From Acidobacteriota bacterium (GTDB lineage Bacteria; Acidobacteriota; Vicinamibacteria; Marinacidobacterales; Marinacidobacteraceae), in NCBI GenBank assembly GCA_022826825.1, contig JAJDUD010000027.1, positions 1,050 through 65,049 of the forward strand: DNA of 64,000 nucleotides, written 5' to 3'. This document shows positions 1 through 64,000 of the stretch, piece after piece. The notes under the pieces were generated by a model that saw only the letters and a list, made by a program, of their open reading frames with translations, was not told the origin of the DNA and ran no database searches. The translations under genes and the position numbers were made by a program. Numbering within the stretch: position 1 is the stretch's first letter; each line of letters starts with the position of its first letter.

Positions 1-400
1 TTCGAGCGGTTCTTGCCGCGCTCGATGCGCTTGGAGATCCGGACCTCTCCCTCCCGGTCGAGCAGGGGAACGACACCCATCTCGCGGAGGTACATCCGGA
101 CCGGGTCGTTGGTGCGCTCGATGGCGCTCGGCGTCAGGTCGAGGGTGGTGCCTTCGGTGTCGCGGGACTTCTCGTACGCCTCCTCGGACTCGTAGAGCGG
201 GATGCCCCATTCCGTCAGGCTCTCCAGGAACTCCTCGGGCGGGTCGTCGCCCCCCCAGGCGTCCTGGACCTCTTCGGTCAGCAGATAACCGCGGTCCTTC
301 CCGAGCGCGACGAGCGCCTTGACTTCATCGGTCTGGGCCTCGACTCCGAAGTCACGGAGCAGCTCCAGGTCGTACCCGGGGGTTTCCGCGTGTTCCATGG
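1..400 (-). CDS. rpoD: RNA polymerase sigma-70 factor RpoD, N-terminal part; the gene runs off the window start
   Basis: The minus-strand translation from the ATG at 400 reads MEHAETPGYDLELLRDFGVEAQTDEVKALVALGKDRGYLLTEEVQ...DPVRMYLREMGVVPLLDREGEVRISKRIERG. This matches the sigma-70 region 1.1/1.2 signature. It lies directly downstream of dnaG, as in the classical dnaG-rpoD operon. The ORF track does not list it because there is no stop codon in the window. Confidence 0.8.
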
Positions 401-678
401 TTGATCCTCCGGGCGAGTCTCTCAGGCCGTTCCCGGCTCCGCAACGGCAAGATGTTCAGCCGACACAGTCGCCGGCCTGCTCATTCGGATTCCCGCGCCC
501 CGGCACAGACGGATTCCGCAAACTCTCCAAAAAGGCAATTCCCGGCGGGAACGGACAGCAGAGGCGGGCAAGTTCGGATCGGTCCGGCGTTCAGCCCGTT
601 CGTATTGCCGGCCGGGTGACACCAAACAGCAACCGGGCACTCTAGCATGCAGAAGGGCCGAAACGCCCCGGACCGACG

Positions 679-2484
679 TCAGGCGCCGCGATCGGAAGGG
701 GCCGAACCACGCCGCAGCCGGTCGACCTCCTCGTTGATCCGCTGGAGTTCCGCGAGGGCGGCGAGCGCTTCGTCTCCGTCGCCGCGGGCGGTTGCCCGGA
801 GGGCCGGCAGCTTCTGCCGGAGGCTCAGGATGCGCAGGGCGTCGAGACACTCTCCCGGATTCTGCTTCTCCGTGTTGAGGCCCACCGGCTCCATCTGGAT
901 CTCGATCAGGAGGCGTTGGCGATCCGAAGTCTCGGCCGCCAACCCACGGAGCCGGTCCGCGAGCCGGGAGCCGCCCCCGTCCGCCGCCTGTTTCAGGTCG
1001 AGCAGGATGGACGAGCTGACGAACCCCTCGAGCTCCCCGGGTTCCGCCTCCCGGAGGAGCCGGGCGACCTCGTCGGGCTCCGCATCCGCCCAGCGGATCA
1101 GGTCCCGCTCGGCCGGGGTGGGCGGCCCCCGGGGCGGGCCGGGAGCCGGGGCGGGGGAGGCTTCCACGGGGGATGGAACGCTCTCGTTGCGCACGCCTCC
1201 GGGGGAGGGCCGGCTGCGGAGCCGCGCCATCTCCTGCCGGGCGCTCTCCAGCGAGAAACCGAGCGATCCGGCGGCCTCGGTGAGCCATTCCTCGCGGTCC
1301 AGGGGGCTCGGGGCGCGGGCGATGATCTCGAGTACCTCCCGGGCGGCGGCCGCGCGCCCGCCGCCGGAGCGGGCCGGCTGCCGGGCCTCCTCGACCAGGA
1401 ACTCCACGAACGCCGGCGCCGTCCGGATGGCCTCCCGAAAGGCGTCCGCGCCGTCTTCGCGAATGATGTCGTCCGGGTCGCGGCCCCCGGAGAGGGGCGC
1501 CACCCGCACCCGGAGCTGGGCTTCGAGCAGGATCGGGAGGCTCCGGAGGGTGGCGCGCCGTCCTCCGGCGTCGGCGTCGAACGCGAGGACGATGTCGCGG
1601 GTCTGGGCCGAGAGGAGCTTCGCGTGATCGGGCGTGAGGGCGGTGCCGCAGACGGCGACGGCGCCGGCGATCCCCGCCTGCCACGCCGATAGGCAGTCGA
1701 AGTAACCCTCGAACAGGATGGCGGTGCGCTCCCGGCGGATGGTGCTCCGTGCCCGGTGTAGTCCGTAGAGGACCGAGCGCTTCCGGTAGATCGGGCTGTC
1801 GGGACTGTTGATGTACTTCGGTTCGGACCCGTCGAGGCTCCGGCCTGCGAAGCCGGCCGCGCGTCCCTGGCTGTCGAAGATGGGAACGATCAAACGGTTC
1901 CGGAAGAAGTCGTGGTGTCCGCCGCGCTTCGCCTCGCGGGCGAGGCCCGCTTCGGTGAGCGTGTCCCGGTCGATGCCGGACTTCCCGAGGGTGGTCGTGA
2001 GGTCGTCCCAGCGGCCCGGAGCGAACCCGAGGCCGTACTCGGTGATCGTGTCCCCGGTGAGGCCGCGCTTCCTGAGATAGCTGCGCGCCTGGTGACCGTC
2101 TTCGCCAAGCAGCGCGCGCTGGAAGTAGTCGAGGGCCTTCCGGTTGGCGGCCCGGAGCCTCTCGTCGCGGGAGGACTTCTGCGGGTCGGTCTCGGGGATC
2201 GGGATCCCGGCGCGCCGCGCCAGTTGATGGAGGGCTTCCACGAAGGACAGCCCCTCGCGTTTCATCAGGAAACCGAAGACGTCGCCGCTCTCCTTGCAGC
2301 CGAAGCAGTGAAAGAAACCCCGCTCGGCGTTGACGTGAAAGGAGGGGGCGGTCTCGTTGTGGAACGGGCAGAGTCCCGTGAAGCGGCCGGGCCCCGCCGA
2401 ACGCAGCGCCACGGCCTCGCCGACCACTTCGACGATGTCGTTCGACTCCCGGACCTGCTCCCGGAACGCCTCCCGTCCGGCCAT
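679..2484 (-). CDS. dnaG: DNA primase DnaG
   Basis: 601 aa. It has an N-terminal CHC2 zinc finger (CPFHNETAPSFHVNAERGFFHCFGC) followed by a Toprim region. It is followed on the same strand by rpoD. Confidence 0.9.
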   Translation of the reverse strand: MAGREAFREQVRESNDIVEVVGEAVALRSAGPGRFTGLCPFHNETAPSFHVNAERGFFHCFGCKESGDVFGFLMKREGLSFVEALHQLARRAGIPIPETDPQKSSRDERLRAANRKALDYFQRALLGEDGHQARSYLRKRGLTGDTITEYGLGFAPGRWDDLTTTLGKSGIDRDTLTEAGLAREAKRGGHHDFFRNRLIVPIFDSQGRAAGFAGRSLDGSEPKYINSPDSPIYRKRSVLYGLHRARSTIRRERTAILFEGYFDCLSAWQAGIAGAVAVCGTALTPDHAKLLSAQTRDIVLAFDADAGGRRATLRSLPILLEAQLRVRVAPLSGGRDPDDIIREDGADAFREAIRTAPAFVEFLVEEARQPARSGGGRAAAAREVLEIIARAPSPLDREEWLTEAAGSLGFSLESARQEMARLRSRPSPGGVRNESVPSPVEASPAPAPGPPRGPPTPAERDLIRWADAEPDEVARLLREAEPGELEGFVSSSILLDLKQAADGGGSRLADRLRGLAAETSDRQRLLIEIQMEPVGLNTEKQNPGECLDALRILSLRQKLPALRATARGDGDEALAALAELQRINEEVDRLRRGSAPSDRGA

Positions 2485-2510
2485 CGGTCGAGCATACTCC
2501 CCACCCCGCG

Positions 2511-3299
2511 ATGAATGACGAAGCCCTGCGCAGTCTGCTCCAGGGGGTCGCCTCCGGCGAGGTGACGCCCGGCGAGGCGGCGCGGCGGTTGCGCTTTCCG
2601 TTCGAAACCATCGGCGTGGACGGCAAGACGCCGTTCGCGCGCCTCGACCACCAGCGGGAGCTCCGGCGGGGTTTCCCCGAGGTCGTGCTGGCGGAGGGGA
2701 AGAGCGCGGAACAGGTCGTGGAGATCGTTCGCGCGCTCCGCGAAACCGCCACTCAGACGCTCGTCACCCGGGCCGCCCCCGAGACGGCGCGCGCCGTCCG
2801 GGAAGCGGTTCCGGACGCGGTCTGGCATGCCGAGGCCCGGGCCGTCGTGGTCTCCCGCGCGGCCCCCGAGCCTACGGGCGCCCGGATCGGGGTGGTGTCG
2901 GCCGGAACTTCCGACATCCCGGTGGCCGAGGAAGCCGCCCTGACCGCGGAGCTCATGGGCGCCGAGGTCCGGCGGACCTTCGACATCGGGGTCGCGGGCA
3001 TCCAGCGGCTCCTCACCGAGGCGTCCCATTTCCGCTCGCTGCACGCCATGGTGGTGGTCGCCGGCATGGAAGCGGCGCTCGCGCCGGTGGTGGCGGGGCT
3101 CGCGCCCTGCCCGATCGTCGCGGTCCCCACGTCCACGGGGTACGGGGCGTCGTGGGGAGGGCTTACCGCGCTCCTTTCCCTGCTCAACAGTTGCGCCCCG
3201 GGGGTCACCGTGGTCAACATCGACAACGGATTCGGCGGCGGTTACGCCGCGGCGCTAGCGGTGGCGCATTTCCGGAGGCTCGAGTCGGACTCGCCGTAG
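2511..3299 (+). CDS. larB: LarB-family protein (PurE-like carboxylase, nickel-pincer cofactor biosynthesis family)
   Basis: 262 aa. The N-terminal helical segment (LRSLLQGVASGEVTPGEAARRL) is followed by a PurE/AIR-carboxylase-like fold (GVVSAGTSDIPVAEEAA...VVAGMEAALAPVVAGL). No larC or larE is nearby. Confidence 0.55.
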   Translation: MNDEALRSLLQGVASGEVTPGEAARRLRFPFETIGVDGKTPFARLDHQRELRRGFPEVVLAEGKSAEQVVEIVRALRETATQTLVTRAAPETARAVREAVPDAVWHAEARAVVVSRAAPEPTGARIGVVSAGTSDIPVAEEAALTAELMGAEVRRTFDIGVAGIQRLLTEASHFRSLHAMVVVAGMEAALAPVVAGLAPCPIVAVPTSTGYGASWGGLTALLSLLNSCAPGVTVVNIDNGFGGGYAAALAVAHFRRLESDSP

Positions 3300-4652
3300 C
3301 CTCCGGACGAGGGCCAAGGCCCCTCCCCCGGCGAGGATCAGGCCGGCCGGGAGGAACTCCGCCAGCCGGATGGGCCAGGGAAGAAACCACGGCTCGCCGG
3401 GCGGAATGTTCCAGGGCGCCCAGTAGGCGAACACCAGGGTCCCGGAGAGGGCCAGCGTCGCCGCCAGCAGCACCCGGCGCCCGGGGTGCAGGACCATGAA
3501 CGGGAGCGTCCACAGGAAGTACCACGGGTGGGCCACCGGGGACAGCAGGAACACGGCGCCCGCCAGCAGGGGTACGGCGAGGGCGGGTCCCACCCGGCGG
3601 TGGAGCAGGACCGCGAGCAGCGCGACGACGGAAGCCAGCACCGCGAACCGGCCGTACTCGCCGAAGACCGTCTCAAGCAGGAGGAAGCCGGATTCATTGA
3701 AACGCCAGTGGCGCGCGAAGAACCAGAGGCTGCCGGTCATCTCCCCGAGACGCGCCCCGAGACCCCGATCGAGCAGCGCGGGCGTGAGGAAGGGGGCCGC
3801 GACCAGCGCCGTGGTGCCGAGCGCCGCGAGCAGCACGCGGAGGGGCCCGCGAGCCTCCCGCCGGGCAGGGAGCAGCAGGAACGGGAGAAGCACGCCGCCG
3901 GCGATCTTGGAGAGCCCGGAGAGGGCGGCCAGGCACGCGGCGGCGGCCGGACGCGCCGACTCGGCGGCCAGGATCCCGAGCCCGAGCAGGGCCACGCCGA
4001 GGGCATCGACGTGGCCTCCACCGGCGATCTCGGTGAGCGGCAGGGGATTCCAGGCGTAGAGAACGACAATCCCCGCGGGAAGCCCGCGGCGCCGCAGCAG
4101 CAGGACCAGTGCGGCGACGAGGAGCCCCTCGACGACGACCAGCGCCGCCTTCATCACTGCCGGGTGGACCGAGACCGCGGTCACAACCCGGAAAAAGAGC
4201 TGCGCGAAGGGCGGATAGATGGCGGGCAGCTTCCAGTAGTTGACGCCGGCATGGGTCTCCGGAAGCGCGGCCGCGAGCTCGGCCAGCTCCGGATCGTCCG
4301 GCGCGTGCCGATAGGGATCGCCCCCCACCGAAGGAACCCGTCCCTCCCAGATCATTCGGTGAATGTCCGCCTCGGGGGAAGGCGGAACCGCGACCAGGAG
4401 GGCCCGGCTGAGGACCCCGGCCCCGACAACGACCAGCAACACCCCGCGCGCCGAGAGGCCGAAGCCGCTCCCGCGGAGCAGGGGCAGGGCGGCGAGGAGT
4501 AGCGGCGCCAGCAGCGACAGCGAAACCGCGGCGTGCGCCTCCCAGCCGAGGTCGCGGATGAAGACGAGCGACAGCGCCCCGGCGAGGAGTACGTGGAGCA
4601 CCCCGGCCGCCGCGAGCCAACGCCAATTCACCGCGCGCGGAGTGTGTACCAA
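3255..4652 (-). CDS. Polytopic membrane glycosyltransferase, GT87/DUF2029-like
   Basis: 465 aa and very hydrophobic, with many predicted TM helices and an HPWYFLW motif. It is transcribed divergently from the GT2 gene. The start codon choice is uncertain. Confidence 0.45.
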   Translation of the reverse strand: MVHTPRAVNWRWLAAAGVLHVLLAGALSLVFIRDLGWEAHAAVSLSLLAPLLLAALPLLRGSGFGLSARGVLLVVVGAGVLSRALLVAVPPSPEADIHRMIWEGRVPSVGGDPYRHAPDDPELAELAAALPETHAGVNYWKLPAIYPPFAQLFFRVVTAVSVHPAVMKAALVVVEGLLVAALVLLLRRRGLPAGIVVLYAWNPLPLTEIAGGGHVDALGVALLGLGILAAESARPAAAACLAALSGLSKIAGGVLLPFLLLPARREARGPLRVLLAALGTTALVAAPFLTPALLDRGLGARLGEMTGSLWFFARHWRFNESGFLLLETVFGEYGRFAVLASVVALLAVLLHRRVGPALAVPLLAGAVFLLSPVAHPWYFLWTLPFMVLHPGRRVLLAATLALSGTLVFAYWAPWNIPPGEPWFLPWPIRLAEFLPAGLILAGGGALALVRRLRRVRLEPPEMRHR

Positions 4653-4699
4653 CCCGTTCGGCGCGCGGCGTTGCCGGCCGGGAGACAGAATTCACCTGC

Positions 4700-6223
4700 T
4701 TGCCCTTCGCCGACGCCGTTCTGACGGCCTATTTCGTCGTCCTGCTGCTGCTCTCGGTCTACGGCTCCCACCGGTACGTGCTGGTGTACCGGCTGTCCCG
4801 CTTTGCCGGCCGGTCCGCGGCGGCCGCGGAACGGCTGCGGGTCCGCGGGGCGCCGCTCCTCGCGGGCGACCCGCCGCGGGTGCTCATCCAGCTCCCCGTG
4901 TTCAACGAACGCTACGTCGTCGAGCGGCTGATCCGGGCGGTGGCCGCGCTGGACTATCCGCGGTCGCGGCTCAGCGTGCAGGTGCTCGACGACTCGACGG
5001 ACGACACCGGGGAGATCGCCGACCCCGTGATCGGGGAATGCGCGGCCGCCGGACTCGACATCCGGCGCCTCCACCGCACGGACCGCCGCGGTTTCAAGGC
5101 GGGGGCGCTGCAGGTGGGCCTCGACGCCTCCGACGCGCCCTTCGTGGCCATCTTCGACGCCGACTTCGTCCCCGAACCCGACTTCCTGCGCAGGACGCTG
5201 CCGTACCTGCTCGCGGACGAACGGACCGGCCTCGTGCAGGCCCGCTGGGACCACCTGAACCGGGACTACTCGCTCCTCACCGACGTGCAGGCCATTCTGC
5301 TGGACGGGCACTTCATGGCCGAGCACGGCGGACGCCACGTCGCGGGGTGCTTCTTCAACTTCAACGGGACGGCGGGAATCTGGCGGCGGGCGGCGATCGA
5401 GGACGCCGGAGGCTGGGAGGGAGACACCCTGACCGAAGATCTCGACCTCTCTTACCGCGCCCAGCTCCGGGGCTGGAAGTTCGTCTTCGTGCCCGAGATC
5501 GCGGCCCCGGCCGAACTCCCGGTTTCCATGAACGCCTTCAAGGCGCAGCAGCGCCGCTGGGCCCAGGGATCGCTCCAGACCGCCCGGAAGCTGCTGCCGC
5601 AGATCCTGGCGTCGCCACTGCCGCTGCGCGTCCGGGCGGAGGCCTTTTTCCACCTCACGAGCAACCTCGCCTATCCGCTGATGGCGGTCCTGAGCCTGTT
5701 GATGACGCCGGTCCTCTTCGCCCGGGTGAGCACCGGGCTCCGGGAGATGGCGCTCCTCGACATTCCCATCTTCGCCGCCGCCACCCTTTCGGTGGTGTCC
5801 TTCTACGCCTTTTCCCAGAGCCGGGTGCTGCGGCTCCAGCCGGAGGACGCGCGGGAGGGTCTCTGGCGCCGGGCGCGGAACATCCCGGCAGCGCTCGCGG
5901 TCGGCATCGGCATCTCGTTCAGCAACGCCTCTGCCGTCCTGTCCGGCGTGCTCGGCCGCCGCACGCCTTTCATCCGGACGCCAAAATACGGGATTGCCGG
6001 AACGGGCGGCCGGTGGCGTCAGAAGACCTACCGGATGCCGGCCGGCGCCGTCCCGGCGCTGGAGTTCGGCCTCGGAGTCGTGATGGCGGGCGCCACCTGC
6101 TACGCCGTGGTCGAGGGCGTCGCCGCCTCGGCGCCGTTCCTGCTCCTGTTCGCCGCGGGCTACCTCTACGTCGGAGGCCGCTCGCTCCTCGAGGCGCGCC
6201 GCGCCGCCGCCGCTGCCGAATGA
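4700..6223 (+). CDS. Family 2 glycosyltransferase, processive cellulose-synthase-like (QxxRW)
   Basis: 507 aa. It has DxD-type motifs (FDADFVPEPDF), a TED motif and QQRRW, plus N- and C-terminal TM helices. Confidence 0.75.
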   Translation: MPFADAVLTAYFVVLLLLSVYGSHRYVLVYRLSRFAGRSAAAAERLRVRGAPLLAGDPPRVLIQLPVFNERYVVERLIRAVAALDYPRSRLSVQVLDDSTDDTGEIADPVIGECAAAGLDIRRLHRTDRRGFKAGALQVGLDASDAPFVAIFDADFVPEPDFLRRTLPYLLADERTGLVQARWDHLNRDYSLLTDVQAILLDGHFMAEHGGRHVAGCFFNFNGTAGIWRRAAIEDAGGWEGDTLTEDLDLSYRAQLRGWKFVFVPEIAAPAELPVSMNAFKAQQRRWAQGSLQTARKLLPQILASPLPLRVRAEAFFHLTSNLAYPLMAVLSLLMTPVLFARVSTGLREMALLDIPIFAAATLSVVSFYAFSQSRVLRLQPEDAREGLWRRARNIPAALAVGIGISFSNASAVLSGVLGRRTPFIRTPKYGIAGTGGRWRQKTYRMPAGAVPALEFGLGVVMAGATCYAVVEGVAASAPFLLLFAAGYLYVGGRSLLEARRAAAAAE

Positions 6224-6810
6224 ACCAACTCCTCGAACGCGCGCTCTTCTTCGGAGCCGGCCTGGCTTTCGGGATCCTGGTCGGGTTCCTCGTGTCCGGA
6301 TCTTCGGGGCCGCCGGCGCCCGCGCCGCCGCCCGTCCCGGCGGCCGCCCCGGAGACCGCTTCCGCCGCCGCCCCCGAACCCCGGCCCGTCGACCCCGCGG
6401 CCCTTGAGACACTGCTCGCCGCGGTCGAGGCGCGGCCCGAGGATCCGGCGGCCCGGGCCGCCGTCGCGGATCTCCATCTCGACGCGCTGGACTTCGGGGA
6501 AGCCGTGTACTGGCTGCAACAGGCGCGGAATCTCGCGCCGTCGGATCTCGAACTCCGGGCCCGTCTCGCCTTCGCGCAGCTCGGCGCCGGCGACGTCGCC
6601 GGGGCGGTGGCCGGCTACGAGGCCGTGCTCGCCGAGGATCCGGAACACTTCGAGAGCCTGGTGGCGCTCGGCCGCGTCCGCCTCTTCGTGGGGCAGGACC
6701 TGCCGGCCGGCATCGAGCTCTGGGAACGCGCGATCGCCGCGGCGCCGGATTCACCCGCGGCGGCGGCGCTCCGGGCCCAGATCGAGTCGCTCCGGACCGC
6801 GCATCCGTAG
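6220..6810 (+). CDS. TPR-repeat protein with an N-terminal membrane anchor, translationally coupled to the GT2 gene
   Basis: Its ATG at 6220 overlaps the GT2 stop as ATGA. The product reads MNQLLERALFFGAGLAFGILVGFLV...AVYWLQQARNLAPSDLELRARLAFAQLGAGDVAGAVAGYEAVLAEDPEHFESLVALGRVRLF (TPR-like). It is the C-terminal portion of the 815-aa run-through ORF 4363..6810. Confidence 0.5.
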   Translation: MNQLLERALFFGAGLAFGILVGFLVSGSSGPPAPAPPPVPAAAPETASAAAPEPRPVDPAALETLLAAVEARPEDPAARAAVADLHLDALDFGEAVYWLQQARNLAPSDLELRARLAFAQLGAGDVAGAVAGYEAVLAEDPEHFESLVALGRVRLFVGQDLPAGIELWERAIAAAPDSPAAAALRAQIESLRTAHP

Positions 6811-6858
6811 GGCACCGGCGTCCTGTCCGGGCGGCGGGCCGCTTCGGGGCCGGTGCCT
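6811..6858 (+). terminator. Stem-loop with a perfect 9-bp inverted repeat, ggcaccggc ... gccggtgcc, immediately after the TPR gene stop
   Basis: The inverted repeat is visible in the sequence. There is no U-tract, so function as an intrinsic terminator is uncertain. Confidence 0.25.
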
Positions 6859-6876
6859 GACTAAGATCAAAACGCC

Positions 6877-7125
6877 GTGATCGTCCGTTTCCTGCAGTTC
6901 CTGCTCGCCTTCCTGGTGGTCCGGATCCTGTGGGGCCTCATTCGATCGCTCTTCTCGAAGCCGGCGAGTCCACCTCGGGCGGCGCCCGCCGGAAAGACCG
7001 AACAGCGCGGCGAGGTCGTCCGCTGCGAACGCTGCGACCTCCACGTCCCGAAGGAGCGGGCGGTGGTCCGGGATGGACGGACGTTCTGCTCGGACGACTG
7101 TGTGGATTCGCGAGGCCGAGCCTGA
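6877..7125 (+). CDS. Small membrane-anchored protein with a C-terminal CxxC...C...C zinc-ribbon-like motif
   Basis: 82 aa with a hydrophobic N-terminus. The C-terminus reads CERCDLHVPKERAVVRDGRTFCSDDC. Confidence 0.35.
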   Translation: MIVRFLQFLLAFLVVRILWGLIRSLFSKPASPPRAAPAGKTEQRGEVVRCERCDLHVPKERAVVRDGRTFCSDDCVDSRGRA

Positions 7126-7178
7126 TCTGCGCAGGTCAGCATCACTTGAAACCCCAGGTCCCAACTGGAAGACTGCCG

Positions 7179-7448
7179 ATGCAGATGATCCGGACCGAAG
7201 GGGAGAATCCGTTCCCGACCATCCATGCTGACGTCGTTGCATGCGAGGCTTGGTTGGTGGCTGCTTGGTTGGTGGCTGAATGCCGCGAGGTTGGTGTCGT
7301 CACCCAGGGCAAGACGCTGGACGAAAGGGTCGCAAGTCTCCGCGAAGCCCTGACGGTTCACCTCGACGGGGAGGGGTTGGACCGCCATGCTCCTTCCACC
7401 GGGCCGCGTCTGGTCGTGCGCTATGAGACGACGGCCTGCACGGCCTGA
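7179..7448 (+). CDS. HicB-like (UPF0150) antitoxin-family protein
   Basis: 89 aa: MQMIRTEGENPFPTIHADVVACEAWLVAAWLVAECREVGVVTQGKTLDERVASLREALTVHLDGEG. This fits the HicB pattern (...P.LPGC.SQG.T.EEA..N.KEA...HLE). Its GC content is lower than that of the flanking genes. No HicA partner was found. Confidence 0.4.
   Translation: MQMIRTEGENPFPTIHADVVACEAWLVAAWLVAECREVGVVTQGKTLDERVASLREALTVHLDGEGLDRHAPSTGPRLVVRYETTACTA
7248..7277 (+). repeat. Perfect tandem duplication of a 15-bp unit, gcttggttggtggct, inside the HicB-like ORF
   Basis: The two units are at 7248-7262 and 7263-7277. The duplication is in frame and produces the AWLVA-AWLVA repeat. Confidence 0.85.
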
Positions 7449-7608
7449 TTCTCCGCGTCCTCCGGTCCGGAGTGTTGTCGCCTCGCGTTCGGAACGGTCG
7501 GCGAGTCCATCGGGGCTCGAGAAGCCGCGTCGGACTCACGATGCGGGTGCACCGTGCCATCGACGCTGGTTTCGCGCTCCCGCGCGATGCCGGCCAGAGG
7601 CCGGCCCG

Positions 7609-7867
7609 GTTGCTGTGAAAACGCAGTCCGGCGGGTCGGCCGAGCGCCTTGATGGCGACGCCGGCTTGGAACGCCGACCTCCGGGCGGCACCGCGCTGCG
7701 TGACCGCGCAGCGCACGGCCCGGCGCCGAGCTGCGGGATGGTTCTCTCCCGCGGTGCAACCGGGCGGAAGGGACGCGCCCAGGTCTCTGTCGCCCAGGAC
7801 GACGTGCGGCACGTCGCCCGCGGGCCTTCGGCCCGCTGTGCCGACCGGAGGTCGGCGTTCCAAGCCG
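7609..7867. mobile_element. Family-1 MITE/REP-like element, copy A. It starts gttgctgtgaaaacgcagtccggcgggtcggcc and carries the 31-bp hairpin unit ccggcttggaacgccgacctccgg(g/t)cggcac in both orientations
   Basis: It is ~85-90% identical over ~260 bp to 27308..27570. The hairpin units are at 7670-7700 (forward) and 7836-7866 (reverse). The distal end (to ~7990) is degenerate. Confidence 0.65.
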
Positions 7868-8016
7868 TTACCGCCATTTTCATGCCCGGCGGGGTGCGCA
7901 GGAGGACGCGCGCAGGCGCGTTTCTCCCGGTGGGGGCTCCAAGCCGGGGCTGCCATCACGGGGTTCGGCGGATCGGCGAGTCTGCCTTCTCGTCGCCACG
8001 ATTTGGCGTCGCCGTC

Positions 8017-9630
8017 ATGGTGCTTTTGTTCGCGTCCTTCCAAACCTCGCCTGCGGCCGGTCAGATTGCGTTCCGCGACGTTGCCGAGACCGCCGGCATC
8101 TCCTTCCGGCACGAGCGGGGCGCCCGGGGCGAGTGGCACCCCGTGGAGACGATGGGGTCCGGCGTCGCCGTCCTCGACTACGACGGCGACGGGGCGCCCG
8201 ACCTCTTCTTCGTGCAGGGCGGGGAGGTGCCGGGGACGGGCCGGCCGCCGGGACCCGTGGGGGCGCTCTATCGCAACGAAGGGGCCGGGCGCTTTCGGGA
8301 CGTGAGCGTGGCGGCCGGGTTCGGAGCGCCAGCCCCGGTCGAGGGTCACGGGATGGGCGCGGTCGCCGCCGACTACGACAACGACGGGGACGCCGACCTG
8401 CTGATCACCCGCGCCGGACGGGACCTCCTCTACGCGAACCGGGGCGACGGGACGTTCACGCTCCGGGACGCGGGACTGAACGCGGCGGGCTGGAGCGCGA
8501 GCGCCGCCTTCTCGGACCTCGACGGGGACGGCGATCTCGATCTCTTCGTCACCCACTACCTCGACTGGTCCCCGGCGAACAACCCGGTGTGCGCGCGGAC
8601 GATCGCCGGCGAGCCGGTCCGCTCCTACTGCCTCCCCGACGCCTTCTCCGGAGTGCCGGACCTGCTCTACGAGAACCGCGGCGACGGTTCGTTCGCCGAC
8701 GTGACCGAGGCCGCCGGCGTGGGACTCCGGACCGGCAAGGGGCTCGGCGTCCTCGCCGCCGACCTGATCGGGGACTTTCTCCCCGACCTCTATGTGGCGA
8801 ACGACACGGTGCCCAACTTCCTCTTCGAGAACCTGGGAGGGCTGCGGTTCCGGGAACGGGGCCTCCCGGCGGGCGTCGCCTACGACGGCGACGGGAACGC
8901 CCTCGCCGGCATGGGGATCGCGGCGGCGGACATCGAGTCCGACGGGGACCTCGACCTGTTCGTCACGAACTTCCAGGGCGAGGCGAACAACCTCTACGTG
9001 TCGGACCGGCACGGCGTGTTCCGCGACGTCTCCTTCCTCTCCGGGGTGGGGCGCCCGTCGCTCGCCTGGCTGGGCTTCGGCGCCGTCTTCGCCGACCTCG
9101 ACAACGACGCCGCGCCGGACCTCTGCGTCACCAACGGCCACGTCCTCGACAACGCGCCGATCCTCTTTCCCGGAACGGACTACCGCCAGCGGGACGTCTG
9201 CTTCCGCAACCTGGGCGGTTCGTTCGAGCCGGTGGTGCTGGACCTGCCTCCGGCGGTCGGCCGGGGCCTGGTGGCGATCGATTTCGACGAGGACGGCCTC
9301 CTCGATCTCGCCGTCTCCCGCTCCGGCGGAACGGCGGCGCTGCTTCGGAATGGCGGCGACCCGGCTCCCCGGGCGGTGCTGCGCCTCGTGGGACGGGCCT
9401 CCAACCGCGACGGGGTCGGCGCCGAGGTCGTGGTGGACCGGGGAGGACGATCGAGCCGGTCGGTGGTCACCGCCGGATCGAGCTATCTGTCGTCCGGGGC
9501 CCGGGAGGTCTGGATCGGCCTTCGGCCCGGAGTCCCGGACTCGGTTAGGGTGCGCTGGCCTGCCGGCGCCGAACAGCCGGTTCGGGTGGACGGGCCGGGG
9601 TCGTTCCCGGTCGTCGAAGAACCAGACTAG
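8017..9630 (+). CDS. CRTAC1-family protein (FG-GAP/VCBS-like repeats plus an ASPIC/UnbV C-terminal domain), secreted
   Basis: 538 aa, starting MVLLFASFQTSPAAG (signal-like). It has repeated DxDGDGxxDL motifs (LDYDGDGAPDLFF, SDLDGDGDLDLFV, IESDGDLDLFVTN) and an UnbV-like C-terminus. The longer upstream extension of ORF 7387.. reads through repeat element A and is rejected. Confidence 0.7.
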   Translation: MVLLFASFQTSPAAGQIAFRDVAETAGISFRHERGARGEWHPVETMGSGVAVLDYDGDGAPDLFFVQGGEVPGTGRPPGPVGALYRNEGAGRFRDVSVAAGFGAPAPVEGHGMGAVAADYDNDGDADLLITRAGRDLLYANRGDGTFTLRDAGLNAAGWSASAAFSDLDGDGDLDLFVTHYLDWSPANNPVCARTIAGEPVRSYCLPDAFSGVPDLLYENRGDGSFADVTEAAGVGLRTGKGLGVLAADLIGDFLPDLYVANDTVPNFLFENLGGLRFRERGLPAGVAYDGDGNALAGMGIAAADIESDGDLDLFVTNFQGEANNLYVSDRHGVFRDVSFLSGVGRPSLAWLGFGAVFADLDNDAAPDLCVTNGHVLDNAPILFPGTDYRQRDVCFRNLGGSFEPVVLDLPPAVGRGLVAIDFDEDGLLDLAVSRSGGTAALLRNGGDPAPRAVLRLVGRASNRDGVGAEVVVDRGGRSSRSVVTAGSSYLSSGAREVWIGLRPGVPDSVRVRWPAGAEQPVRVDGPGSFPVVEEPD

Positions 9631-9639
9631 GGAGAAGCG

Positions 9640-10692
9640 ATGCGCTCAAGGCGACTCATCCAGGCCGTGGACCTCCACGCCGCCGGCGAGCCCGGACGGG
9701 TCATCGTCGGGGGCGTCCTCGACGTGCCGGGCGAGACGATGTTCCGGAAGATGCAGTACCTCGAGCGCCACGCCGACGGGATCCGGAAGCTCATGCTCCG
9801 GGAGCCCCGCGGATATCCGGCCGCCAACTGCAACCTGGTGCTGCCGCCGACCCATCCCGACGCCGACGCGGGGTTCGTGATCATGGAGCAGACCGAGTAC
9901 CCGCCGATGTCCGGAACGAACACCATCTGCACGGTCACCGCGCTCATCGAGACCGGCATGGTGGCGGCCGTCGAGCCGCTGACCGAACTCACCCTGGAGA
10001 CGCCCGCCGGACTGATCCAGGTGCAGGCGAGCGTGGACGGCGGCAAGGTCACCCGGGTCACCTTCGAGAACGTGCCCGCCTTTCCGGTCCACCTGGGGGC
10101 GAAGGTGGAGATTCCCACCTTCGGCGAGGTGGAGGTGGACGTCTCCTGGGGCGGGATGTTCTACGCGATCGCCGACGCGGCCCGCTTCGGGCTCCGGATC
10201 GTCCCGGAGCACGGGCGGGAGCTGGCCCGGGTGGGGGCGATGGTGAAGCAGGCGGCGCGCGAACAGCTCGAGGCGGTGCATCCCGAGAACCCCGAGATCC
10301 GGCAGGCGAGCATCGGCGAACTCACCGGACCCTTCGACCCCGAAACCCGGACCGCCGCGAACGCGGTCTCGGTCGCGGTCGGCGACCTCGACTGGGACCG
10401 CCCCGAGACCTGGACCGGTGCGCTCGACCGCTCCCCCTGCGGGACGGGAACGTCCGCCCGGATGGCCTGCCTCCACGCACGGGGCCTGCTGGGAATCGGC
10501 GAGGACTTCCATCACCTCGGTCCGGTCGGCACCGAGTTCGTGGGACGGCTGGTCCGCACCACCACCGTGGGCGGGGTGCCGGCGGTGGTGCCGACGATCA
10601 GCGGGACCGCCTGGATCACCGGGACGGCGCAGTATTCCGTGGACCCGGGGGATCCCTTCCCGGAGGGGTTCACGGTCGGGGACATCTGGTAG
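9640..10692 (+). CDS. Proline racemase family protein (4-hydroxyproline epimerase / trans-3-hydroxy-L-proline dehydratase-like)
   Basis: 350 aa. It contains the family motif SPCGTGTSARMA and an overall PrdF/HypE-like layout. It starts 10 bp after the CRTAC1 stop, with a GGGAGAAG ribosome-binding site. Confidence 0.75.
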   Translation: MRSRRLIQAVDLHAAGEPGRVIVGGVLDVPGETMFRKMQYLERHADGIRKLMLREPRGYPAANCNLVLPPTHPDADAGFVIMEQTEYPPMSGTNTICTVTALIETGMVAAVEPLTELTLETPAGLIQVQASVDGGKVTRVTFENVPAFPVHLGAKVEIPTFGEVEVDVSWGGMFYAIADAARFGLRIVPEHGRELARVGAMVKQAAREQLEAVHPENPEIRQASIGELTGPFDPETRTAANAVSVAVGDLDWDRPETWTGALDRSPCGTGTSARMACLHARGLLGIGEDFHHLGPVGTEFVGRLVRTTTVGGVPAVVPTISGTAWITGTAQYSVDPGDPFPEGFTVGDIW

Positions 10693-10715
10693 GCGTCACC
10701 CGGGATTGGCGGTGG

Positions 10716-10765
10716 GAGTTTCGCTGGCCGCCGGCCGGCGATGCCGGTCTGAAGACCGGCGCTCC
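10716..10765. repeat. Family-2 repeat, solo right arm (gggagtttcgc...gcgatgccggtctgaagaccggcgctcc)
   Basis: It matches the right arm of the complete element at 18240..18458 and the arms at 39964 and 42691. Confidence 0.6.
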
Positions 10766-10839
10766 TCCCGGCGCTGCGGCAAGCCGCATAAAATGTCCCG
10801 TTGCCCATCGCGGCAGCAGCAGGAGGGCTCTCCACGGCC

Positions 10840-12897
10840 ATGGTAAAGATGATTCGTTCTTCTGTCGGCAGGCGTTCTGACCGGCTGGTGTTCTTTGGCG
10901 CGCTCGCGTGCGCCGGGCTCTTGTTCGCCGGGTCCGCCGCGGCGCAGGATCCCGCGGAACTCGTGGTGGATCCGCCCGAGCTGACGCTCGAGGTCGGAAC
11001 AACCGCGCAGCTCACCGCGACCGTCCGGGACGCGGCCGGCAACGCGCTCGAGCGCGGCGTGGTGTTCTTCTCGCGGGCCCGGCGCTACGTGGGGGTGAAC
11101 CCGGCGGGGATGGTGGAAGCCCACCGTCCCGGCGAGCACACCCTGATCGCCATGGTTCCGGCGGACCCCGGCGCCATGGACCGGCGCGCCGAGCCGGCGC
11201 TGATGGTCGAGATTCCGGTGACGGTGCCGTGGCCGCCGCTCGCGAGCGTCGAGATCGCGGCGCTTCCGGGCAATCTCTACGCCGGGACCTCCCTGCGGGT
11301 CACCGCCACGGCCACGGACACCTCCGGGGCCGAGCGCAAACCCGACTTCGCGTGGTCGTCGAGCGACTCCGACGTGGCGACGGTCAGCCCGCACGGGGTC
11401 CTGATGCTCCACGGCGAGGGGTCGGCGACGATCTCCGCGAGCGCCGAGTCCGCCAGCGGCGACGCCACGGTCCGGGTGAGCGCCAATCCGGCGGTCCGCC
11501 TCGAGGTCTCCGCTGCCGAGGAAGAGGTTCGCACCGGCGACGTGGTCTGGTTCGAGGGGCGCGCCCTCGACGCCGGCGGCAACGAGGTTCCCGACTTCCC
11601 GATCCAGTACGCGGTCTCGACCCGGACCCCGGACACCCTGGTGGCGCCCGGCGCGGCCGCCTTCGTGGAGCCGGACGGCGCCTTCGTCGCCGAGCGGCCG
11701 GGCCTCCACACCGTGGTGGCCGCCGGGGGCTCGCTCACCGCCCGGGAGACGATCCGTGCGGTCGGCCGCAACCTGAAGAAGGACTGGGAGATCGTGGGCC
11801 GGGGTCCGGTGCGCGACCGGCACACCTCGGACCTGTGGGTCTGGGAGGGTCTCGACGGCCGCGACTACGCGATCACCGGGACGTGGGGCGCCGACGGGCA
11901 CGCCTACTTCTGGGACGTGACCGATCCGTCGAGCATCCACCTCGTGGACACCGTCCGGGTGGACGCCCGCACCGTGAACGACGTGAAGGTCTCGCCCGAC
12001 GGCAAGTTCGCGGTCATCAGCCGGGAAGGCGCCTCCAACCGGCGGAACGGGCTGGTGGTCCTCGACGTGGCGAACCCCACCGACGGGGTGAAGATCATCG
12101 CCCGCTACGACGACCAGTTGACCGGCGGCGTCCACAACACGTTCGTGGCCGAGAACCACATCCTGGCGCTCTCCGCCGGGCGGCGCTACGACATCCTGAA
12201 CGCCGAGGATCCCGAGAACCCCTACCGGGTGGGACGCTTCGAGCTCGACACTCCCGGCCACGGCATCCACGACGTCTGGGTGCAGGACGGCATCGCCTGG
12301 TCCTCGAACTGGACCGACGGGGTGGTCGCGGTGGACATCGGCGGCGGCGGCAAGGGCGGCGCCCCCAACAACCCCGTGATGATGGGCAGCTTCAAGTACC
12401 CGAACGGCTGGAACCACGCCGGCTTCCCCTACCGGAGCCAGTCCACCGGCAAGATGCTGGTGTTCGCCGGCGACGAGAACTTCCCCTGGGGCTTCGACCC
12501 CGAGGGCAAGCTCCCGGACCGGGCGGCGGGCTGGGTCCACATCGCCGAGTGGGATGAGGACGGCGGGATCGGCCGCGAGGTGGCGCGCTACCAGGTCCCC
12601 GAGGCCGGCACCCACAACCTCTGGATCGAGGACGACATCATGTATGTCGGCTACTACAACGGCGGCCTCCGGGTGGTGGACGTCTCCGGCGAGCTGCGCG
12701 GCGACCTCTACCAGCAGGGCCGGGAGATCAGCTTCTTCGAGCCGGCCGATCCCGAAGGCTTCAAGCCCAACGCCCCGTTCGTCTGGGGCCCGCAGCCTTT
12801 CAAGGGCACCATCTTCTTCACCGACTTCAACTCGGGCCTCTGGGCCGTCCGGCTCGTGGATCCCGAGACCCCGCGCAACATGGGGGAACCCAACTGA
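10840..12897 (+). CDS. Secreted Big_2 (bacterial Ig-like) + LVIVD-repeat beta-propeller protein, paralog 1
   Basis: 685 aa. A signal peptide is followed by Big_2-like segments (TATVRDAAGN..., ATISASAESASGDATVRV) and then LVIVD repeats (NGLVVLDVANP, GGLRVVDVSGE). It is ~55-60% identical to paralogs 2-4. Confidence 0.7.
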   Translation: MVKMIRSSVGRRSDRLVFFGALACAGLLFAGSAAAQDPAELVVDPPELTLEVGTTAQLTATVRDAAGNALERGVVFFSRARRYVGVNPAGMVEAHRPGEHTLIAMVPADPGAMDRRAEPALMVEIPVTVPWPPLASVEIAALPGNLYAGTSLRVTATATDTSGAERKPDFAWSSSDSDVATVSPHGVLMLHGEGSATISASAESASGDATVRVSANPAVRLEVSAAEEEVRTGDVVWFEGRALDAGGNEVPDFPIQYAVSTRTPDTLVAPGAAAFVEPDGAFVAERPGLHTVVAAGGSLTARETIRAVGRNLKKDWEIVGRGPVRDRHTSDLWVWEGLDGRDYAITGTWGADGHAYFWDVTDPSSIHLVDTVRVDARTVNDVKVSPDGKFAVISREGASNRRNGLVVLDVANPTDGVKIIARYDDQLTGGVHNTFVAENHILALSAGRRYDILNAEDPENPYRVGRFELDTPGHGIHDVWVQDGIAWSSNWTDGVVAVDIGGGGKGGAPNNPVMMGSFKYPNGWNHAGFPYRSQSTGKMLVFAGDENFPWGFDPEGKLPDRAAGWVHIAEWDEDGGIGREVARYQVPEAGTHNLWIEDDIMYVGYYNGGLRVVDVSGELRGDLYQQGREISFFEPADPEGFKPNAPFVWGPQPFKGTIFFTDFNSGLWAVRLVDPETPRNMGEPN

Positions 12898-14030
12898 TGC
12901 CTTCCCGCTCCCGCATCCGCTTCCTGGCGGCGTCCGTCCTGGTCCTTTCGCTGTCCCTCGCTCCGCTGGCGGCCGCCGAAGATCCCGAGCCGCCGCGGCG
13001 CAACTACTTCGTCTACGTCTGCGCCGAGTCGGACGACACCGTCCACCTGCTCCGCTACGGCCCCACCGGCTTCGAGGAGCTCGACCAGATCACGGTCGGC
13101 AGTTTCCCGACGGAGACCGAGGGCCCGCACGGAATCAACATCTCGCCCGACGGGCGCTACTGGTTCCTCTCCATCGCCCACGGCATGCCGTTCGGCGCCG
13201 TGCACAAGTACGAGACCGGGACCAACGAGTGGCTCGGGGACGCCACCCTCGGCATGTTCCCGGCGACGATGGACGTCTCGCCGAGCACCGGGCTGCTCTA
13301 CGTCGTCAACTTCAACCTCCACGGCGACCACGTCCCGAGCACCATCTCGGTGGTGGAGACCGGGACCATGATCGAGGTGGCCACCATTGACACCGGCGTG
13401 ATGCCGCACGGCGCGCGGATGAACGGCAAGGGCGACCGGCTCTACTCGGTGAACATGATGGACGACGAGCTGGTCGAAGTGGACACCATGCGCTTCGAGA
13501 TCGCCCGGCGCCTCTATCTCGGGACCGACCCGCATGCCGGACACGCCGGCATGGACCACGGTGACATGGGCGGCATGCGCGCGCCGGTGGTGAAGCCCAC
13601 CTGGGCGACCAAGCCCTCGCCCGCCGGCAAGGTGTACGTGGCCGGCAACGGCGACAGCGCCATCTACGAGGTGGACCTCGAGGGATGGGAGGTCTCGCGG
13701 CGGTTCGATGCCGGCCCGGGGGAGAACCCCTACAACCTCGAGATCACGTCGGACGGCTCGGTGCTGGTCGCCACCTACAAGTCCGGCAAGAGACTCGGCT
13801 TCTGGGACCTCGGCAGCGGCGAGCTGATCGCCGCGCCGGAGACCACGCGGCGGGTGCCGCACGGCGTGGTGGTCTCGGACGACGACCGCTACGCGATCGT
13901 GACCCTCGAAGGGGTCGGGGGCGAGCCGGGGACGGTCGAGGTCTATGACATCGCCACCACCCAGCGGGTCTCCGAGATCGACGTCGGCAAGCAGGCCGGC
14001 GGCATCATCTACTGGAAGGGCGAGCCGTAA
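12897..14030 (+). CDS. Secreted YVTN-family beta-propeller repeat protein with a His-rich loop
   Basis: 377 aa. A signal peptide is followed by repeated ~40-aa YVTN-like blades (LLYVVNFNLHGD, RLYSVNMMDDE, VYVAGNGDSAIYEVD). The loop reads DPHAGHAGMDHGDMGGM. Its start overlaps the paralog-1 stop by one nucleotide (TGATG). Confidence 0.65.
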   Translation: MPSRSRIRFLAASVLVLSLSLAPLAAAEDPEPPRRNYFVYVCAESDDTVHLLRYGPTGFEELDQITVGSFPTETEGPHGINISPDGRYWFLSIAHGMPFGAVHKYETGTNEWLGDATLGMFPATMDVSPSTGLLYVVNFNLHGDHVPSTISVVETGTMIEVATIDTGVMPHGARMNGKGDRLYSVNMMDDELVEVDTMRFEIARRLYLGTDPHAGHAGMDHGDMGGMRAPVVKPTWATKPSPAGKVYVAGNGDSAIYEVDLEGWEVSRRFDAGPGENPYNLEITSDGSVLVATYKSGKRLGFWDLGSGELIAAPETTRRVPHGVVVSDDDRYAIVTLEGVGGEPGTVEVYDIATTQRVSEIDVGKQAGGIIYWKGEP

Positions 14031-14050
14031 ATCGCGCCTGGGAGGCACTG

Positions 14051-16117
14051 ATGACCGAGCAGCACTCGAATTCCTGGACGCGGTTCCTGATCGCGTTCGG
14101 TTGCACCCTCGCGCTGGTCCCGGGACTCGCGCTGGCCCAGGAAGAGGCGGAGGCCGAGGAAGGCCCGCAGCCCGCCGAGCTCATCGTTACCCCGTCCGAG
14201 CTCGAGCTCGAGGTCGGCGACTCGCTGACGCTCGAGGCCGAAGTCCGGGACGGCGACGGCAACCCGATGGACCGCACGGTGGTGTTCTATTCGCGCCGCC
14301 GGCGCTCGGTGGGCGTGAACCCGGCGGGCATCGTCGAGGCCTACCGGCCGGGCGAGCACGTCCTGATCGCCATGGTGCCGAAGGACCCGGAGGACCTCCA
14401 CCGGCGGGCCGAACCCGCAGTGATGGTGGAGATCCCGGTGACGATCCCCAACCCGCCGGTGGCGACGGTCGAGGTCGCGAACCTGCCGGGGCACCTGTAC
14501 GCAGGGACCGAGATCGGCCTGCGCCCGACGGTCACGGACATCTCGGAGGCCGTCCGGCACGACGTGGAGGTCGGCTGGAGCACCGCGGACCCGTCGGTCG
14601 CGAGCGTGGACGCCCTCGGGGTGCTGACCCTGGTGAGCGCCGGGCGGACCACCCTGACGGTCTCCGCCGAGGAGGCTTCGAGCGACACCGCCATCGAGGT
14701 GCTCGCCAACCCGGTCGCCTCGATCACCCTCGGCGGGGCGCCGGCGGAGCCGGTGCGCACCGGCGACGTGGTGTTCTTCGAGGCGAAGGTCACGGACGCC
14801 TCCGGGAACGAGGTGCCCGACTACCCGGTGCAGTTCGCCACCTTCGGCATCCCCGCCGACGGGATCGTGGCCCCGGGCGCGATCGGCCAGGTCGATGACG
14901 CGGGCGCCTTCGTGGCCGAGCGGTCGGGAACCCACACGGTGATCGTGGACGGGTTCAACCACTCGGCGAGCGCGACGGTCGCGGTCGTCGCCCGGAACGT
15001 GCGGAAGGACGTCGAGGTCGTGGGACGGGGCCCCGTCCGCGACCGGCGCACCTCCGACCTCTGGGTCTGGGAGGGCACCGACGGCCGGGACTACGCCGTG
15101 ACCGGCACCCACAGCGCCGACGGCCACGCCTACTTCTGGGACGTCACCGACCCGTCGGCGATCTCGCTGATCGACACCGTGCGGGTGGACGCCCGGACGG
15201 TGAACGACGTCAAGGTCTCGGAGGACGGCAAGTTCTGCGTGATCAGCCGGGAGGGCGCCTCGAACCGGAAGAACGGCCTGGTGATCCTCGACGTCAGCGA
15301 CGTGCAGAACGGCATCGAGGTGATCGCCCGCTACGACGACCAGCTCAGCGGCGGCGTCCACAACGTCTTCATCGCCGAGGACCACATCTACGCGCTCTCG
15401 GCGGGCCGGCGCTACGACATCCTGAACGCCGAGGACCCGACGAACCCGTACCGGGTGGGACGCTTCGAGCTGGACACCCCCGGCCACTCCATCCACGACG
15501 TGTGGGTGGCGGACGGGATCGCCTACTCCTCCAACTGGAACGACGGGATCGTCGCGGTGGACGTGGGCGGCGGCGGCATGGGCGGTGCGCCGAACAACCC
15601 GGTGATGCTCGGAAGCACCCCGTACCCGAGCGGCTGGAACCACGCGGCGTATCCCTACCGCAGCAAGTCCACCGGCAAGTTCCTGATGATCGGCGGGGAC
15701 GAGGCGTTCCCGTACCAGTTGATGGAAGGGCCGCGAGCCCCGCGCCGGGCGGCCGGCTGGATCCACATCTTCGAGTGGGACGAGTGGGACAACCCCAAGG
15801 AAGTGGCCCGCTACCAGGTGCCGGAGGCGGGAACCCACAACCTGTGGGTCGAGGACGACATCCTCTACATCGCCTACTACAACGGCGGCCTGCGGGTCGT
15901 GGACATCTCCGGCGAGATGCGCGGCGACCTCTACCGCCAGGGGCGCGAGATCGCCATGTTCCGCCCCTTCGATCCCGAGACCGTCAAGCCGAACACCCCC
16001 TTCGTCTGGGGGCCGCAGCCCTACAAGGGCCACATCTTCATCGCCGACAACAGCTCGGGCCTCTGGGCGGTCAAGCTCGTGGACGCCGAGCCGCGCAACC
16101 TTGGTGAACCGCACTAG
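14051..16117 (+). CDS. Secreted Big_2 + LVIVD beta-propeller protein, paralog 2
   Basis: 688 aa. It is ~85-90% identical to paralogs 3 and 4, with a GGGAGG ribosome-binding site upstream. Confidence 0.75.
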   Translation: MTEQHSNSWTRFLIAFGCTLALVPGLALAQEEAEAEEGPQPAELIVTPSELELEVGDSLTLEAEVRDGDGNPMDRTVVFYSRRRRSVGVNPAGIVEAYRPGEHVLIAMVPKDPEDLHRRAEPAVMVEIPVTIPNPPVATVEVANLPGHLYAGTEIGLRPTVTDISEAVRHDVEVGWSTADPSVASVDALGVLTLVSAGRTTLTVSAEEASSDTAIEVLANPVASITLGGAPAEPVRTGDVVFFEAKVTDASGNEVPDYPVQFATFGIPADGIVAPGAIGQVDDAGAFVAERSGTHTVIVDGFNHSASATVAVVARNVRKDVEVVGRGPVRDRRTSDLWVWEGTDGRDYAVTGTHSADGHAYFWDVTDPSAISLIDTVRVDARTVNDVKVSEDGKFCVISREGASNRKNGLVILDVSDVQNGIEVIARYDDQLSGGVHNVFIAEDHIYALSAGRRYDILNAEDPTNPYRVGRFELDTPGHSIHDVWVADGIAYSSNWNDGIVAVDVGGGGMGGAPNNPVMLGSTPYPSGWNHAAYPYRSKSTGKFLMIGGDEAFPYQLMEGPRAPRRAAGWIHIFEWDEWDNPKEVARYQVPEAGTHNLWVEDDILYIAYYNGGLRVVDISGEMRGDLYRQGREIAMFRPFDPETVKPNTPFVWGPQPYKGHIFIADNSSGLWAVKLVDAEPRNLGEPH

Positions 16118-16130
16118 GGGACAACGAACC

Positions 16131-18188
16131 ATGAACCGGACACTGCACCTTCATCCCTTGCCCGTGGCGGTTGCCGCGCTTCTGCTGCTCGCCTTCCCGG
16201 CGTTCGCCCAGGAGGAAGCCGAGGAGACGGCCGCGCCCGAGCCCGCTGAACTCGTCATCACCCCGTCCGAGGTGGAACTCGAGGTCGGCGACTCGCTGAC
16301 GCTCCAGTCCGAGGTCCGGGACAGCGAAGGCAACCCGATGGACCGCACGGTGGTGTTCTACTCGCGCCGCCGGCGCTCGGTGGGGGTCAACCCGGCGGGC
16401 ATCGTCGAGGCTTACCGGCCCGGTGAGCACACCCTGATCGCCATGGTGCCGAAGGACCCGGAGGACACCAGCCGCCGGGCCGAGCCTGCGGTCATGGTGG
16501 AGATCCCGGTGACCATCCCCAATCCCCCGGTGGCCACCGTCGAGGTCGTGAACCTCCCGGGCCACCTCTACACGGGGACCGAGATCGGCCTCCGTTCCCT
16601 GGTCACCGACATCTCGGGCGCGGTCCGGAACGACGTCGAGGTGGGCTGGAGCAGCGCCGACCCGTCGGTGGCGAGCGTGGACTCCCTCGGGGTGCTGACC
16701 CTGATGGGCGCCGGCACGACGACGGTCACGGTGTCCGCCGAGGAGGCGTCGAGCGACGCCGCGGTCGAGGTGCTCGCCAACCCGGTGGCCTCGATCACCC
16801 TGAGCGGAGCGCCCGACGACGCGGTGCGGACCGGCGACGTGGTGTTCTTCACCGCGACGGCGATGGACGGTTCGGGGAATGCGGTGCCGGACTACCCGGT
16901 GCAGTTCGCGACCTTCGGGGTCCCGACGGACGGGATCGTGGCGCCCGGCGCCATCGGACAGGTGGACGAGGACGGCGCCTTCGTGGCGGAGCGCACCGGC
17001 ACCCACACGGTGATCGCCGACGGGTTCACGACGTCCGCCAGCGCGACGGTGGCGGTGGTGCCGAGGAACGTGCGCAAGGACGTGGAAGTGGTCGGGCAGG
17101 GCCCCGTCCGCGACCGGCGCACCTCGGACCTCTGGGTCTGGGAAGGCGTCGACGGCCGGGACTACGCGGTCACCGGCACCCACAGCGCGGACGGCCACGC
17201 CTACTTCTGGGACGTCACCGACCCCTCGGCGATCGCCCTGATCGACACGGTGCGGGTGGACGCCCGCACGGTGAACGACGTGAAGGTCTCCGAGGACGGG
17301 ATGTTCTGCGTGATCAGCCGCGAGGGGGCCTCGAACCGGAAGAACGGCCTCGTGATCCTCGACGTCAGCGATCCGCTGAACGGCGTCTCGGTGATCGCCC
17401 GCTACGACGACCAGCTCAGCGGCGGGGTCCACAACGTCTTCATCGCGGAAGACCACGTCTATGCGCTCTCCGCGGGACGCCGCTACGACATCCTGAACGC
17501 CGAGGACCCGACGAACCCCTACCGGGTGGGGCGCTTCGAGCTCGACACCCCCGGCCACTCGATCCACGACGTCTGGGTCCACGAGGGCATCGCGTATTCG
17601 TCCAACTGGAGTGATGGCGTGGTCGCCGTGGACGTGGGCGGCGGCGGCATGGGCGGGGCTCCCAACAACCCCGTGATGCTGGGCAAGACCCCGTATCCGA
17701 GCGGCTGGAACCACGCGGCGTATCCCTACAAGAGCCAGTCCACCGGCAAGTTCCTGATGATCGGCGGGGACGAGGCGTTCCCCTACCAGACGATGCGCGC
17801 GGAGCGGACTCCCGGCCGGGCCGCCGGCTGGATCCACATCTTCGAGTGGGACGACTGGGAGAACGCCCGCGAGGTAGCCCGCTACCAGGTGCCCGAGGCG
17901 GGGACCCACAACCTGTGGGTGGAGGACGACATCCTCTACATCGCCTACTACAACGGCGGCCTGCGGGTGGTGGACATCTCCGGCGAGCTGCGCGGCGACC
18001 TCTACCGCCAGGGGCGCGAGATCGCCATGTTCCGCCCGTTCGATCCCGAGAGCCGGGTCCCGAACGCCCCGATGGTCTGGGGACCGCAGCCCTACAAGGG
18101 CAACATCTTCCTCAGCGACATGAACTCGGGCCTCTGGGCCGTCAAGCTGGTGGATCCCGAGCCGATCAACCTGGGCGAACCGGAGTAA
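16131..18188 (+). CDS. Secreted Big_2 + LVIVD beta-propeller protein, paralog 3
   Basis: 685 aa. It starts 13 bp after the paralog-2 stop. Confidence 0.75.
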   Translation: MNRTLHLHPLPVAVAALLLLAFPAFAQEEAEETAAPEPAELVITPSEVELEVGDSLTLQSEVRDSEGNPMDRTVVFYSRRRRSVGVNPAGIVEAYRPGEHTLIAMVPKDPEDTSRRAEPAVMVEIPVTIPNPPVATVEVVNLPGHLYTGTEIGLRSLVTDISGAVRNDVEVGWSSADPSVASVDSLGVLTLMGAGTTTVTVSAEEASSDAAVEVLANPVASITLSGAPDDAVRTGDVVFFTATAMDGSGNAVPDYPVQFATFGVPTDGIVAPGAIGQVDEDGAFVAERTGTHTVIADGFTTSASATVAVVPRNVRKDVEVVGQGPVRDRRTSDLWVWEGVDGRDYAVTGTHSADGHAYFWDVTDPSAIALIDTVRVDARTVNDVKVSEDGMFCVISREGASNRKNGLVILDVSDPLNGVSVIARYDDQLSGGVHNVFIAEDHVYALSAGRRYDILNAEDPTNPYRVGRFELDTPGHSIHDVWVHEGIAYSSNWSDGVVAVDVGGGGMGGAPNNPVMLGKTPYPSGWNHAAYPYKSQSTGKFLMIGGDEAFPYQTMRAERTPGRAAGWIHIFEWDDWENAREVARYQVPEAGTHNLWVEDDILYIAYYNGGLRVVDISGELRGDLYRQGREIAMFRPFDPESRVPNAPMVWGPQPYKGNIFLSDMNSGLWAVKLVDPEPINLGEPE

Positions 18189-18239
18189 GGAGAACCCTGG
18201 GAGCGCCGGCCAGTCCTCCCGGGTGGGGCCTTCAGACCA

Positions 18240-18458
18240 GGAGCGCCGGTGTTCACACCGGCATCGCGGCCGCAGGCCGCGAAACTCCCGGCGCCATCGC
18301 GCCACATTGCGGGGACCCGAGACGAAGACGGCGAAATCGGAGTGCGCGCGCGCCGTTGTCGTCGCGCCACTCCCTTTGACGGGGGCGCCATGCGGCGAAA
18401 TGAAGCCCGGGAGTTTCGCCCGCTGCGCGGGCGATGCCGGTGTGAACACCGGCGCTCC
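18240..18458. mobile_element. Family-2 MITE-like element, 219 bp, with perfect 28-bp terminal inverted repeats (ggagcgccggtgttcacaccggcatcgc ... gcgatgccggtgtgaacaccggcgctcc)
   Basis: The terminal repeats are exact reverse complements. The interior is also partly palindromic. Related arms occur at 10716, 39964, 42691 and 42999. A family-1 right-end fragment (ctgcatttgcacagcaactgg) follows at 18470..18497. Confidence 0.7.
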
Positions 18459-18572
18459 TCGCCATCCCCGCCGTCGGCCGGGCTGCATTTGCACAGCAAC
18501 TGGCCGGCACCGCCCGCCGCAGGCGGGCGAAATCCCCGCGGTGCCGTCTACACCCGCGGGGCGGTCGCGTCT

Positions 18573-19046
18573 TCAGGTCGTGAACAGGAAGCCGAAGACC
18601 GCGATCAGCACCGTGATCAGGAGGGCCAAGGCGCCAAACAGGATCTGTACCTGAGCCTTCAGCCCATCCAAACGGGCGGCGATGACGTCCAGCTTGCGGT
18701 CGCGTTCCGCGAGCAGCTCGCCATGGGCGGCGACGGTATCGGTCAGCTTCGCGACGGCTTCCGTCAAGGCCTCGAGCTTCCGATCCTGTGCGTCGAACCG
18801 CTGGCGCATCTCCAGCAGGAACGGCTGAAGCTGCGGGGTAAGGGCTTCGGAAACCACGGCGCGGATCCGCTTTTCCGCAGTATAGGCGACGGGGGCGTCG
18901 AACCCGGCCTCCAACAGAGTGTGGAAGAGGGCGCCGTTGGGCGCGCCTTTCGAAGACGGCATGTCTGCTGTGGGGGCGCGCGCGTCCGGCGGCGGCTGGG
19001 ACCTCTCTGGTCCGGGGGTAGGTGGCTGCGGGTCGGTCTCGGGCAC
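18573..19046 (-). CDS. Hypothetical protein, Pro-rich N-terminus, coiled coil and C-terminal TM helix
   Basis: 157 aa, ending ...LKAQVQILFGALALLITVLIAVFGFLFTT. It sits between LVIVD paralogs 3 and 4. Confidence 0.4.
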   Translation of the reverse strand: MPETDPQPPTPGPERSQPPPDARAPTADMPSSKGAPNGALFHTLLEAGFDAPVAYTAEKRIRAVVSEALTPQLQPFLLEMRQRFDAQDRKLEALTEAVAKLTDTVAAHGELLAERDRKLDVIAARLDGLKAQVQILFGALALLITVLIAVFGFLFTT

Positions 19047-19222
19047 CGGGAACTCCTTCGGAAATGGGCTGTCGGAAGACGCGGGTGTCTTCCCCTACTT
19101 CTCCAGACGCAATTCCGGCCCGAAAATTCCCGCTGCGCGGAGGTTTGTGGAAAAGTCGGAGTGAAGATGGCTCAGGCGGCGGGGCGGGCGTATATTCCCG
19201 AGCGTCGAGGGACCGCACGACC

Positions 19223-21277
19223 ATGACCCGAACCTTTCGTTTCCATCCCATCTCCCTTGTGGCCGCCGCACTGCTCCTTCTCGCCTTCCCGGCGTTCGCG
19301 CAGGAAGAAGAGGAGGCGGCCGGCCCCGAGCCCGCCGAACTCGTCATCACCCCGAGCGAGCTGACGCTCGAGGTGGGGGCGACGGCGACCCTCGAGGCCG
19401 AGGTCCGCGATGACGACGGCAACGTCATGGACCGCACCGTGGTCTTCTTCTCGCGCCGGCGCCGTTCGGTGGGCGTGAACCCCGCCGGGATCGTGGAGGC
19501 CTTCCGGCCCGGCGAGCACACCCTGATCGCCATGGTGCCGCGGGACCCCGAGGACACCGACCGGCGGGCCGAACCCGCGGTGATGGTGGAGATCCCGGTC
19601 ACGATCCCCAACCCGCCGGTGGCCACCGTCGAGGTGGCCAACCTGCCGGGCCATCTCTACGCCGGCACCGAGATCGGGCTGCGTTCGACGGTCACCGACA
19701 CCTCGGGCGCGGTCCGCAGCGACGTGGAGGTGGGCTGGAGCAGCGCCGACCCGTCGGTGGCCGGCGTGGACGCCCTCGGGGTCCTCACCCTGACGGGCGT
19801 GGGGCGGACGACCGTCACCGTCACCGCCGAGGAGGCGTCCGGCGACACCGCGATCGAGGTGCTCGCCAACCCGGTTGCCTCCATCACGCTGACCGGGGCG
19901 CCGGCGGACGCGATCCGCACCGGCGACGTGGTCTTCTTCGAGGCGCAGGTCACCGACGCCTCCGGGAACGAAGTTCCCGACTACCCGGTCCAGTTCGCGA
20001 CGCTCGGGATTCCCGCGGACGGGATCGTGGCGCCCGGAGCCATCGGCCAGGTGGACGCGGACGGCGCGTTCGTCGCCGAACGGTCGGGGACGCACACCGT
20101 GATCGCCGACGGGTTCACGAAGTCGGCGAGCGCCACGGTGGCGGTTACGTCCCGGAACGTGCGAAAGGACGTCGAGATCGTGGGGCAGGGCCCGGTCCGC
20201 GACCGCTACACCTCCGACCTCTGGGTCTGGGAGGGCACGGACGGCCGGGACTACGCGGTGACCGGCACCTGGGGCGCCGATGGCCACGCCTACTTCTGGG
20301 ACGTCACCGATCCCGCGGCGATGTCGCTCATCGACACGGTTCGGGTGGACGCCCGGACGGTGAACGACGTGAAAGTCTCGGAGGACGCGAAGTTCTGCGT
20401 GATCAGCCGGGAAGGGGCCTCCAACCGGCGGAACGGTCTCGTCATCCTCGACATCAGCGACCCGCAGAGCGGGGTCCAGGTGATCGCCCGCTACGACGAC
20501 CAGCTCACCGGCGGGGTCCATAACGTCTTCATCGCCGAAGACCACATCTACGCACTGTCGGCGGGGCGGCGCTTCGACATCCTGAATGCCGAAGACCCGA
20601 CGAACCCGTACCGGGTGGGCCGCTTCGAACTGGACACGCCCGGCCACTCGATCCACGACGTGTGGGTGGAGGACGGGATCGCCTACTCCTCGAACTGGGA
20701 CGACGGCATCGTCGCGATCGACGTGGGCGGCGGCGGCATGGGCGGCGCGCCCAACAACCCGGTCATGCTCGGCAGCGCGCCGCACCCGAGCGGCTGGAAC
20801 CACGCGGCGTATCCCTATCGGAGCGAGTCCACCGGCAAGTTCCTGATGATCGGCGGGGACGAGGCGTTCCCGTACCAGACGATCGGGGAATCGGACACGC
20901 CGGACCGGGCCGCCGGCTGGATTCACATCTACGAGTGGGACGAATGGGAAGACGCCCGCGAGGTGGCGCGCTACCAGGTGCCCGAGGCCGGAACCCACAA
21001 CCTGTGGGTCGAGGACGACATCCTCTACATCGGCTACTACAACGGCGGCCTGCGGGTAGTGGACATCTCAGGCGACCTGCGGGGCGACCTCTACCGGCAG
21101 GGACGGGAGATCGCGGTCTTCTGGCCGCAGGACCCGGAGAGCTTCATCCCCAACGCGCCCATGGTCTGGGGGCCGCAGCCCTACAAGGGTCACATCTTCG
21201 TCGCCGACCACCACTCGGGCCTCTGGGCGGTGAAGCTCGTGGACCCGGAGCCGGTGAACCTGGGAGAGCCGCAGTAG
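19223..21277 (+). CDS. Secreted Big_2 + LVIVD beta-propeller protein, paralog 4
   Basis: 684 aa, starting MTRTFRFHPISLVAAALLLLAFPAFAQEEEE. It is ~85-90% identical to paralogs 2 and 3. Confidence 0.75.
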   Translation: MTRTFRFHPISLVAAALLLLAFPAFAQEEEEAAGPEPAELVITPSELTLEVGATATLEAEVRDDDGNVMDRTVVFFSRRRRSVGVNPAGIVEAFRPGEHTLIAMVPRDPEDTDRRAEPAVMVEIPVTIPNPPVATVEVANLPGHLYAGTEIGLRSTVTDTSGAVRSDVEVGWSSADPSVAGVDALGVLTLTGVGRTTVTVTAEEASGDTAIEVLANPVASITLTGAPADAIRTGDVVFFEAQVTDASGNEVPDYPVQFATLGIPADGIVAPGAIGQVDADGAFVAERSGTHTVIADGFTKSASATVAVTSRNVRKDVEIVGQGPVRDRYTSDLWVWEGTDGRDYAVTGTWGADGHAYFWDVTDPAAMSLIDTVRVDARTVNDVKVSEDAKFCVISREGASNRRNGLVILDISDPQSGVQVIARYDDQLTGGVHNVFIAEDHIYALSAGRRFDILNAEDPTNPYRVGRFELDTPGHSIHDVWVEDGIAYSSNWDDGIVAIDVGGGGMGGAPNNPVMLGSAPHPSGWNHAAYPYRSESTGKFLMIGGDEAFPYQTIGESDTPDRAAGWIHIYEWDEWEDAREVARYQVPEAGTHNLWVEDDILYIGYYNGGLRVVDISGDLRGDLYRQGREIAVFWPQDPESFIPNAPMVWGPQPYKGHIFVADHHSGLWAVKLVDPEPVNLGEPQ

Positions 21278-21281
21278 GGGG
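21251..21281 (+). repeat. Direct repeat, left copy: the last ~31 bp of LVIVD paralog 4 including its stop codon (ccggtgaacctgggagagccgcagtaggggg)
   Basis: It matches 22295..22325 at 29 of 31 positions. The similarity extends ~35 bp if the upstream ggacc is included. Confidence 0.8.
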
Positions 21282-21288
21282 GAGCCCG

Positions 21289-21429
21289 CTACCGATCGCC
21301 CCTCCCGGGAGCGCCCGGCAGCAAGGGTGCGACCAGGGCCCGGGCGACCACGAGGTCCTGCTCGACCTGGGCATCCTGGACCCAGGGCGCGCGCGCTCGC
21401 CACTCGGTGATGTAGTCGCGCGGGATCAC
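21289..21429 (-). pseudogene. Truncated AbiEii/AbiGii nucleotidyltransferase toxin: only the N-terminal 46 codons remain
   Basis: The minus-strand GTG at 21429 overlaps the abiEi stop as GTGA. The translation VIPRDYITEWRARAPWVQDAQVEQDLVVARALVAPLLPGAPGRGDR* matches the conserved AbiEii N-terminus (...W....W..DAQVEQDL..SRAL). It ends at a stop codon 12 bp after the LVIVD-4 stop. Confidence 0.55.
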
Positions 21430-22232
21430 GTCTCCACCTCGACTTCGGCGTTGATGCGCAGCCGCCACCGCCGGTCGCGCGGACCGTCATGGGGGCTGCC
21501 GGGCACGAGCAGCACGGTGTCGCGCGCACGGCGGCGCACGTCGCGCTCGAGGGTCGATGCCTTGTCGGCCGCGCCAACGAGGTCGAGCAGGTAACCGAGG
21601 CGCTGCGCCCAGGAAACCGGCGCCGTCCCCGCTGCTGCCGCGAGCCGACCCGGCCGGATGTGCTCGGCGAGTTCCGCAATGACCGTGGCCGCCTGAGCAA
21701 GTCCCCCGACGCGTTTCTGGTAGCCGACCAGGTCAACGGCTGTGGCTTCGAGGCTCGATACCCGGATCGCCCCACGCGGCGTGTTGAAGCTCTGGACGGG
21801 AACCTCGGCGAGGCGGGTGCGAGTGATGAAGGAAACCGCGACGCTGCCGCACGAAATCGGCCGGCGATACCCGGCCAGCGCCACCTGGAAGGTTTGCGGA
21901 CGGTGGTGCGCGGCGCCGTGGAACTGGGCTGCCGACAGGAGCGCGGCGTAGTAGCGCCGATCGAGATGCGCCATGAACGCGGGGACGAACTGCTCGGCCG
22001 GCAGGCAGCCGAGGCGCCGGTACTCTGGGGGTACGACGACGTAGAAGCCGCGCCCGGGACTCGCGATCAGCCCTTTGTTCGCCAGCCGGCTGAGCGCGAG
22101 TCTGGCCGCCGCCGGCGAGACGCCGAGAAGCCGGCGCATCTCCATCGCCGTGAAGTGGTGTCGGCCGGCAGCCGCAAAGTCGGCAACCAGGCTGCCGGCT
22201 CGGCGTGGCCTCGACTCCGATTTCATCCACAT
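21426..22232 (-). CDS. Type IV toxin-antitoxin AbiEi-family antitoxin / transcriptional regulator
   Basis: 268 aa. The N-terminal wHTH (MEMRRLLGVSPAAARLALSRLANKGLIASPGRGFYVVVP) and the C-terminal AbiEi domain are both present. The upstream region at 22233..22290 is AT-rich and unusual for this genome, and it contains a gtatc-N7-gatac palindrome. Confidence 0.65.
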   Translation of the reverse strand: MWMKSESRPRRAGSLVADFAAAGRHHFTAMEMRRLLGVSPAAARLALSRLANKGLIASPGRGFYVVVPPEYRRLGCLPAEQFVPAFMAHLDRRYYAALLSAAQFHGAAHHRPQTFQVALAGYRRPISCGSVAVSFITRTRLAEVPVQSFNTPRGAIRVSSLEATAVDLVGYQKRVGGLAQAATVIAELAEHIRPGRLAAAAGTAPVSWAQRLGYLLDLVGAADKASTLERDVRRRARDTVLLVPGSPHDGPRDRRWRLRINAEVEVET

Positions 22233-22294
22233 AATGTATCATTAAGCGATACTTTAAGCAGTCATTTGCGAAATCTCTGTGAACGCAGGACCAG

Positions 22295-22325
22295 CCGGTG
22301 GACCTGGGAGAGCCGCAGTAGGCGG
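22295..22325 (+). repeat. Direct repeat, right copy (ccggtggacctgggagagccgcagtaggcgg)
   Basis: This is a near-identical copy of the LVIVD-4 3' end at 21251..21281. It lies ~1 kb downstream and brackets the abiEi/abiEii-remnant module. Confidence 0.8.
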
Positions 22326-22483
22326 GTGCGCCTTCAGGTCGGCACCGGCTGGAGGCAGCCCAGCGGACGAAGGCCGGATCAGCCTGACGCACGGCTTCGC
22401 CACCGTTCCCGCTGTCCGACGCTCCCTATACTCCGCGCCGCGACGAGGGGCGCAGAACGCTGGAGCGCATCGATCCGGGACTG

Positions 22484-23197
22484 GTGGACGCCCTTTGGCT
22501 GGGAGTCCTGATCCTGGTTTCGGGCGTGTCGGCCTGGTCGGGCGCCCTCGCCGTCCGGGAGGCCCGGCGGGAGACGCCGCCGGAGTTGACGGCGGCCGAG
22601 AAGCGCTCCATCTACCGGCGCGGGAGCGTCATGCTGTGGGTGCTCGCGGTGGGGACCCTGGCCTGGTGGGGCTTCGCCGGGCGGGACTGGGCCGCGCTGG
22701 GCTTCGCGGCGCCGCGCTGGACCTGGCCGGCGGCCGGCGCCGCCCTCGCCCTCATCGTCTGGCTGGCCGCGGATACCGCAAGGCAAACGGCGCCGTCGCG
22801 GATCTCCGGCACCCGGGAGCGATGGCGGATCCAGAACCCCTACATCCCGGTCTCCGGAGCCGAGTTCCGGAGCTACACGGTCCTGGCCGTGAGCGCCGGG
22901 ATCTGCGAGGAGATCGTTTACCGGGGCTTCATGATCGCCGTCCTCCGCGCCTGGTTCGGCCCCGGATGGGAGGGAGCGGCGCTCGCTGTCGGGCTACCGG
23001 CCGTCTTCTTCGGGGCCGCTCACGCCGCCCAGGGATGGCGCGGCGTCGTCGGGGCCGCGGGGGGCGCCTTGGCGTGGGGATTCATGGTGATCGAAACCGG
23101 TTCCGTCTGGCCCGGCATCGTGTTCCACGTCCTGTGGGACCTGTTCATGGGGTGGCTGGGGTTCCGGTTCCTGCGGCCTTCCCCGACCGGGACCTGA
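22484..23197 (+). CDS. CPBP-family intramembrane metalloprotease (CAAX protease/Abi domain)
   Basis: 237 aa and multi-TM. It carries the conserved EEIVYRG ... FFGAAH ... HVLWD motifs. Confidence 0.7.
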   Translation: MDALWLGVLILVSGVSAWSGALAVREARRETPPELTAAEKRSIYRRGSVMLWVLAVGTLAWWGFAGRDWAALGFAAPRWTWPAAGAALALIVWLAADTARQTAPSRISGTRERWRIQNPYIPVSGAEFRSYTVLAVSAGICEEIVYRGFMIAVLRAWFGPGWEGAALAVGLPAVFFGAAHAAQGWRGVVGAAGGALAWGFMVIETGSVWPGIVFHVLWDLFMGWLGFRFLRPSPTGT

Positions 23198-23295
23198 TCC
23201 GTACTCTGCCTGGATTCGCCTTCGGAGCCGGCGCCGGACGCCGGCTCACGCTGGCGTTCCGAGCGGCTGCGCCATCCGGGGGAATGAGGTCCGTC

Positions 23296-23349
23296 CCGCC
23301 GCCCGCCTTCGGCGGGCTGTGCCGACCGGAGGTCGGCGTTCCAAGCCGG
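23296..23349. repeat. GC hairpin (gcccgcc-ttc-ggcgggc) followed by a family-1 31-bp hairpin unit in reverse orientation (gtgccgaccggaggtcggcgttccaagccgg)
   Basis: It lies between convergent genes (CPBP protease and S9 peptidase). Copies of the same unit are at 7670, 7836, 27363, 27525, 27618, 36287 and 36407. Confidence 0.6.
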
Positions 23350-23368
23350 TGCGCCACGCGGGCCAGGA

Positions 23369-25348
23369 TCACTCCCCCGCGGGGTATTCGATGTCGGTGA
23401 CCAGAAACTCCTCGAAGAAATCGAGCATGTCGTGGAGCTTGTCGATCGTGTTCTGCCTCCCGTAGACGTAGTACCCCTCACCCGGATACGCCTTGTAGCG
23501 CACGATCTTGTAGTGCTGGTCGAGCTTGCGGGCGAAGTTCAGCGCGGCCTGCGGCTGGTCTTCGCGCATCCGCCAGCCGGCCGCCACGCCCTCGCCCTGG
23601 ATCACGAAGGTCGGCGTCGTGACCTCGTGCGCCTTCAGGATGGACGAGCTGTTGAGGTACGTCTCGCGGTTTTCGGGATACGGGCCGAGTTCGTACTCGA
23701 CCAGCTTGATGTGCTGGAGCTCGTGGACCGTGGAGTGGAACTCGGTCATGTCGCCATAGCCCGACAGCGAGATGGCCGCCTGGAAGACGTCGGGGGCGAA
23801 GGCGACCGCCGCCATGGTCATGATCCCGCCGTAGCTGGTCCCGGTGACCCCGATCCGGTCGGGGTCCACGTCGGACCGGCCCTTCAGGTAGTCCACCCCG
23901 GCGAGGACGTCCTCGAGGTCGCAGTGCCCCCAGCACTCGTTGTTGAGGTCCTCGAAGGCGAGGCCGTAGCCGGAACTGCCGCGGATGTTCGGCATGAGCA
24001 CGACGTAGCCGCGCTGGGCGAAGAAGTGGACCTGCTGGTGCCGCCGGAACTGGTCGTCGAACTGGGACGTGGGTCCGCCGTGGATCCAGACCACGCCGGG
24101 GAAGCGTTCGCCGGGCGCCGCGTCCGGCGGCGTGTGCACGTAGGCCTCGATGGTGAGGCCGTCGGTGCTCGGGTAGCGGATCTTTTCGGGGAGCTCGACG
24201 CGGGGCTCGGCGTCCGCGCCGATCTCGCTGTGCGCGAGCGCGCTCTCTCCCGAGGCGAGGTCGAGCACGAAGAGTTCCGCGGGGCGCGCCGGGGTCTCGA
24301 AGGTGTAGCTGATCCGGGTCCCGTCGGGCGACCACTCGGGACGGAGCGCCGCTCCGGTCTCCCGCTCCACGAGCGTCCGGCCCCCGGACCCGTCCACCGC
24401 CGCCAGCCGCAGGGAATGGACGCCGCCCCGGTTCTCGGTGTAGCTGACCCAGGCGCCGTCGGGCGACCAGCGGGCGTCGCTCTGGTCGTGGTCCGCAGCC
24501 GCCAGCGGCCGGGGCTCACCCCCCGCGCGCGGCGCGATCCAGAAGTTCAGCCAGCCGCTGCGCTGGGAGCGGAAGAGCAGGTGCTCGCCGTCGGGCGACG
24601 GCTGGGCGGCGCCGAACGCCCGGCCCGCGCGGTAGTCGAAGAAGCCGGTGTCCGCGATCACGGTGCGCGGATTCCGGCCGTCGGGGGTGACCTCGATCAC
24701 GTCGTGGTCCACCCAGCGGTCGTCCATGCGCACGTAGAAGAGCGCCCCGGAGTCCGGGGCCCAGCTCGGATACCCCTCGTAGAGCGGGTCGCTGGTGAGC
24801 CGGTGCACCTCGCCGCCGGGGACCGACACCTTCCAGATGTCCATGGTGCCGAACCGGTCGCCGGAGAACGCGATCCAGGCGCCGTCCGGGGACCAGGCGA
24901 GCCCGTTCGCCCGCGCCGAGAGCCGGGTGAGCCGCCGGTCCGTACCCTCCTCGGCCGACCACAGGTAGATGTCCGGCGCGCCGTCACGGTCGGTGGTGTA
25001 GGCGACGAAACGGCCGTCGGGCGACCAGACCGGCTGCGGAGCCCCGAGCGATCCCACCCCGCTGAGCGCCAGGTCCCCGGTGAGCACCCGGAACGAGCCG
25101 TCCCCGGGGTCCACGCCGGCGAGGTCGCCCCCGGCCGACACGAAGGTGATCAGGGACCCGTCCGGCGCCCACTGGGGCGAACGGCTTCCCCCGACCGCGG
25201 CGCGCAGGTCTACGAGTTCGGCGGCGCCGATCGGGCCGGTGAGCTCGTCGGCCGTCCCGGACGGCGAGCCGCCTCCCTCCAGGGCGCACGCGAGCCCCGC
25301 GGCGAGCGCGCACCCGGCTGCGACGGCAAGAAATCGGTGCTGTTTCAT
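23369..25348 (-). CDS. S9-family serine peptidase (prolyl oligopeptidase/dipeptidyl-aminopeptidase-like) with an N-terminal TolB-like beta-propeller
   Basis: 660 aa, starting at the minus-strand ATG 25348 (MKQHRFLAVAAGCALAAGLACA signal). The propeller repeats are WSPDG-type. The catalytic domain reads GVTGTSYGG (GxSxGG) ... HGGP. The long N-terminal extension in ORF 23369..26878 is rejected. Confidence 0.8.
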   Translation of the reverse strand: MKQHRFLAVAAGCALAAGLACALEGGGSPSGTADELTGPIGAAELVDLRAAVGGSRSPQWAPDGSLITFVSAGGDLAGVDPGDGSFRVLTGDLALSGVGSLGAPQPVWSPDGRFVAYTTDRDGAPDIYLWSAEEGTDRRLTRLSARANGLAWSPDGAWIAFSGDRFGTMDIWKVSVPGGEVHRLTSDPLYEGYPSWAPDSGALFYVRMDDRWVDHDVIEVTPDGRNPRTVIADTGFFDYRAGRAFGAAQPSPDGEHLLFRSQRSGWLNFWIAPRAGGEPRPLAAADHDQSDARWSPDGAWVSYTENRGGVHSLRLAAVDGSGGRTLVERETGAALRPEWSPDGTRISYTFETPARPAELFVLDLASGESALAHSEIGADAEPRVELPEKIRYPSTDGLTIEAYVHTPPDAAPGERFPGVVWIHGGPTSQFDDQFRRHQQVHFFAQRGYVVLMPNIRGSSGYGLAFEDLNNECWGHCDLEDVLAGVDYLKGRSDVDPDRIGVTGTSYGGIMTMAAVAFAPDVFQAAISLSGYGDMTEFHSTVHELQHIKLVEYELGPYPENRETYLNSSSILKAHEVTTPTFVIQGEGVAAGWRMREDQPQAALNFARKLDQHYKIVRYKAYPGEGYYVYGRQNTIDKLHDMLDFFEEFLVTDIEYPAGE

Positions 25349-25522
25349 GACCCCGGCTCCTCCCGGCCGCGGTGCGCGCGACCGGAACACAGGACGGAGA
25401 CTACTGGATGCGCGCCGCGGTCGCTGATGCGGGGACGGCCTCACAGTCGGTAGGCTCTCCTTTCCAATCGAAGCTCCCGCGGACGGGTCCCGAGACCCGC
25501 CGCAAGACCAGGAGGAGACAGC

Positions 25523-26794
25523 ATGTTCCGAAACCGGACCGGCGCGGTCTGCGCCACTCTCTTCACCCCCTTGCTGCTGCTCGGGGCCTGCGCCCCGACC
25601 GAGGAGGTCCCGCAGTCGACCGCCACCGTATTCGAGGGCGCGACCGTCATCGTCGGTGACGGCAGCGACCCGATCGAGAACGGCGTGTTCGTCATCGACG
25701 GTGACAGGTTCGTCGCCGTCGGCGCCGCCGGCGACGTGATGGCGCCCGAGGGCGCCGCACGGGTGGACCTCGCCGGCAAGACGGTGATCCCGGCGCTCCT
25801 CGACACCCACGTGCACCTGCGGGTGGACCGCGAGGGCCTGATCGACGACCTCCGGCGGCGCGCCTACTACGGGGTGGGCGCCGCGATGAGCCTCGGCCAC
25901 GACGACGGCGACGCGGCCGCCGCCGTGCGGGAAAACCCGGTGCCCGGCGCGGCGCTGGCGCTGACCGCGGGCCGCGGCATCACCCGGCCCGAGCCGGGAC
26001 GTTCCGAGGTCCCCTACTGGATCGACACGCCGGAGGAAGGCCGCGCTGCAGTCCGGGAAATCGCTGCCGCGAACGTGGACATCGTCAAGATCTGGGTGGA
26101 CGACCGCGGCGGCCAGTACGAGAAGGTGACCGCGGACCTCTACGGCCCGATCATCGAGGAGGCGCATGAGCACGGCCTGCGGGTGACCGCTCACATCTTT
26201 ACGCTCGAGGACGCCAAGGGGCTGCTGGAGGCCGGGGTGGACTCGTTCGCCCACAGCGTTCGGGACATGGACGTGGACGACGAGTTCGTGGCGATGGTCC
26301 AGGAGCGGCCGAACGTGGTCCTGATGGCGAACATGGGCGCCCGCGGCGCCTACGAGGACATGAGCTGGCTCTCGGGCACCCTGAGCGGCGAGGCGCTCGA
26401 GGCGGCCCAGGCCGCCCACGAGGAACGGCCCGAGGCGCACGAGTCGTTCGGCATCCAGGCGCGCAACCTGGTCCGGCTGCACGAGGCCGGGATGAAGATC
26501 GTCATGGGCACCGACGGCAACGGCGGCTGGCGGCCCCACATCGAGATGCGGGACATGGTGGAGTCCGGGATGAGCCCGCACGACGTGATCGTCGCCTCGA
26601 CCGGCGAGGCGGCGGAGTTCCTCATGCTGCACGACACCGGCACCGTCGAAGCCGGCAAGAGCGCGGACTTCGTGGTGCTCGGATCGAACCCGCTGGACGA
26701 CATCATGAACACCCGGGACATCGAGTCCGTGTACCTCCGGGGCGACGAGGTGGACCGGGCCGGGCTGAGCGCCGGCTGGGTCGGCGGGCAGTAG
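25523..26794 (+). CDS. Amidohydrolase-family metal-dependent hydrolase, probable lipoprotein
   Basis: 423 aa. The lipobox-like motif is LLLLGACAP. It has the DTHVHL metal-binding motif and an amidohydrolase-1-like C-terminus (ADFVVLGSNPLDDI). Confidence 0.7.
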   Translation: MFRNRTGAVCATLFTPLLLLGACAPTEEVPQSTATVFEGATVIVGDGSDPIENGVFVIDGDRFVAVGAAGDVMAPEGAARVDLAGKTVIPALLDTHVHLRVDREGLIDDLRRRAYYGVGAAMSLGHDDGDAAAAVRENPVPGAALALTAGRGITRPEPGRSEVPYWIDTPEEGRAAVREIAAANVDIVKIWVDDRGGQYEKVTADLYGPIIEEAHEHGLRVTAHIFTLEDAKGLLEAGVDSFAHSVRDMDVDDEFVAMVQERPNVVLMANMGARGAYEDMSWLSGTLSGEALEAAQAAHEERPEAHESFGIQARNLVRLHEAGMKIVMGTDGNGGWRPHIEMRDMVESGMSPHDVIVASTGEAAEFLMLHDTGTVEAGKSADFVVLGSNPLDDIMNTRDIESVYLRGDEVDRAGLSAGWVGGQ

Positions 26795-26804
26795 GCGACC
26801 GGCG

Positions 26805-27236
26805 ATGAAGCACGCGCACACCGTCAGTTGGGCGATCTTCGCCCTGCTCGGCGCCATCACCATCGTGGTCTCGCTCACCTCGCTCAGCGCCGCCTACCTG
26901 AACCCGGACGCCGACCTGATCGCCGGCCGGTTCACCCCGGCCGAGCTGTCGGACGGCGACCCCGAGGTGGCGGCTGCGCTCTCCGCGCGGCGGGGCACCG
27001 CGGCCGCGTTCGGCCTCTCCTACGGGATCCTGCTGTTCGGAATCGCGTGGGGCCCCTACCGGCGGCGGGGCCGCCTCTTCAAGTGGCTGCTCATCGCCAG
27101 CCTGGTGAACGCGGGCGTCATCCTGCTCCGCGCGCCGGTGCTGGGGGTCGGGCTCGGGCTCGTGACCGCGTTCGTTCCGCTCGGATTGATCGTCATCGCC
27201 GCGGCGCTCGGGGTGATGGCGCGCCGCCAGGCCTGA
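26805..27236 (+). CDS. Hypothetical small membrane protein
   Basis: 143 aa with 3-4 predicted TM helices. Confidence 0.4.
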   Translation: MKHAHTVSWAIFALLGAITIVVSLTSLSAAYLNPDADLIAGRFTPAELSDGDPEVAAALSARRGTAAAFGLSYGILLFGIAWGPYRRRGRLFKWLLIASLVNAGVILLRAPVLGVGLGLVTAFVPLGLIVIAAALGVMARRQA

Positions 27237-27285
27237 GGGCTCCGGACCGGAGTCCGAGACCGGTCCGCCGACGGGCGAGATCGCT

Positions 27286-27727
27286 CACCGGCTTGGAACG
27301 CCGGCCAGTTGCTGTGAAAATGCAGTCCGGCGGGTCGGCCGAGCGTCTTGATGGCGCAGCCGGCTTGGAACGCCGGCCTCTGGCCGGCACGCGCTGCGCG
27401 ACCGCGCAGCGCACGGCACGGCGCCAACCTGCGGGATGGTTCTCTCTCGGTGCAAACGGGCGGAGGGGACGCTCCCGGACCTCTGTCGCCCGAGACGACG
27501 AGCGGCGCGTCGCCCGCGGGCCTTCGGCCCGCTGTGCCGACCCGAGGTCGGCGTTCCAAGCCGTACGCGCCACGGGGCGGTTCAGCCCTACGCCGTTGCG
27601 GCCCTGCGGGCCGCGTGCCGACCGGAGGTCGGCGTTCCAAGCCGGCTGCGCCATCACGGCTGTTGGCCGACCCCGCAGGATTGCATGTTCACAGCAACTG
27701 GCTGGAGGCCGGCGGTCCCAGCCGTTT
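27286..27727. mobile_element. Family-1 composite MITE-like element, copy B, with ~45-bp imperfect terminal inverted repeats (cggcttggaacgccggccagttgctgtgaaaatgca ... tgcatgttcacagcaactggctggaggccggcggtcccagccg) and three internal 31-bp hairpin units
   Basis: The ends are reverse complements of each other, as seen in the sequence. The hairpin units are at 27363, 27525 and 27618. The interior is ~85-90% identical to 7609..7867. Confidence 0.65.
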
Positions 27728-27773
27728 CCCTGATCTGCGCCCGTTACGCTTCGTGGCCGCGAGGAGGACCCCG

Positions 27774-28742
27774 ATGCGCATCGTTTCCCTGGCCGAGATT
27801 CAGGCGGCCATCGCCCCGGAGGCCGCCATCGACGCGGTGAAGGCGGGGTTCATCGCCCATGCGAAGGGGCTGGTGGAGTGCCCCGAGCCCACGCAGATCG
27901 TGTTCCGCGATGAGCAGGGGGACCACCACGGCGAGTGTCACGTCAAGTCGGCCACCTGGGAGGGCCTCCCGTACGCGGCGGTCAAGATCGCGTCGGGGTC
28001 CTACCGGAACGCGGCGCGCGGCCTGCCGGGCGCCGGCGGCATGATCGTCCTGATCGCTTCCGAGACCGGGCTCCCGGAGGCGATCCTGCACGACGAGTGC
28101 TGGCTCACCAACGTCCGCACCGCCGCCGCCGGGGCCCTCGCCGCCGGCCTGAAGCCGGTCTCGAAGGACGCGACCCTGGGCGTGATCGGCACCGGGACCC
28201 AGGCGGAGATGCAGGCCGAGATGATCTGCGCCCACCTCGGGCTCGGTTCGGTCGCCGTCTGGGGGCGGAACCCGACCAGGGCGGCCGCGCTCGCCGACCG
28301 GCTGCGGGCCGGCGGGCTCGCGGCGACCCCGATGGCCACCGTCCGCGAGGTGTGCCACGCGAGCGCCATCCTGGTGACGACCACTCCCGCCACGAGCCCC
28401 GTCGTCCATCTCGAAGACGTTCCCGAGACGCTCCACATCGTCGCCGTCGGGGCCGACACCCCGGGGAAGACGGAACTGGACTCGCGCATCCTGGGCAGGG
28501 CCCACACCATCGTCACCGACGCTCACCAGGAATGCCTCAGCAACAGCGACTTCGGGGCCGCGGTGCGGGCCGGAGAGATCGCGGAGGACTGCGACGCTTC
28601 CTTCGGGGAGATGCTGGCGCTCGCCGAGCCGGACCCGCGGCTGGCGCGGGACGGGATCTCGGTCGTCGATCTGACCGGGATGGGGGTTCAGGACCTCGCG
28701 ATCGCGGAGATGACGCTGAACGCGCTGGCGGATTCGCGGTAG
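27774..28742 (+). CDS. Ornithine cyclodeaminase / mu-crystallin family protein
   Basis: 322 aa with a Rossmann motif (GVIGTGTQAEMQAE) and family-like ends. The upstream extension of ORF 27348.. reads through repeat element B and is rejected. Confidence 0.75.
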   Translation: MRIVSLAEIQAAIAPEAAIDAVKAGFIAHAKGLVECPEPTQIVFRDEQGDHHGECHVKSATWEGLPYAAVKIASGSYRNAARGLPGAGGMIVLIASETGLPEAILHDECWLTNVRTAAAGALAAGLKPVSKDATLGVIGTGTQAEMQAEMICAHLGLGSVAVWGRNPTRAAALADRLRAGGLAATPMATVREVCHASAILVTTTPATSPVVHLEDVPETLHIVAVGADTPGKTELDSRILGRAHTIVTDAHQECLSNSDFGAAVRAGEIAEDCDASFGEMLALAEPDPRLARDGISVVDLTGMGVQDLAIAEMTLNALADSR

Positions 28743-28815
28743 GGACGATGCCGTAGGAGCGCGGGCCGGTTCTTGCGCTCCTGGCGCTCCGTCCCTCCGG
28801 TACCCTCCCCGCCCC

Positions 28816-31713
28816 ATGGGAGAGCTGGCGCGCGAACTCGCGTCGCGGATCGAGGGGGACGTGCGGTTCGACCGCGCGAGCCGGATCCTCTACTCGAACG
28901 ACGCCAGCATCTACCAGGTCGAGCCCCTGGGGGTGGTGATCCCCCGCCACACCGCGGACGTGGCGGAAGCGGTCCGGGTCGCCCGGGAGGCGGCCGCCCC
29001 GGTGCTGCCGCGCGGCGGCGGCACCTCGCTTGCCGGACAGGCGGTCGGCGAAGCGGTGGTGCTCGACCTGTCGGTGCACTTCCGCCATGTGCTCGAGATC
29101 AACCGGGAAGAGATGTGGGCCCGGGTGCAGCCGGGGCTGGTGCAGGACGCCTTCAGCGCGGCGCTTGCCCCCCACGGACTGCGGTTCGGCCCCGAGACCT
29201 CCACCTCGAACCGCGCGAACCTCGGCGGCATGATCGGCAACAACTCGGCCGGCGCCCGCTCGCTCGTCTACGGGAAGACGGTGGAGAACGTCCTCGACGC
29301 CACCGTGGTGCTGCCCGACGGGAGCTGCGAGCGCCTCGGCTGGCTGAGCTGGGACGACATCCGGCGCCGGGCGCGGGGGAACTCGGCGCTCGGCCCGCTG
29401 CTGCGCGAGCTGCTGGCGCTCCGGGACGAGTATTCGGAAGACATCCGGGAGCGGTTCCCGCGCATCCCGCGGCGGGTCTCCGGCTACAACCTCGATGTCC
29501 TGCTGGATCCGTCCGGGGTGAACCTCGCGCACCTCGTGGTCGGCTCCGAGGGGACGCTCGGGACCGTGGTGGAGGCGCGGGTGAAGCTCTACCCGCTGCC
29601 GCCCGCGGTCGGACTCGCCGTCCTGCACTTCGACGGGATGCTCCCGGCGCTCGAGGCGGGGGTGGTGGCGCTCGAGCTGCGTCCGACCTGCGTCGAACTC
29701 GTGGACCGAATGGTCATGGAGCTCGCCCGCGAGTCGCTCGAGTACTCACGGCGCCTCCACTTCATCGAGGGCGAGCCCGGGGCGCTCATCCTGGTCGAGT
29801 TCGCCGGCCAGACCCGCGGGGAAGTGGCCGCCAAGCTGGCCGCGCTCGAACGCCGGCTCGGAAACCGCGGCCGTCCCCATCTCCGCGTGCTCGACCCGGC
29901 GGAACAGAAGAACGTCTGGGCGGTCCGGAAGGCCGCGCTCCCGCTCCTCCTCAGCCTTCCCGGCGACAAGAAGCCCATCGCCTTCGTCGAGGACACCGCG
30001 GTCGAACCCTCGCGGCTGCCGGAGTTCATCCGCGGCTTCGAGGACATCCTCGCCGGCCGCGACACCGAGGGGAGCTTCTACGCGCACGCCGGCGCCGGCT
30101 GCCTCCACATCCGGCCGCTGATCAACCTGAAGGACCCCGCCGAGATCCGGAAGATGGACACCCTCGCGCAGGAGATCTGCGAGCTGGTGCTCGACTTCGG
30201 GGGCGCCATGAGCGGCGAGCACGGCGACGGCCTCGCGCGCAGCCATTTCAACGAGAAGGTGTTCGGGCCGCGCGTCTACGACGCGTTCAAGCGCCTCAAG
30301 GCGGCGTTCGACCCGGCCGGCCTCATGAACCCGGGGAAGGTGGTGGACGCGCCCGCCATGACCGACAACCTGCGCTACGGCGGGGACTACCGGGCCGAGG
30401 AGCTGCCGGTGGTCTATCCCTACCAGCGCCACGGCGGCTTCGCCGGGGCGGTCGAGCTCTGCAACGGGGCCGGGGTCTGCCGCAAGGAACTCGTGGGGAC
30501 GATGTGTCCCTCGTTCATGGCGACCAAGGAGGAGGAGCACTCCACCCGGGGCCGGGCGAACCTGCTGCGGGCGCTGCTCGACGGCCGGCTGCCGCCGGAG
30601 CGGGAGTCGGAGGACCGGGTGCTCCAGGCGCTCGACCTCTGCCTCGGCTGCAAGGCCTGCAAGGCCGAGTGCCCGTCCGGGGTGGACATGGCCCGGCTCA
30701 AGTCCGACTTCCAGCACCACTACTACCGCGACCGGCGCCGACCGCTCGCCGACCGCATCTTCGGGGCGCCCGACGTGCTGGCCCGCTGGGGAAGCCGGTT
30801 CGGGCCGCTCGCCCGCTGGGTGGACCGGCGGGGCTGGGCCGCCTCGCTGCTGTCCCGGACCATCGGTTTCGACCGGCGCCGGAGCCTGCCGAGCCTCGCC
30901 CGCGAGCCGCTCGCGCGCTGGTTCCGGCGGGTGGAGGCCGCCTCCCAGCCGGCCGCGCCGCGGGGCAAGGTGGCGCTCTTCCCCGACACCTTCACGAACT
31001 ACTTCGAGCCGCAGATCGGGGCCGCCGCCTGCCGGGTGCTCTGGGCGCTCGGGTACCGCGTCGAGCTGGCCCCCGAGGTCTGCTGCGGCCGGCCCGCCAT
31101 CTCGCGGGGCCTGCTCGACCGGGCCCGGCGGCTGGCCCGGGAGAGTGTCCGGGCCCTCGGCGGCATCGCCGCGGAGGGCACGAAGATCGTGGGGCTCGAG
31201 CCCTCGTGCCTGTTCAGCTTCCGCGACGAGATCCCCGAGCTCGTTCCCGAGGAGGAGCGGGCGGCGGCCGAGGACGTCGCGCGGAGCGCGGTGCTGTTCG
31301 ACGAGTTCCTGGCCGATCACCGGGAGGAGCTTTTCCGGCTGACCGGCGGCCGCGGCGAGGGTTCGCACGTCCTCGCCCACGGCCACTGCCACCAGAAGAC
31401 GTTCTGCGGGACGGGCCCGCTCGCCGGCCTCCTCGGAACCACCGGCGCCGAGGTCACGGTGGCGGACTCCGGCTGCTGCGGGATGGCCGGCAGCTTCGGC
31501 TACACCTCCGACCACTACGAACTGTCGCTCGCCATCGGCGAACGCCGGCTCTTCCCGGCGGTGCGGGGGCTCGCGACCGAGGACGCGCTGGTGGCGGCCG
31601 GGACCTCCTGCCGGCACCAGGTGCACGACGCGACGAAACGCTACGCGATCCACCCGGCGGAGTACATCGCGCAGTACCTCCCGGACGGCAGCGGCCCCGA
31701 CGGGGGCGCGTAG
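28816..31713 (+). CDS. Fused FAD-binding oxidase (GlcD-like) and Fe-S/CCG-domain (GlcF-like) dehydrogenase
   Basis: 965 aa. It has an N-terminal FAD_binding_4 domain, a FAD-oxidase C-terminal domain, two 4Fe-4S Cys clusters (CPSFMATKEEEH..., CLGCKACKAECP) and two CCG motifs (CCGRPA, CCGMAGSFGY). Confidence 0.8.
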   Translation: MGELARELASRIEGDVRFDRASRILYSNDASIYQVEPLGVVIPRHTADVAEAVRVAREAAAPVLPRGGGTSLAGQAVGEAVVLDLSVHFRHVLEINREEMWARVQPGLVQDAFSAALAPHGLRFGPETSTSNRANLGGMIGNNSAGARSLVYGKTVENVLDATVVLPDGSCERLGWLSWDDIRRRARGNSALGPLLRELLALRDEYSEDIRERFPRIPRRVSGYNLDVLLDPSGVNLAHLVVGSEGTLGTVVEARVKLYPLPPAVGLAVLHFDGMLPALEAGVVALELRPTCVELVDRMVMELARESLEYSRRLHFIEGEPGALILVEFAGQTRGEVAAKLAALERRLGNRGRPHLRVLDPAEQKNVWAVRKAALPLLLSLPGDKKPIAFVEDTAVEPSRLPEFIRGFEDILAGRDTEGSFYAHAGAGCLHIRPLINLKDPAEIRKMDTLAQEICELVLDFGGAMSGEHGDGLARSHFNEKVFGPRVYDAFKRLKAAFDPAGLMNPGKVVDAPAMTDNLRYGGDYRAEELPVVYPYQRHGGFAGAVELCNGAGVCRKELVGTMCPSFMATKEEEHSTRGRANLLRALLDGRLPPERESEDRVLQALDLCLGCKACKAECPSGVDMARLKSDFQHHYYRDRRRPLADRIFGAPDVLARWGSRFGPLARWVDRRGWAASLLSRTIGFDRRRSLPSLAREPLARWFRRVEAASQPAAPRGKVALFPDTFTNYFEPQIGAAACRVLWALGYRVELAPEVCCGRPAISRGLLDRARRLARESVRALGGIAAEGTKIVGLEPSCLFSFRDEIPELVPEEERAAAEDVARSAVLFDEFLADHREELFRLTGGRGEGSHVLAHGHCHQKTFCGTGPLAGLLGTTGAEVTVADSGCCGMAGSFGYTSDHYELSLAIGERRLFPAVRGLATEDALVAAGTSCRHQVHDATKRYAIHPAEYIAQYLPDGSGPDGGA

Positions 31714-31769
31714 CCCACGGAACTCTCCGGCCCCCGTTCGCGTTAGCTGGATCCCGGAGAATCCGAACG

Positions 31770-32363
31770 ATGCAGGACGAAGCGCGAGAGATCCGCGTTG
31801 CCGCGATCCTGGGCACCACCCGTCCGGGCAACCTCACGTCCCGGGTGCTCGCCCTCGCGGTGGACGAGCTCTTGCAGCGCCCCGGTGTCCGGGTGACCCG
31901 GATCGACCCCGCGGAACTGGACCTGCCGTTTCCCGGCCAGCCCGGCGAGTCCCCCGGCCGGGAGCGTCTGAAGGCCGCCGTCCGGGAGGCCGACGGAGTG
32001 CTCTTCGCGACCCCCGAGTACCACGGCAGCTACGCCGCCGCCATGAAGCTCGTGATCGAGAATCTCGGGTACCCGTCGGAACTGGCGGGAAAGCCGGCCG
32101 CGCTCATCGGCGCCGCATCCGGCGCGATCGGGGCGGTCAAGGCCCTCGAGCACCTGCGGAGCGTCCTGTCGCACGTCGGGGCCATCGTGCTCCCGGGACC
32201 GGTGTCGGTCGCCGGCGTGGGCCGGGTGTTCGACGCGGAGGGGCGATGCCTCGACGAGGCCGTCGAGAAGCGGACCCGCCGGCTGGCGGTCAACCTGCTC
32301 GACTACATCGAGCGGAGCACCTGCCCGGCGGCGGGGCTCGAGGCGTTCGCGCGGCGCGGGTAG
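31770..32363 (+). CDS. NAD(P)H-dependent FMN reductase family protein
   Basis: 197 aa. It shows the flavodoxin-like pattern ILGTTRPGNLTS ... LFATPEYHGSY. Confidence 0.7.
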   Translation: MQDEAREIRVAAILGTTRPGNLTSRVLALAVDELLQRPGVRVTRIDPAELDLPFPGQPGESPGRERLKAAVREADGVLFATPEYHGSYAAAMKLVIENLGYPSELAGKPAALIGAASGAIGAVKALEHLRSVLSHVGAIVLPGPVSVAGVGRVFDAEGRCLDEAVEKRTRRLAVNLLDYIERSTCPAAGLEAFARRG

Positions 32364-32389
32364 GCCGCGATCGCCGCGCGTCAGCGCGG

Positions 32390-32782
32390 TCAGCCGCCGG
32401 ACGGCGGCGTTTCCCCGGCCGGCTGGACCAGGTGGGTCTCGATCAAAGTCTCGACACGGACCATCCGTTCGGAGAGCTCGCCGATCTGCTTCTGGAAGTC
32501 CAGCATCTGGTTCTGAAGTTCCAGCATCTGGCCGCTGAGGGTCGTGAACCCGAGCGCGCCGGCGGCGAGCATCGTCCCGAACATGGTGACGAACATCGTG
32601 ACCAGCAGCCTCTCGGTCCGGGTGAGCGGCTCGCGGGAGTGGCCGCCGCGATTCCCGGCGGGCTCTACGGCTCCGCGGGTCATCGGTTTACCCCGTTTGT
32701 CACGCAACTGAGTATAGGGCTCGTTCGGGGTCCTCGGCGAAGGGGCGGGTGTACCCGCCGGCGTCTCGATGCGTTCGTTCAT
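32390..32782 (-). CDS. Hypothetical protein with one TM helix and a coiled coil
   Basis: ~130 aa from the ATG at 32782, with a GGAGGA ribosome-binding site. It reads ...LVTMFVTMFGTMLAAGALGF... LELQNQMLDFQKQIGELSERMVRVETLIETHL. Confidence 0.35.
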   Translation of the reverse strand: MNERIETPAGTPAPSPRTPNEPYTQLRDKRGKPMTRGAVEPAGNRGGHSREPLTRTERLLVTMFVTMFGTMLAAGALGFTTLSGQMLELQNQMLDFQKQIGELSERMVRVETLIETHLVQPAGETPPSGG

Positions 32783-32939
32783 GGAAGAGTCCTCCATGAT
32801 GCATAGACGTAAATCGAGCCGGTTTTTTCCCACCTGGCGGCGCTTTGTGGAAAAGTCGGTTTGAAGTGCGCCAGGGCGCGCCGGGCCGGAGGCGATCGGG
32901 ACGGGCGACGTACGCCGGTGCGGAGGGAGAACCCCGCGT

Positions 32940-33587
32940 TCAGCGCGGGTCGCGTTCGCGCCCGGGTCGCTCCCGGTCCGGGGACGCGCCGGTCGCGGCC
33001 GCCCCGACCTGGGCCTCGAAGCGCCAGTCGCTGTAGCGGCGCGCCCCCTCGTAGGTGCGGAAGCTGAGGAGGTCGCTGGTGCTCACCACTCCGGTGATCC
33101 CGGTGACCGTCCCGGGCGCGTCGGGATCGGGACGCTCCTCGTCTTCGTCCCGCTCCCCGGAAGCCGCGCCTGCGTCCCGCTCCCCGAACTCCGCGCCGGC
33201 CGGGTTGGTGGGCCGCGCCCGCGCGCCGATGACGCCCGCCGCGGAGGTGGCCGGCGCCGCCGCTTCCTCGGCGCGCAGGATGCGGAAGCCGCGCCCGGTC
33301 ATCGGATCGTCCCAGGCGCGGCGGAGGTACTTGCCCTCGACCAGTTCCTCAAGGGTCTCGGGCAGGGTCCCCGGCCGGTCCTGCTGGAAGCGTTCGAGGG
33401 CGCGCACGACCGCCTCGCCCCGGAAGAGCAGCTCCGCTTCCCGGTCGCGTTGCACGGCCTGGCTCCAGAGCGTCACCGCCGCGGTCAGGCCGACCCCCAC
33501 CAGCGTGACGCCGACCAGCACGCCGAAGAGCACGTAGCCCTCGGAACCGCGGGAGGCGTCCTTACCACTCACGGTACGGCCGTCCAT
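32940..33587 (-). CDS. Putative type II secretion minor pseudopilin (prepilin-like N-terminus)
   Basis: 215 aa. It has a GYVLFGVLVGVTLVG prepilin-like hydrophobic segment and an acidic, low-complexity C-terminus. Confidence 0.4.
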   Translation of the reverse strand: MDGRTVSGKDASRGSEGYVLFGVLVGVTLVGVGLTAAVTLWSQAVQRDREAELLFRGEAVVRALERFQQDRPGTLPETLEELVEGKYLRRAWDDPMTGRGFRILRAEEAAAPATSAAGVIGARARPTNPAGAEFGERDAGAASGERDEDEERPDPDAPGTVTGITGVVSTSDLLSFRTYEGARRYSDWRFEAQVGAAATGASPDRERPGRERDPR

Positions 33588-33969
33588 CGCTGCCGATCTC
33601 CTCCGAGCGGCTGCGGACGTCGGAGACCCCGGCCGGAGCGTCCGGGAACATGGGGTCGTAGCCGTCGCGCACCTCCTCCCAGAGGATGGACTGGGTCATC
33701 GGGTCTTCGGGGATCTCCCGGAGATAGCCGGAGACGACGAGGTCGGCGAGGTTCGCCGGGAACTCGTCGTGGTCGGCCCGGTACTGGTCGAGCCGCTCCC
33801 GGACCGTCGCCAGGTTGTGCTCCAGCACCGCTTCCTTCGCCTTGACGATCTGCGCCTGGTAGCGGGGCACCGCGATGGCGAAGAGGATCCCCAGGACCAG
33901 CAGTACCAGCACCATCTCGATGAAGCTGAACCCGGCGCTCTTTCCGGCGCGGGCGGGTCGCATCACCAT
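33562..33969 (-). CDS. gspG: Type II secretion system major pseudopilin GspG
   Basis: 135 aa. It has the prepilin cleavage/methylation motif GFSFIEMVLVLLVLGILFAIAVP and a GspG-like body. Confidence 0.75.
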   Translation of the reverse strand: MVMRPARAGKSAGFSFIEMVLVLLVLGILFAIAVPRYQAQIVKAKEAVLEHNLATVRERLDQYRADHDEFPANLADLVVSGYLREIPEDPMTQSILWEEVRDGYDPMFPDAPAGVSDVRSRSEEIGSDGRPYREW

Positions 33970-34451
33970 GACCGGTAGGGGGTGCCGTCGAGGGCGCGGC
34001 GGGGCGAGGCGGAGCGGATGTCGTAGACGTTCTGGCCGCCCCAGGAGAGGCGGCCCGGGTCGTCCTGGTAGGAGCGCAGCAGCCAGTCGGCGCGCCCGGT
34101 CATCGGGTCCACCGGGAGGCGGCGGAGGAAGCGGACGACGGGGACCCGGCCGTCCGGGTCGCGGGGGCCGGGCACCCCCTCCACCAGCGCCTCCAGGTCC
34201 GGCGGGTAGTCCTCGTGGTCGGGCTCGATGAAGTCGGGATCGATCTCGCCGGCCTCGGCGGCCTCGCGGTAGGCGTCGATCGCCATCCGGACGGTGCGGA
34301 GGTTCCGGCGGAGCTCGATCTCGTCGGCGCGGACCGAGGCGACCTTGGCGACCGGGATGATCCCCATCGCCAGCACCGCGAGGATCCCGGCGGCCACCAC
34401 CAGCTCGATGAGGGTGAAGCCGCGCTGTCGTTCGGGACGGAAAGGCCGCAT
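33963..34451 (-). CDS. GspG-like pseudopilin paralog
   Basis: 162 aa from the ATG at 34451 (MRPFRPERQRGFTLIELVVAAGILAVLA). Its C-terminus (...TPYRSW) parallels the GspG C-terminus (...RPYREW). Confidence 0.55.
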   Translation of the reverse strand: MRPFRPERQRGFTLIELVVAAGILAVLAMGIIPVAKVASVRADEIELRRNLRTVRMAIDAYREAAEAGEIDPDFIEPDHEDYPPDLEALVEGVPGPRDPDGRVPVVRFLRRLPVDPMTGRADWLLRSYQDDPGRLSWGGQNVYDIRSASPRRALDGTPYRSW

Positions 34452-35680
34452 CAGAACTGGGGCACCGAGGCGAGGCTGAACAGCGGCAGGTAGATCGCGA
34501 GCAGCACGAGCGCGACGAAGCCGCCCAGGATGAGGAGCACGACCGGGGTGAGGAGGCTGAGGAGCACGGTCACCCGGTTCTCGATCACCTCGTCGTTGAA
34601 GTCGGCGACCGAGGAGACCATGCGGGCGAGATCGCCGGTGCCCTCTCCCACCCGCACCATCTGGAGCGCGAAGCCGGGGATCTCGCCGGTCTCCGCCAGC
34701 GTCTCGACGAAGGAGCGGCCCTCGCGGACCGGCCCGGCGGTGGGCTCCAGCACGCTCCGGAGATAGCGGTTGCCCACCGCGCGCGCCGCCACCGGGATCG
34801 CGCTGACGAGCGGCATGCCCCCGGCGAGCAGGGTGCCGAGCGACCGCGCGAACTGGGAGACCGCGTACAGCCGGAGGACTTCGCCGATGGCCGGCAGGCG
34901 GAGGACCGCGCGGTCCCGGATGCGCTTCGCCCGGGCGGTCCGGGACCAGGCGGCGAAGACCAGCACCGCGGCCAGCAGGCCGGCAACCACCCACAGGAGG
35001 TGCGTGCGGACGAACTCCGCGGTCGTCAGCAGCGTCGTGGTGAGGGGAGGCAGTTCCTGCCCGAACCCGGCGAAGAAGGGGACGAAGTTCGGGACCACCC
35101 CGAGCAGCAGGTAGGCGGCGGTACCGAGGAGCGCGGTGAGCAGGAAGGCGGGATAGACCATGGCGGCGGTCAGGCTCGACCGGGCCTTCACCGCGACGCG
35201 CATGGCGTCCGTGAACCGCACGATCATCCCCGCGAGGTCGCCGCTGGTCTCGCCGGCCTGGAGACACGCCGGATAGACGGACGGGAAGAACGGATAGCGG
35301 GCGGCCGCGGTGCTCATCGGCACCCCGGACTTGACCTCGGAGAGGATGGTCTGGACCGCCTCGCGCAGGGTCGGATTCTCCATGCGCTCGACCATGATGC
35401 CGAGCGACTCGGCGAGCGGCAGCCCGGCGTGCAGCAACGCGGCGAGCTCCTGGTTGAAGAGCAACACCTCGCGGCTGCGGACCGGACGCCGCCGGAAGAA
35501 GGGCGTTCCGCCCTCGAAGAGCCGCCCGAGCGAGGCGAAGGCCGAGGTGCGGTGGATCGCGAAGACGTGGAGCCCCTGGCTCTGCAGTTCCTGGCGGGCG
35601 GCGCCTTCGTCCCGGGCGGTCAGCCGGAGCCGCCGCAGGTCGCCCGCCGGTTCGCCGACCTGGCAGAGGAATTCGGGCAT
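34451..35680 (-). CDS. gspF: Type II secretion system inner-membrane platform protein GspF
   Basis: ~410 aa from the ATG at 35680. It consists of two GspF/PilC repeat domains with TM segments. No gspE lies upstream; smpB is there, on the opposite strand. Confidence 0.8.
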   Translation of the reverse strand: MPEFLCQVGEPAGDLRRLRLTARDEGAARQELQSQGLHVFAIHRTSAFASLGRLFEGGTPFFRRRPVRSREVLLFNQELAALLHAGLPLAESLGIMVERMENPTLREAVQTILSEVKSGVPMSTAAARYPFFPSVYPACLQAGETSGDLAGMIVRFTDAMRVAVKARSSLTAAMVYPAFLLTALLGTAAYLLLGVVPNFVPFFAGFGQELPPLTTTLLTTAEFVRTHLLWVVAGLLAAVLVFAAWSRTARAKRIRDRAVLRLPAIGEVLRLYAVSQFARSLGTLLAGGMPLVSAIPVAARAVGNRYLRSVLEPTAGPVREGRSFVETLAETGEIPGFALQMVRVGEGTGDLARMVSSVADFNDEVIENRVTVLLSLLTPVVLLILGGFVALVLLAIYLPLFSLASVPQF

Positions 35681-35754
35681 CGGGGGTTTTCCGGATGGTA
35701 AACGTGGCCGCGGTACCCGTGTTGTTTCCGGCATTTGACGGCTAGACTCGTTTC

Positions 35755-36267
35755 ATGAGTCGAAAGAAGACCGCCAGGAAGAAACGCCGGTTGCGCTCCG
35801 CCGGAGCGCACGGGGGAGGCTTCCGCAACGAGCAGGTGCTTTCGGAGAACCGGAGGGCGCGGCGGAACTTCGTCATCCTCGAGCAGTTCGAGGCGGGCAT
35901 CGCGCTCACCGGCGCCGAGGTGAAGTCCTGCCGGGCGGGCGGGGCGAACCTTAAGGACGCCTACGGCCGCGAGCGGAACGGCGAGATCTTCCTCGTGAAC
36001 TGCCACATCGCCCCCTACGTGAACGCACCCGCCGACCAGGGGAACCCCGAGCGGAACCGGAAGCTCCTCCTCCACGAGGACGAGATGCGCCGGATCGCCG
36101 GCAAGCTCACCACCGCCGGCCTGACGCTCGTGCCGCTCCGCATCCACCTCCGGAACGGCTGGATCAAGGTCCAGGTCGCCCTTGCCAAGGGCAAGAGCAC
36201 CCGCGACCGCCGCGAGACCATCCGCCGCCGCGAGGCCGACCGCGAAGCCCGCGAAGCGCTCGGCTAG
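35755..36267 (+). CDS. smpB: SsrA-binding protein SmpB
   Basis: 170 aa. The core reads NRRARRNFVILEQFEAGIALTGAEVKS...LLLHEDEMRRI...KGKSTRDRRE. It has an Arg/Lys-rich N-terminal extension. Confidence 0.8.
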   Translation: MSRKKTARKKRRLRSAGAHGGGFRNEQVLSENRRARRNFVILEQFEAGIALTGAEVKSCRAGGANLKDAYGRERNGEIFLVNCHIAPYVNAPADQGNPERNRKLLLHEDEMRRIAGKLTTAGLTLVPLRIHLRNGWIKVQVALAKGKSTRDRRETIRRREADREAREALG

Positions 36268-36286
36268 GGAAAGGGGAGGCGGCGCG

Positions 36287-36437
36287 CCGGCTTGGAACGC
36301 CGACCTCCGGTCGGCACGCGCGGTGCTCCGCACCGCGCACGTCACAACCGCCCCCGGAAACGGTGGCTCTCACCTCGGCGTGGAGCGCAAGAGCGGAGGC
36401 GGCACACCGGCTTGGAACGCCGACCTCCGGTCGGCAC
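36287..36437 (+). repeat. Two direct copies of the family-1 hairpin unit (gaggcggcRcRccggcttggaacgccgacctccggtcggcac) separated by a ~90-bp spacer
   Basis: The units are at 36287-36317 and 36407-36437. Each contains the 7-bp stem gccgacc-tcc-ggtcggc. They lie between smpB and the S9 peptidase gene. Confidence 0.7.
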
Positions 36438-36532
36438 CGCTGCGCGAAGCGCAGCGAGGGCGCGGACGCCCACCGGCATCCAGGGCGCGCTCCGTAGAAT
36501 CGGCCCGGTCCCACGTCGCCGGGAGGTATCCC

Positions 36533-38488
36533 ATGCCCAGGCTCCCCAAATCCATCGCTCTCTCGGCCCTCCTGTCGACCGTCCTCGCCGCTCCCACCGC
36601 CGCCCAGAACGCACCCCAACCACTCCCCGTCGAGACGCTCCTGTCGCTCTCCTCCGCCGTGGGCGGCGAGACGCCGCGCTGGGCCCCCGACGGCGAGCGG
36701 ATCCTCCTCGGCGGCGCGAACCTGCGGCTCCTCCGCGCCGAGGGCGGCGCCATCAGCGAACTCCCGCTATCCACGGGAGGCAGCGGCCATTTCCTGGCGT
36801 CGGCCGAGCCGAAGTGGTCGCCCGACGGACGATGGATCTCCTACGTGTCCGACCGAAGCGGCACCCCGGAGATCTGGCTCTGGTCCATCGAGAAAGGCGA
36901 AGCGCTCCGCCTCACCGGGAACGGCGGACGGCTGATCAAGGGCACCTCCTGGTCGCCGGACGGGCGCCGGATCGCGTTCGCCGGCAATCGTCACGGGCAG
37001 TACGACGTGTGGACGGTGGAGGTCCCGTCCGGAGAGGCCCGCCGGCTGACCGACGGACCCGCACTGGAGGTCTATCCCGCCTGGAGCCCCGATTCCGCCT
37101 CCGTCCTGTTCGTCCGGCTCGACGGCGCATGGATGGACCACACCATCGTGGAAATCCCGGCCGGCGGCGGCGAAGAGCGGGTCATCGTGCGCGACGAGGA
37201 CTTCTTCGACTACGGCGAGGGGGGCACGTTCGGCTATCCCCTCATCTCCCCGGACGGCTCGACGGTGGTCTTCCCGTCCTACCGCTCCGGGTGGATCAAC
37301 TACTGGAGCGTGCCCCGCGCGGGAGGAGAACCCACGCGGCTGGCGGCGGCCGAGGCCGACCAGACGGAGGGCGCCTGGTCCCCGGACGGCGGCGGGTTCG
37401 CGTACGTCGAGAACCACGGGGGCACCTACCAGCTCAAAGTCGCGCCGGCGGACGGCGGGAAGCCGCGCGTCATCGCGGCGCCCGAATCCGGAATCGTCGG
37501 ATCCCCCCAGTGGTCTCCGGACGGCGGCCGCATCGCAACCACCCTCGAGACCCCGACCCGTCCCGGGGATCTGGTGGTCCACGACCTTGCCTCGGGGACG
37601 TCGGCCCGGCTGACCGACTCGGTGCCGATGGAGGGCATCGAAAGTCGCCTCGCCAAGCCCGGGAAGGTGGCGTTTTCGAGCGGGGACGGTCTGGAAATCC
37701 CCTCCTACCTCTACCGGCCCGGCGCCGGCTGGGGCGACGAGGACGGCCGCCATCCGGCGATCGTCTGGACCCACGGCGGACCCACGTCGCAGTGGGAGGA
37801 CAGCTTCGAGCCCGCGATCCAGTTCTTCGTGCAGCGCGGCTATGTGGTGCTGCTGCCCAACGTGCGCGGCAGCTCCGGGTACGGGCGCGCGTTCGAGGAG
37901 GCCAACGACGGCTGCTGGGGCAAGTGTGACTTCGCCGACGCGGTGGCGGCCGCCGAGTACCTCCGGACCCTCCCCTACGTCCACCCGCAGCGCATCGGGA
38001 CCACCGGCACCAGCTACGGCGGGTTCATGTCGTGCGCGGCGGTGAGCTTCGGCGGCGAGACCTTCGGAGCGGTGATCGCGGCGTCCGGCTACTGCGACCG
38101 CGTCACCTTCTTCGAGGACGGCGAGTTCCGCCACCTGCAGCAACTGCGGAAGGAGATGGGCCGGCTCGAGGAGCACCGGGACCGCTACCTCGCGAACTCC
38201 CCCTACTACCACCTCGCCGATGCGCAGGCGCCCGTCTTCGTCCTCCACGGCGAGGGCCGCTACCCGGGCTCGCCGCAGATGACCGAGTTCTTCCGGGAGC
38301 TCCAGCGCCTCTACAAACCCGCCCGCTACAAGGCCTATCCCGGCGAGAACTTCTACGTCCGGGGCTTCGACAACACGATGGAGATGCTCGCCGACATGAA
38401 GGCGTTCTTCGATTTCTATCTGCTGGGCCGGAACGTGAACCTGCCGGGGGTCGGATACCTGGAGGAACTCGAGGGCGTGTCGCACTGA
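36533..38488 (+). CDS. S9-family serine peptidase with an N-terminal beta-propeller, paralog of 23369..25348
   Basis: 651 aa from the ATG at 36533, with a GGGAGG ribosome-binding site (MPRLPKSIALSALLSTVLAAPTAAQ signal). It has WSPDG propeller repeats, a GTTGTSYGG serine motif and an HGG... motif. The upstream part of ORF 36182.. reads through the hairpin repeats and is rejected. Confidence 0.8.
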   Translation: MPRLPKSIALSALLSTVLAAPTAAQNAPQPLPVETLLSLSSAVGGETPRWAPDGERILLGGANLRLLRAEGGAISELPLSTGGSGHFLASAEPKWSPDGRWISYVSDRSGTPEIWLWSIEKGEALRLTGNGGRLIKGTSWSPDGRRIAFAGNRHGQYDVWTVEVPSGEARRLTDGPALEVYPAWSPDSASVLFVRLDGAWMDHTIVEIPAGGGEERVIVRDEDFFDYGEGGTFGYPLISPDGSTVVFPSYRSGWINYWSVPRAGGEPTRLAAAEADQTEGAWSPDGGGFAYVENHGGTYQLKVAPADGGKPRVIAAPESGIVGSPQWSPDGGRIATTLETPTRPGDLVVHDLASGTSARLTDSVPMEGIESRLAKPGKVAFSSGDGLEIPSYLYRPGAGWGDEDGRHPAIVWTHGGPTSQWEDSFEPAIQFFVQRGYVVLLPNVRGSSGYGRAFEEANDGCWGKCDFADAVAAAEYLRTLPYVHPQRIGTTGTSYGGFMSCAAVSFGGETFGAVIAASGYCDRVTFFEDGEFRHLQQLRKEMGRLEEHRDRYLANSPYYHLADAQAPVFVLHGEGRYPGSPQMTEFFRELQRLYKPARYKAYPGENFYVRGFDNTMEMLADMKAFFDFYLLGRNVNLPGVGYLEELEGVSH

Positions 38489-38695
38489 GTGCTGGGCCGC
38501 GGAGCGCGTACATCAGCCGTATGGCGCGTAGACTGGGAGCCCCCGCCGCGAAACGCTCATGATCGGGTCCTCCCGCACACCGCGCCCGTCACGAAAATCG
38601 CGGAAACTGCCTGGAACGCCTCAACCCCCTGCTCGCGGATTGATCTGAACTGCCATGGCTGCACGACGGGCACTGGTCCGCCGGAAGTCGCGTCC

Positions 38696-38911
38696 ATGAA
38701 CTACCGATACGAAGTCATCATCTACTGGAGCAGCGCGGACGGCGTGTTCGTGGCCGAGGTACCCGAACTGCCCGGCTGCATGGCTCACGGCGACTCGCAA
38801 GAGGCCGCCATCCGGAACGTCAAGGAAGCGATGGAGCTCTGGATTGATACCGCCACCGAATTCGGTGATCCCGTGCCGGAACCGAAGGGCGAACGCCTGA
38901 TGCTGGCCTGA
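38696..38911 (+). CDS. HicB-family antitoxin-like protein (UPF0150)
   Basis: 71 aa: MNYRYEVIIYWSSADGVFVAEVPELPGCMAHGDSQEAAIRNVKEAMELWIDTATEFGDPVPEPKG. This is the canonical HicB N-domain pattern. No convincing HicA ORF was found in 38489..38695. Confidence 0.6.
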   Translation: MNYRYEVIIYWSSADGVFVAEVPELPGCMAHGDSQEAAIRNVKEAMELWIDTATEFGDPVPEPKGERLMLA

Positions 38912-38918
38912 GGCGGCT

Positions 38919-39085
38919 CTGCGACCGCGTCACCTTCTTCGAGGACGGCGAGTTCCGCCACCTCCAGCAACTGCGGAAGGAGATGGGCCGGCGTGAGGAG
39001 CACCGGGACCGCTACCTCGCGAACTCCCCCTGCTACCACCTCCCCGACGCCCGGGGTCGGGTACCTCGAGGGCGTATCCCGCTGA
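38919..39085 (+). pseudogene. Degenerate duplicate of the 3' end of the S9 peptidase gene (≈38092..38224 fused to ≈38441..38488)
   Basis: It is ~95% identical over ~130 bp (ctgcgaccgcgtcaccttcttcgaggacggcgagttccgccacct...) and has an internal deletion. It lies directly after the HicB-like gene. Confidence 0.65.
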
Positions 39086-39207
39086 GAGGGAGCCCCGAGC
39101 GCACCGCGAGGCGCATCTACAATCCCTCCATCGCCCCCGAACCGGGGAAGTCAGGCCCGTAGGACGCGGCGCCACGGCGGCGCCCGGCCTTTCCCAGGAG
39201 ACTTCGC

Positions 39208-39957
39208 ATGAGATCCAAGATGGCGCTCGCGCTCTCCGCGGCGCTGGCGTGCGCGGCCATCGCCGGCGACGCTCCGGCGCAGACCGGGCCGCAACCGCCC
39301 CCGGACAAGGAGGCCATCCGGGAGATCGTCCGGGAGTATCTGCTCGAGCATCCGGAGGTGATCGAAGAGGCGATCCGCGCGCTCCAGGCGAAACGCCAGG
39401 CCGACCAGGCGGCGAGGACGCGGGACGCGCTGGTGAAGAACCGCGTGGCGCTGGTGGACCACCCGATGTCGCCTGTCTCCGGCAACCCGGAGGGCGACGT
39501 GACGCTCGTGGAGTTCTTCGACTACCAGTGCGGCTACTGCAAGCGCTCGCTCGAGCCGGTCATGGACCTGCTCGAAACCGACCCGGGACTGCGGGTCGTG
39601 TGGAAGGACTTTCCGGTGCTGGGGCAGGTCTCGACGTTCGCCGCGCTCGCGTCCATGGCGGCGCAGAAGCAGGGGAAGTACCTGGCGTTCCACAAGGCGC
39701 TCATGGGGGCGGCGGACCGCCTCAGCGAGGAGTCCGTGATCGAGATCGCGGGACAGGTCGGCCTCGACGTCGCGCGCCTCCAGCGGGACATGGCCGACCG
39801 CGAGATCATCGCCTATCTGCAAGACACCCAGCGTCTTGCCCGCGAGCTCGGGATCAACGGGACCCCGGCCTTCGTGATCGGGAACACGCTGGTGCCCGGC
39901 GCCGTCGACGGCGCCCGGCTCCGTCAGCTCATCGCCCAGGCTCGCACCGGCGGCTGA
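39208..39957 (+). CDS. DsbA-family periplasmic thiol:disulfide oxidoreductase
   Basis: 249 aa with a signal peptide. The thioredoxin active site is CGYC (FFDYQCGYCKR). The fold is DsbA-like (NGTPAFVIG). Confidence 0.75.
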   Translation: MRSKMALALSAALACAAIAGDAPAQTGPQPPPDKEAIREIVREYLLEHPEVIEEAIRALQAKRQADQAARTRDALVKNRVALVDHPMSPVSGNPEGDVTLVEFFDYQCGYCKRSLEPVMDLLETDPGLRVVWKDFPVLGQVSTFAALASMAAQKQGKYLAFHKALMGAADRLSEESVIEIAGQVGLDVARLQRDMADREIIAYLQDTQRLARELGINGTPAFVIGNTLVPGAVDGARLRQLIAQARTGG

Positions 39958-39963
39958 TGGGAA

Positions 39964-40004
39964 CGCCGGTCTCTGACCGGCATCGCCCGCGCAGCGGGCG
40001 AAAC
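39964..40004. repeat. Family-2 repeat arm (cgccggtctctgaccggcatcgcccgcgcagcgggcgaaac) between the convergent dsbA and TonB-dependent receptor genes
   Basis: It matches the arms of the 18240..18458 element and the arm at 42691. Confidence 0.6.
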
Positions 40005-40052
40005 CACACATCCGCCGACCGTCAATGAGGACGCCGCCCGCTGGAACGCCCC

Positions 40053-42668
40053 TCACCCCTCCCACGCATACCGCAACCGCGCGTACAGAAAGACCCCGTT
40101 GAAACCCCACGGCGTGTACTCGCTGTACCGCTCCCCCACGTCACCCGCGTTCGGACTCTCGTCGGAGAAGGTGTTGAACACGTTTTGCGCCCCCACCGCC
40201 AGCGTCGTCCGCCCCGAAACCGGCAGGCTGACCTCCAGGTCCGCCACCGGCTTCCCGGCGAAGAGGGTCTGGGCGCTGTCCCAGTCGAACCACGCCCCGT
40301 AGTAGGCCACGCGGGCGAGCACCTCCGCGAACCCGACGCGGCTCGTGACGCTGACGTTCCAGCGGTTCCGCGGCAGGGAGGACTCGAACTCCCGCACCCG
40401 GCGCTCGGCCTGGAGCATCTCCGGATTGAAGTCCGTCACGGTGGTCGTGGTGTGGTTCAGGACGGCGCTGAAGCGCGTGTCGCCTCCCAGCGCCCGCGGC
40501 GTCCAGGTCGAGACGATGTCCACGCCCTGGGTGCGGGTCGCGATGTCGTTCGTGAAGAAGCGGAAGCTCGCCAGCCCCCGCGCGGCCTCCACCCCCGCCG
40601 CGAGGAGCCCCTCCACCTCCTCCGGGTTCAGGGTGAAGTCGCTGGTGACCGCGAGCCGGTCTTCGAGGTCCACCCGGAAGAGGTCGGCCGTCAGGGTGAA
40701 GCGGCCGCGCTCGACCAATGCTCCGAGCGAGTAGTTCCTCGAGGTTTCCGGGGCGAGCGGCCCCCCGCCGCGGAGCATCGCGACCGGCGAGATGGAAGGG
40801 ATCGTCCCCCGCTCGGTCAGGTCCCGCAGAATCGGATCGAACTTCGTGGAGACGTTGAAGGAGTTCTGCTGCCCGGGCGTCGGCGCCCGGAACCCGGTGC
40901 CCGCGCTCGCGCGCAGCGAGAGTCCGCGGTTCAGCCGGTAGCGGCCCGACAGCTTGCCGTTGACCGTGTTCCCGAAGTCCTCGAAGCGCTCCGCGCGGAG
41001 GGCGGCGCCGAGGAGCCAGCGCCCGCGCCGGCCGCTCAGCTCGACGTCGCCGTACGCCGCGACGCTCCCGCGGCCCCAGCGTCCGGCGGCCAGCGGCCCG
41101 TAGCCGCTGAAGCCGTTGGACCCCGCCCCGAACCCCTGCGCCGCGTAGGGGCCGACCTGCCACGACTCCGGCTGGCCCTCGCGGATCTCGTACTGCTCGT
41201 GCCGCCATTCGGCCCCGACCGCCAGGTGGAGGCGGTCGCCGAGCGGCCGGGTGGCGTCCAGGTTCACGGCGATCTCCCGCTGCTGGTTGACCCCGAGGTC
41301 GAAGTCCGTGGGGGTCTCCGGCCCGAGCGAGGCGTTGACCGTGTCCTCGAGAAAGAAGCTCGCCTCGTGGCTTCCCAGACTGACGCTCGCGTCCCAGGTG
41401 ACGCCCCCGGCGGAGAGCCGGCGGAGACCCCAGACCACCGACAGGTCGGCGGAGCTGCCGCCGAACGTCGGGGTGAACCCGCCCGGGAAGCGCTCCTGGA
41501 ACGAGAAACAGTTGTCGTCGGCGAGCACCCGGGCGAGCGGGCCGGGATCCGGGACGTGGCCCACCACCCGCACCTCCGGGCAGCCGGCCGAACCCATGCC
41601 GTGCGCGGCGAGCACGTCGCCGACGAGCAGCGTGCGCCCGCCGTCGACGCTGAAGACGCCGCTCCGGCTGTTCGGGTTGCGGAAGAAGAAGCTGCCGCTC
41701 GCCGTCCGCGCCGCGTAGCCCGCGTGCCCGTAGAGCTGGAGGCCGCCCTGGAAGAGGTGGCCGAAGTTGCCGAACAGCTTCAGGTCGCCGTCCACGTCGG
41801 GCGAGCCCCACACCTGGGCCGGGTCCCGGACGTGGCCGTTCCCCGCCGCGATCAGCGCGGCCACGTCGCTCCGCTGGGTGCTCCGGTCGGTGGGAGCGGC
41901 GCCGCCGTATTCGAGGCTCAGGTTCGCAAAGCCCGCGTTCCCGAGCGGAAGCCCGACGTTCCCCGCGAAGTTCCAGGTCTCCCCGTCCCACGCCTCCCCG
42001 TGGATGCCGCTCAGGAACTCGACGGCCCCGCCCGAGCGGTCGTCCCGGAGCAGGAAGTTCATGACCCCGGCGATCGCGTCCGAGCCGTACTGCGCCGCCG
42101 CCCCGTCGCGGAGCACCTCGACGCGCCGGAGCGCGATGGCGGGGATGGCCGCGAGGTCCGGCCCCTGGGACCCGAAGGAGACCCCGTTCCCGCCGTTCCA
42201 GTCGATCACCGCGGACCGGTGGCGGCGCTTGCCGTTGATGAGGACCAGCGTGTGGTTCGGCGCCAGGTTGCGCAGCATCGCCGGCCGCACCAGGGTCGCC
42301 GCGTCGCTGATCGGCTGCATGTTCACGGCGAACGACGGGACCAAAGTGCGGAGCCGCTCGTAGATGGAGGGCGTTCCCTGGCTCAGGAGGTCCTCGGGCC
42401 GGATCGCGTCAATCGGCGCCGCCGATTCCAGGATCGAGCGCGGCGTGGCCCGTGTACCGACCACCACGACCTCCTCGGTGAACCGGGGCGGCCCCGGTTC
42501 GGGTTCGGGCTGCTCCGGCTGCTCTTGTTCAGGCGGGTCCGCCTGCTGCTGGAGCGGCCGGGGTGCTGGTCCCGCGGCGGCGGGCGTGACCGCAGCCAGG
42601 ATCATCAGCAGCGCGGCACACAAAGGCGCAAGATCGGGGATCACGCCACAGCCCCGTCCCACGCCCAT
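40053..42668 (-). CDS. TonB-dependent outer-membrane receptor
   Basis: ~871 aa from the minus-strand ATG at 42668, with a signal peptide. It has a Pro/Glu-rich linker, a plug domain (EEVVVVGTRA ... NHTLVLINGKR) and a large beta-barrel with the typical C-terminal region. The longer N-terminus in the ORF track reads through a family-2 repeat. Confidence 0.8.
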   Translation of the reverse strand: MGVGRGCGVIPDLAPLCAALLMILAAVTPAAAGPAPRPLQQQADPPEQEQPEQPEPEPGPPRFTEEVVVVGTRATPRSILESAAPIDAIRPEDLLSQGTPSIYERLRTLVPSFAVNMQPISDAATLVRPAMLRNLAPNHTLVLINGKRRHRSAVIDWNGGNGVSFGSQGPDLAAIPAIALRRVEVLRDGAAAQYGSDAIAGVMNFLLRDDRSGGAVEFLSGIHGEAWDGETWNFAGNVGLPLGNAGFANLSLEYGGAAPTDRSTQRSDVAALIAAGNGHVRDPAQVWGSPDVDGDLKLFGNFGHLFQGGLQLYGHAGYAARTASGSFFFRNPNSRSGVFSVDGGRTLLVGDVLAAHGMGSAGCPEVRVVGHVPDPGPLARVLADDNCFSFQERFPGGFTPTFGGSSADLSVVWGLRRLSAGGVTWDASVSLGSHEASFFLEDTVNASLGPETPTDFDLGVNQQREIAVNLDATRPLGDRLHLAVGAEWRHEQYEIREGQPESWQVGPYAAQGFGAGSNGFSGYGPLAAGRWGRGSVAAYGDVELSGRRGRWLLGAALRAERFEDFGNTVNGKLSGRYRLNRGLSLRASAGTGFRAPTPGQQNSFNVSTKFDPILRDLTERGTIPSISPVAMLRGGGPLAPETSRNYSLGALVERGRFTLTADLFRVDLEDRLAVTSDFTLNPEEVEGLLAAGVEAARGLASFRFFTNDIATRTQGVDIVSTWTPRALGGDTRFSAVLNHTTTTVTDFNPEMLQAERRVREFESSLPRNRWNVSVTSRVGFAEVLARVAYYGAWFDWDSAQTLFAGKPVADLEVSLPVSGRTTLAVGAQNVFNTFSDESPNAGDVGERYSEYTPWGFNGVFLYARLRYAWEG

Positions 42669-42690
42669 GCCCGAACACGATAGCGGAATC

Positions 42691-43026
42691 GGAGCGCCGG
42701 TCTTCAGACCGGCATCGCCCGCGCAGCGGGCGAAACTCCCGACGCCATTTCGCCGCATTGCACCGCCGCTCAAAGGAACGGCGAGGCGCCTGCACGGGCG
42801 TACGCTGCGTCGCCATCCCCGTTCCGGACCCCCGCGACGGGGCGCCATGGTGCCGCGAGTTTGCTGTGAGAATGCAGTCCCGCGGGTCGGCCAAGCGCCG
42901 TGAGAACGCCGCCGGCCGGCGTCCCAGTCGTTCCGCCGTTCTCATCACCGGCGGGGTGTGCGGCACATCCCGGTCATGCCCGTTTCACGCCGTTGGCCGC
43001 GATGCCGGTCCGATGACGGGCGCTCC
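42691..43026. mobile_element. Nested composite repeat: family-2 arms (42691.. and 42999..43026) enclosing a family-1 left-end fragment (42859..42960)
   Basis: The left arm reads ggagcgccggtcttcagaccggcatcgcc. The degenerate right arm reads gcgatgccggtccgatgacgggcgctcc. The internal segment gtttgctgtgagaatgcagtcccgcgggtcggcc matches the family-1 start. Confidence 0.5.
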
Positions 43027-43200
43027 CGATGGCCTCCATACGGACGGGTTGCACCGAGCCATCGCTGATGACGATGGCCTCCCCGGTCGTCCGGCATCGT
43101 CCCGCGCCGTGGACAGGGGTTGAGCAACGCCTGTGCGTGCATCGACTGGATTGACGAAATAGACGGAATAGACGATAATCTGCCTAACGAGGCCAACAGG

Positions 43201-43818
43201 ATGAAGAACACGGTCATCGAAGCAGGGGAAGATCCAATTGGGGCGCTGGAAGGTGTGGTGCATGCGGCCGCTCGCCATCTGAGCGCCCGCCACATCGCCG
43301 CACTGGCGCAACATCCGGAAGCCGTGAGATCCGCATTGGCGGCGGTAGCGGCCACCTTGGCGACCGAGGGAGCGCCGGTGCCCACTGGGGAGGTCGAGAC
43401 GATCAGGGGCGAGGCGCCCAATCTGATCAGCGCTGCGGAGGGGGCTCGACGTCTGGATGCCATCACCCAACCCGGACCGAGTGAAGACGTGCTGAGTTCC
43501 GACGAGCTTGCCGCCCGCATGGGCTTCAAGACCCGTCAGTCAGTCCACAACCAACGCATCAAGGGCAGGATCGTGGGCTGGCAGACCGTTCGGCGGGGTT
43601 TCGTCTTTCCGGCCGGGCAGCTCGACGAACGGGGCAGGCCTCCGGCGGGATTGGAGCGCGTCGTGCCGCATTTCGCCGACGGATACTCCGCGTGGATGTG
43701 GCTTCAATCGCCGCAACCGGCGCTGGATGGGGCCGCGCCACTCGATGTGTTGAGGCGGGGGCACGCGGAATCGGTCGCAGCCGCCGCGCGAGGAGAAACG
43801 CAAGGCGACTTCATGTGA
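43201..43818 (+). CDS. Xre/MbcA/ParS-family antitoxin (DUF2384 toxin-binding domain), partner of the RES toxin
   Basis: The C-terminal motif AWMWLQSPQPALDGAAPLDVLRRGHAESV matches the ParS/MbcA pattern (W...P.LGG..P.DLL). The start is uncertain and alternatives exist at 43120. The stop overlaps the toxin GTG as GTGA. Confidence 0.6.
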   Translation: MKNTVIEAGEDPIGALEGVVHAAARHLSARHIAALAQHPEAVRSALAAVAATLATEGAPVPTGEVETIRGEAPNLISAAEGARRLDAITQPGPSEDVLSSDELAARMGFKTRQSVHNQRIKGRIVGWQTVRRGFVFPAGQLDERGRPPAGLERVVPHFADGYSAWMWLQSPQPALDGAAPLDVLRRGHAESVAAAARGETQGDFM

Positions 43819-44408
43819 CCTCCGGGTACGACGCATCGGGCATTCGCGATTGTGTCCGTCCCTTCCAGTTTGAGCGGATGATTCGCCTGATTTCTCGGGT
43901 TCATCGGGAGAGTCCGCTGGGAGTTGTGCCGACGCCCAGTCGTTTCAGTGATCCCCGCGGGAGCTACGCGGTTCTCTATGCCGCGGCGTCCTTGCGCTGC
44001 GCGTTCTGGGAAACGATCGCGCGGGGCCGGTTCACGCGGCGCAAGCGTCGGGAAATGCGGCGTCAGGATATAGAGACCAAACTCGTCGTGTGGCTGTGTT
44101 CCACGGAGCCGCTCGCACTCGTGGATCTGCGCGCCGACGGTCCCGTCAGGATGGGTGCTCCGACCGCAGTAATTCATGATGCCCATCATGCGGCCGGCCG
44201 GGCGCTCTCGGCCGTGGTTTACGGCGACTTGCCGGACGTGGACGGCATTCTGTATCCCTCGCGCTTCACGACGGAGACGTGTGTGGCGGTATTCGACCGG
44301 GCGATCCACAAACTGCAAGCGACGGATGCCGCGCCCCTGATGGCCCTGTCAGCCCTCGGGGAAGTGCTGTCCGACTACGAGATCACCCTTACGAACCCAC
44401 CGGCTTGA
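43815..44408 (+). CDS. RES-domain toxin (ParT/MbcT-like NAD+-targeting toxin family)
   Basis: 197 aa from GTG. The RES signature is RFSDPRGSYAVLYAAASLRCAFWETIAR ... DGILYPSRF (Arg, Glu, Ser). It overlaps the antitoxin stop by 4 bp. Confidence 0.7.
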   Translation: MTSGYDASGIRDCVRPFQFERMIRLISRVHRESPLGVVPTPSRFSDPRGSYAVLYAAASLRCAFWETIARGRFTRRKRREMRRQDIETKLVVWLCSTEPLALVDLRADGPVRMGAPTAVIHDAHHAAGRALSAVVYGDLPDVDGILYPSRFTTETCVAVFDRAIHKLQATDAAPLMALSALGEVLSDYEITLTNPPA

Positions 44409-44611
44409 CCGGGTTCCACCACACGCGCAAGGCTGCTCAACCAGATTCCCGACCCCTCTGGGAGAGCCGGCCAATGTTCCGACCAACGTCACACGGACGG
44501 ACGGTCCGCCGTTTACGGAGTTGGCCGACCGGCAGAACCGGCGGAGAGGGCAGCCGCCACGCGTCTCGATCAGGAAGGGCGCGGTACTCCCCGGATCAGA
44601 CCGGCACTGCC

Positions 44612-45550
44612 TCACCGGCTGCGCGGCTCGCCCCGGAAGACCTCGCGCCGGTGCCAGGCCACGAAGGCGGCATCAGGCAGGTGCGCGGACTCCTGGGGAG
44701 CCCGGAGAGGCCGTCCGCGCGCGTCCACGAGCTGGTGGTAGGCATCGCTCACGCCTGTCAATTCGTTCGACACGAGCAGGACGAATCCTGCACTGCTCCC
44801 ACCTTCGAGCCCGATGGCGCCCCGATCGAGAGCGCGATGATGCAGCGTGCAAAGCGCCAGCCCGTTGGGCACCCGGTCCGGTCCGCCGGCGGCGTGCCAC
44901 TTGATGTGCGCGGCGTCGAGCCCGAGGAGATCGTCGTTGAGCCGGACGTCAAAGTCGCAGATGGCGCAACGGCGCTCGTAGGCGGTGAGGACGCGGCGGC
45001 GGAAATCGGGGTCCCGCCTCCGCGGCTTGACCGTCTTCTCGCCGTACAGTGTCATGGCCTCAAGCGCCATCGATTCTGGAAGTCCGACTGCATCCCGGAT
45101 GGAGGCATGCGAGGACTCCGGGAAGTTCTGGACCAGCAAGCGGGCTGCTGCGGTCTCGACGAGTTCCGCGTCGCCGCGCAGCAGGCGATCCAGATACGGC
45201 GGAAACCCGCCCCTTACACCCCGCTGTCGAAGCGGGGTCACGCGAAGGGTCCCTGCGGATGTTGTCGGAAGCGTTTCGACCCTTGGGATTTCCCAAAGGT
45301 CATCGCCGACTAATCGGCCAAACGGATCTTCCGGATGGAGGCTGCTTCTCCGTGGCCCGTAATGGACAAGCAGGTCTTTGAGTTTCGGTTCGATTTCGTC
45401 CGAGTAGCTGGCGAGGCGCGGTTTTCGTTGCGCGATCCGGCCGAGCGCGAGCAGCAAGAGTAGCGGCTTGTGCGGAGCCCGCCGCCCCCCGCGCTTCCAC
45501 ACCTTGAGGTTGTCTTTGTCGAGCGCTCGGAGGAACTCGTGCCCGGTCAT
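44612..45550 (-). CDS. HNH_2-type endonuclease with an N-terminal putative DNA-recognition domain, co-directional and apparently co-transcribed with dndA
   Basis: 312 aa. The HNH_2 motif is CAICDFDVRLNDDLLGLDAAHIKWHAAGGPDRVPNGLALCTLHHRALDRGAIGL. It starts 34 bp after the dndA stop on the same strand. Confidence 0.6.
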   Translation of the reverse strand: MTGHEFLRALDKDNLKVWKRGGRRAPHKPLLLLLALGRIAQRKPRLASYSDEIEPKLKDLLVHYGPRRSSLHPEDPFGRLVGDDLWEIPRVETLPTTSAGTLRVTPLRQRGVRGGFPPYLDRLLRGDAELVETAAARLLVQNFPESSHASIRDAVGLPESMALEAMTLYGEKTVKPRRRDPDFRRRVLTAYERRCAICDFDVRLNDDLLGLDAAHIKWHAAGGPDRVPNGLALCTLHHRALDRGAIGLEGGSSAGFVLLVSNELTGVSDAYHQLVDARGRPLRAPQESAHLPDAAFVAWHRREVFRGEPRSR

Positions 45551-45583
45551 CGGTTCTCCGTCCGGCTGGACGTGACACCGATG

Positions 45584-46714
45584 TTACAGAAGTGACGTGA
45601 TCCGGTTGGTCACGGCCTCCCAGTCAACCGGACCTGTCAAATGCGACCAGGAAATGCGAAGAGCCCCTCGGATTTGCTCTTTCGACAGTCCCATCGCCTC
45701 GAGGACATGGCTTGGTGTGTAGCTCTGCGAGGTGCACGCTGACCCGTTCGAGATCGCAATCAGGTCCTTGACGGCCACGATTACGGCTTCGCCGTCCAAC
45801 CCTGGAAATGACAGGTTCACGGTGTGCGCACTGGTCCGGTCCGGATCGCCGTGGATCACCGGCTCAAGCGGTGCTAACCCGCGCATGGTCTCCTCCCGGA
45901 ACGCAAGACACCTGGCCTTTCGCACCCCCGCCTCCTTCGCCCCCAGCTCCGCCGCCAGACCCAGCCCGGCGATCAGGTGAACCGGGAGCGTCCCGGGCCG
46001 TAGGCCACGCTCCTGCCCTCCGCCGAAGAACAACGGGCTAAGTGAAGGTCGCCGGAAACGTCGCCGGCGGGCCACCAGGGCCCCCACCCCTTTCGGCCCG
46101 TAGACCTTGTGGCCGCTTACGCTGATCAGGTCAATCCGGGAGTCCTGCAAGGCGTCCAACTCCTTTCCGAACCCCTGGGCGGCGTCCACATGGAAGTACG
46201 CGGGGTGATCCGCCAGAACCGCCGCCACCTTCTCTACCGGCTGGATCACCCCGGTTTCGTTGTTCACGTGCATGACGGAGACGAGCAAGGTGTCGTCTCG
46301 CAACGCCTCGGCGACCGCCTCTGGATGCACCCAACCGGATGGCCCGCAGGGCAGGCGGACGACCTTGAAACCCCTCTCTTCGAGGACCTCCAAGGGCTCC
46401 AACACGGCCTTGTGCTCGATCTGCGTGGTGATAACGTGGCGACGCCCCGAGCGTCGTCCCTCGCCTTCCAACCCGAGGATCGTCAGGTTGTTGGACTCGG
46501 TGGCGCCCGACGTGAACAGCACCTCATCTGGTTGCGCCTGCACGACCCCGGCGACCTGCGCCCGGGCGTGCTGGACGGCCCGTTTCGCCCGTACGCCGTA
46601 GTCATGCGTCCGGGATCCGGCGTTCCCGAACTCCGGGTCCAGGTACTGGATCACGAGATCGCGCACCCGAGGCTCGATTGGAGTGGTGGCGTTGCAATCG
46701 AGGTAGGCGGTCAC
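45584..46714 (-). CDS. dndA: Cysteine desulfurase (IscS/NifS family), positioned as DndA
   Basis: 376 aa. It has class-V aminotransferase motifs (SGHKVYGPKG PLP-lysine, catalytic SACTS). It is transcribed divergently from dndBCDE, as in canonical dnd loci. Confidence 0.75.
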   Translation of the reverse strand: MTAYLDCNATTPIEPRVRDLVIQYLDPEFGNAGSRTHDYGVRAKRAVQHARAQVAGVVQAQPDEVLFTSGATESNNLTILGLEGEGRRSGRRHVITTQIEHKAVLEPLEVLEERGFKVVRLPCGPSGWVHPEAVAEALRDDTLLVSVMHVNNETGVIQPVEKVAAVLADHPAYFHVDAAQGFGKELDALQDSRIDLISVSGHKVYGPKGVGALVARRRRFRRPSLSPLFFGGGQERGLRPGTLPVHLIAGLGLAAELGAKEAGVRKARCLAFREETMRGLAPLEPVIHGDPDRTSAHTVNLSFPGLDGEAVIVAVKDLIAISNGSACTSQSYTPSHVLEAMGLSKEQIRGALRISWSHLTGPVDWEAVTNRITSLL

Positions 46715-46826
46715 GGAAGCAGGCTAACACCCGGTCTAGACCACTTTCGCCCCAGTTTGCGTGTATGCAATGTACTTGACAAACAATGGTACAATACAAA
46801 CAAACTGCGATCAGCCGGAGGTCCCT
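46715..46826. promoter_or_regulatory. Divergent dndA/dndB intergenic region, AT-rich for this genome, with TTGACA at 46776-46781 and a GGAGG ribosome-binding site at 46816-46820
   Basis: The lower GC content and the TTGACA hexamer are visible in the sequence. In characterised systems DndB binds this intergenic region. No confident -10 element was assigned. Confidence 0.3.
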
Positions 46827-47957
46827 ATGCTCGCCAGTTCCACTCGCACGCCCCAGGCGACTGAGCCGACTTTCGGATACAGCTTCCCGGCGATCCGGGG
46901 AGTGCAGGCGGGACGTGAGTACTACGTCTCGATGTGCCCACTCCGGTTCGTCCCCAAGGTCTTCCTGTTCAACGAAGCTGAGCTCGTTCCAGGCCTGCGC
47001 GCCCAGCGGGTCCTGAATCGCGCAAGGTTGCCGGAACTCACCAACTACATCCTCGCGAACCGCGAGAGCTACTGCTTTTCGGCGCTCACGGCATCCTTGG
47101 ATGGGCCCGTGAGGTTCGAACCGCTCTCGAATGGGACGGAGCCGGGACGGATCGGAACGCTTCACGTCCACATGGATACGCGGTTTCTCATCAACGATGG
47201 ACAGCATCGGCGGGCGGCCATCGAGAACGCTCTGCGCGAGGATCCGGATCTCGCCGACGACAGCATCGCGATCGTCTTTTTCCTGGATCGGGGGCTGGAG
47301 CGATCGCAGCAGATGTTCGCGGACCTGAACCGCCACGCCGTGCGGCCTTCGAAGTCGCTCGGAGTCCTCTACGACCATCGAGATGAACGGGCGTATTTGG
47401 TCCGCTTGGTCGTTGAGCGATTCCCGCTCTTCCAGGACGTGGTGGAACAGGAGCGGACGACCCTTTCGGCACGTTCTCGCAAGCTGTTCACCCTGAGCGC
47501 GATCTATACGGCCACCAACGCTCTCACCACGGGGCACGGCGACCTCTCGCTGGAGGAACGTGTGGAGTACGCCGTCCGCTTCTGGCAGGTGGTGAGCAAG
47601 CAGTTCCCGGACTGGCGAAAGGTGCAAGAGCGGAAGCTGACCGCGGGAGAGATCCGGAGAGATTTCATCCATTCCCACGGGATCACTCTCCAGGCGCTCG
47701 GGCGGATCGGTAACGGCCTCTTTCGCGAGGAGGCGTACGGACCCAAGCTGCGGCCCCTGCGTGACGTTGACTGGTCTCGGTCCAACGCCGAATTGTGGGA
47801 AGGCAGGGCGCTGAGCGCAGGGCGGGTTTCCAAGTCCGGAAACAGCGTCGTCCTGACCACGAACCTCCTCAAGCAGAAGCTCGGACTGCCCCTCACGACG
47901 GAAGAGCAGCGGGTAGAGCGCGCCTTCGAGCGCGGCCGCAAGAAGAAGAATGGCTAA
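46827..47957 (+). CDS. dndB: DNA sulfur modification protein DndB (DGQHR domain)
   Basis: 376 aa. It contains the DGQHR motif (FLINDGQHRRAAIE) and the DndB-typical QMFADLNRHAVRPS segment. Confidence 0.85.
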   Translation: MLASSTRTPQATEPTFGYSFPAIRGVQAGREYYVSMCPLRFVPKVFLFNEAELVPGLRAQRVLNRARLPELTNYILANRESYCFSALTASLDGPVRFEPLSNGTEPGRIGTLHVHMDTRFLINDGQHRRAAIENALREDPDLADDSIAIVFFLDRGLERSQQMFADLNRHAVRPSKSLGVLYDHRDERAYLVRLVVERFPLFQDVVEQERTTLSARSRKLFTLSAIYTATNALTTGHGDLSLEERVEYAVRFWQVVSKQFPDWRKVQERKLTAGEIRRDFIHSHGITLQALGRIGNGLFREEAYGPKLRPLRDVDWSRSNAELWEGRALSAGRVSKSGNSVVLTTNLLKQKLGLPLTTEEQRVERAFERGRKKKNG

Positions 47958-49467
47958 TCGGCTCGCCGGCCTTCCGTCCGTGTTCCAGGAGGACGGCATC
48001 GGTGAGACCCTGCGTCAGCACAAGCACTTCGTCCAGCAGTTGTATCTGGAGGATGAAGTCCCGTGGGTCGTGGGCTACAGCGGGGGGAAAGACTCCACCG
48101 CGACCCTGCAACTCGTCTGGCTTGCGATTGCGGAACTCGACGAGTCCCAGCGCCAAAAGCCCGTCCACGTCATCAGCACCGACACGCTCGTCGAGAACCC
48201 CATCGTTGCGGCGTGGGTGACCCATTCGCTCGACAAGATCAACGAAGCCGCAAAGGCGTCTTCCCTTCCGTTCGTTGCTCACCGCCTGACCCCCGAGGTG
48301 GAGGACACCTTTTGGGTCAACCTGATCGGGAAGGGCTATCCGGCGCCCCGTCACAAGTTCCGCTGGTGCACGGAACGGCTCAAGATCAAGCCCTCGAACC
48401 GGTTCATTCGCAATGTCGTGCGCCGGAACGGGGAAGCGATTCTGGTCCTCGGTACTCGGAAGGCGGAGAGCGCCAAGCGCGCTTCCACGATGAAGAAACT
48501 GGAAGAACATAGGGTCCGCGACCGATTGAGCCCGAACGCCAGTCTCCCCGGATGCCTCGTGCTGTCGCCCCTAGAGGACTGGTCGAACGACGACGTGTGG
48601 CTTTTCCTCATGCAGGTGGACAACCCTTGGGGCTACCGCAACAAGGATCTCCTCACGATGTACCAAGGAGCTTCGGAGGACGGCGAGTGCCCACTGGTGG
48701 TCGATACCTCGACGCCCAGTTGTGGGGACAGCCGGTTCGGTTGCTGGGTGTGCACGCTCGTCGACAAGGACCGGTCCATGACCGCGATGATCCAGAACGA
48801 CGAGGAAAAGGAATGGATGCTGCCGCTGCTGGAACTCCGGAACGAACTCGACACGCCCAATGACCGGCCGCTCCGGGACTTCCGCCGGATGACCGGGGCG
48901 GTCCAGCTCTTTCACGACCGTCCCATCCCCGGCCCCTACACGCAGAAAGCACGCGAGACGTGGCTGCGTCGCGTGCTCCAGGCCCAGCGCTGGGTCCGGG
49001 AGAACGGCCCCAAGGACGTAAGGTCAATCGAACTCATCACCGCCGCCGAACTTGCAGAGATTCGGCGGATCTGGGTCGTGGAGAAACACGAGATCGAGGA
49101 TCTGTTGCCCGGGATTTACGAGGAGGAAACCGGCGAGCCGTATCCAGACGCCGCAAGCAGAAACGACAGCCCTCTCGGGCCCGAAGGGCTGGAAGCGCTC
49201 AAACAGGTCTGTGGCGACGACTCGCTCCACTACGAGTTGACGCGCAATCTCCTGTCGCTCGAGTGGCAGTATCGAACTCATCTCAAGCGGAGGGGGCTTC
49301 TCGACCGAATCGAGGCGATGGTGCGCCGCGGGTATTACGAGAGCGCCGACGACGCGACGGATTACGCGCGGAAACGGAAGCACGCGCTGGACGCCGCCCG
49401 GGAACTTGCAGCGCGCGAGATCGACGAGGCTCCCCGTTACGCGAAGCCTTCCTTGTTCGAGGTCTGA
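47950..49467 (+). CDS. dndC: DNA phosphorothioation protein DndC (PAPS-reductase-like ATP pyrophosphatase)
   Basis: 505 aa. It has the PP-loop SGGKDST and conserved Cys (CGDSRFGCWVCT). It overlaps the dndB stop by 8 bp. Confidence 0.85.
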   Translation: MANRLAGLPSVFQEDGIGETLRQHKHFVQQLYLEDEVPWVVGYSGGKDSTATLQLVWLAIAELDESQRQKPVHVISTDTLVENPIVAAWVTHSLDKINEAAKASSLPFVAHRLTPEVEDTFWVNLIGKGYPAPRHKFRWCTERLKIKPSNRFIRNVVRRNGEAILVLGTRKAESAKRASTMKKLEEHRVRDRLSPNASLPGCLVLSPLEDWSNDDVWLFLMQVDNPWGYRNKDLLTMYQGASEDGECPLVVDTSTPSCGDSRFGCWVCTLVDKDRSMTAMIQNDEEKEWMLPLLELRNELDTPNDRPLRDFRRMTGAVQLFHDRPIPGPYTQKARETWLRRVLQAQRWVRENGPKDVRSIELITAAELAEIRRIWVVEKHEIEDLLPGIYEEETGEPYPDAASRNDSPLGPEGLEALKQVCGDDSLHYELTRNLLSLEWQYRTHLKRRGLLDRIEAMVRRGYYESADDATDYARKRKHALDAARELAAREIDEAPRYAKPSLFEV

Positions 49468-49489
49468 TGGCCGTGCGGCAGGTCGGGTC

Positions 49490-51466
49490 GTGATTCTCGA
49501 CGAACTCGTTCTCGAGAATTTCGGAGTTTTTCGCGGACGGAACGTCCTGTCACTCACCCCGCCGTCGCGTCGAAAGCCCCTTGTGGTCGTGGGAGGGTTG
49601 AACGGTGCCGGGAAAACTACCCTTCTTGATGCCGTGCAACTGGCCCTCTTCGGGAAGCGCGCACCGTGTGTTGACGGAAACGGCGGCGGCTACAACGGCT
49701 ACCTGAGGGGGCTCATTCACCGGGGTGTTCGGTCTTCCACGGGCGCGAGTCTGGAACTCTCCTTTCGGCATCGGGACGCAAGTTCCGAGCACCGCTACCG
49801 GGTCCGCCGCCACTGGCGCAGCAGGTTTCGCACGGTCCAGGAGAAAGTCGAAGTCCTCCGCGACGACCACCCTCACCGAACGCTCTCCGAACGCTGGGTG
49901 GAATCCGTGGAACAGTTCATCCCGCTCGGGATTGCCCGTTTGGTGTTCTTCGACGGGGAGAAGATTGAGGCGCTCGCGGACCCCAGCACCTCGTCCGAGG
50001 CGCTACGAGCCGGTGTGAACGCGCTCCTCGGGCTAGGCATCGTCGAACGCCTCGGTGCCGACCTGATGGTCTACGAACGACGTAGCAAGAGCAGGCTGAT
50101 CCGGGGTTCGGACCAAACCGCGGTGAAGGCTGCGGAGCTTGAACTCAAACGGCTCGAAAGAGAACGGAAGTCGTGGGCAAACGAACGCGGTTCCCGCCAG
50201 AACGTGCTCGACCAAGCCCGCAAGCGCGTCGAGCAATGTGAAGCCCGGTTCCGCGCGGAGGGCGGCGACCTCTACGAGCGGCGGAAAGAGCTCGAAGAGG
50301 AGCGTGACGCGTGTCACCGGAGAGTGCGCGAGGCGGAAGATGGACTCCGAGACCAAGCGACCACGCTCGCTCCCTTCCTGCTCGTCGAGGACGTGATCTC
50401 GGCTGCGGCTGACCGAGCGGACGAAGAGTGGACGGCGGTCGAAGCCCAGCGGACCCACGAGGTGCTGTCCACGCGAGACCGGAAGATGTTGAAGGCGCTA
50501 CGCGGAAGAAAATGCAACGCGCGGCTCGTTGAAGAACTGGACGATCTGTTCCGCCGCGATCGAGAGGAGAGGAAATCGGCAACGAGGATTGAGGTTCTGC
50601 TGGGTGCATCCGACTTCACCCGTCACGAATTGCGGCGACTCAGCAGCGGTGGGCTGTCCGTGTTTCGGTCTTCCCTGGCGGAGACCAGAAGAGCCCTGCT
50701 CGAGGCACAGGCTGAATTCGAAGAGGCCGAAAGGACGCTCAGCATGGTCCCGGTCGGCGAATCGGTGAAGGCACTGATCGAGGATCGTGATGACGCCCGC
50801 CGGGCGGCGATTCGGGCGGAACAGGAGTTGGGCGAGGCCAAGTCCGCAGTGGACCGGATCGACCATGCCAGGGAACGACAGCGGGCGCGGTACGAACGCT
50901 TGCTTGCCGAGGCTGCGGAACAGTCATTGGAGATCGATGACATACAGCGCGCGCTCCATCATTCGGGACGCGTCCGCGACACATTGGATCGTTTCCGGTC
51001 CACTCTTCTGGACCGCAGTTGCCAACACATCGCCTCGCTGGTGCAGGAAGGCTTCCAGCACTTGCTCAGGAAGAAGGCGCTGATCACCGGAGTCGAACTG
51101 GACCCGGAACAGCTGGTGCTTGCGCTGCGGGGACCGGACGGCCGCAATCTCCCATCGGAGCGGCTGTCCGCGGGAGAACGCCAACTTCTGGCCGTCGCGA
51201 TCCTTTGGGCCCTAGCGCGTGCTTGCGGTCGGCCGCTGCCCCACATCGTGGACACTCCGCTCGGACGGCTGGACTCGACCCACCGTGACCACATCGTGCG
51301 GCGTTACTTCCCGAGCGCGAGCCACCAGGTAATCCTGCTTTCCACGGATGAGGAGATCACGCCGCCGTACTGGGAGAGGATCCACCGCCATGTCGGCCAC
51401 GCTTACACGTTGGTCCACGACGATCAGAGGGGCGCGACTTCGATTCGCGAGGGGTACTTCTGGTGA
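49490..51466 (+). CDS. dndD: DNA sulfur modification protein DndD (SMC-like ABC ATPase)
   Basis: 658 aa from GTG. Walker A is GLNGAGKTTLLDAVQLALFGK. It has a long coiled coil. The C-terminus carries the signature and Walker B motifs (LSAGERQLLAVAIL ... PHIVDTPLGRLD). Confidence 0.85.
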   Translation: MILDELVLENFGVFRGRNVLSLTPPSRRKPLVVVGGLNGAGKTTLLDAVQLALFGKRAPCVDGNGGGYNGYLRGLIHRGVRSSTGASLELSFRHRDASSEHRYRVRRHWRSRFRTVQEKVEVLRDDHPHRTLSERWVESVEQFIPLGIARLVFFDGEKIEALADPSTSSEALRAGVNALLGLGIVERLGADLMVYERRSKSRLIRGSDQTAVKAAELELKRLERERKSWANERGSRQNVLDQARKRVEQCEARFRAEGGDLYERRKELEEERDACHRRVREAEDGLRDQATTLAPFLLVEDVISAAADRADEEWTAVEAQRTHEVLSTRDRKMLKALRGRKCNARLVEELDDLFRRDREERKSATRIEVLLGASDFTRHELRRLSSGGLSVFRSSLAETRRALLEAQAEFEEAERTLSMVPVGESVKALIEDRDDARRAAIRAEQELGEAKSAVDRIDHARERQRARYERLLAEAAEQSLEIDDIQRALHHSGRVRDTLDRFRSTLLDRSCQHIASLVQEGFQHLLRKKALITGVELDPEQLVLALRGPDGRNLPSERLSAGERQLLAVAILWALARACGRPLPHIVDTPLGRLDSTHRDHIVRRYFPSASHQVILLSTDEEITPPYWERIHRHVGHAYTLVHDDQRGATSIREGYFW

Positions 51467-51882
51467 AACACCACTTTGCCCCGTTGGAGCGGATCCGTGT
51501 CTCCAAGAGGGCGCAGGACCAACTCGTGACGCTGCGTCGGCGGACGGGACTCCGCCAATGGAACTGGGTGTGCCGGTGGGCGTTCTGTCGGTCCATCGCC
51601 GAGCCCTCGAAGCCGCCGATGGTCCCGGTACCATCGGACAGCAACCTCGAAATGGCTTGGCAGGTGTTCGGAGGCGAGCACGAAGACATCTATGCGGCGA
51701 TCCTGCGGCAGCGGTGCATTCAGGATGGACTGGGGACGGACACTGAGACACTGGCAACCCAGTTCCGGCTGCATCTCCATCGGGGGATCGGATACCTCGT
51801 TGGCGACCAGTACATCCGGAGCATCGGCGAGTTAATCGGTAGCGTCGTGCCGTCCGATTCGGAGCGCCTTCTGCTGCGTTGA
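51463..51882 (+). CDS. dndE: DNA sulfur modification protein DndE
   Basis: 139 aa. It matches the conserved DndE pattern (RIRVSKRAQDQLVTLRRRTGLRQWNWVCRWAFCRSIAEP). It overlaps the dndD stop as GTGA. Confidence 0.8.
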   Translation: MKHHFAPLERIRVSKRAQDQLVTLRRRTGLRQWNWVCRWAFCRSIAEPSKPPMVPVPSDSNLEMAWQVFGGEHEDIYAAILRQRCIQDGLGTDTETLATQFRLHLHRGIGYLVGDQYIRSIGELIGSVVPSDSERLLLR

Positions 51883-53345
51883 GGGGCATCGAGCGCCATC
51901 GCACTGCGCTGCACCGAACCGAGCTGTCGCGACCGGTTCGGCTTGCACTCAACGATGGGGTCCTAGCGCGCGGCAAGAGTTTCTTCGACTATGGGTGCGG
52001 GCGTGGTGCGGACGTTCGCTATCTGGTTCGACGCGGATTTGATGCGGATGGCTGGGATCCGGTGCATCGCCCGGGGGACAGGTGCGCGGCTGACGTGGTG
52101 AATCTTGGATACGTAGCCAACGTCATCGAGGATCCCGATGAGCGGCTTGCCACTCTGCAGGACGCGTGGCGGCTCGCGCGCGAGGTTCTGGTTGTGGCGG
52201 CGAGGCTCGATGTCGATCGGCGCCATTGGCTCGGACCGAACTTGGGCGATGGGACCCTCACGCGGCTGGGAACTTTCCAGAAGTACTTCGCCCAGGACGA
52301 GTTGACCGAGTGGGTCAACGAGGCCACCGGGGAGGCGGCACTCGCGGCCGCGCCGGGTGTTCTCTACGTATTCCGGGACGCGGTTCGGCGAGAGACCTTC
52401 GCGGCAGCCCGATTCAGGTCCCGGGGGCGGCAGCTATCGATCGCCGCCTCCGTTGATCTCTATCGCGAGAACAGTGAGGCGTTGGATGGGCTCATGGAGT
52501 TCCACTGTGATCGCGGCCGGTTGCCCCGGACCGAAGAGTTCCCGCAATCTGATTCCCTCGTGAGTGCCTTCGGCAGCGTGCGACGGGCCGCGCGGTTCCT
52601 GCGCGGCCTCGTCGGAGCACGGCGATGGGACGATGCGCGCCGAGAGCGCTCGGCCGATCTGCTGGTCTATCTCGCGCTAGCTCGGTTTCGCGGCAGACCG
52701 CGGCTCTCAGAGCTGCCCCAAGCGCTCCAACTGGATATCCGGTCGCTGTTCTCGACTTACAAATTTGCCTGCTCGACAGCAGACACTCTGCTGTTTCGCG
52801 CCGGCGACGCCGAAGCGATCGACAAGTCCTGCCGCGACTCACCGGTCGGCAAGATCACACCAACAGCCTTTTACGTGCACGAATCCGCACTGTCACGCCT
52901 AGCGCCGGTACTTCGCGTCTACGAGGGCTGCGCTCGGAGCTACCTCGGAGCCGTGGAGGATGCCAACATCATCAAGCTCTATCGTACCCAGTCCAAGGTC
53001 TCCTATCTTGAGTATCCCGATTTTGACAACGATCCCCATCCGGAGCTTCACCGGTCCGTCAACATCTGCCTCCGGTCATTCAAAGTGAAGGTGCGTTGCT
53101 ACGAGAGCAACAGACCTGTTCTGCACAGAAAGGAGCTGTTCGTGGATCCGTCGTATCCGCGGCGATCGGTGTTCGCCCGTTTGTCAGCGCAGGAGGAGCG
53201 GCATGGGTTGTATTCGCATCCTTCGGCAATTGGGCGACGTCAGGATTGGGACAAGTATTTGACAGCTGCCGGCCTCGGGCACCGTGGCCATCGATTGGTC
53301 GGAGCCAAGTCCTCACGTCCTTCCATTGCCAACATCCCGGCCTAA
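51879..53345 (+). CDS. dnd-associated putative SAM-dependent methyltransferase, translationally coupled to dndE
   Basis: 488 aa from a TTG start that overlaps the dndE stop. The SAM motif I-like segment is FFDYGCGRGADV. Its size and position match the putative methyltransferases that accompany dnd clusters. Confidence 0.55.
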   Translation: MRGIERHRTALHRTELSRPVRLALNDGVLARGKSFFDYGCGRGADVRYLVRRGFDADGWDPVHRPGDRCAADVVNLGYVANVIEDPDERLATLQDAWRLAREVLVVAARLDVDRRHWLGPNLGDGTLTRLGTFQKYFAQDELTEWVNEATGEAALAAAPGVLYVFRDAVRRETFAAARFRSRGRQLSIAASVDLYRENSEALDGLMEFHCDRGRLPRTEEFPQSDSLVSAFGSVRRAARFLRGLVGARRWDDARRERSADLLVYLALARFRGRPRLSELPQALQLDIRSLFSTYKFACSTADTLLFRAGDAEAIDKSCRDSPVGKITPTAFYVHESALSRLAPVLRVYEGCARSYLGAVEDANIIKLYRTQSKVSYLEYPDFDNDPHPELHRSVNICLRSFKVKVRCYESNRPVLHRKELFVDPSYPRRSVFARLSAQEERHGLYSHPSAIGRRQDWDKYLTAAGLGHRGHRLVGAKSSRPSIANIPA

Positions 53346-53548
53346 AGTCGCCTTCCCCGAGATTCAAGAACACGACCAGAGAGCGTTCCGCCTACCGAAC
53401 AGTGTGATTCGCCTGAGCACTCTCGCTAGATTCCGCCGCTCCCCGCCATAACGCCTGCCCGGACAGCCGCGTGATCGAACTAGCCCATAGGACTCTCTCC
53501 ACCAGACCCTCATCAAGTAACGAATCTTCCCGACCGCCCTGTCTCCCC

Positions 53549-54034
53549 TCAGATCGCCTGCTCCCCCTCCGCCCGTCCAACCGTCCCAAGAGTTGCCTCC
53601 ACGCGAAGACGGAATATCCTGAGAAACGTATCCAATGTGCGTGGTTTGTCGTCAAACCACTCCTGTAGAACATCGAATCCTCCGTGGGCGTACTTGTTGA
53701 ATTCACGGACAGCCTCATCGCTCAAATAGCTCTGCGAGAGAGGATCCACGAGATTCGCCAGGGTCTCCCGCACAGCGGTCCTTTCTTCCAAATCCACGTT
53801 CAGGTAGTCGAGCTCCCGCCGTAGAAATAAAGCTACCAACAATCGGCCCCGCTTCTTGTACTCGCCAGGGTAGTAGTCCACAAGCTGTGCAGTTTCGCCC
53901 ACGTTCATCGACCTCTTGCGCTTCGTGGCGATTCCCGCCATAAGACAGAAGTAGTACGCGTCGAAGTCGATGTCCAGGTCAACGCGAATTTCCTCAAACC
54001 ACTTCCGAGCATCCCTCCTGATATAGAAATCCAT
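53549..54034 (-). CDS. Hypothetical protein; last gene of the low-GC four-gene operon
   Basis: 161 aa with no recognisable motif. It starts 6 bp after the upstream SMC-like gene on the same strand. Its GC content is ~55% against ~70% locally. Confidence 0.4.
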   Translation of the reverse strand: MDFYIRRDARKWFEEIRVDLDIDFDAYYFCLMAGIATKRKRSMNVGETAQLVDYYPGEYKKRGRLLVALFLRRELDYLNVDLEERTAVRETLANLVDPLSQSYLSDEAVREFNKYAHGGFDVLQEWFDDKPRTLDTFLRIFRLRVEATLGTVGRAEGEQAI

Positions 54035-54039
54035 ATCAT

Positions 54040-56031
54040 CTACTCCGTATTGTGCTGAAATGTTTCGAAGAAGCCTTCGTCCGTAACAACCATCCCGTCG
54101 TCGGTCACGGTACAGCCCTGACTCGCTAGTGCCGTATTTTCGTAGTCCGTCGCACCTTTCCGGAACAACGTGAGCAATCGGACACTGCCGCGTCCGGACC
54201 GAACCACACTCGGCACAAACTCGTTCCTCTCAGACGAAATAACGAACGCAACAAACTGGTCCGTAAGTAGCGGTACCAATTCGCCGATCTTCGGACGCAC
54301 CGCCAGATCGATCGGAATTGCCGGACTGTCAACAATAAAGGGCAAGCGATGCTGATCTGCCCTTCCCAAGAGCGTGGACAAGAACGCATAACCGATAGAG
54401 AGCGTCTCTCCTGCGCTGCCTCCCTCCTGATCCCTCAGCTTCAAGCAGCCATCGATTCTCTCCACACGAATGTCGTTGTGAGGCATCAACGCGCCAATTC
54501 GATCGTTCGTATCTTCGCAAATTGCATCCGTAATGGCTGTTCTAGCCTTGACCATCGCGGATTCTAGAACGCGAATCAACAAGTCTCGCTTCTGGCTCAA
54601 GCCTCGACTCTTGGTGACCTCTTCAACAGCACGCGTCAGGCGTTCAATGCCGTCACTTACGGTCTCTATCGAGAACACACGTTCAATGTCGACCGTCGAC
54701 GGCTGATCCAAGCGGACCATTTCGTCCCTATCGTTATAGGCCTTGAGTCGCTCGGTAATGGTCTCACGCTGAATTTTTAGGCGCCCAATTTGCTGCCCTA
54801 GGTCTCGCAGAACGTGATCTGGTTCCTCCACCTTCCGGGCAACGATGTCGCGTTGAGTCTTCGCCTGTTGCAGTGCGCGCGACTCATGATCGAGTTTCGC
54901 CACACGACGAGACACTAGTGCGGCAGGCGCCTGGCGTGAATCCCCAACGACATCCGCGATCTGTGACTTCATTGCGTTAAGCACGCTTACGTTGTCACTG
55001 CTGAGATAGGAGCGGGCGCGCGACTGAATTGCACGACGAACGTCCGCGTCGATAGAGCGACCGCAAACACACTCGCTCTCGGCCGCCAAGTCCTCGAAGA
55101 ATTCGCGCGCCGCGCTTTCTGGGAGTTTCGTATTATCAAGCGTTTCACGGAGCTCGAAAACGAGGTCCGCAAATCCCTCGGCTAACGCGTGTGGGTCGCG
55201 CATTTGTTCGAGAAGACTGCGCGAACTAGCATGAACGTTGTCGTTGAGTTGGGTGACCAACTGTTCGGCCTCACTAACGTCACGTTGGCGACCCCTATCC
55301 TGACTCAATTGGACGTCGTACTGTTCCTCTGCCCGACGCAGCGATTCCTGGACTGAGGAAAGCTCAGCATCCCAATGTTCCCTCTCGTGGTATAGCTTTT
55401 CGCGACGCTCCTTCCAGCGGCGCAATAGGTTAGTGCGGCGACTGTGGCCGCGCTGTTCACGTGCTCCTACATGCTGTGTCTGCCGTTCCCAGTACGACTC
55501 GATTGGACGCTCCATGTCACGAAAGATATTGAGCTGAAAGAGGCTCTCAACGGCAGTCTCGGCGTGTGTGTACTTTGGTTGGAGCAGGCGGTCTGCGAGT
55601 TCCCCGTCAAACACATAGAAATCGACGAACGCTTTGTTCATGAATCGCTTGACGCCGACGGGCGGATCGAAGCCCGCCTTCTGTCCGGCACCCCACGTGG
55701 TCTTGTATCCAACAGAACCCGTGTCGAAGTCAAAGTTCATGAGGATGGTGAGCCGCTTATCGTCGACCTGTAGACCTACCTCAAATAGTGCCGGACCATC
55801 CGATCCATTCTTTTTCGCCATGGCCCGCACAGCGTCCGGCGTCCAGTCACTAGCGGCACCGGAAAGCGCAGCCCGGAGAAGTGTCAGGGTAGTGGTTTTC
55901 CCCGTGCCATTAGGCATCTGGATTAGACAAACCGCGGCAGCGCTACCGTCGTTAAGCCGGCAATTCACTTCATGGTCCGGACAGCGAAGGCCCTTAGCCC
56001 GCCAGCCAAGTATGCGCAGGTTTGTAGTCAC
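54040..56031 (-). CDS. DndD-like / SMC-like ABC ATPase, a paralog of dndD
   Basis: 663 aa. N-terminal Walker A is CLIQMPNGTGKTTTLTLLRAAL. It has a central coiled coil. The C-terminal segment HRLPFIVDSPAIPIDL...FVAFVISSERNEF parallels DndD PLPHIVDTPLGRLD...QVILLSTDEEI. Confidence 0.6.
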   Translation of the reverse strand: MTTNLRILGWRAKGLRCPDHEVNCRLNDGSAAAVCLIQMPNGTGKTTTLTLLRAALSGAASDWTPDAVRAMAKKNGSDGPALFEVGLQVDDKRLTILMNFDFDTGSVGYKTTWGAGQKAGFDPPVGVKRFMNKAFVDFYVFDGELADRLLQPKYTHAETAVESLFQLNIFRDMERPIESYWERQTQHVGAREQRGHSRRTNLLRRWKERREKLYHEREHWDAELSSVQESLRRAEEQYDVQLSQDRGRQRDVSEAEQLVTQLNDNVHASSRSLLEQMRDPHALAEGFADLVFELRETLDNTKLPESAAREFFEDLAAESECVCGRSIDADVRRAIQSRARSYLSSDNVSVLNAMKSQIADVVGDSRQAPAALVSRRVAKLDHESRALQQAKTQRDIVARKVEEPDHVLRDLGQQIGRLKIQRETITERLKAYNDRDEMVRLDQPSTVDIERVFSIETVSDGIERLTRAVEEVTKSRGLSQKRDLLIRVLESAMVKARTAITDAICEDTNDRIGALMPHNDIRVERIDGCLKLRDQEGGSAGETLSIGYAFLSTLLGRADQHRLPFIVDSPAIPIDLAVRPKIGELVPLLTDQFVAFVISSERNEFVPSVVRSGRGSVRLLTLFRKGATDYENTALASQGCTVTDDGMVVTDEGFFETFQHNTE

Positions 56032-56033
56032 GG

Positions 56034-56297
56034 CTACGAATCAAGGCCGGCAGACGCGGCGGCGCCTTCGGCGTTAGAGCCAGGAGCGTCTCCTGACTCG
56101 TTTGGGGACCCTTCCGGTTCCAGGCGCACTTCCTTGTAAGCGAGATCAAGATGACGACGTGATGCGTCCAGGTCGTGGATATCCTCGGCGCCCGAAGCGA
56201 CGGCGGTAAACCAACCGATAAGCCTCCTGGCAAGTGCGGAACTTTGGCCGTGCTCTCTCGCAGCTTCGTGAATAGCGGTGCGGATTCGGGGATCCAT
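56034..56297 (-). CDS. Hypothetical 87-aa protein between the PLD-helicase and the DndD-like ATPase
   Basis: It lies 3 bp from the downstream gene and 13 bp from the upstream gene. It has no recognisable motif. Confidence 0.35.
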   Translation of the reverse strand: MDPRIRTAIHEAAREHGQSSALARRLIGWFTAVASGAEDIHDLDASRRHLDLAYKEVRLEPEGSPNESGDAPGSNAEGAAASAGLDS

Positions 56298-56309
56298 GGT
56301 TTAGGTGTC

Positions 56310-58193
56310 CTAGTCGGGGCGTAAGTTGGCTAGAGGTGATAGCCAATCACGGCGCTCTTCGTCCGCCGTAAGATCGGCGCCAGCTGTGCTGCCTCGAATG
56401 AAATCGACGATGTTGGCGATCTTTGTTGGGTTGTTCGGGTCGGTGCGAAGACACCGTCCGATCCTTTGGATGGTCTCAAGACGCGTGCGGTCAGAGGCGA
56501 ACAGAATGACAGAGTTCAAGGAGCGAATATCGATTCCCTCGGACAACCTATGGCAGGTCATTAGGCACTCTAAACGACCGCTCGCGAAGTCTTTGAGAAC
56601 TGCCTTCTCCTCGCCGGAATAGTACGTGTGGAAATCGGCTCGATGGCCGTGGATGATTTCTAGAATCGCGTTGCCATAGTCCCGGGTCTCTACAAACACG
56701 ATGGAGCGTTCGAGTAGGTCTTGGTGCGTCTCAATGAACTCAGCGAAGACGGGTATCTTGCCTTCGGCAGTCTTGTACACACGTGCGATGTCCGTCCACA
56801 CCTCCTGCTCGGACATTGGACTCCCCGCGGCGGTACGTGCGGCCTGTTTTCGATAGACGGCCTGGATACGTCTCTTATCGGCCTGCGACAGTTCGAAGGG
56901 TAGAGCAAAGTAGTGGAAGGGTGCCAGGATTCCGCGGCATATAGCCTGTTCGAGTCCGAAGCTCATTAGGACGGGCCCGATATGGGTCTCGATGAACTTG
57001 GTGCCTTCCTCATCGTATTTGCGCTCAGGCGTGGCACTCAGGCCCAGGCGGAAACGGACGGGATCGGAAAGCCCACCGAGTCGATTTCTATTGCCCTGAC
57101 TGCCGAGGCGATGGACTTCGTCGTGGATTAGAAGAGTTCGACCGGAATGGGCTGGGCTGAGTGAGCGGAGCGCTCGGTGGGCTTGGGGACGGGAGATCAG
57201 TAATACGGATCCGGCAGGAGATAGAATGAAGTCATTGAGTTGTTTGTGCTTCTCGTAGTGACGGAGAAGTTGATGTGTTTTTCGTACGGATGCAAACAAG
57301 CCGAGTACTTCTTCGTACCACTGATCAAGAAGGTCGATGCCATCGGTACAGACGATAATGGTATCGACGAGTCTTTTGTCGAATAGAGCCTCGATGATGT
57401 TGAGGGCAATCCGTGTCTTCCCCGTGCCAGTGGCCATATTGAGGACGCCGCGTTCTGCCTTCATGAAGACGGCCAGTGCCTCATCCTGGTGACGCCATTT
57501 GTTGTGCGATTTGGGCAATTCAGCGGCAGGTGAACGGGGAGTTTGAGACGCGCGGATCAATTTGCGGCGTGCCGCTTCGGGAAATTCGAAGACCAGAACC
57601 CCAGGATCCGTTTTATTCCACAGCGCCTCGAAATGCGCGCGCTTTCGGTGAGCACGCTTTGTGTCGTTCCAAGAGGAGTAGACGTCGACGCATTCGCGGT
57701 TGTTCTCGAATGCGTTTCGGCTTTCGTTGGACGATCCGGTGAAGGCGACGAAGTCCTGCTCGTCGAAGAAGATGCCGATCTTCTCGTGATACAGCCCAGT
57801 ACCGTTCTTCGGAACGGCGATCCGAATCTCCAAGCGCTTTAGTTCGAGCAGGAGGGCAAGACGCGCGGTCCCGTCACCAACGCCCTCTGAAAAGGTTGTG
57901 TCAATAATGTGTTCAAGGCGTTGGCTACAGATTTCTTTCTTGGTGATGCCGGACTTGATGGCCTCTAGGTCATCAGCCGATAGTTCGACGGACGTAATGA
58001 GACGAATGTGCCCGTCTCGCTTCAGGAACGCGCCCAAAGGGGCGCCAAATGACTCTAGAGCTGAACTAGAGAAGTAACCGACGGCACGCCAATAGTGTTT
58101 GGCCGCGTGCAGAGACGGGCGAAATAGATCGGCGACTAGGTCGTCGTAGCCGGAACGGTAGTCGGGCTTGTATTGAATCTCCCGTAGAGCCAT
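56310..58193 (-). CDS. PLD-family (HKD) nuclease fused to an SF2 DEAD/DEAH-type helicase, restriction-enzyme-like
   Basis: 627 aa. The N-terminal HxK motif is HEKIGIF. Helicase motif I is MATGTGKTRIAL, motif II is DEVH, motif III is SATP. The C-terminal RecA domain reads QRIGRCLR. Its GC content is lower than that of its surroundings. Confidence 0.7.
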   Translation of the reverse strand: MALREIQYKPDYRSGYDDLVADLFRPSLHAAKHYWRAVGYFSSSALESFGAPLGAFLKRDGHIRLITSVELSADDLEAIKSGITKKEICSQRLEHIIDTTFSEGVGDGTARLALLLELKRLEIRIAVPKNGTGLYHEKIGIFFDEQDFVAFTGSSNESRNAFENNRECVDVYSSWNDTKRAHRKRAHFEALWNKTDPGVLVFEFPEAARRKLIRASQTPRSPAAELPKSHNKWRHQDEALAVFMKAERGVLNMATGTGKTRIALNIIEALFDKRLVDTIIVCTDGIDLLDQWYEEVLGLFASVRKTHQLLRHYEKHKQLNDFILSPAGSVLLISRPQAHRALRSLSPAHSGRTLLIHDEVHRLGSQGNRNRLGGLSDPVRFRLGLSATPERKYDEEGTKFIETHIGPVLMSFGLEQAICRGILAPFHYFALPFELSQADKRRIQAVYRKQAARTAAGSPMSEQEVWTDIARVYKTAEGKIPVFAEFIETHQDLLERSIVFVETRDYGNAILEIIHGHRADFHTYYSGEEKAVLKDFASGRLECLMTCHRLSEGIDIRSLNSVILFASDRTRLETIQRIGRCLRTDPNNPTKIANIVDFIRGSTAGADLTADEERRDWLSPLANLRPD

Positions 58194-58580
58194 CGTGCGG
58201 GTAGTGCGGGATTACGGAGCTCTGAGGATGCTCAGGACTTGGGACCTGCTGCTCCGGGAACGTGGGATAGGAAGGGGATGAAATCGCCACCGAGGGCTGT
58301 CGAAGCCGAGTTTCCGCGACCGACTGTAATGGCCACGTGACAGATGTTACGCGAAACGGGATGAGGGCACCCGTCAAGAGTGATCGATGCTTGGGAAGGG
58401 TGACCGCCGAGACCTGGGACCGGGGGTCGAATGCCAAACAGTCACGAGGGCGCCGACATGAGTAGGGGTGCCGGGCGCTGGTCCCGAGGCCGGAGCTTCC
58501 GCATCTGCTGGTGAACCTGCGGTGCGTAAAGGCAGATTACGACATTGAGTGAACTCCAACATTTACGCTAATTTCCTGCA

Positions 58581-59834
58581 ATGCCCCGTTTCGAGCGCAG
58601 CCAGGTCGCCGCCCTGGCAAACCGCCTCCGCGAGACGCCCCGCCGGATCGTGGCGGTGTTCGGGCCCCGACAGACGGGCAAGACCACCATCATCCGGCAG
58701 GCGCTAGTCCGCTGCGGGATGCCGTTCCGCTACATCGCGGTGGACGAGCCGGACCCTTCGCCCGGGCGCCGCCCGGGGCGGGACGCGCCGCGGACGGATC
58801 CGTTCCCGGCCGCGATGCGGGACGAACGCTGGCTTGTGCAGTGCTGGGAGACCGCGCGCGAGGAAGCCGCGGCGGGCCGGGGCTTCGTGCTGGCGCTCGA
58901 CGAGATCCAGAAGGTCCCCCGTTGGTCGGAGGTAGTCAAGGGACTCTGGGACGCGGACCGGCTCGCCGACCGTGCCCTGCGGGTCGTGATCGCCGGATCG
59001 AGTCCGATGACGATGCAGCAGGGCCTGAACGAGAGCCTGGCCGGGCGTTTCGAGACGATGCCGGTGGCGCAGTGGTCGTTCCCGGAGATTGCCGCGGCCT
59101 TCGGTTTCGACATCGACCGCTACGTCTTCTACGGCGGCTACCCCGGCGCGGCGCCGCACGCCGGAACCCCTCCGGAGTGGCGCGACTACGTGCGCCGCTC
59201 GATCGCGGACGCGAGCGTCGAGCGCGACGTGCTGGCGATGACCCGGGTGGACCGGCCGGCGCTGCTGACGCGCCTCTTCCGGCTCGCCTGTCAGATGTCG
59301 GGGCAGATGGTCGCCTACAACAAGATGCTCGGCCAGCTCCGGGACGCGGGCAACACGACCACGCTCGCCCGCTATCTCGACCTGCTGGGCCGCGTCGGAC
59401 TGGTCGCCGGACTCGCGCGCTACGCGGGGCCGCTGTCCGACCGGGCGGCCAGCCCCAAGCTGAATGTCCTCGACACCTCTCTGATGACCGCGGCGTCCGG
59501 TTACACCTTCGAGGAGGCGGAGGCGGACCGCACCTTCTGGGGCCGGGTCGTCGAGACCGCCGTGGGGGCGCACCTCGTCAACACCGGTGGGATCGGCCTC
59601 CGCGTCCACTACTGGCGGGACGACGCGCACGAAGTGGACTTCGTGATCGAACGCGGGCCGAAGCTGGCGGCGATCGAGGTCAAGACCGGACGCGACCGGT
59701 CGAGCGGCCGCGGCCTCGCGGCGTTCCAGCAGCGCTACGAGCACGCCCGCACGGTCCTCGTGGGGCCGGGAGGCGTTTCCCTGGCGGATTTCCTCGGCCA
59801 ACCCGCCACGTACTGGGTGGCGCCGGACGAATGA
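58581..59834 (+). CDS. AAA-family ATPase with a DUF4143 C-terminal domain (AAA_14/DUF4143 family)
   Basis: 417 aa. Walker A is FGPRQTGKTT, Walker B is LALDEIQ. The DUF4143-like tail reads HYWRDDAHEVDFVIERGPKLAAIEVK. Its stop overlaps the start of the next gene as ATGA. Confidence 0.7.
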   Translation: MPRFERSQVAALANRLRETPRRIVAVFGPRQTGKTTIIRQALVRCGMPFRYIAVDEPDPSPGRRPGRDAPRTDPFPAAMRDERWLVQCWETAREEAAAGRGFVLALDEIQKVPRWSEVVKGLWDADRLADRALRVVIAGSSPMTMQQGLNESLAGRFETMPVAQWSFPEIAAAFGFDIDRYVFYGGYPGAAPHAGTPPEWRDYVRRSIADASVERDVLAMTRVDRPALLTRLFRLACQMSGQMVAYNKMLGQLRDAGNTTTLARYLDLLGRVGLVAGLARYAGPLSDRAASPKLNVLDTSLMTAASGYTFEEAEADRTFWGRVVETAVGAHLVNTGGIGLRVHYWRDDAHEVDFVIERGPKLAAIEVKTGRDRSSGRGLAAFQQRYEHARTVLVGPGGVSLADFLGQPATYWVAPDE

Positions 59835-62800
59835 CCTTGGTACCCCGCACCGTCACCGAAGCCGGCGACGACCGGTCCCGCCCGCTTGCCGCCTTCCGCG
59901 ACGCCGGAGCCTTCGTGCTCCTCGGCGATCCGGGAGCGGGCAAGACGACCGAGTTCCGCCGTGAGGTCGAGGCCCTGGGGGCCGACGCGCTGTTCCTTCC
60001 GGTCCGGGACTTCCTCACGTTCGCCGGAACCCGTGCCGACGCGTGGTCCGGGAAGACGCTGTTTCTTGACGGACTCGACGAGGTGCGGGCGGGACAGGGT
60101 GATCCGCGAGCGGTGCTCAACGACGTGCGGCGACAACTCGATGCGCTCGGCAGGCCGCCGTTCCGGCTCGCGTGCCGCGCGACGGACTGGCTCGGGAGCG
60201 ATCGGGAACGCCTGAGGGCGGTGTCCCCGGACGAAACCGTCACCGCGCTTCGACTCGATCCGCTCCGCGATCCGGACATCGAGTACTTGCTGGACGCGAA
60301 CCTGGGCGATGCCGAGGCCCGGCGTTTCCTGAAGTCCGCCGGGGAGAAGGGTCTCTCCGGGTGGCTGCGGAACCCGCAGGGCGTCGAAATCCTCATCACG
60401 GCCTTCGCTGCCGGTCGCGGCTGGCCCGCAAGCCGCCGGGCGGCGTTCGAGGCCGCCTGCCTCCGCATGGCCGGCGAGCGCAACACCGAGCATCGGGACG
60501 CGGCGAAGGGCCGGCCGAGTCCTGCTGAAATCCTGGACGCCGCCGCCGAACTCTCCGCGACGCTGCTGCTCTGCGGAGCGGTCGGGTGTTCGCTCGACGC
60601 CTCGTCATCGGACGACGGTTTCCCGTCACTGGACGAACTGCGCCCGACCGATCGGAGTCTGGCGCGGGCCGCCCTCGACACCAAACTGTTCACCGAGGCT
60701 GTCCCGGCCGGCGTCCGGCGGTTCGCACCCCATCACCGCCAGATCGCCGAGTTCCTGGGAGCGCGGTACCTCGCGCGGAGGATCGAGAGCGGCCTGCCCA
60801 TCGGCCGGGTGTTCGCTCTCCTGACGGCGCCGGACGGCGCCCCGCCGACGCCCCTCCGCGGTCTTGCCGCGTGGCTCGCCGCCCACCACCGGCCGGCCCG
60901 GGCGCGCCTGATCGAACGGGACGCCGTCGGCATGGCGGCCTACGGGGACCTCCACGATTTCTCACCCGGCGAGAAGGCGCGACTCCTGAACCGGATCCAC
61001 GCTCAGGATCCGAAACTGGACGCCGGACGGCTGCCCGAGGACGCGCTGCGATCCCTTGCCATCCCCGATCTGGCCTCGACCCTCCGGCAGGTCCTTGAAG
61101 CAACGGGCCGCGAAGACGCCGACCAGGTCGTCACCGGTTTCGTGCTCCGGGCGCTGGCGCTCGGCGAGCCGATGCCGGAGTTCACGGGTCTCCTCCTCGA
61201 GATCGTCCGCGATGAAACCCGGTGGTCCGTCGTCCACCGGCGAGCGCTGGATGCCTTCTTCCACAACTGCGTGGCTGCGGAGGCGCGGCGGGACGGCGCG
61301 CACCGGCTCCTGCTTGACATCCGCCGCGGCGAGGTCCGCGATGTCGACCGGGAGCTTCTCGGAACCCTCCTTGCCCGGATGTATCCCGAAGAGATTCCAC
61401 CCGGGGAGATTTGGAACTACCTCCTCGACCACCCGACCCGGCTCATCGGCCGGTACTACATGTTCTGGCGGCAAGATCTCTTCGACCGTACGCGGGAAGG
61501 CCGTTTCCCCGATCTGCTGGAGACCGTCGGCTCCCGACTCCCGGGATTGCGGTCAGTGCTGCACTCGCGCTTCCTCGAGGATCTTCCCGTCGCACTGCTT
61601 GCCCGGACGTTGGAGAGCGTTGGGGACCGAACGCCGGTGACTCGGGTGCACGATTGGCTCCGCATCGGGGCTCGCTCTCGAATCGCGCACCCGCACGCCA
61701 CCGAACCCGTTCGGAATATCCGCGCATTCCTCGAACGGCGTCCCGAGTTGCACAAGGCACTCTGGCTGGAGGGGTTGCGGCGGTGCCCGGAAGCGAACGA
61801 CCTTCTGGCCTGCGTTCGGCAGGTGGAGGAGAACCTGTACGGGGCCAACCTGCCGGATGACTTCGGGAGGTTCTGTCTGGAACAGGCCCTGAAGGTGGCG
61901 GACGGCCGGCCTCGGCTGGCGGAGTGGCTGCTCGGGGAGGCCATCAAGCGTGCCGCCGAAGAGGGAATCACTCTGGAGGAACTCGACGAACGGACGCGCC
62001 GGCGCGGGCGTCTGGAGGAGCGGCTTCCAGATTTGCTGCGAACCCCGCTGTCGCCCGGGTATCTCGGGATCAAGCGCGACAGGAAGGACTACACGGCGGA
62101 ACGCAGAGAGCGGGTTGGGCAGTGGGAGCGCCGCGTGCGCTCGGAAGTCGTGGCGCTCCGGGAGAATCGGGCGGTGCCGCAGTTGCTGCACGGGGTCGCG
62201 CAGGCGTATCTCGGGACACTGCAGCAGTACTTCGGCGGCCCGGACGATGGAGACTGGTTCTCCGATGCGACCCTCGTGGAGGCGGCGCTTCGCGGACTGA
62301 GCGGCGTCCCGTTCCGCGATGATGTCCCCGAGGTGGCGGAGATCCTTCGCCTGCGCGCCGAATCCCGGTTCCACTATCTCTCGTTGCCGTTTCTCGCCGG
62401 ACTCGAAGTAATGGAGAGAGAGGATCCGGAGCGACTCGCTACCCTCGACGACACGCAGCGACGGACCGCACTGACCCTCTACTACACGCTCCCGACGGGT
62501 CGGCTGGAGACACCTCCGTGGTATCGAGAACTGCTGCGGTCGCGCCCGGAGTTGGTTGCCGAGGTTCTCCTCCGCTGGGCCAAACCCAACATCGCCGCCG
62601 GGAGCGACAGCCTCGTGCATCTGGATCGTCTGGTCAGGGACCAGGATCACGCGGAGGTGGCCCGCCGAGTCTCGCTACCGCTCTTGCGGGGTTTCCCGTT
62701 GCGCGGCCTGGGAACGCAGCTTCGGGTCCTTGACTGTCTGCTCTGGGCGGCCCTGCGGCACGCCGACCGGACGGAACTCCAGAAGATCATTGAGCGCAAA

Positions 62801-63841
62801 GTCGCCTCGAAGAGCGTCACCACCGCGCAGCGGGCGCACTGGCTGGCGGCGGGTCTGGTCGCCGCCCCGGAGGACTACCGGGTCCGGTTCGACGAATTCA
62901 CGCGGGCCCAGGACGAGGCCACGCGCGAGGTGGCGGTCTTTCTGTGCCCCGATCGGGCCGTCCCGTTCCGGGTGAGCGTCACGGATCCTGCGACTCTGAG
63001 GCTGCTCGTCCAGCGATTCGCGCCGATGTTCGCGCCGGACGAGGAGTGGAAGGAAGGTCTAATGGACCTTCCGGACAGGGCGGCGGCAAAGACACATGCG
63101 TGGATCGAGATCCTCGGTGCGCAGCCGAGCGCCGCGGCGGGCGAGGCGCTGGACTCGCTGCTCGCGGATCCGACTCTCGCCGAGTGGAGGCGGACACTGG
63201 AGTTCGCGCGCGACCGCCAGCGCACTGCGAGCCGCGACGCCGGCTATGCGCCTGCTTCGGTGGAGCGCGTTGCGGAGACGTTGCGCGGAGGACGTCCGAC
63301 CAACGCGGCCGACCTACTGGCACTTGTCACCGATCATCTCGACGATCTCGCGGCCGACCTACGCGGTGGGGACGAGAACGCTTGGCGCGGCTTCTGGAAT
63401 GAGGACTCGTACGGACGTCCCGCGAGTCCCAAGCCGGAGAACTCGTGCCGCGATGCGGTGCTTGGGGCGCTGCGCCGGAGGTTGGGCGGTCGGATCGACG
63501 TGCTGCCCGAGGCGGGTCACGTCGGCGGCGCCCGCAGTGACCTCCGCGTGTCCTGCGACGGAATGGCCGTTCCCATCGAAATCAAGCGCGCGGGCCATCC
63601 GGGCCTCTGGACGGCCGTCTCCGAACAGCTCATCCCGAAGTACACGACGCTCCCGGCGGCCGACGGCCATGGGATCTACCTCGTCCTCTGGTTCGGCGGA
63701 GACCACGTCGGCAAGGGTCCGTCCGACCGGCGGCCGACGACTCCGGAGGATCTAAGGAAGGCTCTCGAGGAGCCGTCCCACGACGGCGAGCCGAAGATTC
63801 AGGTACGCGTTCTCGATGTGACCTCGCCCACCGTTCGGTAG
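59831..63841 (+). CDS. 1337-aa NACHT-type STAND NTPase with a long helical C-terminal region and a terminal PD-(D/E)xK nuclease-like domain
   Basis: Walker A is VLLGDPGAGKTTEF. The NACHT-type Walker B is LFLDGLDEV. The NACHT-associated motif reads FAPHHRQIAEFLGARYL (FxHxxxQEFLAA-like). About 900 aa of alpha-helical sequence follows. The C-terminus reads VLPEAGHVGGARSDLRVSCDGMAVPIEIKRAG (E...D...ExK). The longer ORF 58841.. is a frame overlap with the upstream gene and is rejected. Confidence 0.6.
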   Translation: MTLVPRTVTEAGDDRSRPLAAFRDAGAFVLLGDPGAGKTTEFRREVEALGADALFLPVRDFLTFAGTRADAWSGKTLFLDGLDEVRAGQGDPRAVLNDVRRQLDALGRPPFRLACRATDWLGSDRERLRAVSPDETVTALRLDPLRDPDIEYLLDANLGDAEARRFLKSAGEKGLSGWLRNPQGVEILITAFAAGRGWPASRRAAFEAACLRMAGERNTEHRDAAKGRPSPAEILDAAAELSATLLLCGAVGCSLDASSSDDGFPSLDELRPTDRSLARAALDTKLFTEAVPAGVRRFAPHHRQIAEFLGARYLARRIESGLPIGRVFALLTAPDGAPPTPLRGLAAWLAAHHRPARARLIERDAVGMAAYGDLHDFSPGEKARLLNRIHAQDPKLDAGRLPEDALRSLAIPDLASTLRQVLEATGREDADQVVTGFVLRALALGEPMPEFTGLLLEIVRDETRWSVVHRRALDAFFHNCVAAEARRDGAHRLLLDIRRGEVRDVDRELLGTLLARMYPEEIPPGEIWNYLLDHPTRLIGRYYMFWRQDLFDRTREGRFPDLLETVGSRLPGLRSVLHSRFLEDLPVALLARTLESVGDRTPVTRVHDWLRIGARSRIAHPHATEPVRNIRAFLERRPELHKALWLEGLRRCPEANDLLACVRQVEENLYGANLPDDFGRFCLEQALKVADGRPRLAEWLLGEAIKRAAEEGITLEELDERTRRRGRLEERLPDLLRTPLSPGYLGIKRDRKDYTAERRERVGQWERRVRSEVVALRENRAVPQLLHGVAQAYLGTLQQYFGGPDDGDWFSDATLVEAALRGLSGVPFRDDVPEVAEILRLRAESRFHYLSLPFLAGLEVMEREDPERLATLDDTQRRTALTLYYTLPTGRLETPPWYRELLRSRPELVAEVLLRWAKPNIAAGSDSLVHLDRLVRDQDHAEVARRVSLPLLRGFPLRGLGTQLRVLDCLLWAALRHADRTELQKIIERKVASKSVTTAQRAHWLAAGLVAAPEDYRVRFDEFTRAQDEATREVAVFLCPDRAVPFRVSVTDPATLRLLVQRFAPMFAPDEEWKEGLMDLPDRAAAKTHAWIEILGAQPSAAAGEALDSLLADPTLAEWRRTLEFARDRQRTASRDAGYAPASVERVAETLRGGRPTNAADLLALVTDHLDDLAADLRGGDENAWRGFWNEDSYGRPASPKPENSCRDAVLGALRRRLGGRIDVLPEAGHVGGARSDLRVSCDGMAVPIEIKRAGHPGLWTAVSEQLIPKYTTLPAADGHGIYLVLWFGGDHVGKGPSDRRPTTPEDLRKALEEPSHDGEPKIQVRVLDVTSPTVR

Positions 63842-63862
63842 AGCGGCGCCGGCGAATCGCCG

Positions 63863-64000
63863 TCAGGACGTTCGACGCGATCCCGAGAGGGACAAGCTTC
63901 GGACCTTACGGAGTGGGAAGGCGGTAATTCGCTCGGTCAGCGGGTAGTCCAGCTCCCCCGGATAGACGACCCACAGATGCTCGAGCCCAAGATCATCGGC
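63863..64000 (-). CDS. C-terminal end of a second DUF4143-type AAA ATPase; the gene continues beyond the window
   Basis: The minus-strand translation ...ADDLGLEHLWVVYPGELDYPLTERITAFPLRKV...* matches the conserved DUF4143 C-terminal motif (wvvyPG...y.l...I..lPl). It is convergent with the NACHT gene. Confidence 0.45.
   Translation of the reverse strand, partial: ADDLGLEHLWVVYPGELDYPLTERITAFPLRKVRSLSLSGSRRTS

Follow-up and report, generated by a model that had tools for sequence, protein, structure and literature searches.

What kind of element occupies the DNA at 7.6 kb of the window, the 64,000-nt stretch of an Acidobacteriota contig analysed here, where a 31-nt hairpin unit is embedded in a larger composite repeat (element A) with a second large copy near 27.3 kb (element B)? 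The initial annotation had set these elements apart as the second repeat family of the window, hereafter family 2. We asked how far the unit recurs, how it is built, where it lies relative to genes and which known system it resembles.

A hairpin repeat family of Marinacidobacterium-like Acidobacteria

At up to three mismatches, the unit CCGGCTTGGAACGCCGACCTCCGGTCGGCAC has eight matches in the window (7661+, 7838-, 23319-, 27360+, 27534-, 27615-, 36287+ and 36407+) against zero expected, and no shuffled sequence contained any. The recurrence previously proposed at 23319, 36287 and 36407 was thus recovered at all three sites, together with a ninth, variant unit and a degenerate one (Table 1). 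The copy also proposed at 42859 proved instead to match the end module GTTGCTGTGAAAATGCAG, and the covariance model placed no family-2 unit next to it.

Beyond the window, a scan with the exact unit pattern returned at least 73 stretches in at least 10 assemblies, and all of those listed belong to Acidobacteriota, namely to Ca. Marinacidobacterium and its relatives in the class Vicinamibacteria. The 4.2-Mb chromosome OZ244986.1 carries at least 59 exact matches in 41 blocks spread along its length; among the matches listed, these 59 compare with 4-5 in relatives, a difference that is indicative only. Across 644 kb of unit-bearing DNA, the covariance model found 235 copies (E<1e-5). Among JGI metagenome contigs the exact pattern had no match, and a relaxed pattern recovered 36 stretches; about 10 of them are genuinely related, with GGTACG-GGAAC as their differing 5′ flank, and the others are chance matches. 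Among viral contigs, one unit-like copy was present, after a stop codon, in one UViG. The hairpin repeat family is real and apparently undescribed; in the literature searched, the repeat sequences occur in no paper and Marinacidobacterium is mentioned in none.

These units are probably lineage-specific, non-autonomous, REP/BIME-like mosaic repeats that act at the DNA level and have built up their numbers between the genes of Ca. Marinacidobacterium-like Acidobacteria. The family behaves like the REP/BIME repeats of E. coli and unlike a gene or a strand-specific RNA.

Each unit combines a constrained and a free hairpin

The unit comprises the conserved 5′ motif CGGCTTGGAAC, which looks single-stranded, followed by a 7-bp hairpin (P2), the dinucleotide AC and a further hairpin (P3). 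The 7-bp stem GCCGACC/GGTCGGC noted earlier is present within the unit, and the peptides AWNADLRSA and ADRRSAFQAG read from it follow directly from the sequence. P2 occurs in A-T (79), G-C (39), GT-AC (14) and mismatched (7) variants, as counted with a scan pattern that placed no constraint on the variable P2 positions. Directly after the unit, 109 of 134 copies have a perfect hairpin with a stem of 6 bp or more, compared with 5% of shuffles; these P3 hairpins comprise 66 distinct sequences of constant shape, which keep only that shape, the GC pairs at the foot and a closing C-G pair with a GNA-type loop. The sequence of P2 is constrained and that of P3 free.

Covariation between the arms is strong. 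Of all cells, 96.3% are paired in Watson-Crick fashion, against 28-45% paired in slid controls, and changes on both sides occur at 9 of 15 pairs (254 cells). G·U was found in only 13 of 1816 cells, a near-absence expected of DNA palindromes that are read on both strands. The P3 loops, by contrast, are strand-asymmetric (GCA, GGA, GAA, GGGA or GACA in 83 cases versus TCC in 9), which counts against the DNA-level reading, since a purely duplex palindrome does not require such asymmetry.

P2 is flanked by ...GGAAC and AC, and P3 by CAC and either GAAAC or GG, the feet on the other strand being GTTTC and GT; in the genome of the window, the linker motif GATGGCG precedes most units. Family-1 and gamma subtypes have the outline of a three-way junction, with a closing helix GGAG/CTCC, P2, P3 and then GAAA. 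The first-family sites of the window (10722-, 18234+, 18417- and 42684+) share the two-hairpin architecture and are matched by the family-2 covariance model at 25-31 bits, indicating that both families form one superfamily.

Units lie between genes and favour 3′ ends

All copies are intergenic, with no unit inside a gene. Adjacent gene ends are more often 3′ than 5′ (184 versus 90), and convergent regions are enriched (28 of 55, compared with 53 of 244 in the background) and divergent regions depleted. Between co-directional genes the units show no orientation bias, 16 being sense and 12 antisense. On OZ244986.1, a weak test for replichore-linked orientation bias, made with the origin not located, gave no clear pattern; its weakness limits how far this counts against the DNA-level reading.

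The 3′-end preference fits a role at 3′ ends and simple tolerance of insertion alike, so a secondary effect at the RNA level is possible. The stronger proposal, that the units are RNA-level 3′-end elements, either terminators devoid of a U-tail or hairpins protecting against exonucleases, and are selected for that role, is in our judgement unlikely, although it keeps an appreciable chance. It would account for the frequent position of units directly past stop codons, for the excess of 3′ ends and the convergent enrichment, for the high stability of the GC hairpins and for the retention of units after the same gene in diverged genomes. It sits poorly with the absence of orientation bias relative to the upstream gene, with the essentially missing G·U pairs, with arrays of 6-16 identical units that far exceed the need for a terminator, and with units that lie inside larger inverted-repeat elements and are broken up by other repeats. 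The units do not fit the description of an intrinsic terminator, a GC-rich hairpin with a T/U run after it that is oriented with the upstream gene, given the 16:12 ratio of sense to antisense copies, the lack of any T-run after the unit hairpins and a terminator scan that called no unit. Consequently, of the earlier suggestion that the elements are REP-like transcript stabilisers or terminators, the REP-like structure and distribution stand, the term being apt because these are short GC-rich palindromes of high copy number that are strictly extragenic, mosaic and common to related genomes; no test lent support to the function.

Arrangement and turnover of the units

The units comprise 64 singletons, 46 direct neighbours and 18 '+ -' pairs, with no '- +' pair at all. 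Direct neighbours have a modal spacing of 84-86 nt and build head-to-tail arrays, one with 6 copies of 84 nt and another with 16 of 79 nt, while the doublets have spacers of 135-283 nt and arms that pair over only ~44 nt. Units further combine with a CAGTT-ended terminal module, linkers and nested insertions into mosaics that vary between loci, and other elements interrupt units exactly within P2. In the window, the 3′ half of a unit within 18483-18529 has its matching 5′ half at 18199-18210, indicating that an element was inserted inside a P2 hairpin. A CRISPR-like array, suggested by locus L005 (5 matches at 84-nt spacing), was considered and rejected, as the whole 79-86-nt period is repeated and the 'spacers' are near-identical; in a CRISPR array, unique spacers part the direct repeats, and cas genes usually lie close by.

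The window and OZ244986.1 are syntenic (82-89% identity), but the intergenic repeats differ at every comparable site. The same gene pair, for instance, is separated at one locus (L019) by ~540 nt with 5 units and at another (L043) by ~170 nt with a single unit of the other subtype. Across nine syntenic locus pairs, neither clean filled/empty sites nor target-site duplications were found for units, doublet, A or B; turnover between the genes is too rapid for clean filled/empty sites to be seen, and the comparison therefore does not separate transposition from recombination plus slippage. Some sites persist: in genomes of ~82% identity, units lie at orthologous sites just after the stop codon, with the motif and P2 kept and P3 changed, and in one locus pair (L050/L058) the units are ~97% identical (5 differences in 180 nt, counted by eye) compared with 91.7% for the region overall. 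This persistence and conservation could reflect a host function, which would speak against the DNA-level reading.

One such function would be the binding of a host protein. Gyrase- or IHF-type sites have been proposed for some BIMEs, and units that serve nucleoid organisation in this way would be kept uniform by selection, their spread being secondary. Conservation of CGGCTTGGAAC and the constraint on P2 next to a free P3, a unit that is near-identical between genomes with genes of only 82-89% identity, and copies scattered along the whole OZ244986.1 chromosome are consistent with this. We nevertheless give it a slim chance, as such sites would hardly form nested mosaics and arrays that reach 16 copies, or be as uneven as the indicative counts listed (at least 59 in OZ244986.1 versus 4-5 in relatives), and a transposase recognising CGGCTTGGAAC explains the conservation equally well; we know of no candidate protein that binds the units.

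A structured non-coding RNA or small self-cleaving ribozyme is a highly improbable identity for the unit, although its outline resembles a type III hammerhead, with two hairpins followed by GAAA(C), a closing GGAG...CTCC helix in family 1 and strong covariation. The hammerhead catalytic core is CUGANGA...GAAA, whereas P2 and P3 are here joined by AC or ATC, and the family-2 units of the window have no closing helix. Units also occur in both orientations relative to transcription and almost lack G·U. Moreover, Rfam gave nothing at gathering threshold for the window and, with E up to 10, neither a hammerhead nor any match for A and the L005 array other than chance-level miRNA and CRISPR hits (CRISPR-DR E 1.4-4.7).

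Elements A and B

A and B are two copies of one mosaic with a 208-nt doublet as its core, and B is in addition framed by inverted arms (Table 1). Aligned over A 7606-7876 and B 27305-27572, they are identical at 241 of 271 columns (88.9%), in agreement with the 85-90% over ~260 bp first estimated. A had been placed at 7609-7990; the repeat lies there, but its extent has to be revised, as repeat-derived DNA runs from ~7507 to 7975. A has only a left end and is without the right-hand end module of B, and the two differ in flanks and outer modules. The coverage profile of A resolves sharply bounded modules whose copy numbers (7 to 149) are independent of one another, and the core doublet recurs at 69-78% identity in loci L049, L048 (twice), L017 and L065. 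That A and B are one local segmental duplication or an assembly artefact, as might be supposed from only two large copies in the window that are 89% identical, is refuted for all practical purposes, in line with the initial annotation, by the units and the 208-nt doublet carried in many other genomes and contigs and by the differing flanks and outer modules, the 11% divergence arguing further against an artefact.

B is a 437-bp palindromic composite. The imperfect terminal inverted repeats ascribed to it are present and longer than the ~45 bp first given: arm pairs 27301-27334/27672-27705 (34 nt, 88%) and 27332-27393/27612-27673 (62 nt, 87%) amount to ~93-112 nt in total at 87-88% complementarity and reach outward to half-units at either end. 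As single-stranded DNA, B is predicted to fold into one long hairpin (z = -14.5). It has the terminal inverted repeats of a MITE; no target-site duplication of B was identified, its flanks being half-units in inverted orientation and not a direct duplication. As suspected, the repeats inflate spurious long ORFs, with 7387..9630, 27348..28742 and 36182..38488 all running through them, and the Pfam-supported proteins start near 8017, 27774 and 36533.

Table 1 Repeat features in the window, ordered by position (unit P3 hairpins are included where stated).
Feature	Position	Strand	Remarks
5′-truncated gamma-subtype unit	7573..7605	-	45 module copies in related loci; boundary 7605/7606 sharp; tail to ~7507
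P3 of gamma unit	7574-7585		GCGC TCCC GCGC
P2 of gamma unit	7589-7605		GCCGGCC AGA GGCCGGC (as + strand)
CAGTT-type end module, left end of A	7606..7626	+	CCG GTTGCTGTGAAAACGCAG
Linker ending GATGGCG	7627..7660	+	
A unit 1	7661..7691	+	1 mismatch, in 3′ arm of P2
P3 of A unit 1	7693..7714	+	GCGCTGCG / CGCAGCGC, 6-nt loop
Central doublet spacer	7715..7819	.	84% identical to B; 7-12 copies in related loci
P3 of A unit 2	7820..7836	-	GCGGGCC GAA GGCCCGC on unit strand
A unit 2	7838..7868	-	With unit 1, '+ -' doublet 7661-7868, 208 nt
CCGCCATTTTCATGCCCGGCGGGGTG... module	7869..7918	.	17-97 copies in related loci
18-nt insert, degenerate copy	7919..7935	+	CGTTTCTCCCGGTGGGG
Remnant 5′ part of third unit and inverted partner of left linker	7936..7975	-	CGGCTTGGAGC; remnant unit itself 7936-7946; repeat DNA of A ends
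CAGTT-type end module abutting 3′ half of a unit with P3	18483..18529		Module 18483-18501 (-); half-unit GCCGGCAC and P3 (+)
Solo unit and P3	23299..23349	-	Between convergent genes; degenerate unit near, 23217-23266 (-)
Outer half-unit of B	27288..27306	+	CCGGCTTGGAACGCCGGCC
Left CAGTT-type end module of B	27306..27325	+	
B unit and P3	27360..27412	+	G-C variant of P2
B P3 and unit	27514..27564	-	'+ -' doublet with 27360
B P3 and unit	27595..27645	-	Inverted counterpart to left arm of B
Right CAGTT-type end module of B	27681..27700	-	
Degenerate outer half-unit of B	27700..27724	-	CGGCTGGGACCGCCGGCCTCCAGCC (own strand)
Solo unit and P3	36287..36337	+	20 nt past smpB stop codon
Second direct unit and P3	36407..36456	+	120 nt downstream of the 36287 unit
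Variant unit, P3 and GAAAC	39954..40000	+	GGGAACGCCGGTCTCTGACCGGCAT; overlaps stop codon of DsbA-like gene
CAGTT-type end module and linker	42859..42900	+	No recognisable unit

Relation to known repeat families

A 31-nt unit with a 7-bp stem, found in 235 copies of which none is genic, falls within the description of a REP as a repeated extragenic palindrome of 20-40 bp. Like REPs and REPINs (PMC3116915, PMC3733652), the units consist of short, GC-rich palindromes lying outside genes, their copies numbering from tens to hundreds, and they share one preferred inverted-doublet configuration, compensatory stem changes, a preference for sites downstream of genes, long-term persistence of copies and near-confinement to one lineage. 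In REP superfamilies, one end of the stem carries an unpaired GTAG or CGTC tetranucleotide (PMC3733652), whereas neither occurs at the stem foot of our units on either strand. The units further differ in having two hairpins each, the second hypervariable, and long doublet spacers. In classical REPs, head-to-tail arrays are rare and head-to-tail dimers negligible (PMC3733652); here, head-to-tail neighbours are the commonest, with 46 direct arrangements against 18 inverted ones. A REPIN is a pair of inverted REPs with a short spacer between them, and this doublet is what replicates; the doublets here recur in one configuration but are outnumbered by singletons and direct arrays. In a REPtron the repeats flank a RAYT (Y1 HUH) gene; no RAYT gene was found in the unit-bearing DNA searched.

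BIMEs of enterobacteria are mosaic intergenic clusters of a palindromic unit and other modules. The resemblance of our family to them is one of organisation and not of homology: both are mosaic clusters in which a palindromic unit and a few recurring modules appear in variable combinations and numbers, but the modules here are unrelated in sequence, the array units are direct and not alternating, and the mosaics may be framed by long inverted arms, as in B, or sit in TIR/TSD elements, as at locus L047. PMC3733652, too, treats regions where REPs cluster as mosaics.

Within the same phylum, hairpins associated with class 3 TnpA-Y1 (HUH) are known from Acidobacteria and Planctomycetes, with ~600 copies in Solibacter usitatus; they flank a class 3 gene and have a CnGA foot 5′ of the stem (PMC6006769). 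Shared features, besides the phylum, are high copy number and an 'atypical' structure devoid of a GT[AG]G foot (PMC6006769). The feet are here GAAC (P2) and CAC (P3), and the two groups are set apart by description, not by sequence.

BOX elements of Streptococcus pneumoniae have a fixed A-Bn-C order, and MIRUs are intergenic tandem repeats of mycobacteria. With both, the family shares non-coding modules of which one is tandemly reiterated between genes, in variable number, and array lengths that are not multiples of three; sequences and hosts are unrelated, and MIRUs are without the design of a conserved plus a variable hairpin. Finally, IS1397 and ISKpn1 target REP hairpins, IS1397 sitting in REP loops, and other elements here likewise sit precisely inside P2 of the units. 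B has the long TIRs and the size of a MITE, but its 'TIRs' are themselves built of units and go with no identified target-site duplication; we know of no autonomous partner for B-like elements.

A possible route of spread

If the units are DNA-level, non-autonomous repeats, as we favour, they would act and be maintained as hairpins on either strand, and a trans-acting enzyme recognising CGGCTTGGAAC and P2 in single-stranded DNA would have spread them. A RAYT-like or class-3 HUH Y1 transposase would be the obvious candidate, and none was found in the DNA searched, a result that counts against this reading, as do the missing GTAG or CGTC tag and the head-to-tail arrays, which are rare in classical REPs. 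A six-frame regular expression for the HuH...Y motif had no match in 644 kb plus 208 kb (metagenome loci) of unit-bearing DNA, nor did a tblastn search of the same DNA with an approximate E. coli RAYT query; a class 3-like motif (NHVH ... YV..EQ) was likewise not found in the unit-bearing DNA searched, and a Pfam scan identified no transposase among 30 ORFs of the window. Arrays may have grown by slippage or unequal exchange, perfect P3 stems may be kept by intra-hairpin template switching, by selection for the hairpin or by both, and the units would influence mRNA 3′ ends, if at all, incidentally.

An 18-nt insert and wider implications

An 18-nt insert, CCAGTTCTCCCGGTGGGG, is added to other repeats in exact 18-nt steps. 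A 183-nt MITE takes it up at 6 sites or more, so that MITE copies measure 183, 201, 219, 237 and 255 nt, and the insert also lies inside P2 hairpins of units. Viral contigs contained one match to the 18-mer, probably by chance. In contrast to the units, A and B, a MITE unrelated to them has a clean filled/empty site in these genomes.

More speculatively, and with a doubtful prospect of being right, units, CAGTT-ended modules and CCAGTTCTCCCGGTGGGG might all be substrates of one structure-specific DNA strand-transfer system of these Acidobacteria that cuts and joins GC-rich hairpins and leaves no target-site duplications. Were this true, no discrete mobile DNA segment smaller than the 18-mer would yet be on record, and the hypervariable 4-bp core of P3 would be an address or specificity element and not neutral filler.

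The family adds well-defined REP/BIME-like repeats to an order of Acidobacteria that is uncultured and associated largely with sponges and marine habitats, and in which none had been described. It unites traits that are usually separate, namely fixed inverted doublets, long head-to-tail arrays, constrained and free hairpins and intra-hairpin nesting, a combination that makes it a good system for studying how untagged REP-like repeats spread with no obvious RAYT. Practically, in a genome of 70% GC the repeats give rise to long spurious ORFs and displace the start codons that are predicted, and they are likely break points in short-read assemblies; they also offer loci for strain typing, since close relatives vary in the length of their arrays and the make-up of their mosaics. 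The low-GC block of the window is a dnd defence island and not a mobile element carrying the repeats.

A recurrent unit and two mosaic elements

The initial annotation had proposed a recurrent 31-nt unit, CCGGCTTGGAACGCCGACCTCCGGTCGGCAC, and this was borne out by eight matches in the window at no more than three mismatches, compared with none in 100 dinucleotide-preserving shuffles; a ninth copy is a variant. Elements A and B, mosaics built on the unit, had been described as ~85-90% identical, and their alignment agreed in 241 of 271 columns (88.9%). The terminal inverted repeats ascribed to B were likewise recovered, as inverted arms of 34 nt and 62 nt with 87-88% complementarity that extend outward as half-units. 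Folded as single-stranded DNA, B collapsed into a single extended hairpin (-186 kcal/mol, z = -14.5), and folding of A gave z = -7.1. The right end of B is absent from A. Two details required revision: position 42859, listed as a unit copy, matches the CAGTT-type terminal module of A and B (the end module, GTTGCTGTGAAAATGCAG) instead, and A, given as 7609-7990, corresponds to repeat-derived DNA spanning ~7507-7975, further truncated units included. The core of both elements is a 208-nt doublet of two units in inverted orientation (+ -), which also occurs at full length in the related loci L049, L048 (twice), L017 and L065 with 69-78% identity. The presence of the units and this doublet in other genomes refuted a single local duplication as the source of the A/B similarity.

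Repeat copies and accompanying features, by position in the window or, where a label is given, in loci outside it
Feature	Position (strand)	Remark
31-nt unit	7661(+), 7838(-), 23319(-), 27360(+), 27534(-), 27615(-), 36287(+), 36407(+)	pattern, at most 3 mismatches
Variant unit	39954-40000	
Aligned parts of A and B	7606-7876; 27305-27572	
208-nt doublet	7661-7868; 27360-27564	
Half-units of B	27288-27306; 27700-27724	
First-family copies	10722-10770(-), 18234-18281(+), 18417-18464(-), 42684-42732(+), 42995-43028	
Gamma copy	7573-7605(-)	truncated
Split unit with an element with CAGT-type ends between its halves	18199-18529	
18-nt insert	7919-7935; 18210-18227	first copy degenerate, in A
183-nt MITE, examples	L008 1940-2122; L056 530-730; L039 1779-2033	
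183-nt MITE, orthologous pair	L061 6123-6377; L053 2403-2585	
~800-bp elements	L047 2595-3377; L042 4671-5494	
S9 peptidase gene 3' end and its duplicate	38092-38228; 38919-39055	duplicate intergenic
Big_2/LVIVD paralogues	10888-12897; 14051-16117; 16131-18188; 19259-21277	
Lower-GC block	~43100-58200	left border: repeats at 42684-43030
HNH protein	44612-45550(-)	
Class-V aminotransferase	45584-46714(-)	
DndC	47950-49467	PAPS-reductase-like
DndD-like	49406-51466	SMC/AAA_23
DndE	51463-51882	E = 4e-41
PLD-helicase	56310-58193(-)	

The unit is built of two hairpins

Across 153 copies, drawn from the window and from loci related to it, each unit consists of an unpaired conserved motif, CGGCTTGGAAC, a hairpin P2 with a 7-bp stem and a TCC or TCT loop, the dinucleotide AC and, directly after it, a hairpin P3. 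P2 occurs in A-T (n = 79), G-C (n = 39) and GT/AC double (n = 14) variants, with only seven mismatched copies, and ascertainment does not account for this pairing, because the variant positions had been left free in the database pattern. Of 134 units, 109 had a P3 stem that was perfectly paired over 6 bp or more, compared with 5% in shuffled controls; P3 occurred in 66 different sequences, with loops that are mainly GCA, GGA, GAA, GGGA or GACA. Its variable part is a four-base-pair core that flips chiefly between G-C and C-G, the two foot pairs and the closing C-G pair being near-invariant.

Furthermore, we trained a covariance model on 47 distinct units and aligned 150 hits to it. Standard pairs filled 96.3% of cells, compared with 28-45% with slid partner columns, in an alignment itself fitted to the model; within the same alignment, two-sided changes affected 9 of 15 pairs (254 cells), and G·U occurred in only 13 of 1816 cells. 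Such strict Watson-Crick pairing with little wobble is the pattern of a duplex DNA palindrome, since a G·T pair becomes A·C when read from the opposite strand; in a strand-specific RNA, G·U would be tolerated.

Distribution across genomes

Scanning one genome per species, we found the exact pattern in at least 73 stretches in at least 10 assemblies, all listed ones Acidobacteriota. Among the matches listed were Ca. Marinacidobacterium spp. (OZ244986.1, OZ252286.1, CBDHFO01), a Vicinamibacteria MAG (CAXXLQ01) and MAGs with no label beyond "Acidobacteria bacterium" or "uncultured Acidobacteriota bacterium" (JAJEIY01, JAJEFG01, JAJDVI01, VXWI01, VXNL01, CAYUVU01); Ca. Marinacidobacterium belongs to the order Ca. 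Marinacidobacterales, class Vicinamibacteria. OZ244986.1 carries at least 59 exact matches in at least 41 8-kb blocks, across its whole 4.2-Mb chromosome. The window is syntenic with it at 82-89% nucleotide identity and therefore derives from a different, related species. The covariance model returned 235 hits at E<1e-5 within 644 kb. The exact pattern had no match in the JGI metagenome collection, where a relaxed pattern recovered ~10 true relatives, which differ in their 5' flank, amid chance matches.

The viral contig IMGVR_UViG_3300037524_001675 holds a single unit-like copy (L110 4175-4225), consisting of GGAACGCCGGCCTCTGGCCGGCAC and, after it, an 11-bp hairpin, 5 nt past a TAA stop codon; this points tentatively to a phage or prophage from the lineage but may be a chance match.

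Gene context and arrangement

Gene calls made by third-position GC content place no unit inside a gene, three apparent exceptions being over-extended start codons. Convergent genes border 28 of 55 unit-bearing intergenic regions, compared with 53 of 244 in the background, and divergent genes 8 of 55. Within the window, the units are flanked by ordinary genes (smpB, S9 peptidases and genes for an FG-GAP/ASPIC protein, an ornithine cyclodeaminase-like protein, a DsbA-like protein and a TonB-dependent receptor). Among 175 units, 64 stood more than 300 nt from any other; neighbouring pairs were direct in 46 cases (mode 84-86 nt) and "+ -" in 18 (135-283 nt), with no "- +" pair. Head-to-tail arrays extend to 6 x 84 nt in L005 and 16 x 79 nt in L068, both beginning directly after a stop codon, and P3 may differ between adjacent members while the remaining repeat is near-identical.

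The role as terminators or transcript stabilizers raised in the initial annotation would fit the units' preference for gene 3' ends (184, compared with 90 5' ends) and their retention, with motif and P2 conserved, behind the equivalent stop codon in ~82%-identical genomes. Such a role is less likely than the DNA-level reading given below, and its weaknesses are these: the units show no orientation bias (16 sense and 12 antisense between co-directional genes) and no U-tract, G·U pairs are missing and the arrays are absurdly long. A ribozyme or structured RNA is unlikely, given that Rfam yielded no result, no hammerhead core is present at the P2-P3 junction and units lie in both orientations. 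A host protein-binding site is a possible but improbable role for the unit.

Mosaicism and turnover

BLAST coverage of A against related loci fell into sharp-edged blocks of very unequal copy number. Units reached 140-149 copies, the right-hand modules 17-97 and the gamma tail ~45, compared with 7-11 copies of the end module and 7-12 of the central spacer. In every case the end module, (C)CAGTTGCTGTGAAAATGCAG, adjoins GGCC-type sequence, frequently a P2 hairpin arm, and an element with CAGT-type ends is lodged between two halves of one unit. At ~3255-3299 convergent genes overlap in the window; the corresponding site in OZ244986.1 is occupied by a 785-bp element that contains units and has 20-bp TIRs and a TTAG duplication. 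Elements of ~800 bp in L047 and L042, with 20-bp TIRs (CCCGAATTTCTCATACTCAC) as well as a TTAG-like duplication, enclose entire unit-based mosaics as internal cargo; the window holds none.

Between one orthologous gene pair, L019 has a gap of ~540 nt with five units and L043 a gap of ~170 nt with one unit of the other subtype; L049 and L063 carry arrays of different composition behind the equivalent stop codon; and an orthologous unit in L026 and L057 differs in P3, its P2 in L057 being split by a 19-20-nt insert. Repeat content thus differs at orthologous sites, and the clusters therefore turn over much faster than genes, although individual units can persist.

Subtypes and a superfamily

The covariance model also detected, at 25-31 bits, the other repeat family named in the initial annotation (the first family), whose layout is GGAGCGCC-P2-CATC-P3-GAAACTCCC. 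The gamma subtype (GGAGCGCCGGTCTCCGACCGGCAT-CGCGCGGGAGCGCG-AAAC), with a truncated copy in the window and a 16-copy array in L068, bridges the two. Both families belong to one superfamily.

The first family (GGAGCGCCGGTnTTCAnACCGGCATCGC, variable hairpin, GAAACTCCC) shares the two-hairpin design and adds a closing GGAG/CTCC helix; its copies at 18234 and 18417 are arranged as an inverted doublet whose 53-nt arms are 89% complementary. Metagenome contigs (L074, L076, L078, L082, L084, L091, L092, L096, L101, L104) hold a further subtype, GGAACGCC-P2-CAC-P3, preceded by CCGGTACG rather than CGGCTT; the conserved core is therefore GGAAC plus P2, with a lineage-specific 5' extension.

A probable REP/BIME-type family

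The units most likely constitute a DNA-level, non-autonomous repeat family of REP/BIME type, because they are extragenic, high-copy, lineage-restricted and palindromic, covary by Watson-Crick pairs only, lack transcription strand bias, and show a fixed doublet configuration, arrays, mosaics and rapid turnover. REP/REPIN and BIME are the closest systems by function and architecture; tandem-module traits are shared with BOX- and MIRU-type repeats, and the framing of B is MITE-like. Unlike the GTAG/CGTC REP superfamilies, the family lacks the defining tag, its stem feet GAAC and CAC matching none of GTAG, CGTC and CnGA. No HUH gene, RAYT type included, was found in the ~850 kb examined (parts of genomes). 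We therefore file it with the untagged REP-like families, examples of which occur in Mycobacterium, Deinococcus, Bordetella, Brucella and cyanobacteria (PMC3733652). The kind of repeat is known, but this lineage has no earlier report of such a family, and neither the repeat sequences nor the genus name Ca. Marinacidobacterium appeared in any paper of the searched literature.

Because the motif and P2 are constrained while P3 is free in sequence, the pattern suggests that a protein may recognise CGGCTTGGAAC/P2 and require P3 merely as a hairpin. C-GNA-G triloops are unusually stable in single-stranded DNA, and the unit's 3' hairpin has a loop of this type on either strand (top, P3; bottom, P2, read GGA or AGA), which would fit a single-stranded DNA intermediate. 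By analogy with REP/RAYT and with class 3 Y1 HUH genes, which have been described in Acidobacteria (PMC6006769), the leading candidate mobilizer would be a single-strand-specific HUH enzyme. Slippage or unequal exchange would presumably lengthen the arrays. Perfect P3 stems with G-C/C-G flips and almost no intermediates could reflect intra-hairpin template switching, known as quasipalindrome correction, and/or selection for the hairpin.

An 18-nt insert and neighbouring features

The 18-mer CCAGTTCTCCCGGTGGGG occurs in 74 distinct contexts in related loci, framed by CC...GC in all, and acts as a discrete insert by which orthologous and paralogous repeat copies differ in exact 18-nt steps. It has no TIRs or target duplication and begins, like the end module, with CCAGTT. 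In units it often splits P2 hairpins, or else stands between the GGAAC motif and P2; it occurs in L042 (~5270) and L057 (2740-2810) and absent from the paralogue L003 (1745) and the orthologue L026 (988-1035), respectively. Enzymatic insertion, template switching with copying across palindrome arms, and gene conversion among paralogues are options for its origin.

A 183-nt MITE unrelated to the units, with TIR TA(A/G)CAGCCTGTGGTGAAACCC and a TAG-like duplication, has 17 copies in related loci and none in the window; L010 and L043 give a clean filled/empty site. Its lengths (183, 200/201, 219, 237-240 and 255 nt) equal 183 + n x 18, with the 18-mer at six or more internal sites in varying combinations. 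Orthologous copies in L053 and L061, two loci of 91% identity, differ by four 18-nt-step indels, one a 36-nt tandem pair.

The 3' end of an S9 peptidase gene has a 137-nt direct duplicate (94% identical) in the intergenic gap that follows the gene, where the syntenic L060 has two units instead. Four tandem paralogues of ~680 aa with Big_2 and LVIVD beta-propeller repeats share 70-89% DNA identity over long stretches, and some gaps between them hold repeat clusters. Finally, a block of lower GC (0.55-0.66, compared with ~0.70) contains a dnd-type DNA phosphorothioation cluster and is probably an acquired defence island.

Follow-up and report, generated by a model that had tools for sequence, protein, structure and literature searches.

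A 219-bp intergenic element of marine Vicinamibacteria as a probable REPIN-like doublet of a two-hairpin repeat module

Repeats of the REP/REPIN type have been described chiefly in Proteobacteria and in a few further phyla. The BIMEs of E. coli consist of alternating Y and Z REPs together with other short motifs, and bind IHF, gyrase, and Pol I. Among other short repeats, Correia elements carry IS-like inverted repeats and duplicate a TA target, and the inverted repeats of a MITE are normally two copies of one sequence. REPINs are REP doublets that form hairpins and are associated with RAYT/TnpA-REP transposases (PMC3116915, PMC3733652, PMC6006769). In REP families, head-to-head (HH) dimers predominate, heterodimers occur, and the repeats are located between unidirectional and convergent ORFs near 3' ends (PMC3733652). 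REP, REPIN, and BIME elements form mosaics with other motifs, and a single cognate RAYT is encoded elsewhere in the genome (PMC3733652, PMC6006769). The two described REP superfamilies are defined by a hairpin foot with the tetranucleotide GT[AG]G or CGTC (PMC3733652, PMC6006769). Class 3 TnpA-Y1 REPtron-like systems are found in Acidobacteria and Planctomycetes (e.g., ~600 copies in Solibacter usitatus), and have hairpins with a CnGA foot and a weaker structure (PMC6006769).

The 219-bp element at positions 18240-18458 of the stretch of acidobacterial DNA analyzed here (the window, 64 kb in length, with a G+C content of 68.5%) is probably a REPIN-like head-to-head doublet of a 50-nt repetitive extragenic palindromic module that belongs to a mosaic, BIME-like superfamily. 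This superfamily of nested hairpin repeats fills many intergenic gaps in marine Vicinamibacteria (Ca. Marinacidobacterales and relatives). As in the REP and REPIN families, the copies are abundant, extragenic, and palindromic; they occur as singletons, as mostly HH doublets with a conserved spacer, and as clusters, located near 3' ends in gaps between unidirectional or convergent genes; target-site duplications are absent, the stems show compensatory variants, and the copies form long-lived, diverged populations limited to one lineage. The Vicinamibacteria unit differs in being 50 nt long and containing two hairpins with conserved linkers, whereas the usual REP is one hairpin of 20-40 nt. It also lacks the GT[AG]G or CGTC foot (its feet are GGAGCG and CATC/GATG), no cognate RAYT was found in the ~600 kb of Vicinamibacteria DNA sampled, and its host belongs to the Acidobacteriota (Vicinamibacteria), for which no such family is described in the literature searched. 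Neither the hairpin sequence nor the genus name was found in any paper by that search. The best reading is therefore of a previously undescribed family organized like REP/REPIN/BIME, which is not filed under the GTAG or CGTC superfamilies because the defining foot is absent.

Two further groups of repeats bear comparison. The class 3 REPtron-like systems, compared by description only, share with the module an acidobacterial host, atypical high-copy hairpins without GTAG, and an organization that is REPtron-like rather than IS-like; however, the CnGA foot is not evident here and no class 3 gene was seen in the sampled DNA. The Correia elements of Neisseria and the ERIC/IRU MITEs are likewise intergenic, multi-copy, non-coding imperfect palindromes of 120-250 bp, and transcription with the neighboring genes may be a further common property. 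In contrast to Correia elements, the Vicinamibacteria dimers are without a target duplication, and their arms are autonomous double-hairpin units.

Structure of the element and its module

The element is located in the gap 18189-18572, which separates the stop of an LVIVD/Big_2 gene (16101-18188, plus strand) from that of a small reverse-strand ORF (18573-19046). The ORF has no Pfam match and is read as putatively coding from its hydrophobic C-terminal stretch. Since the gap is bounded by the stops of a plus-strand gene and a reverse-strand ORF, it is convergent. It contains a truncated long-form module, the 219-bp dimer, and a degenerate module with a 24-nt motif, laid out as follows.

18200-18238, plus strand: truncated long-form module adjoining the dimer; GGAGCGCCGG, the 21-nt motif CCAGTCCTCCCGGGTGGGGCC (18210-18230), and TTCAGACC
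18240-18458, no strand: HH dimer of two modules and a 119-nt spacer (the 219-bp element)
18240-18289, plus strand: left module; GGAGCG (18240-18245), hairpin 1 (18246-18261), CATC (18262-18265), hairpin 2 (GCGGCC GCA GGCCGC, 18266-18280), and GAAACTCCC (18281-18289); 78 bits, E = 1e-22; fold -20.7 kcal/mol, z = -5.2; pair covariation
18290-18408, no strand: dimer spacer, a conserved imperfect palindrome (CGCCAT..CGCCACATTGCG ... GGCGAAA ... GCGCCATGCGGCGAAATG) from an alignment of 13 dimers
18409-18458, minus strand: right module; read on the plus strand, GGGAGTTTC (18409-18417), hairpin 2' (GCCCGC TGC GCGGGC, 18418-18432), GATG (18433-18436), hairpin 1' (18437-18452), and CGCTCC (18453-18458); 73.5 bits; fold -20.7 kcal/mol; hairpin 2 unlike that of the left arm
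18473-18542, plus strand: degenerate module; 24-nt motif within hairpin 1 (18480-18503, minus-strand copy of CCAGTTGCTGTGAAAATGCAGTCC), then CACC, hairpin 2 (GCCCGCC GCA GGCGGGC), and GAAATCCCC; 26.4 bits, E = 3e-6

The long form that is truncated at 18200-18238 is found complete at two loci in other genomes (L038, 4581-4659; L053).

The first-pass annotation described the element as MITE-like with perfect 28-bp terminal inverted repeats, and the two ends (18240-18267, GGAGCGCCGGTGTTCACACCGGCATCGC, and 18431-18458) are indeed exact reverse complements over 28 bp. The inverted repeat extends beyond this length, to 53 nt at 89% identity (18239-18291 and 18407-18459, with 115 nt between the arms), and at both lengths it bounds a short non-coding element, as expected of a MITE. 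At up to three mismatches the 28-mer occurs four times in the window, compared with 0.00 expected from 100 dinucleotide-preserving shuffles. The dispersed arms reported by the annotation are also real (10716-10765, 39962-40008, 42691-42740, and 42977-43027, with covariance-model scores of 71.5, 55.9, 77.6, and 42.2 bits, respectively), and the peptide it had noted in spurious ORFs is obtained, as GSFARCAGDAG(V/L)(N/K)TGAP, when one frame of the arm is translated.

Rather than a 28-bp repeat, each arm is an independent module of ~50 nt that consists of GGAGCG, hairpin 1, CATC, hairpin 2, and GAAACTCC. Six window copies placed side by side conform to the pattern GGAGCG, CCGGTnT-TC-AnACCGG, CATC, GC(stem)-loop-(stem)GC, GAAACTCC, with compensatory changes in both stems. 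In an alignment of 103 distinct copies from the window and other genomes, for which pairs were counted against a pre-named structure, 99.1% of the cells of hairpin 1 are paired and two of its pairs have changes on both sides, while 97.1% of the cells of hairpin 2 are paired, with changes on both sides in five of the seven pairs and with GC, CG, and UA pairs at the same positions. The covariation score of 0.213 compares with 0.061 in shuffled alignments (reached by 0 of 500 shuffles) and with 0.024-0.065 when the pairing partners are slid by 1-3 columns. Hairpin 2 was unconstrained by the patterns that collected the copies, and its covariation is therefore not an artefact of selection. An additional outer GGAG/CTCC helix, proposed from single-sequence folding, is 84% paired, with one of four pairs doubly changed (in a single sequence) and with subfamilies that break the pairing; because it is without real covariation support, this helix is not claimed.

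Conservation is concentrated in the modules. Hairpin 1 has invariant flanks (GGAGCG on the 5' side and CATCGC on the 3' side; GATG and CGCTCC on the other strand), and the modules, with 17 invariant columns in their alignment, are much better conserved than the dimer spacers, which have a median identity of 61%. The dimer of the window is 76-84% identical to HH dimers of other genomes, with a conserved interior, and 13 HH dimers (from three genomes and the window) can be aligned over their whole length, spacer included. The conserved pairing within the window spacer is partial, and its identity to the spacers of other copies is 44-73%. Intact modules fold alone at approximately -20.7 kcal/mol each (z of about -5), and the diverged copy at 42977-43027 folds poorly by itself. 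As single-stranded DNA the whole 219-bp element folds at -95.3 kcal/mol (z = -9.9), in a structure in which the hairpin-1 regions pair arm-to-arm and both second hairpins fold locally. Among the non-Watson-Crick hairpin cells, the excess of G-T (10) over A-C (2), although based on small and non-independent counts, is a weak hint that the plus strand of the module is the folded strand, which would fit either a strand-specific single-stranded DNA enzyme or RNA.

The composition of the dimers follows a consistent rule. In all 19 HH dimers the two arms have unlike second hairpins, while hairpin 1 is the same in both arms in 12 of the 19. Since ~18% of random pairs are expected to share a stem class, the absence of sharing in 19 dimers has a probability of ~0.02 (a hand estimate from class frequencies). 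In dimers whose arms differ in hairpin 1, pairing between the arms is disrupted (CC, GG) and each local hairpin is intact; selection therefore acts on the module and not on the long inverted repeat, and it is shown that the local hairpins are conserved rather than an arm-to-arm duplex. The unlike second hairpins would limit the perfect palindrome to ~28 bp, and plausibly stabilize the doublet in the chromosome.

Copies in the window and in other genomes

The covariance model built from the module alignment (R1, with window modules counted at E < 1e-5) identifies 16 modules in eight intergenic gaps of the 64-kb window. All of them are outside coding-looking frames (judged by codon-position GC) and outside the adjoining Pfam-supported genes, as the annotation had stated for the arms. 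Ten, located on the plus strand at 7665, 18473, 27364, 36291, and 36411 and on the minus strand at 7560, 7806, 23284, 27502, and 27586, are members of diverged subfamilies (e.g., B-type) and are additional to the arms already reported. The features beyond the gap described above are as follows.

7560-7864, both strands: three diverged or B-type modules (7560-7610, minus; 7665-7721, plus; 7806-7864, minus), with the 24-nt motif at 7606-7629
10709-10768, minus strand: singleton module, 71.5 bits, whose 3' end faces the stop codon of a proline racemase gene (10690-10692; Pfam); identical copy in ENA contig L069
23284-23345, minus strand: B-type module (GGAACGCCGACCTCCGGTCGGCAC and a GC hairpin), 25.1 bits, E = 1e-5; repeat family D11
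27301-27705, no strand: 405-bp composite palindromic element (repeat pairs I3 and I25) with B-type modules inside at 27364 (plus), 27502 (minus), and 27586 (minus); outer 34-nt inverted repeats (27301-27334 and 27672-27705) bear the 24-nt motif
36291-36469, plus strand: two tandem B-type modules, 36291-36348 (29.4 bits) and 36411-36469 (35.2 bits); repeat pairs I9, I15, I16, and I23
39957-40013, plus strand: singleton module, GGAACG variant with a shorter hairpin 1, 55.9 bits; begins 2 nt past the TGA stop of a ScsC/DsbA-like gene
42688-43029, no strand: long HH dimer of modules 42688-42745 (plus, 77.6 bits) and 42973-43029 (minus, 42.2 bits, diverged), in a divergent gap ~45 nt upstream of the start of a TonB-dependent receptor gene; the ~230-nt spacer includes a relative of the 24-nt-motif family (42857-42942; repeat family D10)

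Short motifs are nested among the modules. A 20-21-nt motif (CCAGTYCTCCCGGKKGGGGSC) occurs inside the stem of hairpin 1, at the same position and in either orientation, resulting in long-form modules of 77-79 nt; it is also found in other contexts, with 13 recurrences of the 21-nt motif among the listed loci. The 24-nt motif (CCAGTTGCTGTGAAAATGCAGTCC) is present in the outer repeats of 27301-27705, at 7606, and at 18480 (minus strand), with a diverged relative at 42857. The family is thus a mosaic, like the BIMEs. E. coli BIMEs and the present repeats are both mosaics of related hairpin subfamilies (here A-type, B-type, and long forms) and short motifs, and both have obligate heterodimer doublets (Y/Z in BIMEs; hairpin 2 here, in 19 of 19), whereas the sequences are unrelated and the variable part here is the whole second hairpin.

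When one genome for each of 185,579 species was scanned with the pattern, at least 68 stretches (eight-kb blocks) matched, which, among the matches listed, all originate from about eight Vicinamibacteria or Ca. Marinacidobacterium MAGs; 40 of the 68 listed blocks are from a single 4.5-Mb contig. The R1 model finds at least 234 modules in these 68 loci, in agreement with the expectation of the annotation that further genomic copies exist. The DNA of the window also matches an ENA metagenome scaffold (ERZ23495295 PANK22-1) and is absent from the genomes of the 68 listed loci. No module matches were obtained in viral contigs or plasmids, and the JGI metagenomes yielded one weak 17-bit match.

The modules occur in three arrangements (singletons, HH dimers, and tandem arrays), which were assessed, together with the gap statistics, from strict matches in the listed loci and a crude gene caller based on codon-position GC. 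Adjacent module pairs are HH in 26 cases, TT in one, and HT in 50, with the HT pairs mostly from tandem arrays. The mode of the HH spacer is 116-119 nt (12 of 26), as in the window element. Some singletons run on into the dimer spacer and represent left halves, and in others a complete module gives way directly to unique sequence; the "solo arms" of the annotation are therefore partly fragments of dimers and partly modules in their own right. Tandem arrays include 15 units of 78 nt (L059), six of 142 nt (L012), and nine at 112/158 nt (L050), and the intervals within these arrays are near-identical, indicating minisatellite-type amplifications. By the crude gene calls, modules are present in 22 of the 55 gaps between convergent genes, in 31 of the 183 between tandem genes, and in 6 of the 57 between divergent genes; they favor gene 3' ends, many lying 0-54 nt from a stop codon.

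Such a distribution could also arise if the modules were cis-regulatory or RNA elements of the host without dedicated mobility (bidirectional, U-tract-independent transcript-end signals or protein sites, multiplied by recombination or slippage and selected per locus). The enrichment at 3' ends and in convergent gaps, often tens of nucleotides from the stop, is in line with this explanation, as are the strong conservation of hairpins and single-stranded linkers across species while the spacers drift, the age of the copies, which suggests long persistence, the recombinational appearance of differences between close genomes, and the excess of G-T over A-C mismatches. However, singletons in tandem gaps are oriented along the upstream gene in 12 cases and against it in eight, and this lack of orientation bias with respect to transcription, combined with the palindromic design, argues against a strand-specific RNA gene. 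Rfam 15 gives no matches across the whole window at gathering thresholds, and only sub-threshold noise by E-value on 18100-18650. There is accordingly no indication that the arms are parts of a structured RNA gene, the outcome that the annotation had named as fatal to its own proposal. It had also suggested that the elements supply promoters or terminators, for which no support was obtained, since neither a sigma-70-like promoter nor a hairpin-plus-T-run terminator is predicted in 18000-18800; the hairpins there may have a U-tract-independent role at transcript ends. Additionally, modules are present in divergent (promoter) gaps (e.g., 42688-43029), the nested insertions and the long tandem arrays have a selfish rather than a tuned appearance, and hundreds of dispersed, related copies at unrelated loci require a mechanism of spread. 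An origin purely as host elements is thus considered unlikely.

Turnover and the search for an enzyme

Orthologous loci that are 96-97% identical differ by replacement, duplication, and loss inside modules. In the pair L046 and L060 (97% identity), a single well-formed module in L046 occupies the site of an HH doublet in L060, where 5 nt within the 5' half of hairpin 2 are replaced by an extra 92 nt that extends from a hairpin 2 of donor type as far as the outer end of the inverted partner. L036 contains an extra tandem unit compared with L002, and the hairpin-2 types are swapped between units; in L015 and L016 the first module is common and the composition then diverges. These changes resemble the outcome of recombination, gene conversion, or template switching between modules. 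Comparisons of more distant pairs in search of empty sites (L024 versus L030 and L052; L044 versus L064) show non-homologous gap contents, with the whole content replaced and no clean empty/filled pair. Because no clean insertion or excision was found, transposition is inferred rather than demonstrated.

The search for an enzyme covered the window and the 68 listed loci (~600 kb, less than 10% of any one genome). A regular expression for the HUH and Y motifs identified no ORF in this sample, and phmmer searches of the ~600 kb with IS200 TnpA and E. coli RayT as queries gave a best E of 4.5. The only recurrent families among the clustered predicted genes are AAA_14/DUF4143 ATPases, S9 peptidases, and orthologues, with no transposase family. 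A RayT search of the protein collection returned, among the matches listed, Enterobacteriaceae only.

A different possibility is that the two-hairpin module is not a REP of the RAYT type but the recognition unit of an undescribed system, in which a lineage-specific protein would read hairpin 1 together with GGAGCG/CATC/GAAAC. If so, hairpin 2 would be free to vary as long as it remains paired and unlike between the arms, hairpin 1 would be the site-specific target of the 20-24-nt mini-insertions, which share one stem position whichever way they are oriented, and across the order the copies would constitute a network, maintained vertically in Vicinamibacteria, of elements that act bidirectionally at transcript ends or structure the chromosome. 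This proposal is regarded as rather improbable.

The same low standing applies to the explanation closest to the first-pass annotation, in which the element is a classical MITE, a deletion derivative of a DDE-type IS mobilized in trans through its 28-53-bp termini, with the solo arms as decayed copies. Terminal inverted repeats, a length of 200-240 bp, and a conserved non-coding interior are typical of such elements; the arms have a fixed, outward-facing orientation (HH 26 versus TT 1), there are many copies in several genomes, and some singletons extend into the dimer spacer, as truncated copies would. Yet the target-site duplications that the annotation had proposed to look for are absent from 19 dimers, in which flanking direct repeats reach 0-4 nt at best, no different from 2000 random position pairs. 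An IS with inverted repeats matching the termini, also proposed there, was found neither in the ~600 kb sampled nor in plasmids, and no transposase family recurs in that sample. The inverted modules at distances of 0.5-1.8 kb (L020, L015) enclose a toxin-antitoxin pair or only repeats; those in L020, 1.7 kb apart, flank a PIN/Phd toxin-antitoxin pair and not a transposase. The arms are autonomous and internally covarying, are also found in tandem arrays and as true singletons, and never share hairpin 2. Near-identical copies are absent as well: the identity between non-tandem dimer copies of the same genome does not exceed 87% overall (spacers 70-83%), and the median identity over all pairs of dimer copies, within and between genomes, is 74%. 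With the best non-tandem same-genome copies only 87% identical, a recent burst is not indicated, contrary to the active or recently active transposase that the annotation had invoked. What stands of that proposal is a non-autonomous repeat family that is non-coding, multi-copy, and intergenic; its classification as a classical MITE is not supported, given self-folding units without target-site duplications.

A CRISPR-like or other spacer-bearing array is exceedingly improbable, since the resemblance of a hairpin followed by GAAAC to the 3' part of some CRISPR repeats, the regular spacing of the direct arrays (L059, L012, and L050), and weak sub-threshold Rfam matches to CRISPR-DR28 are set against scores of 18.7-20.3 bits, far under the gathering score of 35, mostly solitary or inverted modules, and near-identical inter-repeat segments in these three arrays, which are therefore tandem duplications rather than acquired, unique spacers. 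Integron attC sites, considered because of the toxin-antitoxin cassette in L020, were also rejected on inspection, as the modules at that locus are inverted and not direct, and the modules are dispersed over the chromosome and without the GTTRRRY core.

Proposed origin and significance of the family

The preferred reading, a REPIN-like doublet within a BIME-like superfamily, suggests a sequence of events that can be outlined conditionally. The family would have spread, and would have been kept recognizable, through an enzyme recognizing single-stranded DNA hairpins, the likeliest candidate being a RAYT or another Y1 HUH transposase encoded once per genome, presumably outside the sampled DNA. 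After the spread, homologous or slipped-strand recombination between modules may have reshaped the copies. At the RNA level, the paired hairpins probably serve as orientation-independent structures at transcript ends, where they would stabilize mRNA or attenuate read-through between convergent genes.

The module family does not overturn current understanding, being a known kind of bacterial repeat, and its unusual features are the two hairpins, the heterodimer rule, and the stem-specific nesting. Marine Vicinamibacteria are a lineage known almost only from MAGs, for which the family would represent a well-characterized example of REP/REPIN-type repeats. In practical terms, numerous spurious ORFs (…GSFARCAGDAGLKTGAP…) arise from the modules, which will also fragment short-read assemblies and could be masked with the R1 model; a further use of the family could be as a marker of the lineage. 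The covariation of the double hairpin, the heterodimer rule, and the stem-specific 20-nt nesting would provide handles on how such repeats are recognized and how they remain stable.

Tandem module arrays and a large indel between genomes

Beyond single copies and inverted pairs, the module (a double-hairpin REP/REPIN-like unit of ~50 nt) also occurs in long tandem arrays, in which the repeating unit is the module plus a constant spacer. The three long arrays, found among the module-bearing Vicinamibacteria loci (8-kb blocks, prefixed L), all lie on one contig, CBDHFO010000017.1:

L059 965-2154, tandem array of 15 units of 78 nt
L012 1069-1836, tandem array of 6 units of 142 nt
L050 2003-3187, tandem array of 9 units, alternating between 112 and 158 nt

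In L012, three copies of a 9-nt sequence, CAGGAGCGC, come before the 5' end of the module.

Modules also bracket or accompany larger segments:

L020 1435-3258, inverted pair of modules separated by 1.7 kb

The DNA between these two modules holds a toxin-antitoxin pair (Phd/YefM-PIN) plus an additional ORF, and the orthologous region of L010 is only 71% identical. A 3-kb segment of another locus (L025 3542-6603), containing ORFs and two tandem head-to-head dimers (inverted module pairs), is matched in a different genome by just 190 bp that hold one module (L057 1529-1719); the two genomes differ here by a large indel at a site occupied by modules.

Paralogous genes and nearby modules

Paralogous genes occur in the window and in module-bearing loci of other genomes:

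10801-12897, 14051-16117, 16101-18188 and 19022-21277 (+), four tandem paralogous genes of ~700 aa each
23369-26878 (-) and 36182-38488 (+), pair of oppositely oriented paralogues
58581-59834, AAA_14/DUF4143 ATPase gene, with paralogues at L034 168-1367, L005 3979-5130 and L011 3255-4517 and in L002, L055 and L058

Both of the tandem genes tested against Pfam (of four in the array) carry Big_2 and LVIVD domains, and the paralogues share 66-89% DNA identity over the reported repeat stretches. Beside the array, modules occupy the gap upstream of copy 1 (10709-10768) and the one after copy 3 (18189-18572). The two oppositely oriented paralogues account for an inverted repeat of 281 nt and 71% identity (23750-24030/37818-38098); the member scanned against Pfam, 23369-26878, has PD40 and peptidase S9 domains, and modules of the diverged B-type subfamily adjoin both genes. 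The ATPase paralogues recur in module-bearing loci of several genomes, with a module directly adjoining the gene in three of seven, an adjacency that is probably coincidental because modules are so common.

Composite palindromes, a motif outside modules, and the DndB stretch

A second, larger palindromic element encloses three B-type modules within 34-nt outer inverted repeats containing the motif CCAGTTGCTGTGAAAATGCAGTCC, and related copies occur in L006, L021, L026, L041 and L065:

27301-27705, composite palindromic element, also at 7560-7940

The 20-nt motif nested in the first hairpin stem of long-form modules also occurs outside them, where two tandem copies precede a conserved sequence, CGGCTGACAAGGCGCGTGAGGGAGGA, ending in a Shine-Dalgarno-like run:

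L020 7440-7560; L046 120-240; L066 5210-5330 and 5395-5515, motif pair plus CGGCTGACAAGGCGCGTGAGGGAGGA

An inverted copy follows in two cases. This arrangement differs from the modules and resembles a conserved regulatory or leader region.

The covariance model scan found no modules in the window between ~44000 and 58000, a stretch surrounding a DndB-family gene:

46740-47957, DndB-family gene (E = 2e-129)

Third-position GC here is 0.6-0.8, versus about 0.9 elsewhere, and the stretch is possibly a DNA-modification or defence island gained by horizontal transfer.

Follow-up and report, generated by a model that had tools for sequence, protein, structure and literature searches.

An orphan abiEi gene between direct repeats that are probably relics of an eroded gene-end duplication

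Results

Genes and repeats at the locus

The stretch of DNA analysed here (the window, 64 kb) carries a tandem array of four LVIVD paralogues. The locus lies between the last of these and a gene for an Rce1-like/CPBP intramembrane protease (22484..23197, forward strand), the conserved right-hand neighbour, which served as the synteny anchor. The fourth paralogue, LVIVD4 (19220..21277, forward strand), matches the Pfam families LVIVD and Big_2. Its mechanical open reading frame starts at a GTG at 19022 and ends at 21277; the ATG at 19220 is probably the actual start, giving 685 aa with a signal peptide (MTRTFRF...), and orthologues measure 685-707 aa.

Two direct repeats of 37 nt, identical at 34/37 positions and with a spacing of 1044, enclose an intact abiEi gene and a 46-codon remnant of abiEii. 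Copy 1 (21249..21285, forward strand) covers the final nine codons and the TAG stop of LVIVD4 and runs on for 8 nt. Copy 2 (22293..22329, forward strand) reads as the terminal 37 nt of a duplicate of the LVIVD4 3' end that has decayed and is non-coding. A 30-nt core, AGCCGGTGRACCTGGGAGAGCCGCAGTAGG, has two exact occurrences in the 64-kb window against 0.00 expected from shuffles. The first-pass annotation had described near-identical repeats of about 31 bp derived from the 3' end of an LVIVD gene; these are real, with 29/31 positions identical over the span it delimited, and they extend to 37 nt. Searches with Rfam gave no RNA family in positions 20500-23500 of the window, nor in two cassette-free relatives (L009 and L015).

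The abiEi gene (21426..22232, reverse strand) encodes 268 aa from the first ATG; the second ATG, at 22226, is used by relatives (266 aa) and is likely the true start. The protein has the two-domain AbiEi architecture over its full length, an N-terminal wHTH and an AbiEi_1 C-terminal domain, with Pfam matches to AbiEi_4 (PF13338, 8.5e-07, aa 16-67) and AbiEi_1 (PF09407, 2.4e-45, aa 76-218, profile 1-142/142) and a match of 2.6e-86 to the PADLOC AbiEi model PDLC02266 (profile 5-257/258). An exact-protein lookup with this AbiEi returned no match. A terminator scan of 21200-22520 found a single terminator-like match, which lies inside abiEi.

The abiEii remnant (21289..21429, reverse strand) starts with a GTG at 21429 that overlaps the abiEi stop as GTGA, as had been noted from the sequence at first reading. 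It joins codons 1-35 (21325-21429) to the far end of the gene, the last ~10 codons and the stop (21289-21321, stop 21289-21291), with a hybrid codon (21322-21324) in between. Comparison with intact genes identifies the terminal LLPGAPGRGDR* as the original AbiEii C-terminus and stop; it is neither foreign nor out of frame. The junction at 21322|21323 therefore marks an in-frame internal deletion of ~225 codons (675 bp, codons ~36-260); it was assigned by eye against L003, L011 and L017, MAFFT having misplaced the 3' part of the remnant. The PADLOC AbiEii profile matches the remnant over positions 2-34/260 (1.2e-11), and a Pfam search of the remnant gave no match. Intact AbiEii has 271 aa, with the Pfam AbiEii domain (PF08843) at aa 30-250, and NTase motifs I-IV (FRGGTAL, EDIDL, KLRALYQR and RDLFD in an intact orthologue) all fall inside the deleted segment, leaving none of them in the remnant. 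In AbiEii, a DUF1814 NTase, motifs I (hG[G/S]), II (DhD), III and IV (+DxxD) are needed for GTP binding and toxicity (PMC3985639). The first-pass annotation had the toxin cut down to its N-terminus by a stop codon. It was right that abiEii is dead; the stop, however, is the original one, and the C-terminus has been kept. Its broader point, that an intact abiEi was retained and the toxin lost, is borne out by the full-length profile matches of AbiEi and by an abiEii without its catalytic core. The search for a partner toxin covered the 64 kb of the window, in which abiEi alone is intact.

The same slot in related genomes

We compared the window with 12 related Vicinamibacteria (Acidobacteriota) genomes, mostly metagenome-assembled, that share the slot between LVIVD4 and the Rce1-like gene. 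A tblastn map resolved 13 distinct genomic contexts (L003 equals L012, and the L004 type recurs in L005-L007), and a metagenome scan with the Rce1-like protein added one close locus only, of the L008 type. Six of the 12 genomes (L003, L004, L011, L013, L016 and L017) have an intact abiEi together with a 271-aa abiEii. One (L001) carries the same abiEii deletion as the window, another (L014) an independently wrecked toxin, three (L009, L010 and L015) have no cassette and one (L008) holds other cargo. Aligning related genomes in search of a full-length abiEii, as had been proposed, thus recovered it at the same site in six of them, and the deletion must therefore have happened in the lineage of the window. 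None of the slots compared contained the toxin without the antitoxin. L001 has an identical abiEii junction in sequence that differs by 2-5% from the window; because it is an independent genome, the deletion is not a sequencing error, which disposes of the earlier worry that the stop codon might be one.

The full cassette is ~1.7 kb long and consists of the operator-promoter, abiEi and abiEii between the LVIVD4 3' end and the Rce1-like gene. No integrase, transposase or recombinase was found between the repeats in the nine occupied loci. The cassette is portable: copies occur in unrelated contexts without LVIVD sequence (AbiEi identity 82, 75 and 72%), and in L046 the homology to L004 begins ~30 nt upstream of the ATG and ends shortly after the abiEii stop. 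The copies in other contexts (L046-L048) have no flanking repeats. At the empty sites, the cassette-free genomes have other, non-homologous intergenic sequence, and turnover just 3' of the LVIVD4 stop in these genomes is too fast for a repeat-mediated deletion to be traced.

Origin of the second repeat copy

The length of the LVIVD4 3'-end duplicate varies widely among these genomes, from 300 nt in L004, the least decayed, through 133-150 nt in L003 and L017 and ~85 nt in L011 to 37 nt in the window, and it is absent in four genomes. It matches the LVIVD4 3' end over 300 nt at 96% in L004 and over 133 nt at 87% in L003; across relatives the identity ranges from 67 to 96%, a pseudogene-like decay, and the fragment alignments show nested, lineage-specific deletions. 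The fragment is 94% identical to the LVIVD4 of its own genome vs 78-84% to paralogues 1-3, and contains LVIVD4-specific stretches. L004 and the L001 lineage share the point at which it meets the cassette upstream, ~300 nt from the stop. On these alignments copy 2 is an eroded, non-coding remnant of the LVIVD4 3'-end duplicate and no attachment site. The fragment is of LVIVD4 type and does not represent a distinct paralogue. Repair of LVIVD4 by a paralogue was tested and rejected, both copies being of LVIVD4 type.

In the window, 37 nt of the duplicate survive together with ~8 nt from upstream of an internal deletion. The latter lie in a junction remnant, GTGAACGCAGGACC (22279..22292, forward strand), made up of cassette-proximal junction sequence and a GAGGAC from the LVIVD4 3' duplicate; comparison with L003, L004, L013, L014 and L017 places the GAGGAC upstream of the internal deletion. 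A reading of the GTGAAC at 22279 as W-V codons of the LVIVD fragment was rejected after comparing L004 with L001 and L003, and these alignments suggest that it is mostly cassette-proximal junction sequence, with only the GAGGAC derived from LVIVD. With 3 mismatches in 37, copy 2 has kept its sequence better than the corresponding part of L011 (~75%); to explain this, gene conversion, as in L004, or rate variation is required. The repeats probably have no present function, and 37 nt could at most support rare RecA-independent deletion.

Selection on abiEi and its putative operator

In an alignment of 107 homologues, 93 columns reach ≥95% conservation, and AbiEi deviates at 0 of them. Between the window and L001, a pair that postdates the toxin deletion, abiEi has a dN/dS of 0.28 (19.5 nonsynonymous and 24.5 synonymous differences), within the range of 0.18-0.28 found in pairs with an intact toxin, and in both orphan lineages the gene is free of frameshifts and stops. 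Because all 93 conserved positions are kept and dN/dS has been 0.28 since the toxin was lost, the orphan AbiEi appears still to be under selection.

An AT-rich abiEi promoter had been noticed at first reading, and GC content does fall to 0.60 across 22100-22399 compared with 0.70-0.75 around it. The region contains an inverted repeat (22225..22263, reverse strand), whose arms (22248-22263 and 22225-22240) are separated by a 7-nt spacer and whose end lies in the start codon. Its conservation extends over 12 loci, among them the ones in unrelated contexts, with the repeat again ending at the ATG, and the 12-locus alignment gives the consensus ATCTGCATAAAGTATC-N7-GATATATTATGCAGAT. By analogy with the AbiEi and Rv2827c operators, which have been defined experimentally (PMC7319586), we regard it as a putative AbiEi operator. 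The two arms match at 10/16 positions in the window, where they are degenerate, vs 14/16 in the consensus of the relatives. They are 41% diverged from L001, and the 5' third of abiEi 8.6%, vs 2-3.6% in the flanks, which could reflect relaxed regulation and the start of decay. A sigma-70 promoter scan of 21200-22520 gave no match; such a scan is uninformative for Acidobacteriota promoters. The surviving AbiEi is probably functional and would still repress its own promoter through the putative palindromic operator.

Discussion

The history of the locus

Collectively, our data describe genes in ordinary decay, not a mobile element that is active. We consider it probable that the locus is a degenerating AbiE phage-defence cassette of the toxin-antitoxin/abortive-infection type and that the repeats are the relic of an eroded duplication of ~300 nt of gene end. 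In a neighbour-joining tree with bootstrapping, built from 2307 nt of flanking sequence, the occupied genomes L004 and L003 are basal and every empty genome has an occupied sister (support 100, 100 and 84). The phylogeny of the flanks implies that the cassette was inserted once, long ago, that it was lost as a whole at least three times and that the toxin alone was lost twice.

We reconstruct the events as follows. A single ancestral insertion of the AbiE cassette would have duplicated the 3' end of LVIVD4 (~300 nt). The duplicate on the abiEi-promoter side has been worn down in each lineage by deletions of its own, leaving copy 2 in the window. Separately, abiEii underwent an illegitimate, in-frame deletion at ~1 nt of microhomology in the common ancestor of the window and L001. 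After the insertion, the whole cassette would have been lost at least three times and the toxin inactivated twice, independently. The empty sites may be such losses; alternatively, homologous recombination may have brought in alleles that never held the cassette. The tree of AbiEi agrees incompletely with that of the flanks, which allows some exchange between lineages.

Could the ~1-kb module instead be a site-specifically integrating element, or what is left of one, with the repeats as attL and attR? Genomic islands and prophages of this sort enter a gene at its 3' end and bring a substitute end with them, as e14 or phage 21 do in icd. The topology of an intact gene, cargo and a displaced 3' fragment is that of icd/e14/icdC (PMC13626634), a REP-like hairpin follows copy 2 in the window as it follows the LVIVD4 stop in cassette-free relatives, and the cassette family is present in other genomic contexts. 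Such an element, however, would be expected to carry a recombinase between conserved att cores, and the nine occupied loci hold neither an integrase nor a recombinase or transposase. Between the abiEii stop and the LVIVD4 stop there are 12-75 nt, and at the other end the fragment adjoins the promoter; the cassette thus takes up nearly all of the space between the repeats, with no room for a deleted recombinase. A repeat that varies from 0 to 300 nt among relatives at the identities given above is unlike a conserved att core, and the copies L046-L048 sit in other contexts without repeats. We therefore regard integration of this kind as very improbable. The first-pass idea of an element inserted at the 3' end of the gene survives in one respect: an insertion that duplicated this 3' end is the best reading, and it is the status of the repeats as target-site duplications or att sites of a 1-kb element that falls away.

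The same annotation had offered recombination that removed a fifth LVIVD paralogue, whose end would be copy 2, together with most of abiEii in one event. A tandem array of four LVIVD genes is prone to unequal recombination, and truncated extra LVIVD copies do occur elsewhere in L003 and L004. Against this, the fragment is of LVIVD4 type rather than close to paralogues 1-3, its cassette boundary is the one common to L004 and the L001 lineage, and cassette-free relatives have four paralogues, not five. The abiEii deletion is moreover internal, in frame and clear of the repeats; since it lies across abiEi from the fragment, the two cannot be one event, and we give this proposal scarcely any credence.

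A further view is that the whole module, abiEi included, is non-functional debris, its orphan antitoxin gene simply not having degraded so far, and that the similarity of the repeats is incidental to recent gene conversion. The degenerate operator arms, the unusually diverged promoter and 5' end of abiEi and the blank sigma-70 scan point this way, and the locus is dispensable, because the whole cassette has been lost at least three times. The scan says little for promoters of this phylum, however, and the other side of the balance holds a dN/dS after toxin loss like that of intact pairs, the retention of all conserved AbiEi residues and the lack of any frameshift or stop in both orphan lineages. 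On this evidence we judge debris unlikely. Eroded duplication with a selected antitoxin, our preferred reading, would leave AbiEi neutralising AbiEii-type toxins elsewhere or on mobile DNA (anti-addiction or immunity), or fulfilling a regulatory role.

There is also a slim chance that the mini-abiEii is not inert, and forms with AbiEi a domesticated pair (as a repressor-modulating peptide or a decoy) that confers immunity against incoming AbiE cassettes. The thought arises because both ends of the toxin are kept, in frame and translationally coupled, with few changes relative to L001: 3/141 nt differ (one nonsynonymous, two synonymous), fewer than the neutral expectation from a dS of 0.066-0.12. 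In the crystal structure of the S. agalactiae AbiEi:AbiEii complex, the N- and C-terminus of the toxin are two of the three regions in contact with AbiEi (bioRxiv 10.64898/2026.01.19.700257). A related possibility, likewise remote, is that the 300-nt duplication of the gene end works as a switch, independent of a recombinase, by which the defence cassette is gained or lost.

Significance and comparison with known systems

The slot offers a natural decay series of AbiE at one orthologous site, in which the cassette is found intact, with a dead toxin (twice, independently) or lost altogether (at least three times), and it provides a data point for toxin-antitoxin turnover in uncultured marine Acidobacteriota. 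An orphan antitoxin under purifying selection is likewise a data point for the anti-addiction or immunity view of orphan antitoxins. The repeats illustrate that short ‘att-like’ sequences can be all that is left of a far longer duplication of a gene end. The locus is nevertheless of a known kind and does not reveal a new mechanism.

AbiE (AbiEi/AbiEii) is a toxin-antitoxin system of type IV that has recently been argued to be type VII. The cassette resembles AbiE of Lactococcus and Streptococcus agalactiae and Rv2827c-Rv2826c of M. tuberculosis (MenA/MenT relatives) in its bicistronic abiEi-abiEii arrangement with overlapping stop and start and in the inverted-repeat putative operator at its promoter (PMC3985639, PMC7319586). 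AbiEi has the same N-terminal wHTH and AbiEi_1 C-terminal domain, and AbiEii, where relatives have it intact, is likewise a DUF1814 NTase that carries motifs I-IV. Unlike AbiE, the window has a toxin without its whole catalytic domain and so cannot act as a toxin-antitoxin or abortive-infection pair. The putative operator differs too, with 16-nt arms and a 7-nt spacer ending at the start codon here and 23-bp repeats with a 3-bp spacer in S. agalactiae.

The arrangement of an intact gene, an insert and a C-terminal fragment pseudogene of the same gene recalls icd/e14 (phage 21)/icdC of E. coli K-12, where the two copies can recombine, which deletes the insert and restores a single gene (PMC13626634). 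There the inserted e14 is a prophage of 15 kb that encodes an integrase and has a defined att site, whereas the insert here is a 1.7-kb toxin-antitoxin cassette without a recombinase, and most of the fragment is gone. The closest parallel for the fate of the antitoxin is the Klebsiella survey, in which orphan antitoxins are kept in their original context after toxin loss, toxin-first decay is the expected order, and anti-addiction or cross-neutralisation roles are proposed (PMC7192599). AbiE is not named in that survey; our locus differs from those described there in presenting a decay series at one orthologous site across species, together with a dN/dS for the antitoxin after its toxin was lost.

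Results

The locus between the fourth tandem LVIVD gene (LVIVD4) and the Rce1-like gene is a decaying TA/Abi cassette that has kept its antitoxin; its flanks carry what is left of an old duplication of a gene end. The first-pass annotation had described an orphan AbiEi with a toxin stub between ~31-bp repeats, and searches for repeats, ORFs, domains and GC found the repeats, abiEi, the stub with its GTGA overlap and the GC dip where it had placed them; the observation as a whole is real and well described, and its explanation is ordinary. LVIVD4 lies last in a tandem row of four LVIVD/Big_2 genes, and its TAG stop is at 21275-21277 (+). abiEi (21426-22232, minus strand) encodes 268 aa with AbiEi_1 and AbiEi_4 domains and matches PADLOC AbiEi over its full length. 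It is overlapped, as GTGA, by the 46-codon abiEii stub (21289-21429, minus strand), whose residues 1-33 correspond to positions 2-34 of the 260-position PADLOC AbiEii model. GC falls to 0.60 across the region upstream of abiEi, in a window of ~70% GC. The only long direct repeat within 18500-24000 pairs 21249-21285 (copy 1) with 22293-22329 (copy 2), with 34 matches over 37 nt and a copy spacing of 1044 nt; the 64-kb window has exactly two occurrences of its 30-nt core (0 of 100 shuffles gave any).

The four LVIVD/Big_2 paralogues (10801-21277) keep their order in relatives covering the region, with a DDE transposase inserted between paralogues in L003, and an ion-channel gene and an HSDR_N gene in L004. 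LVIVD4 probably starts at ATG 19220 (685 aa, signal peptide), the mechanical ORF being GTG 19022 (751 aa). A REP-like palindromic element, ACGCCGACCTCCGGTCGGCAC, occurs nine times in the window against 0.45 expected (7587-7858, 23319-23339, 27370-27635 and 36297-36437), with a degenerate copy at 22327-22347. Members of this family also follow the LVIVD4 stop where relatives lack the cassette, and in L046, a copy in an unrelated context, the family lies downstream of the cassette.

The nearest AbiEi homologues (82-94% identity) lie on contigs with an unchanged neighbourhood of Rce1-like gene, abiEi, abiEii and convergent LVIVD gene. A genome-collection scan with the Rce1-like protein as query gave ten close loci, all from Acidobacteriota metagenome-assembled genomes, including Candidatus Marinacidobacterium sp. 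(OZ244986) and a Vicinamibacteria chromosome (OZ220713). Cassette states were assigned from a tblastn map of all loci. Intact AbiEi with a 271-aa AbiEii was found in L003 (= L012), L004 (L005-L007 being further copies of this type), L011, L013, L016 and L017, and the same 46-codon stub as in the window in L001. L014 has an intact abiEi and a different abiEii wreck (7160-7710), in which ~330 nt of unrelated, stop-containing sequence separates codons 1-15 from codons 213-271; this is a second, independent inactivation. No mapped genome had toxin without antitoxin. The cassette is absent from L009, L010 and L015. Because L008 (568-3202) and L049 carry genes for an AAA_14/DUF4143 ATPase and a CarboxypepD_reg-domain protein instead of AbiE, the LVIVD4-Rce1 gap is in general a variable cargo slot. 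L009 (~3170-3290) and L015 (~9880-9990) share a ~110-nt element upstream of the Rce1-like gene, TTTCATGCCCGGC.GGGTGTGCAGGAGGACC.ATCATGACGGTTTCTCCCGGTGGGGGCCGCGCGGGAGCGCGA, which matches no Rfam family and does not occur in occupied genomes.

When the sequences are read side by side, the tail of the stub (...LLPGAPGRGDR and stop) is the original abiEii C-terminus with its stop codon; intact abiEii in L003 ends ...SLLPGAPGRREE and stop, and L017 is even nearer to the stub tail at the DNA level. It follows that the window abiEii carries an in-frame internal deletion of ~225 codons, with its junction at 21322|21323 (~1 nt of microhomology). Lost with it are all of the Pfam AbiEii domain, which covers aa 30-250 in the intact protein, and NTase motifs I-IV; each of these motifs is required for toxicity (PMC3985639). 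L001 has the identical junction although its surrounding genes differ by 2-5%, hence the deletion is real and older than the split between the two genomes.

A 300-nt direct repeat of 96% identity brackets the L004 cassette (9638-9937 and 11692-11991); one copy is the 3' end of full LVIVD4, and the other, a non-coding fragment, adjoins the abiEi promoter. Reduced forms of this fragment occur elsewhere in the same position and orientation: a 133-nt repeat (87%) in L003, ~150 nt in L017 (the 5' part as in L003, heavily mutated), the 3' ~85 nt (~75% identity) in L011, and essentially none in L001, L013, L014 and L016. The window keeps ~8 nt of LVIVD sequence (GAGGAC) and, beyond an internal deletion, the terminal 37 nt. 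Given the L004 repeat and these graded remains, copy 2 is the final remnant of a duplication that once covered ~300 nt of the LVIVD4 3' end. In L016 (4795-4870) a deletion between GTGGAC microhomologies took the whole fragment and the 5' end of the Rce1-like gene, so that the abiEi promoter now lies directly against Rce1 coding sequence.

The earlier suggestion that copy 2 is the end of a fifth LVIVD paralogue is ruled out by the fragment itself, which in L004 shares 94% identity with its own LVIVD4, 87-92% with LVIVD4 orthologues and 78-84% with paralogues 1-3, and contains the LVIVD4-specific stretch GCGGTCTTC.GGCCGCAGGA. Being of LVIVD4 type, it likewise excludes repair of LVIVD4 from another paralogue. 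The L004 fragment shares lineage-specific variants with LVIVD4 of its own genome, to which it is nearest, indicating gene conversion between the two copies in that lineage.

In an alignment of 107 homologues, 93 columns reach 95% conservation or more, and the orphan AbiEi has the consensus residue at every one of them. Divergence of abiEi between the window and L001 all postdates toxin loss, and gives a dN/dS of 0.28 (19.5 nonsynonymous and 24.5 synonymous differences), against 0.18-0.28 for pairs with intact toxins. An inverted repeat with 16-nt arms, ending at the abiEi start codon, is kept in 12 loci, unrelated contexts included. From these three features we infer that AbiEi is probably still made and still autoregulates. 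Compared with L001, the stretch 21971-22292 differs by 41% in the promoter/operator and 8.6% in the 5' third of abiEi against 2-3.6% in the flanks, and the putative operator arms are degenerate in the window, whereas those of L001 match the consensus, which points to possible local replacement or accelerated change.

Discussion

Antitoxins are commonly found orphaned in their original context (PMC7192599). The tblastn map places no other AbiEii in the 64-kb window. AbiEi has most likely been kept to neutralise related toxins (anti-addiction or immunity) or as a regulator. A functional role for the mini-abiEii itself we consider very improbable. The stub does keep both termini of the toxin, two regions that contact AbiEi in the S. 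agalactiae complex, and only 3 of its 141 nt (1 nonsynonymous, 2 synonymous) have changed since the split from L001; this is less than the dS of neighbouring genes (0.066-0.12) predicts, but significance is marginal and the low divergence could be chance.

In a bootstrapped NJ tree built from the flanking genes (2307 nt), occupied L004 and L003 are basal, followed by the window and L001, and every cassette-free genome is sister to an occupied one (L009/L011, support 100; L015/L016, 100; L010/L014, 84). Since position, orientation and fragment are common to the occupied genomes, parsimony favours a single ancestral insertion, followed by complete loss of the cassette at least three times and by inactivation of the toxin twice, independently. 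The cassette may instead have moved repeatedly between lineages by homologous recombination across the conserved flanks; the AbiEi tree, which lacks support, differs somewhat from the flank tree. The cassette is portable, as copies with 82, 75 and 72% AbiEi identity adjoin ParDE, PIN or transposase genes in other genomes, with no LVIVD sequence beside them; L046 and L004 are homologous from ~30 nt ahead of the ATG until just beyond the abiEii stop. Under a single ancestral insertion, the empty sites may have arisen by recombination between the repeats, which would leave the single intact LVIVD4 end that they have; we infer this rather than read it from an alignment, because the intergenic sequence there could not be aligned to that of occupied relatives.

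The gene-end duplication may stem from an insertion at a staggered break followed by fill-in synthesis, from a circle with the LVIVD4 end that integrated in the Campbell manner, or from a duplication and a later deletion. The abiEi inverted repeat resembles the operators of S. agalactiae AbiEi and Rv2827c (PMC7319586). Although no locus has a recombinase between the repeats, where the cassette leaves no room for one, the order of LVIVD4, cassette and fragment is in topology like that of icd / e14 / icdC in E. coli (PMC13626634).
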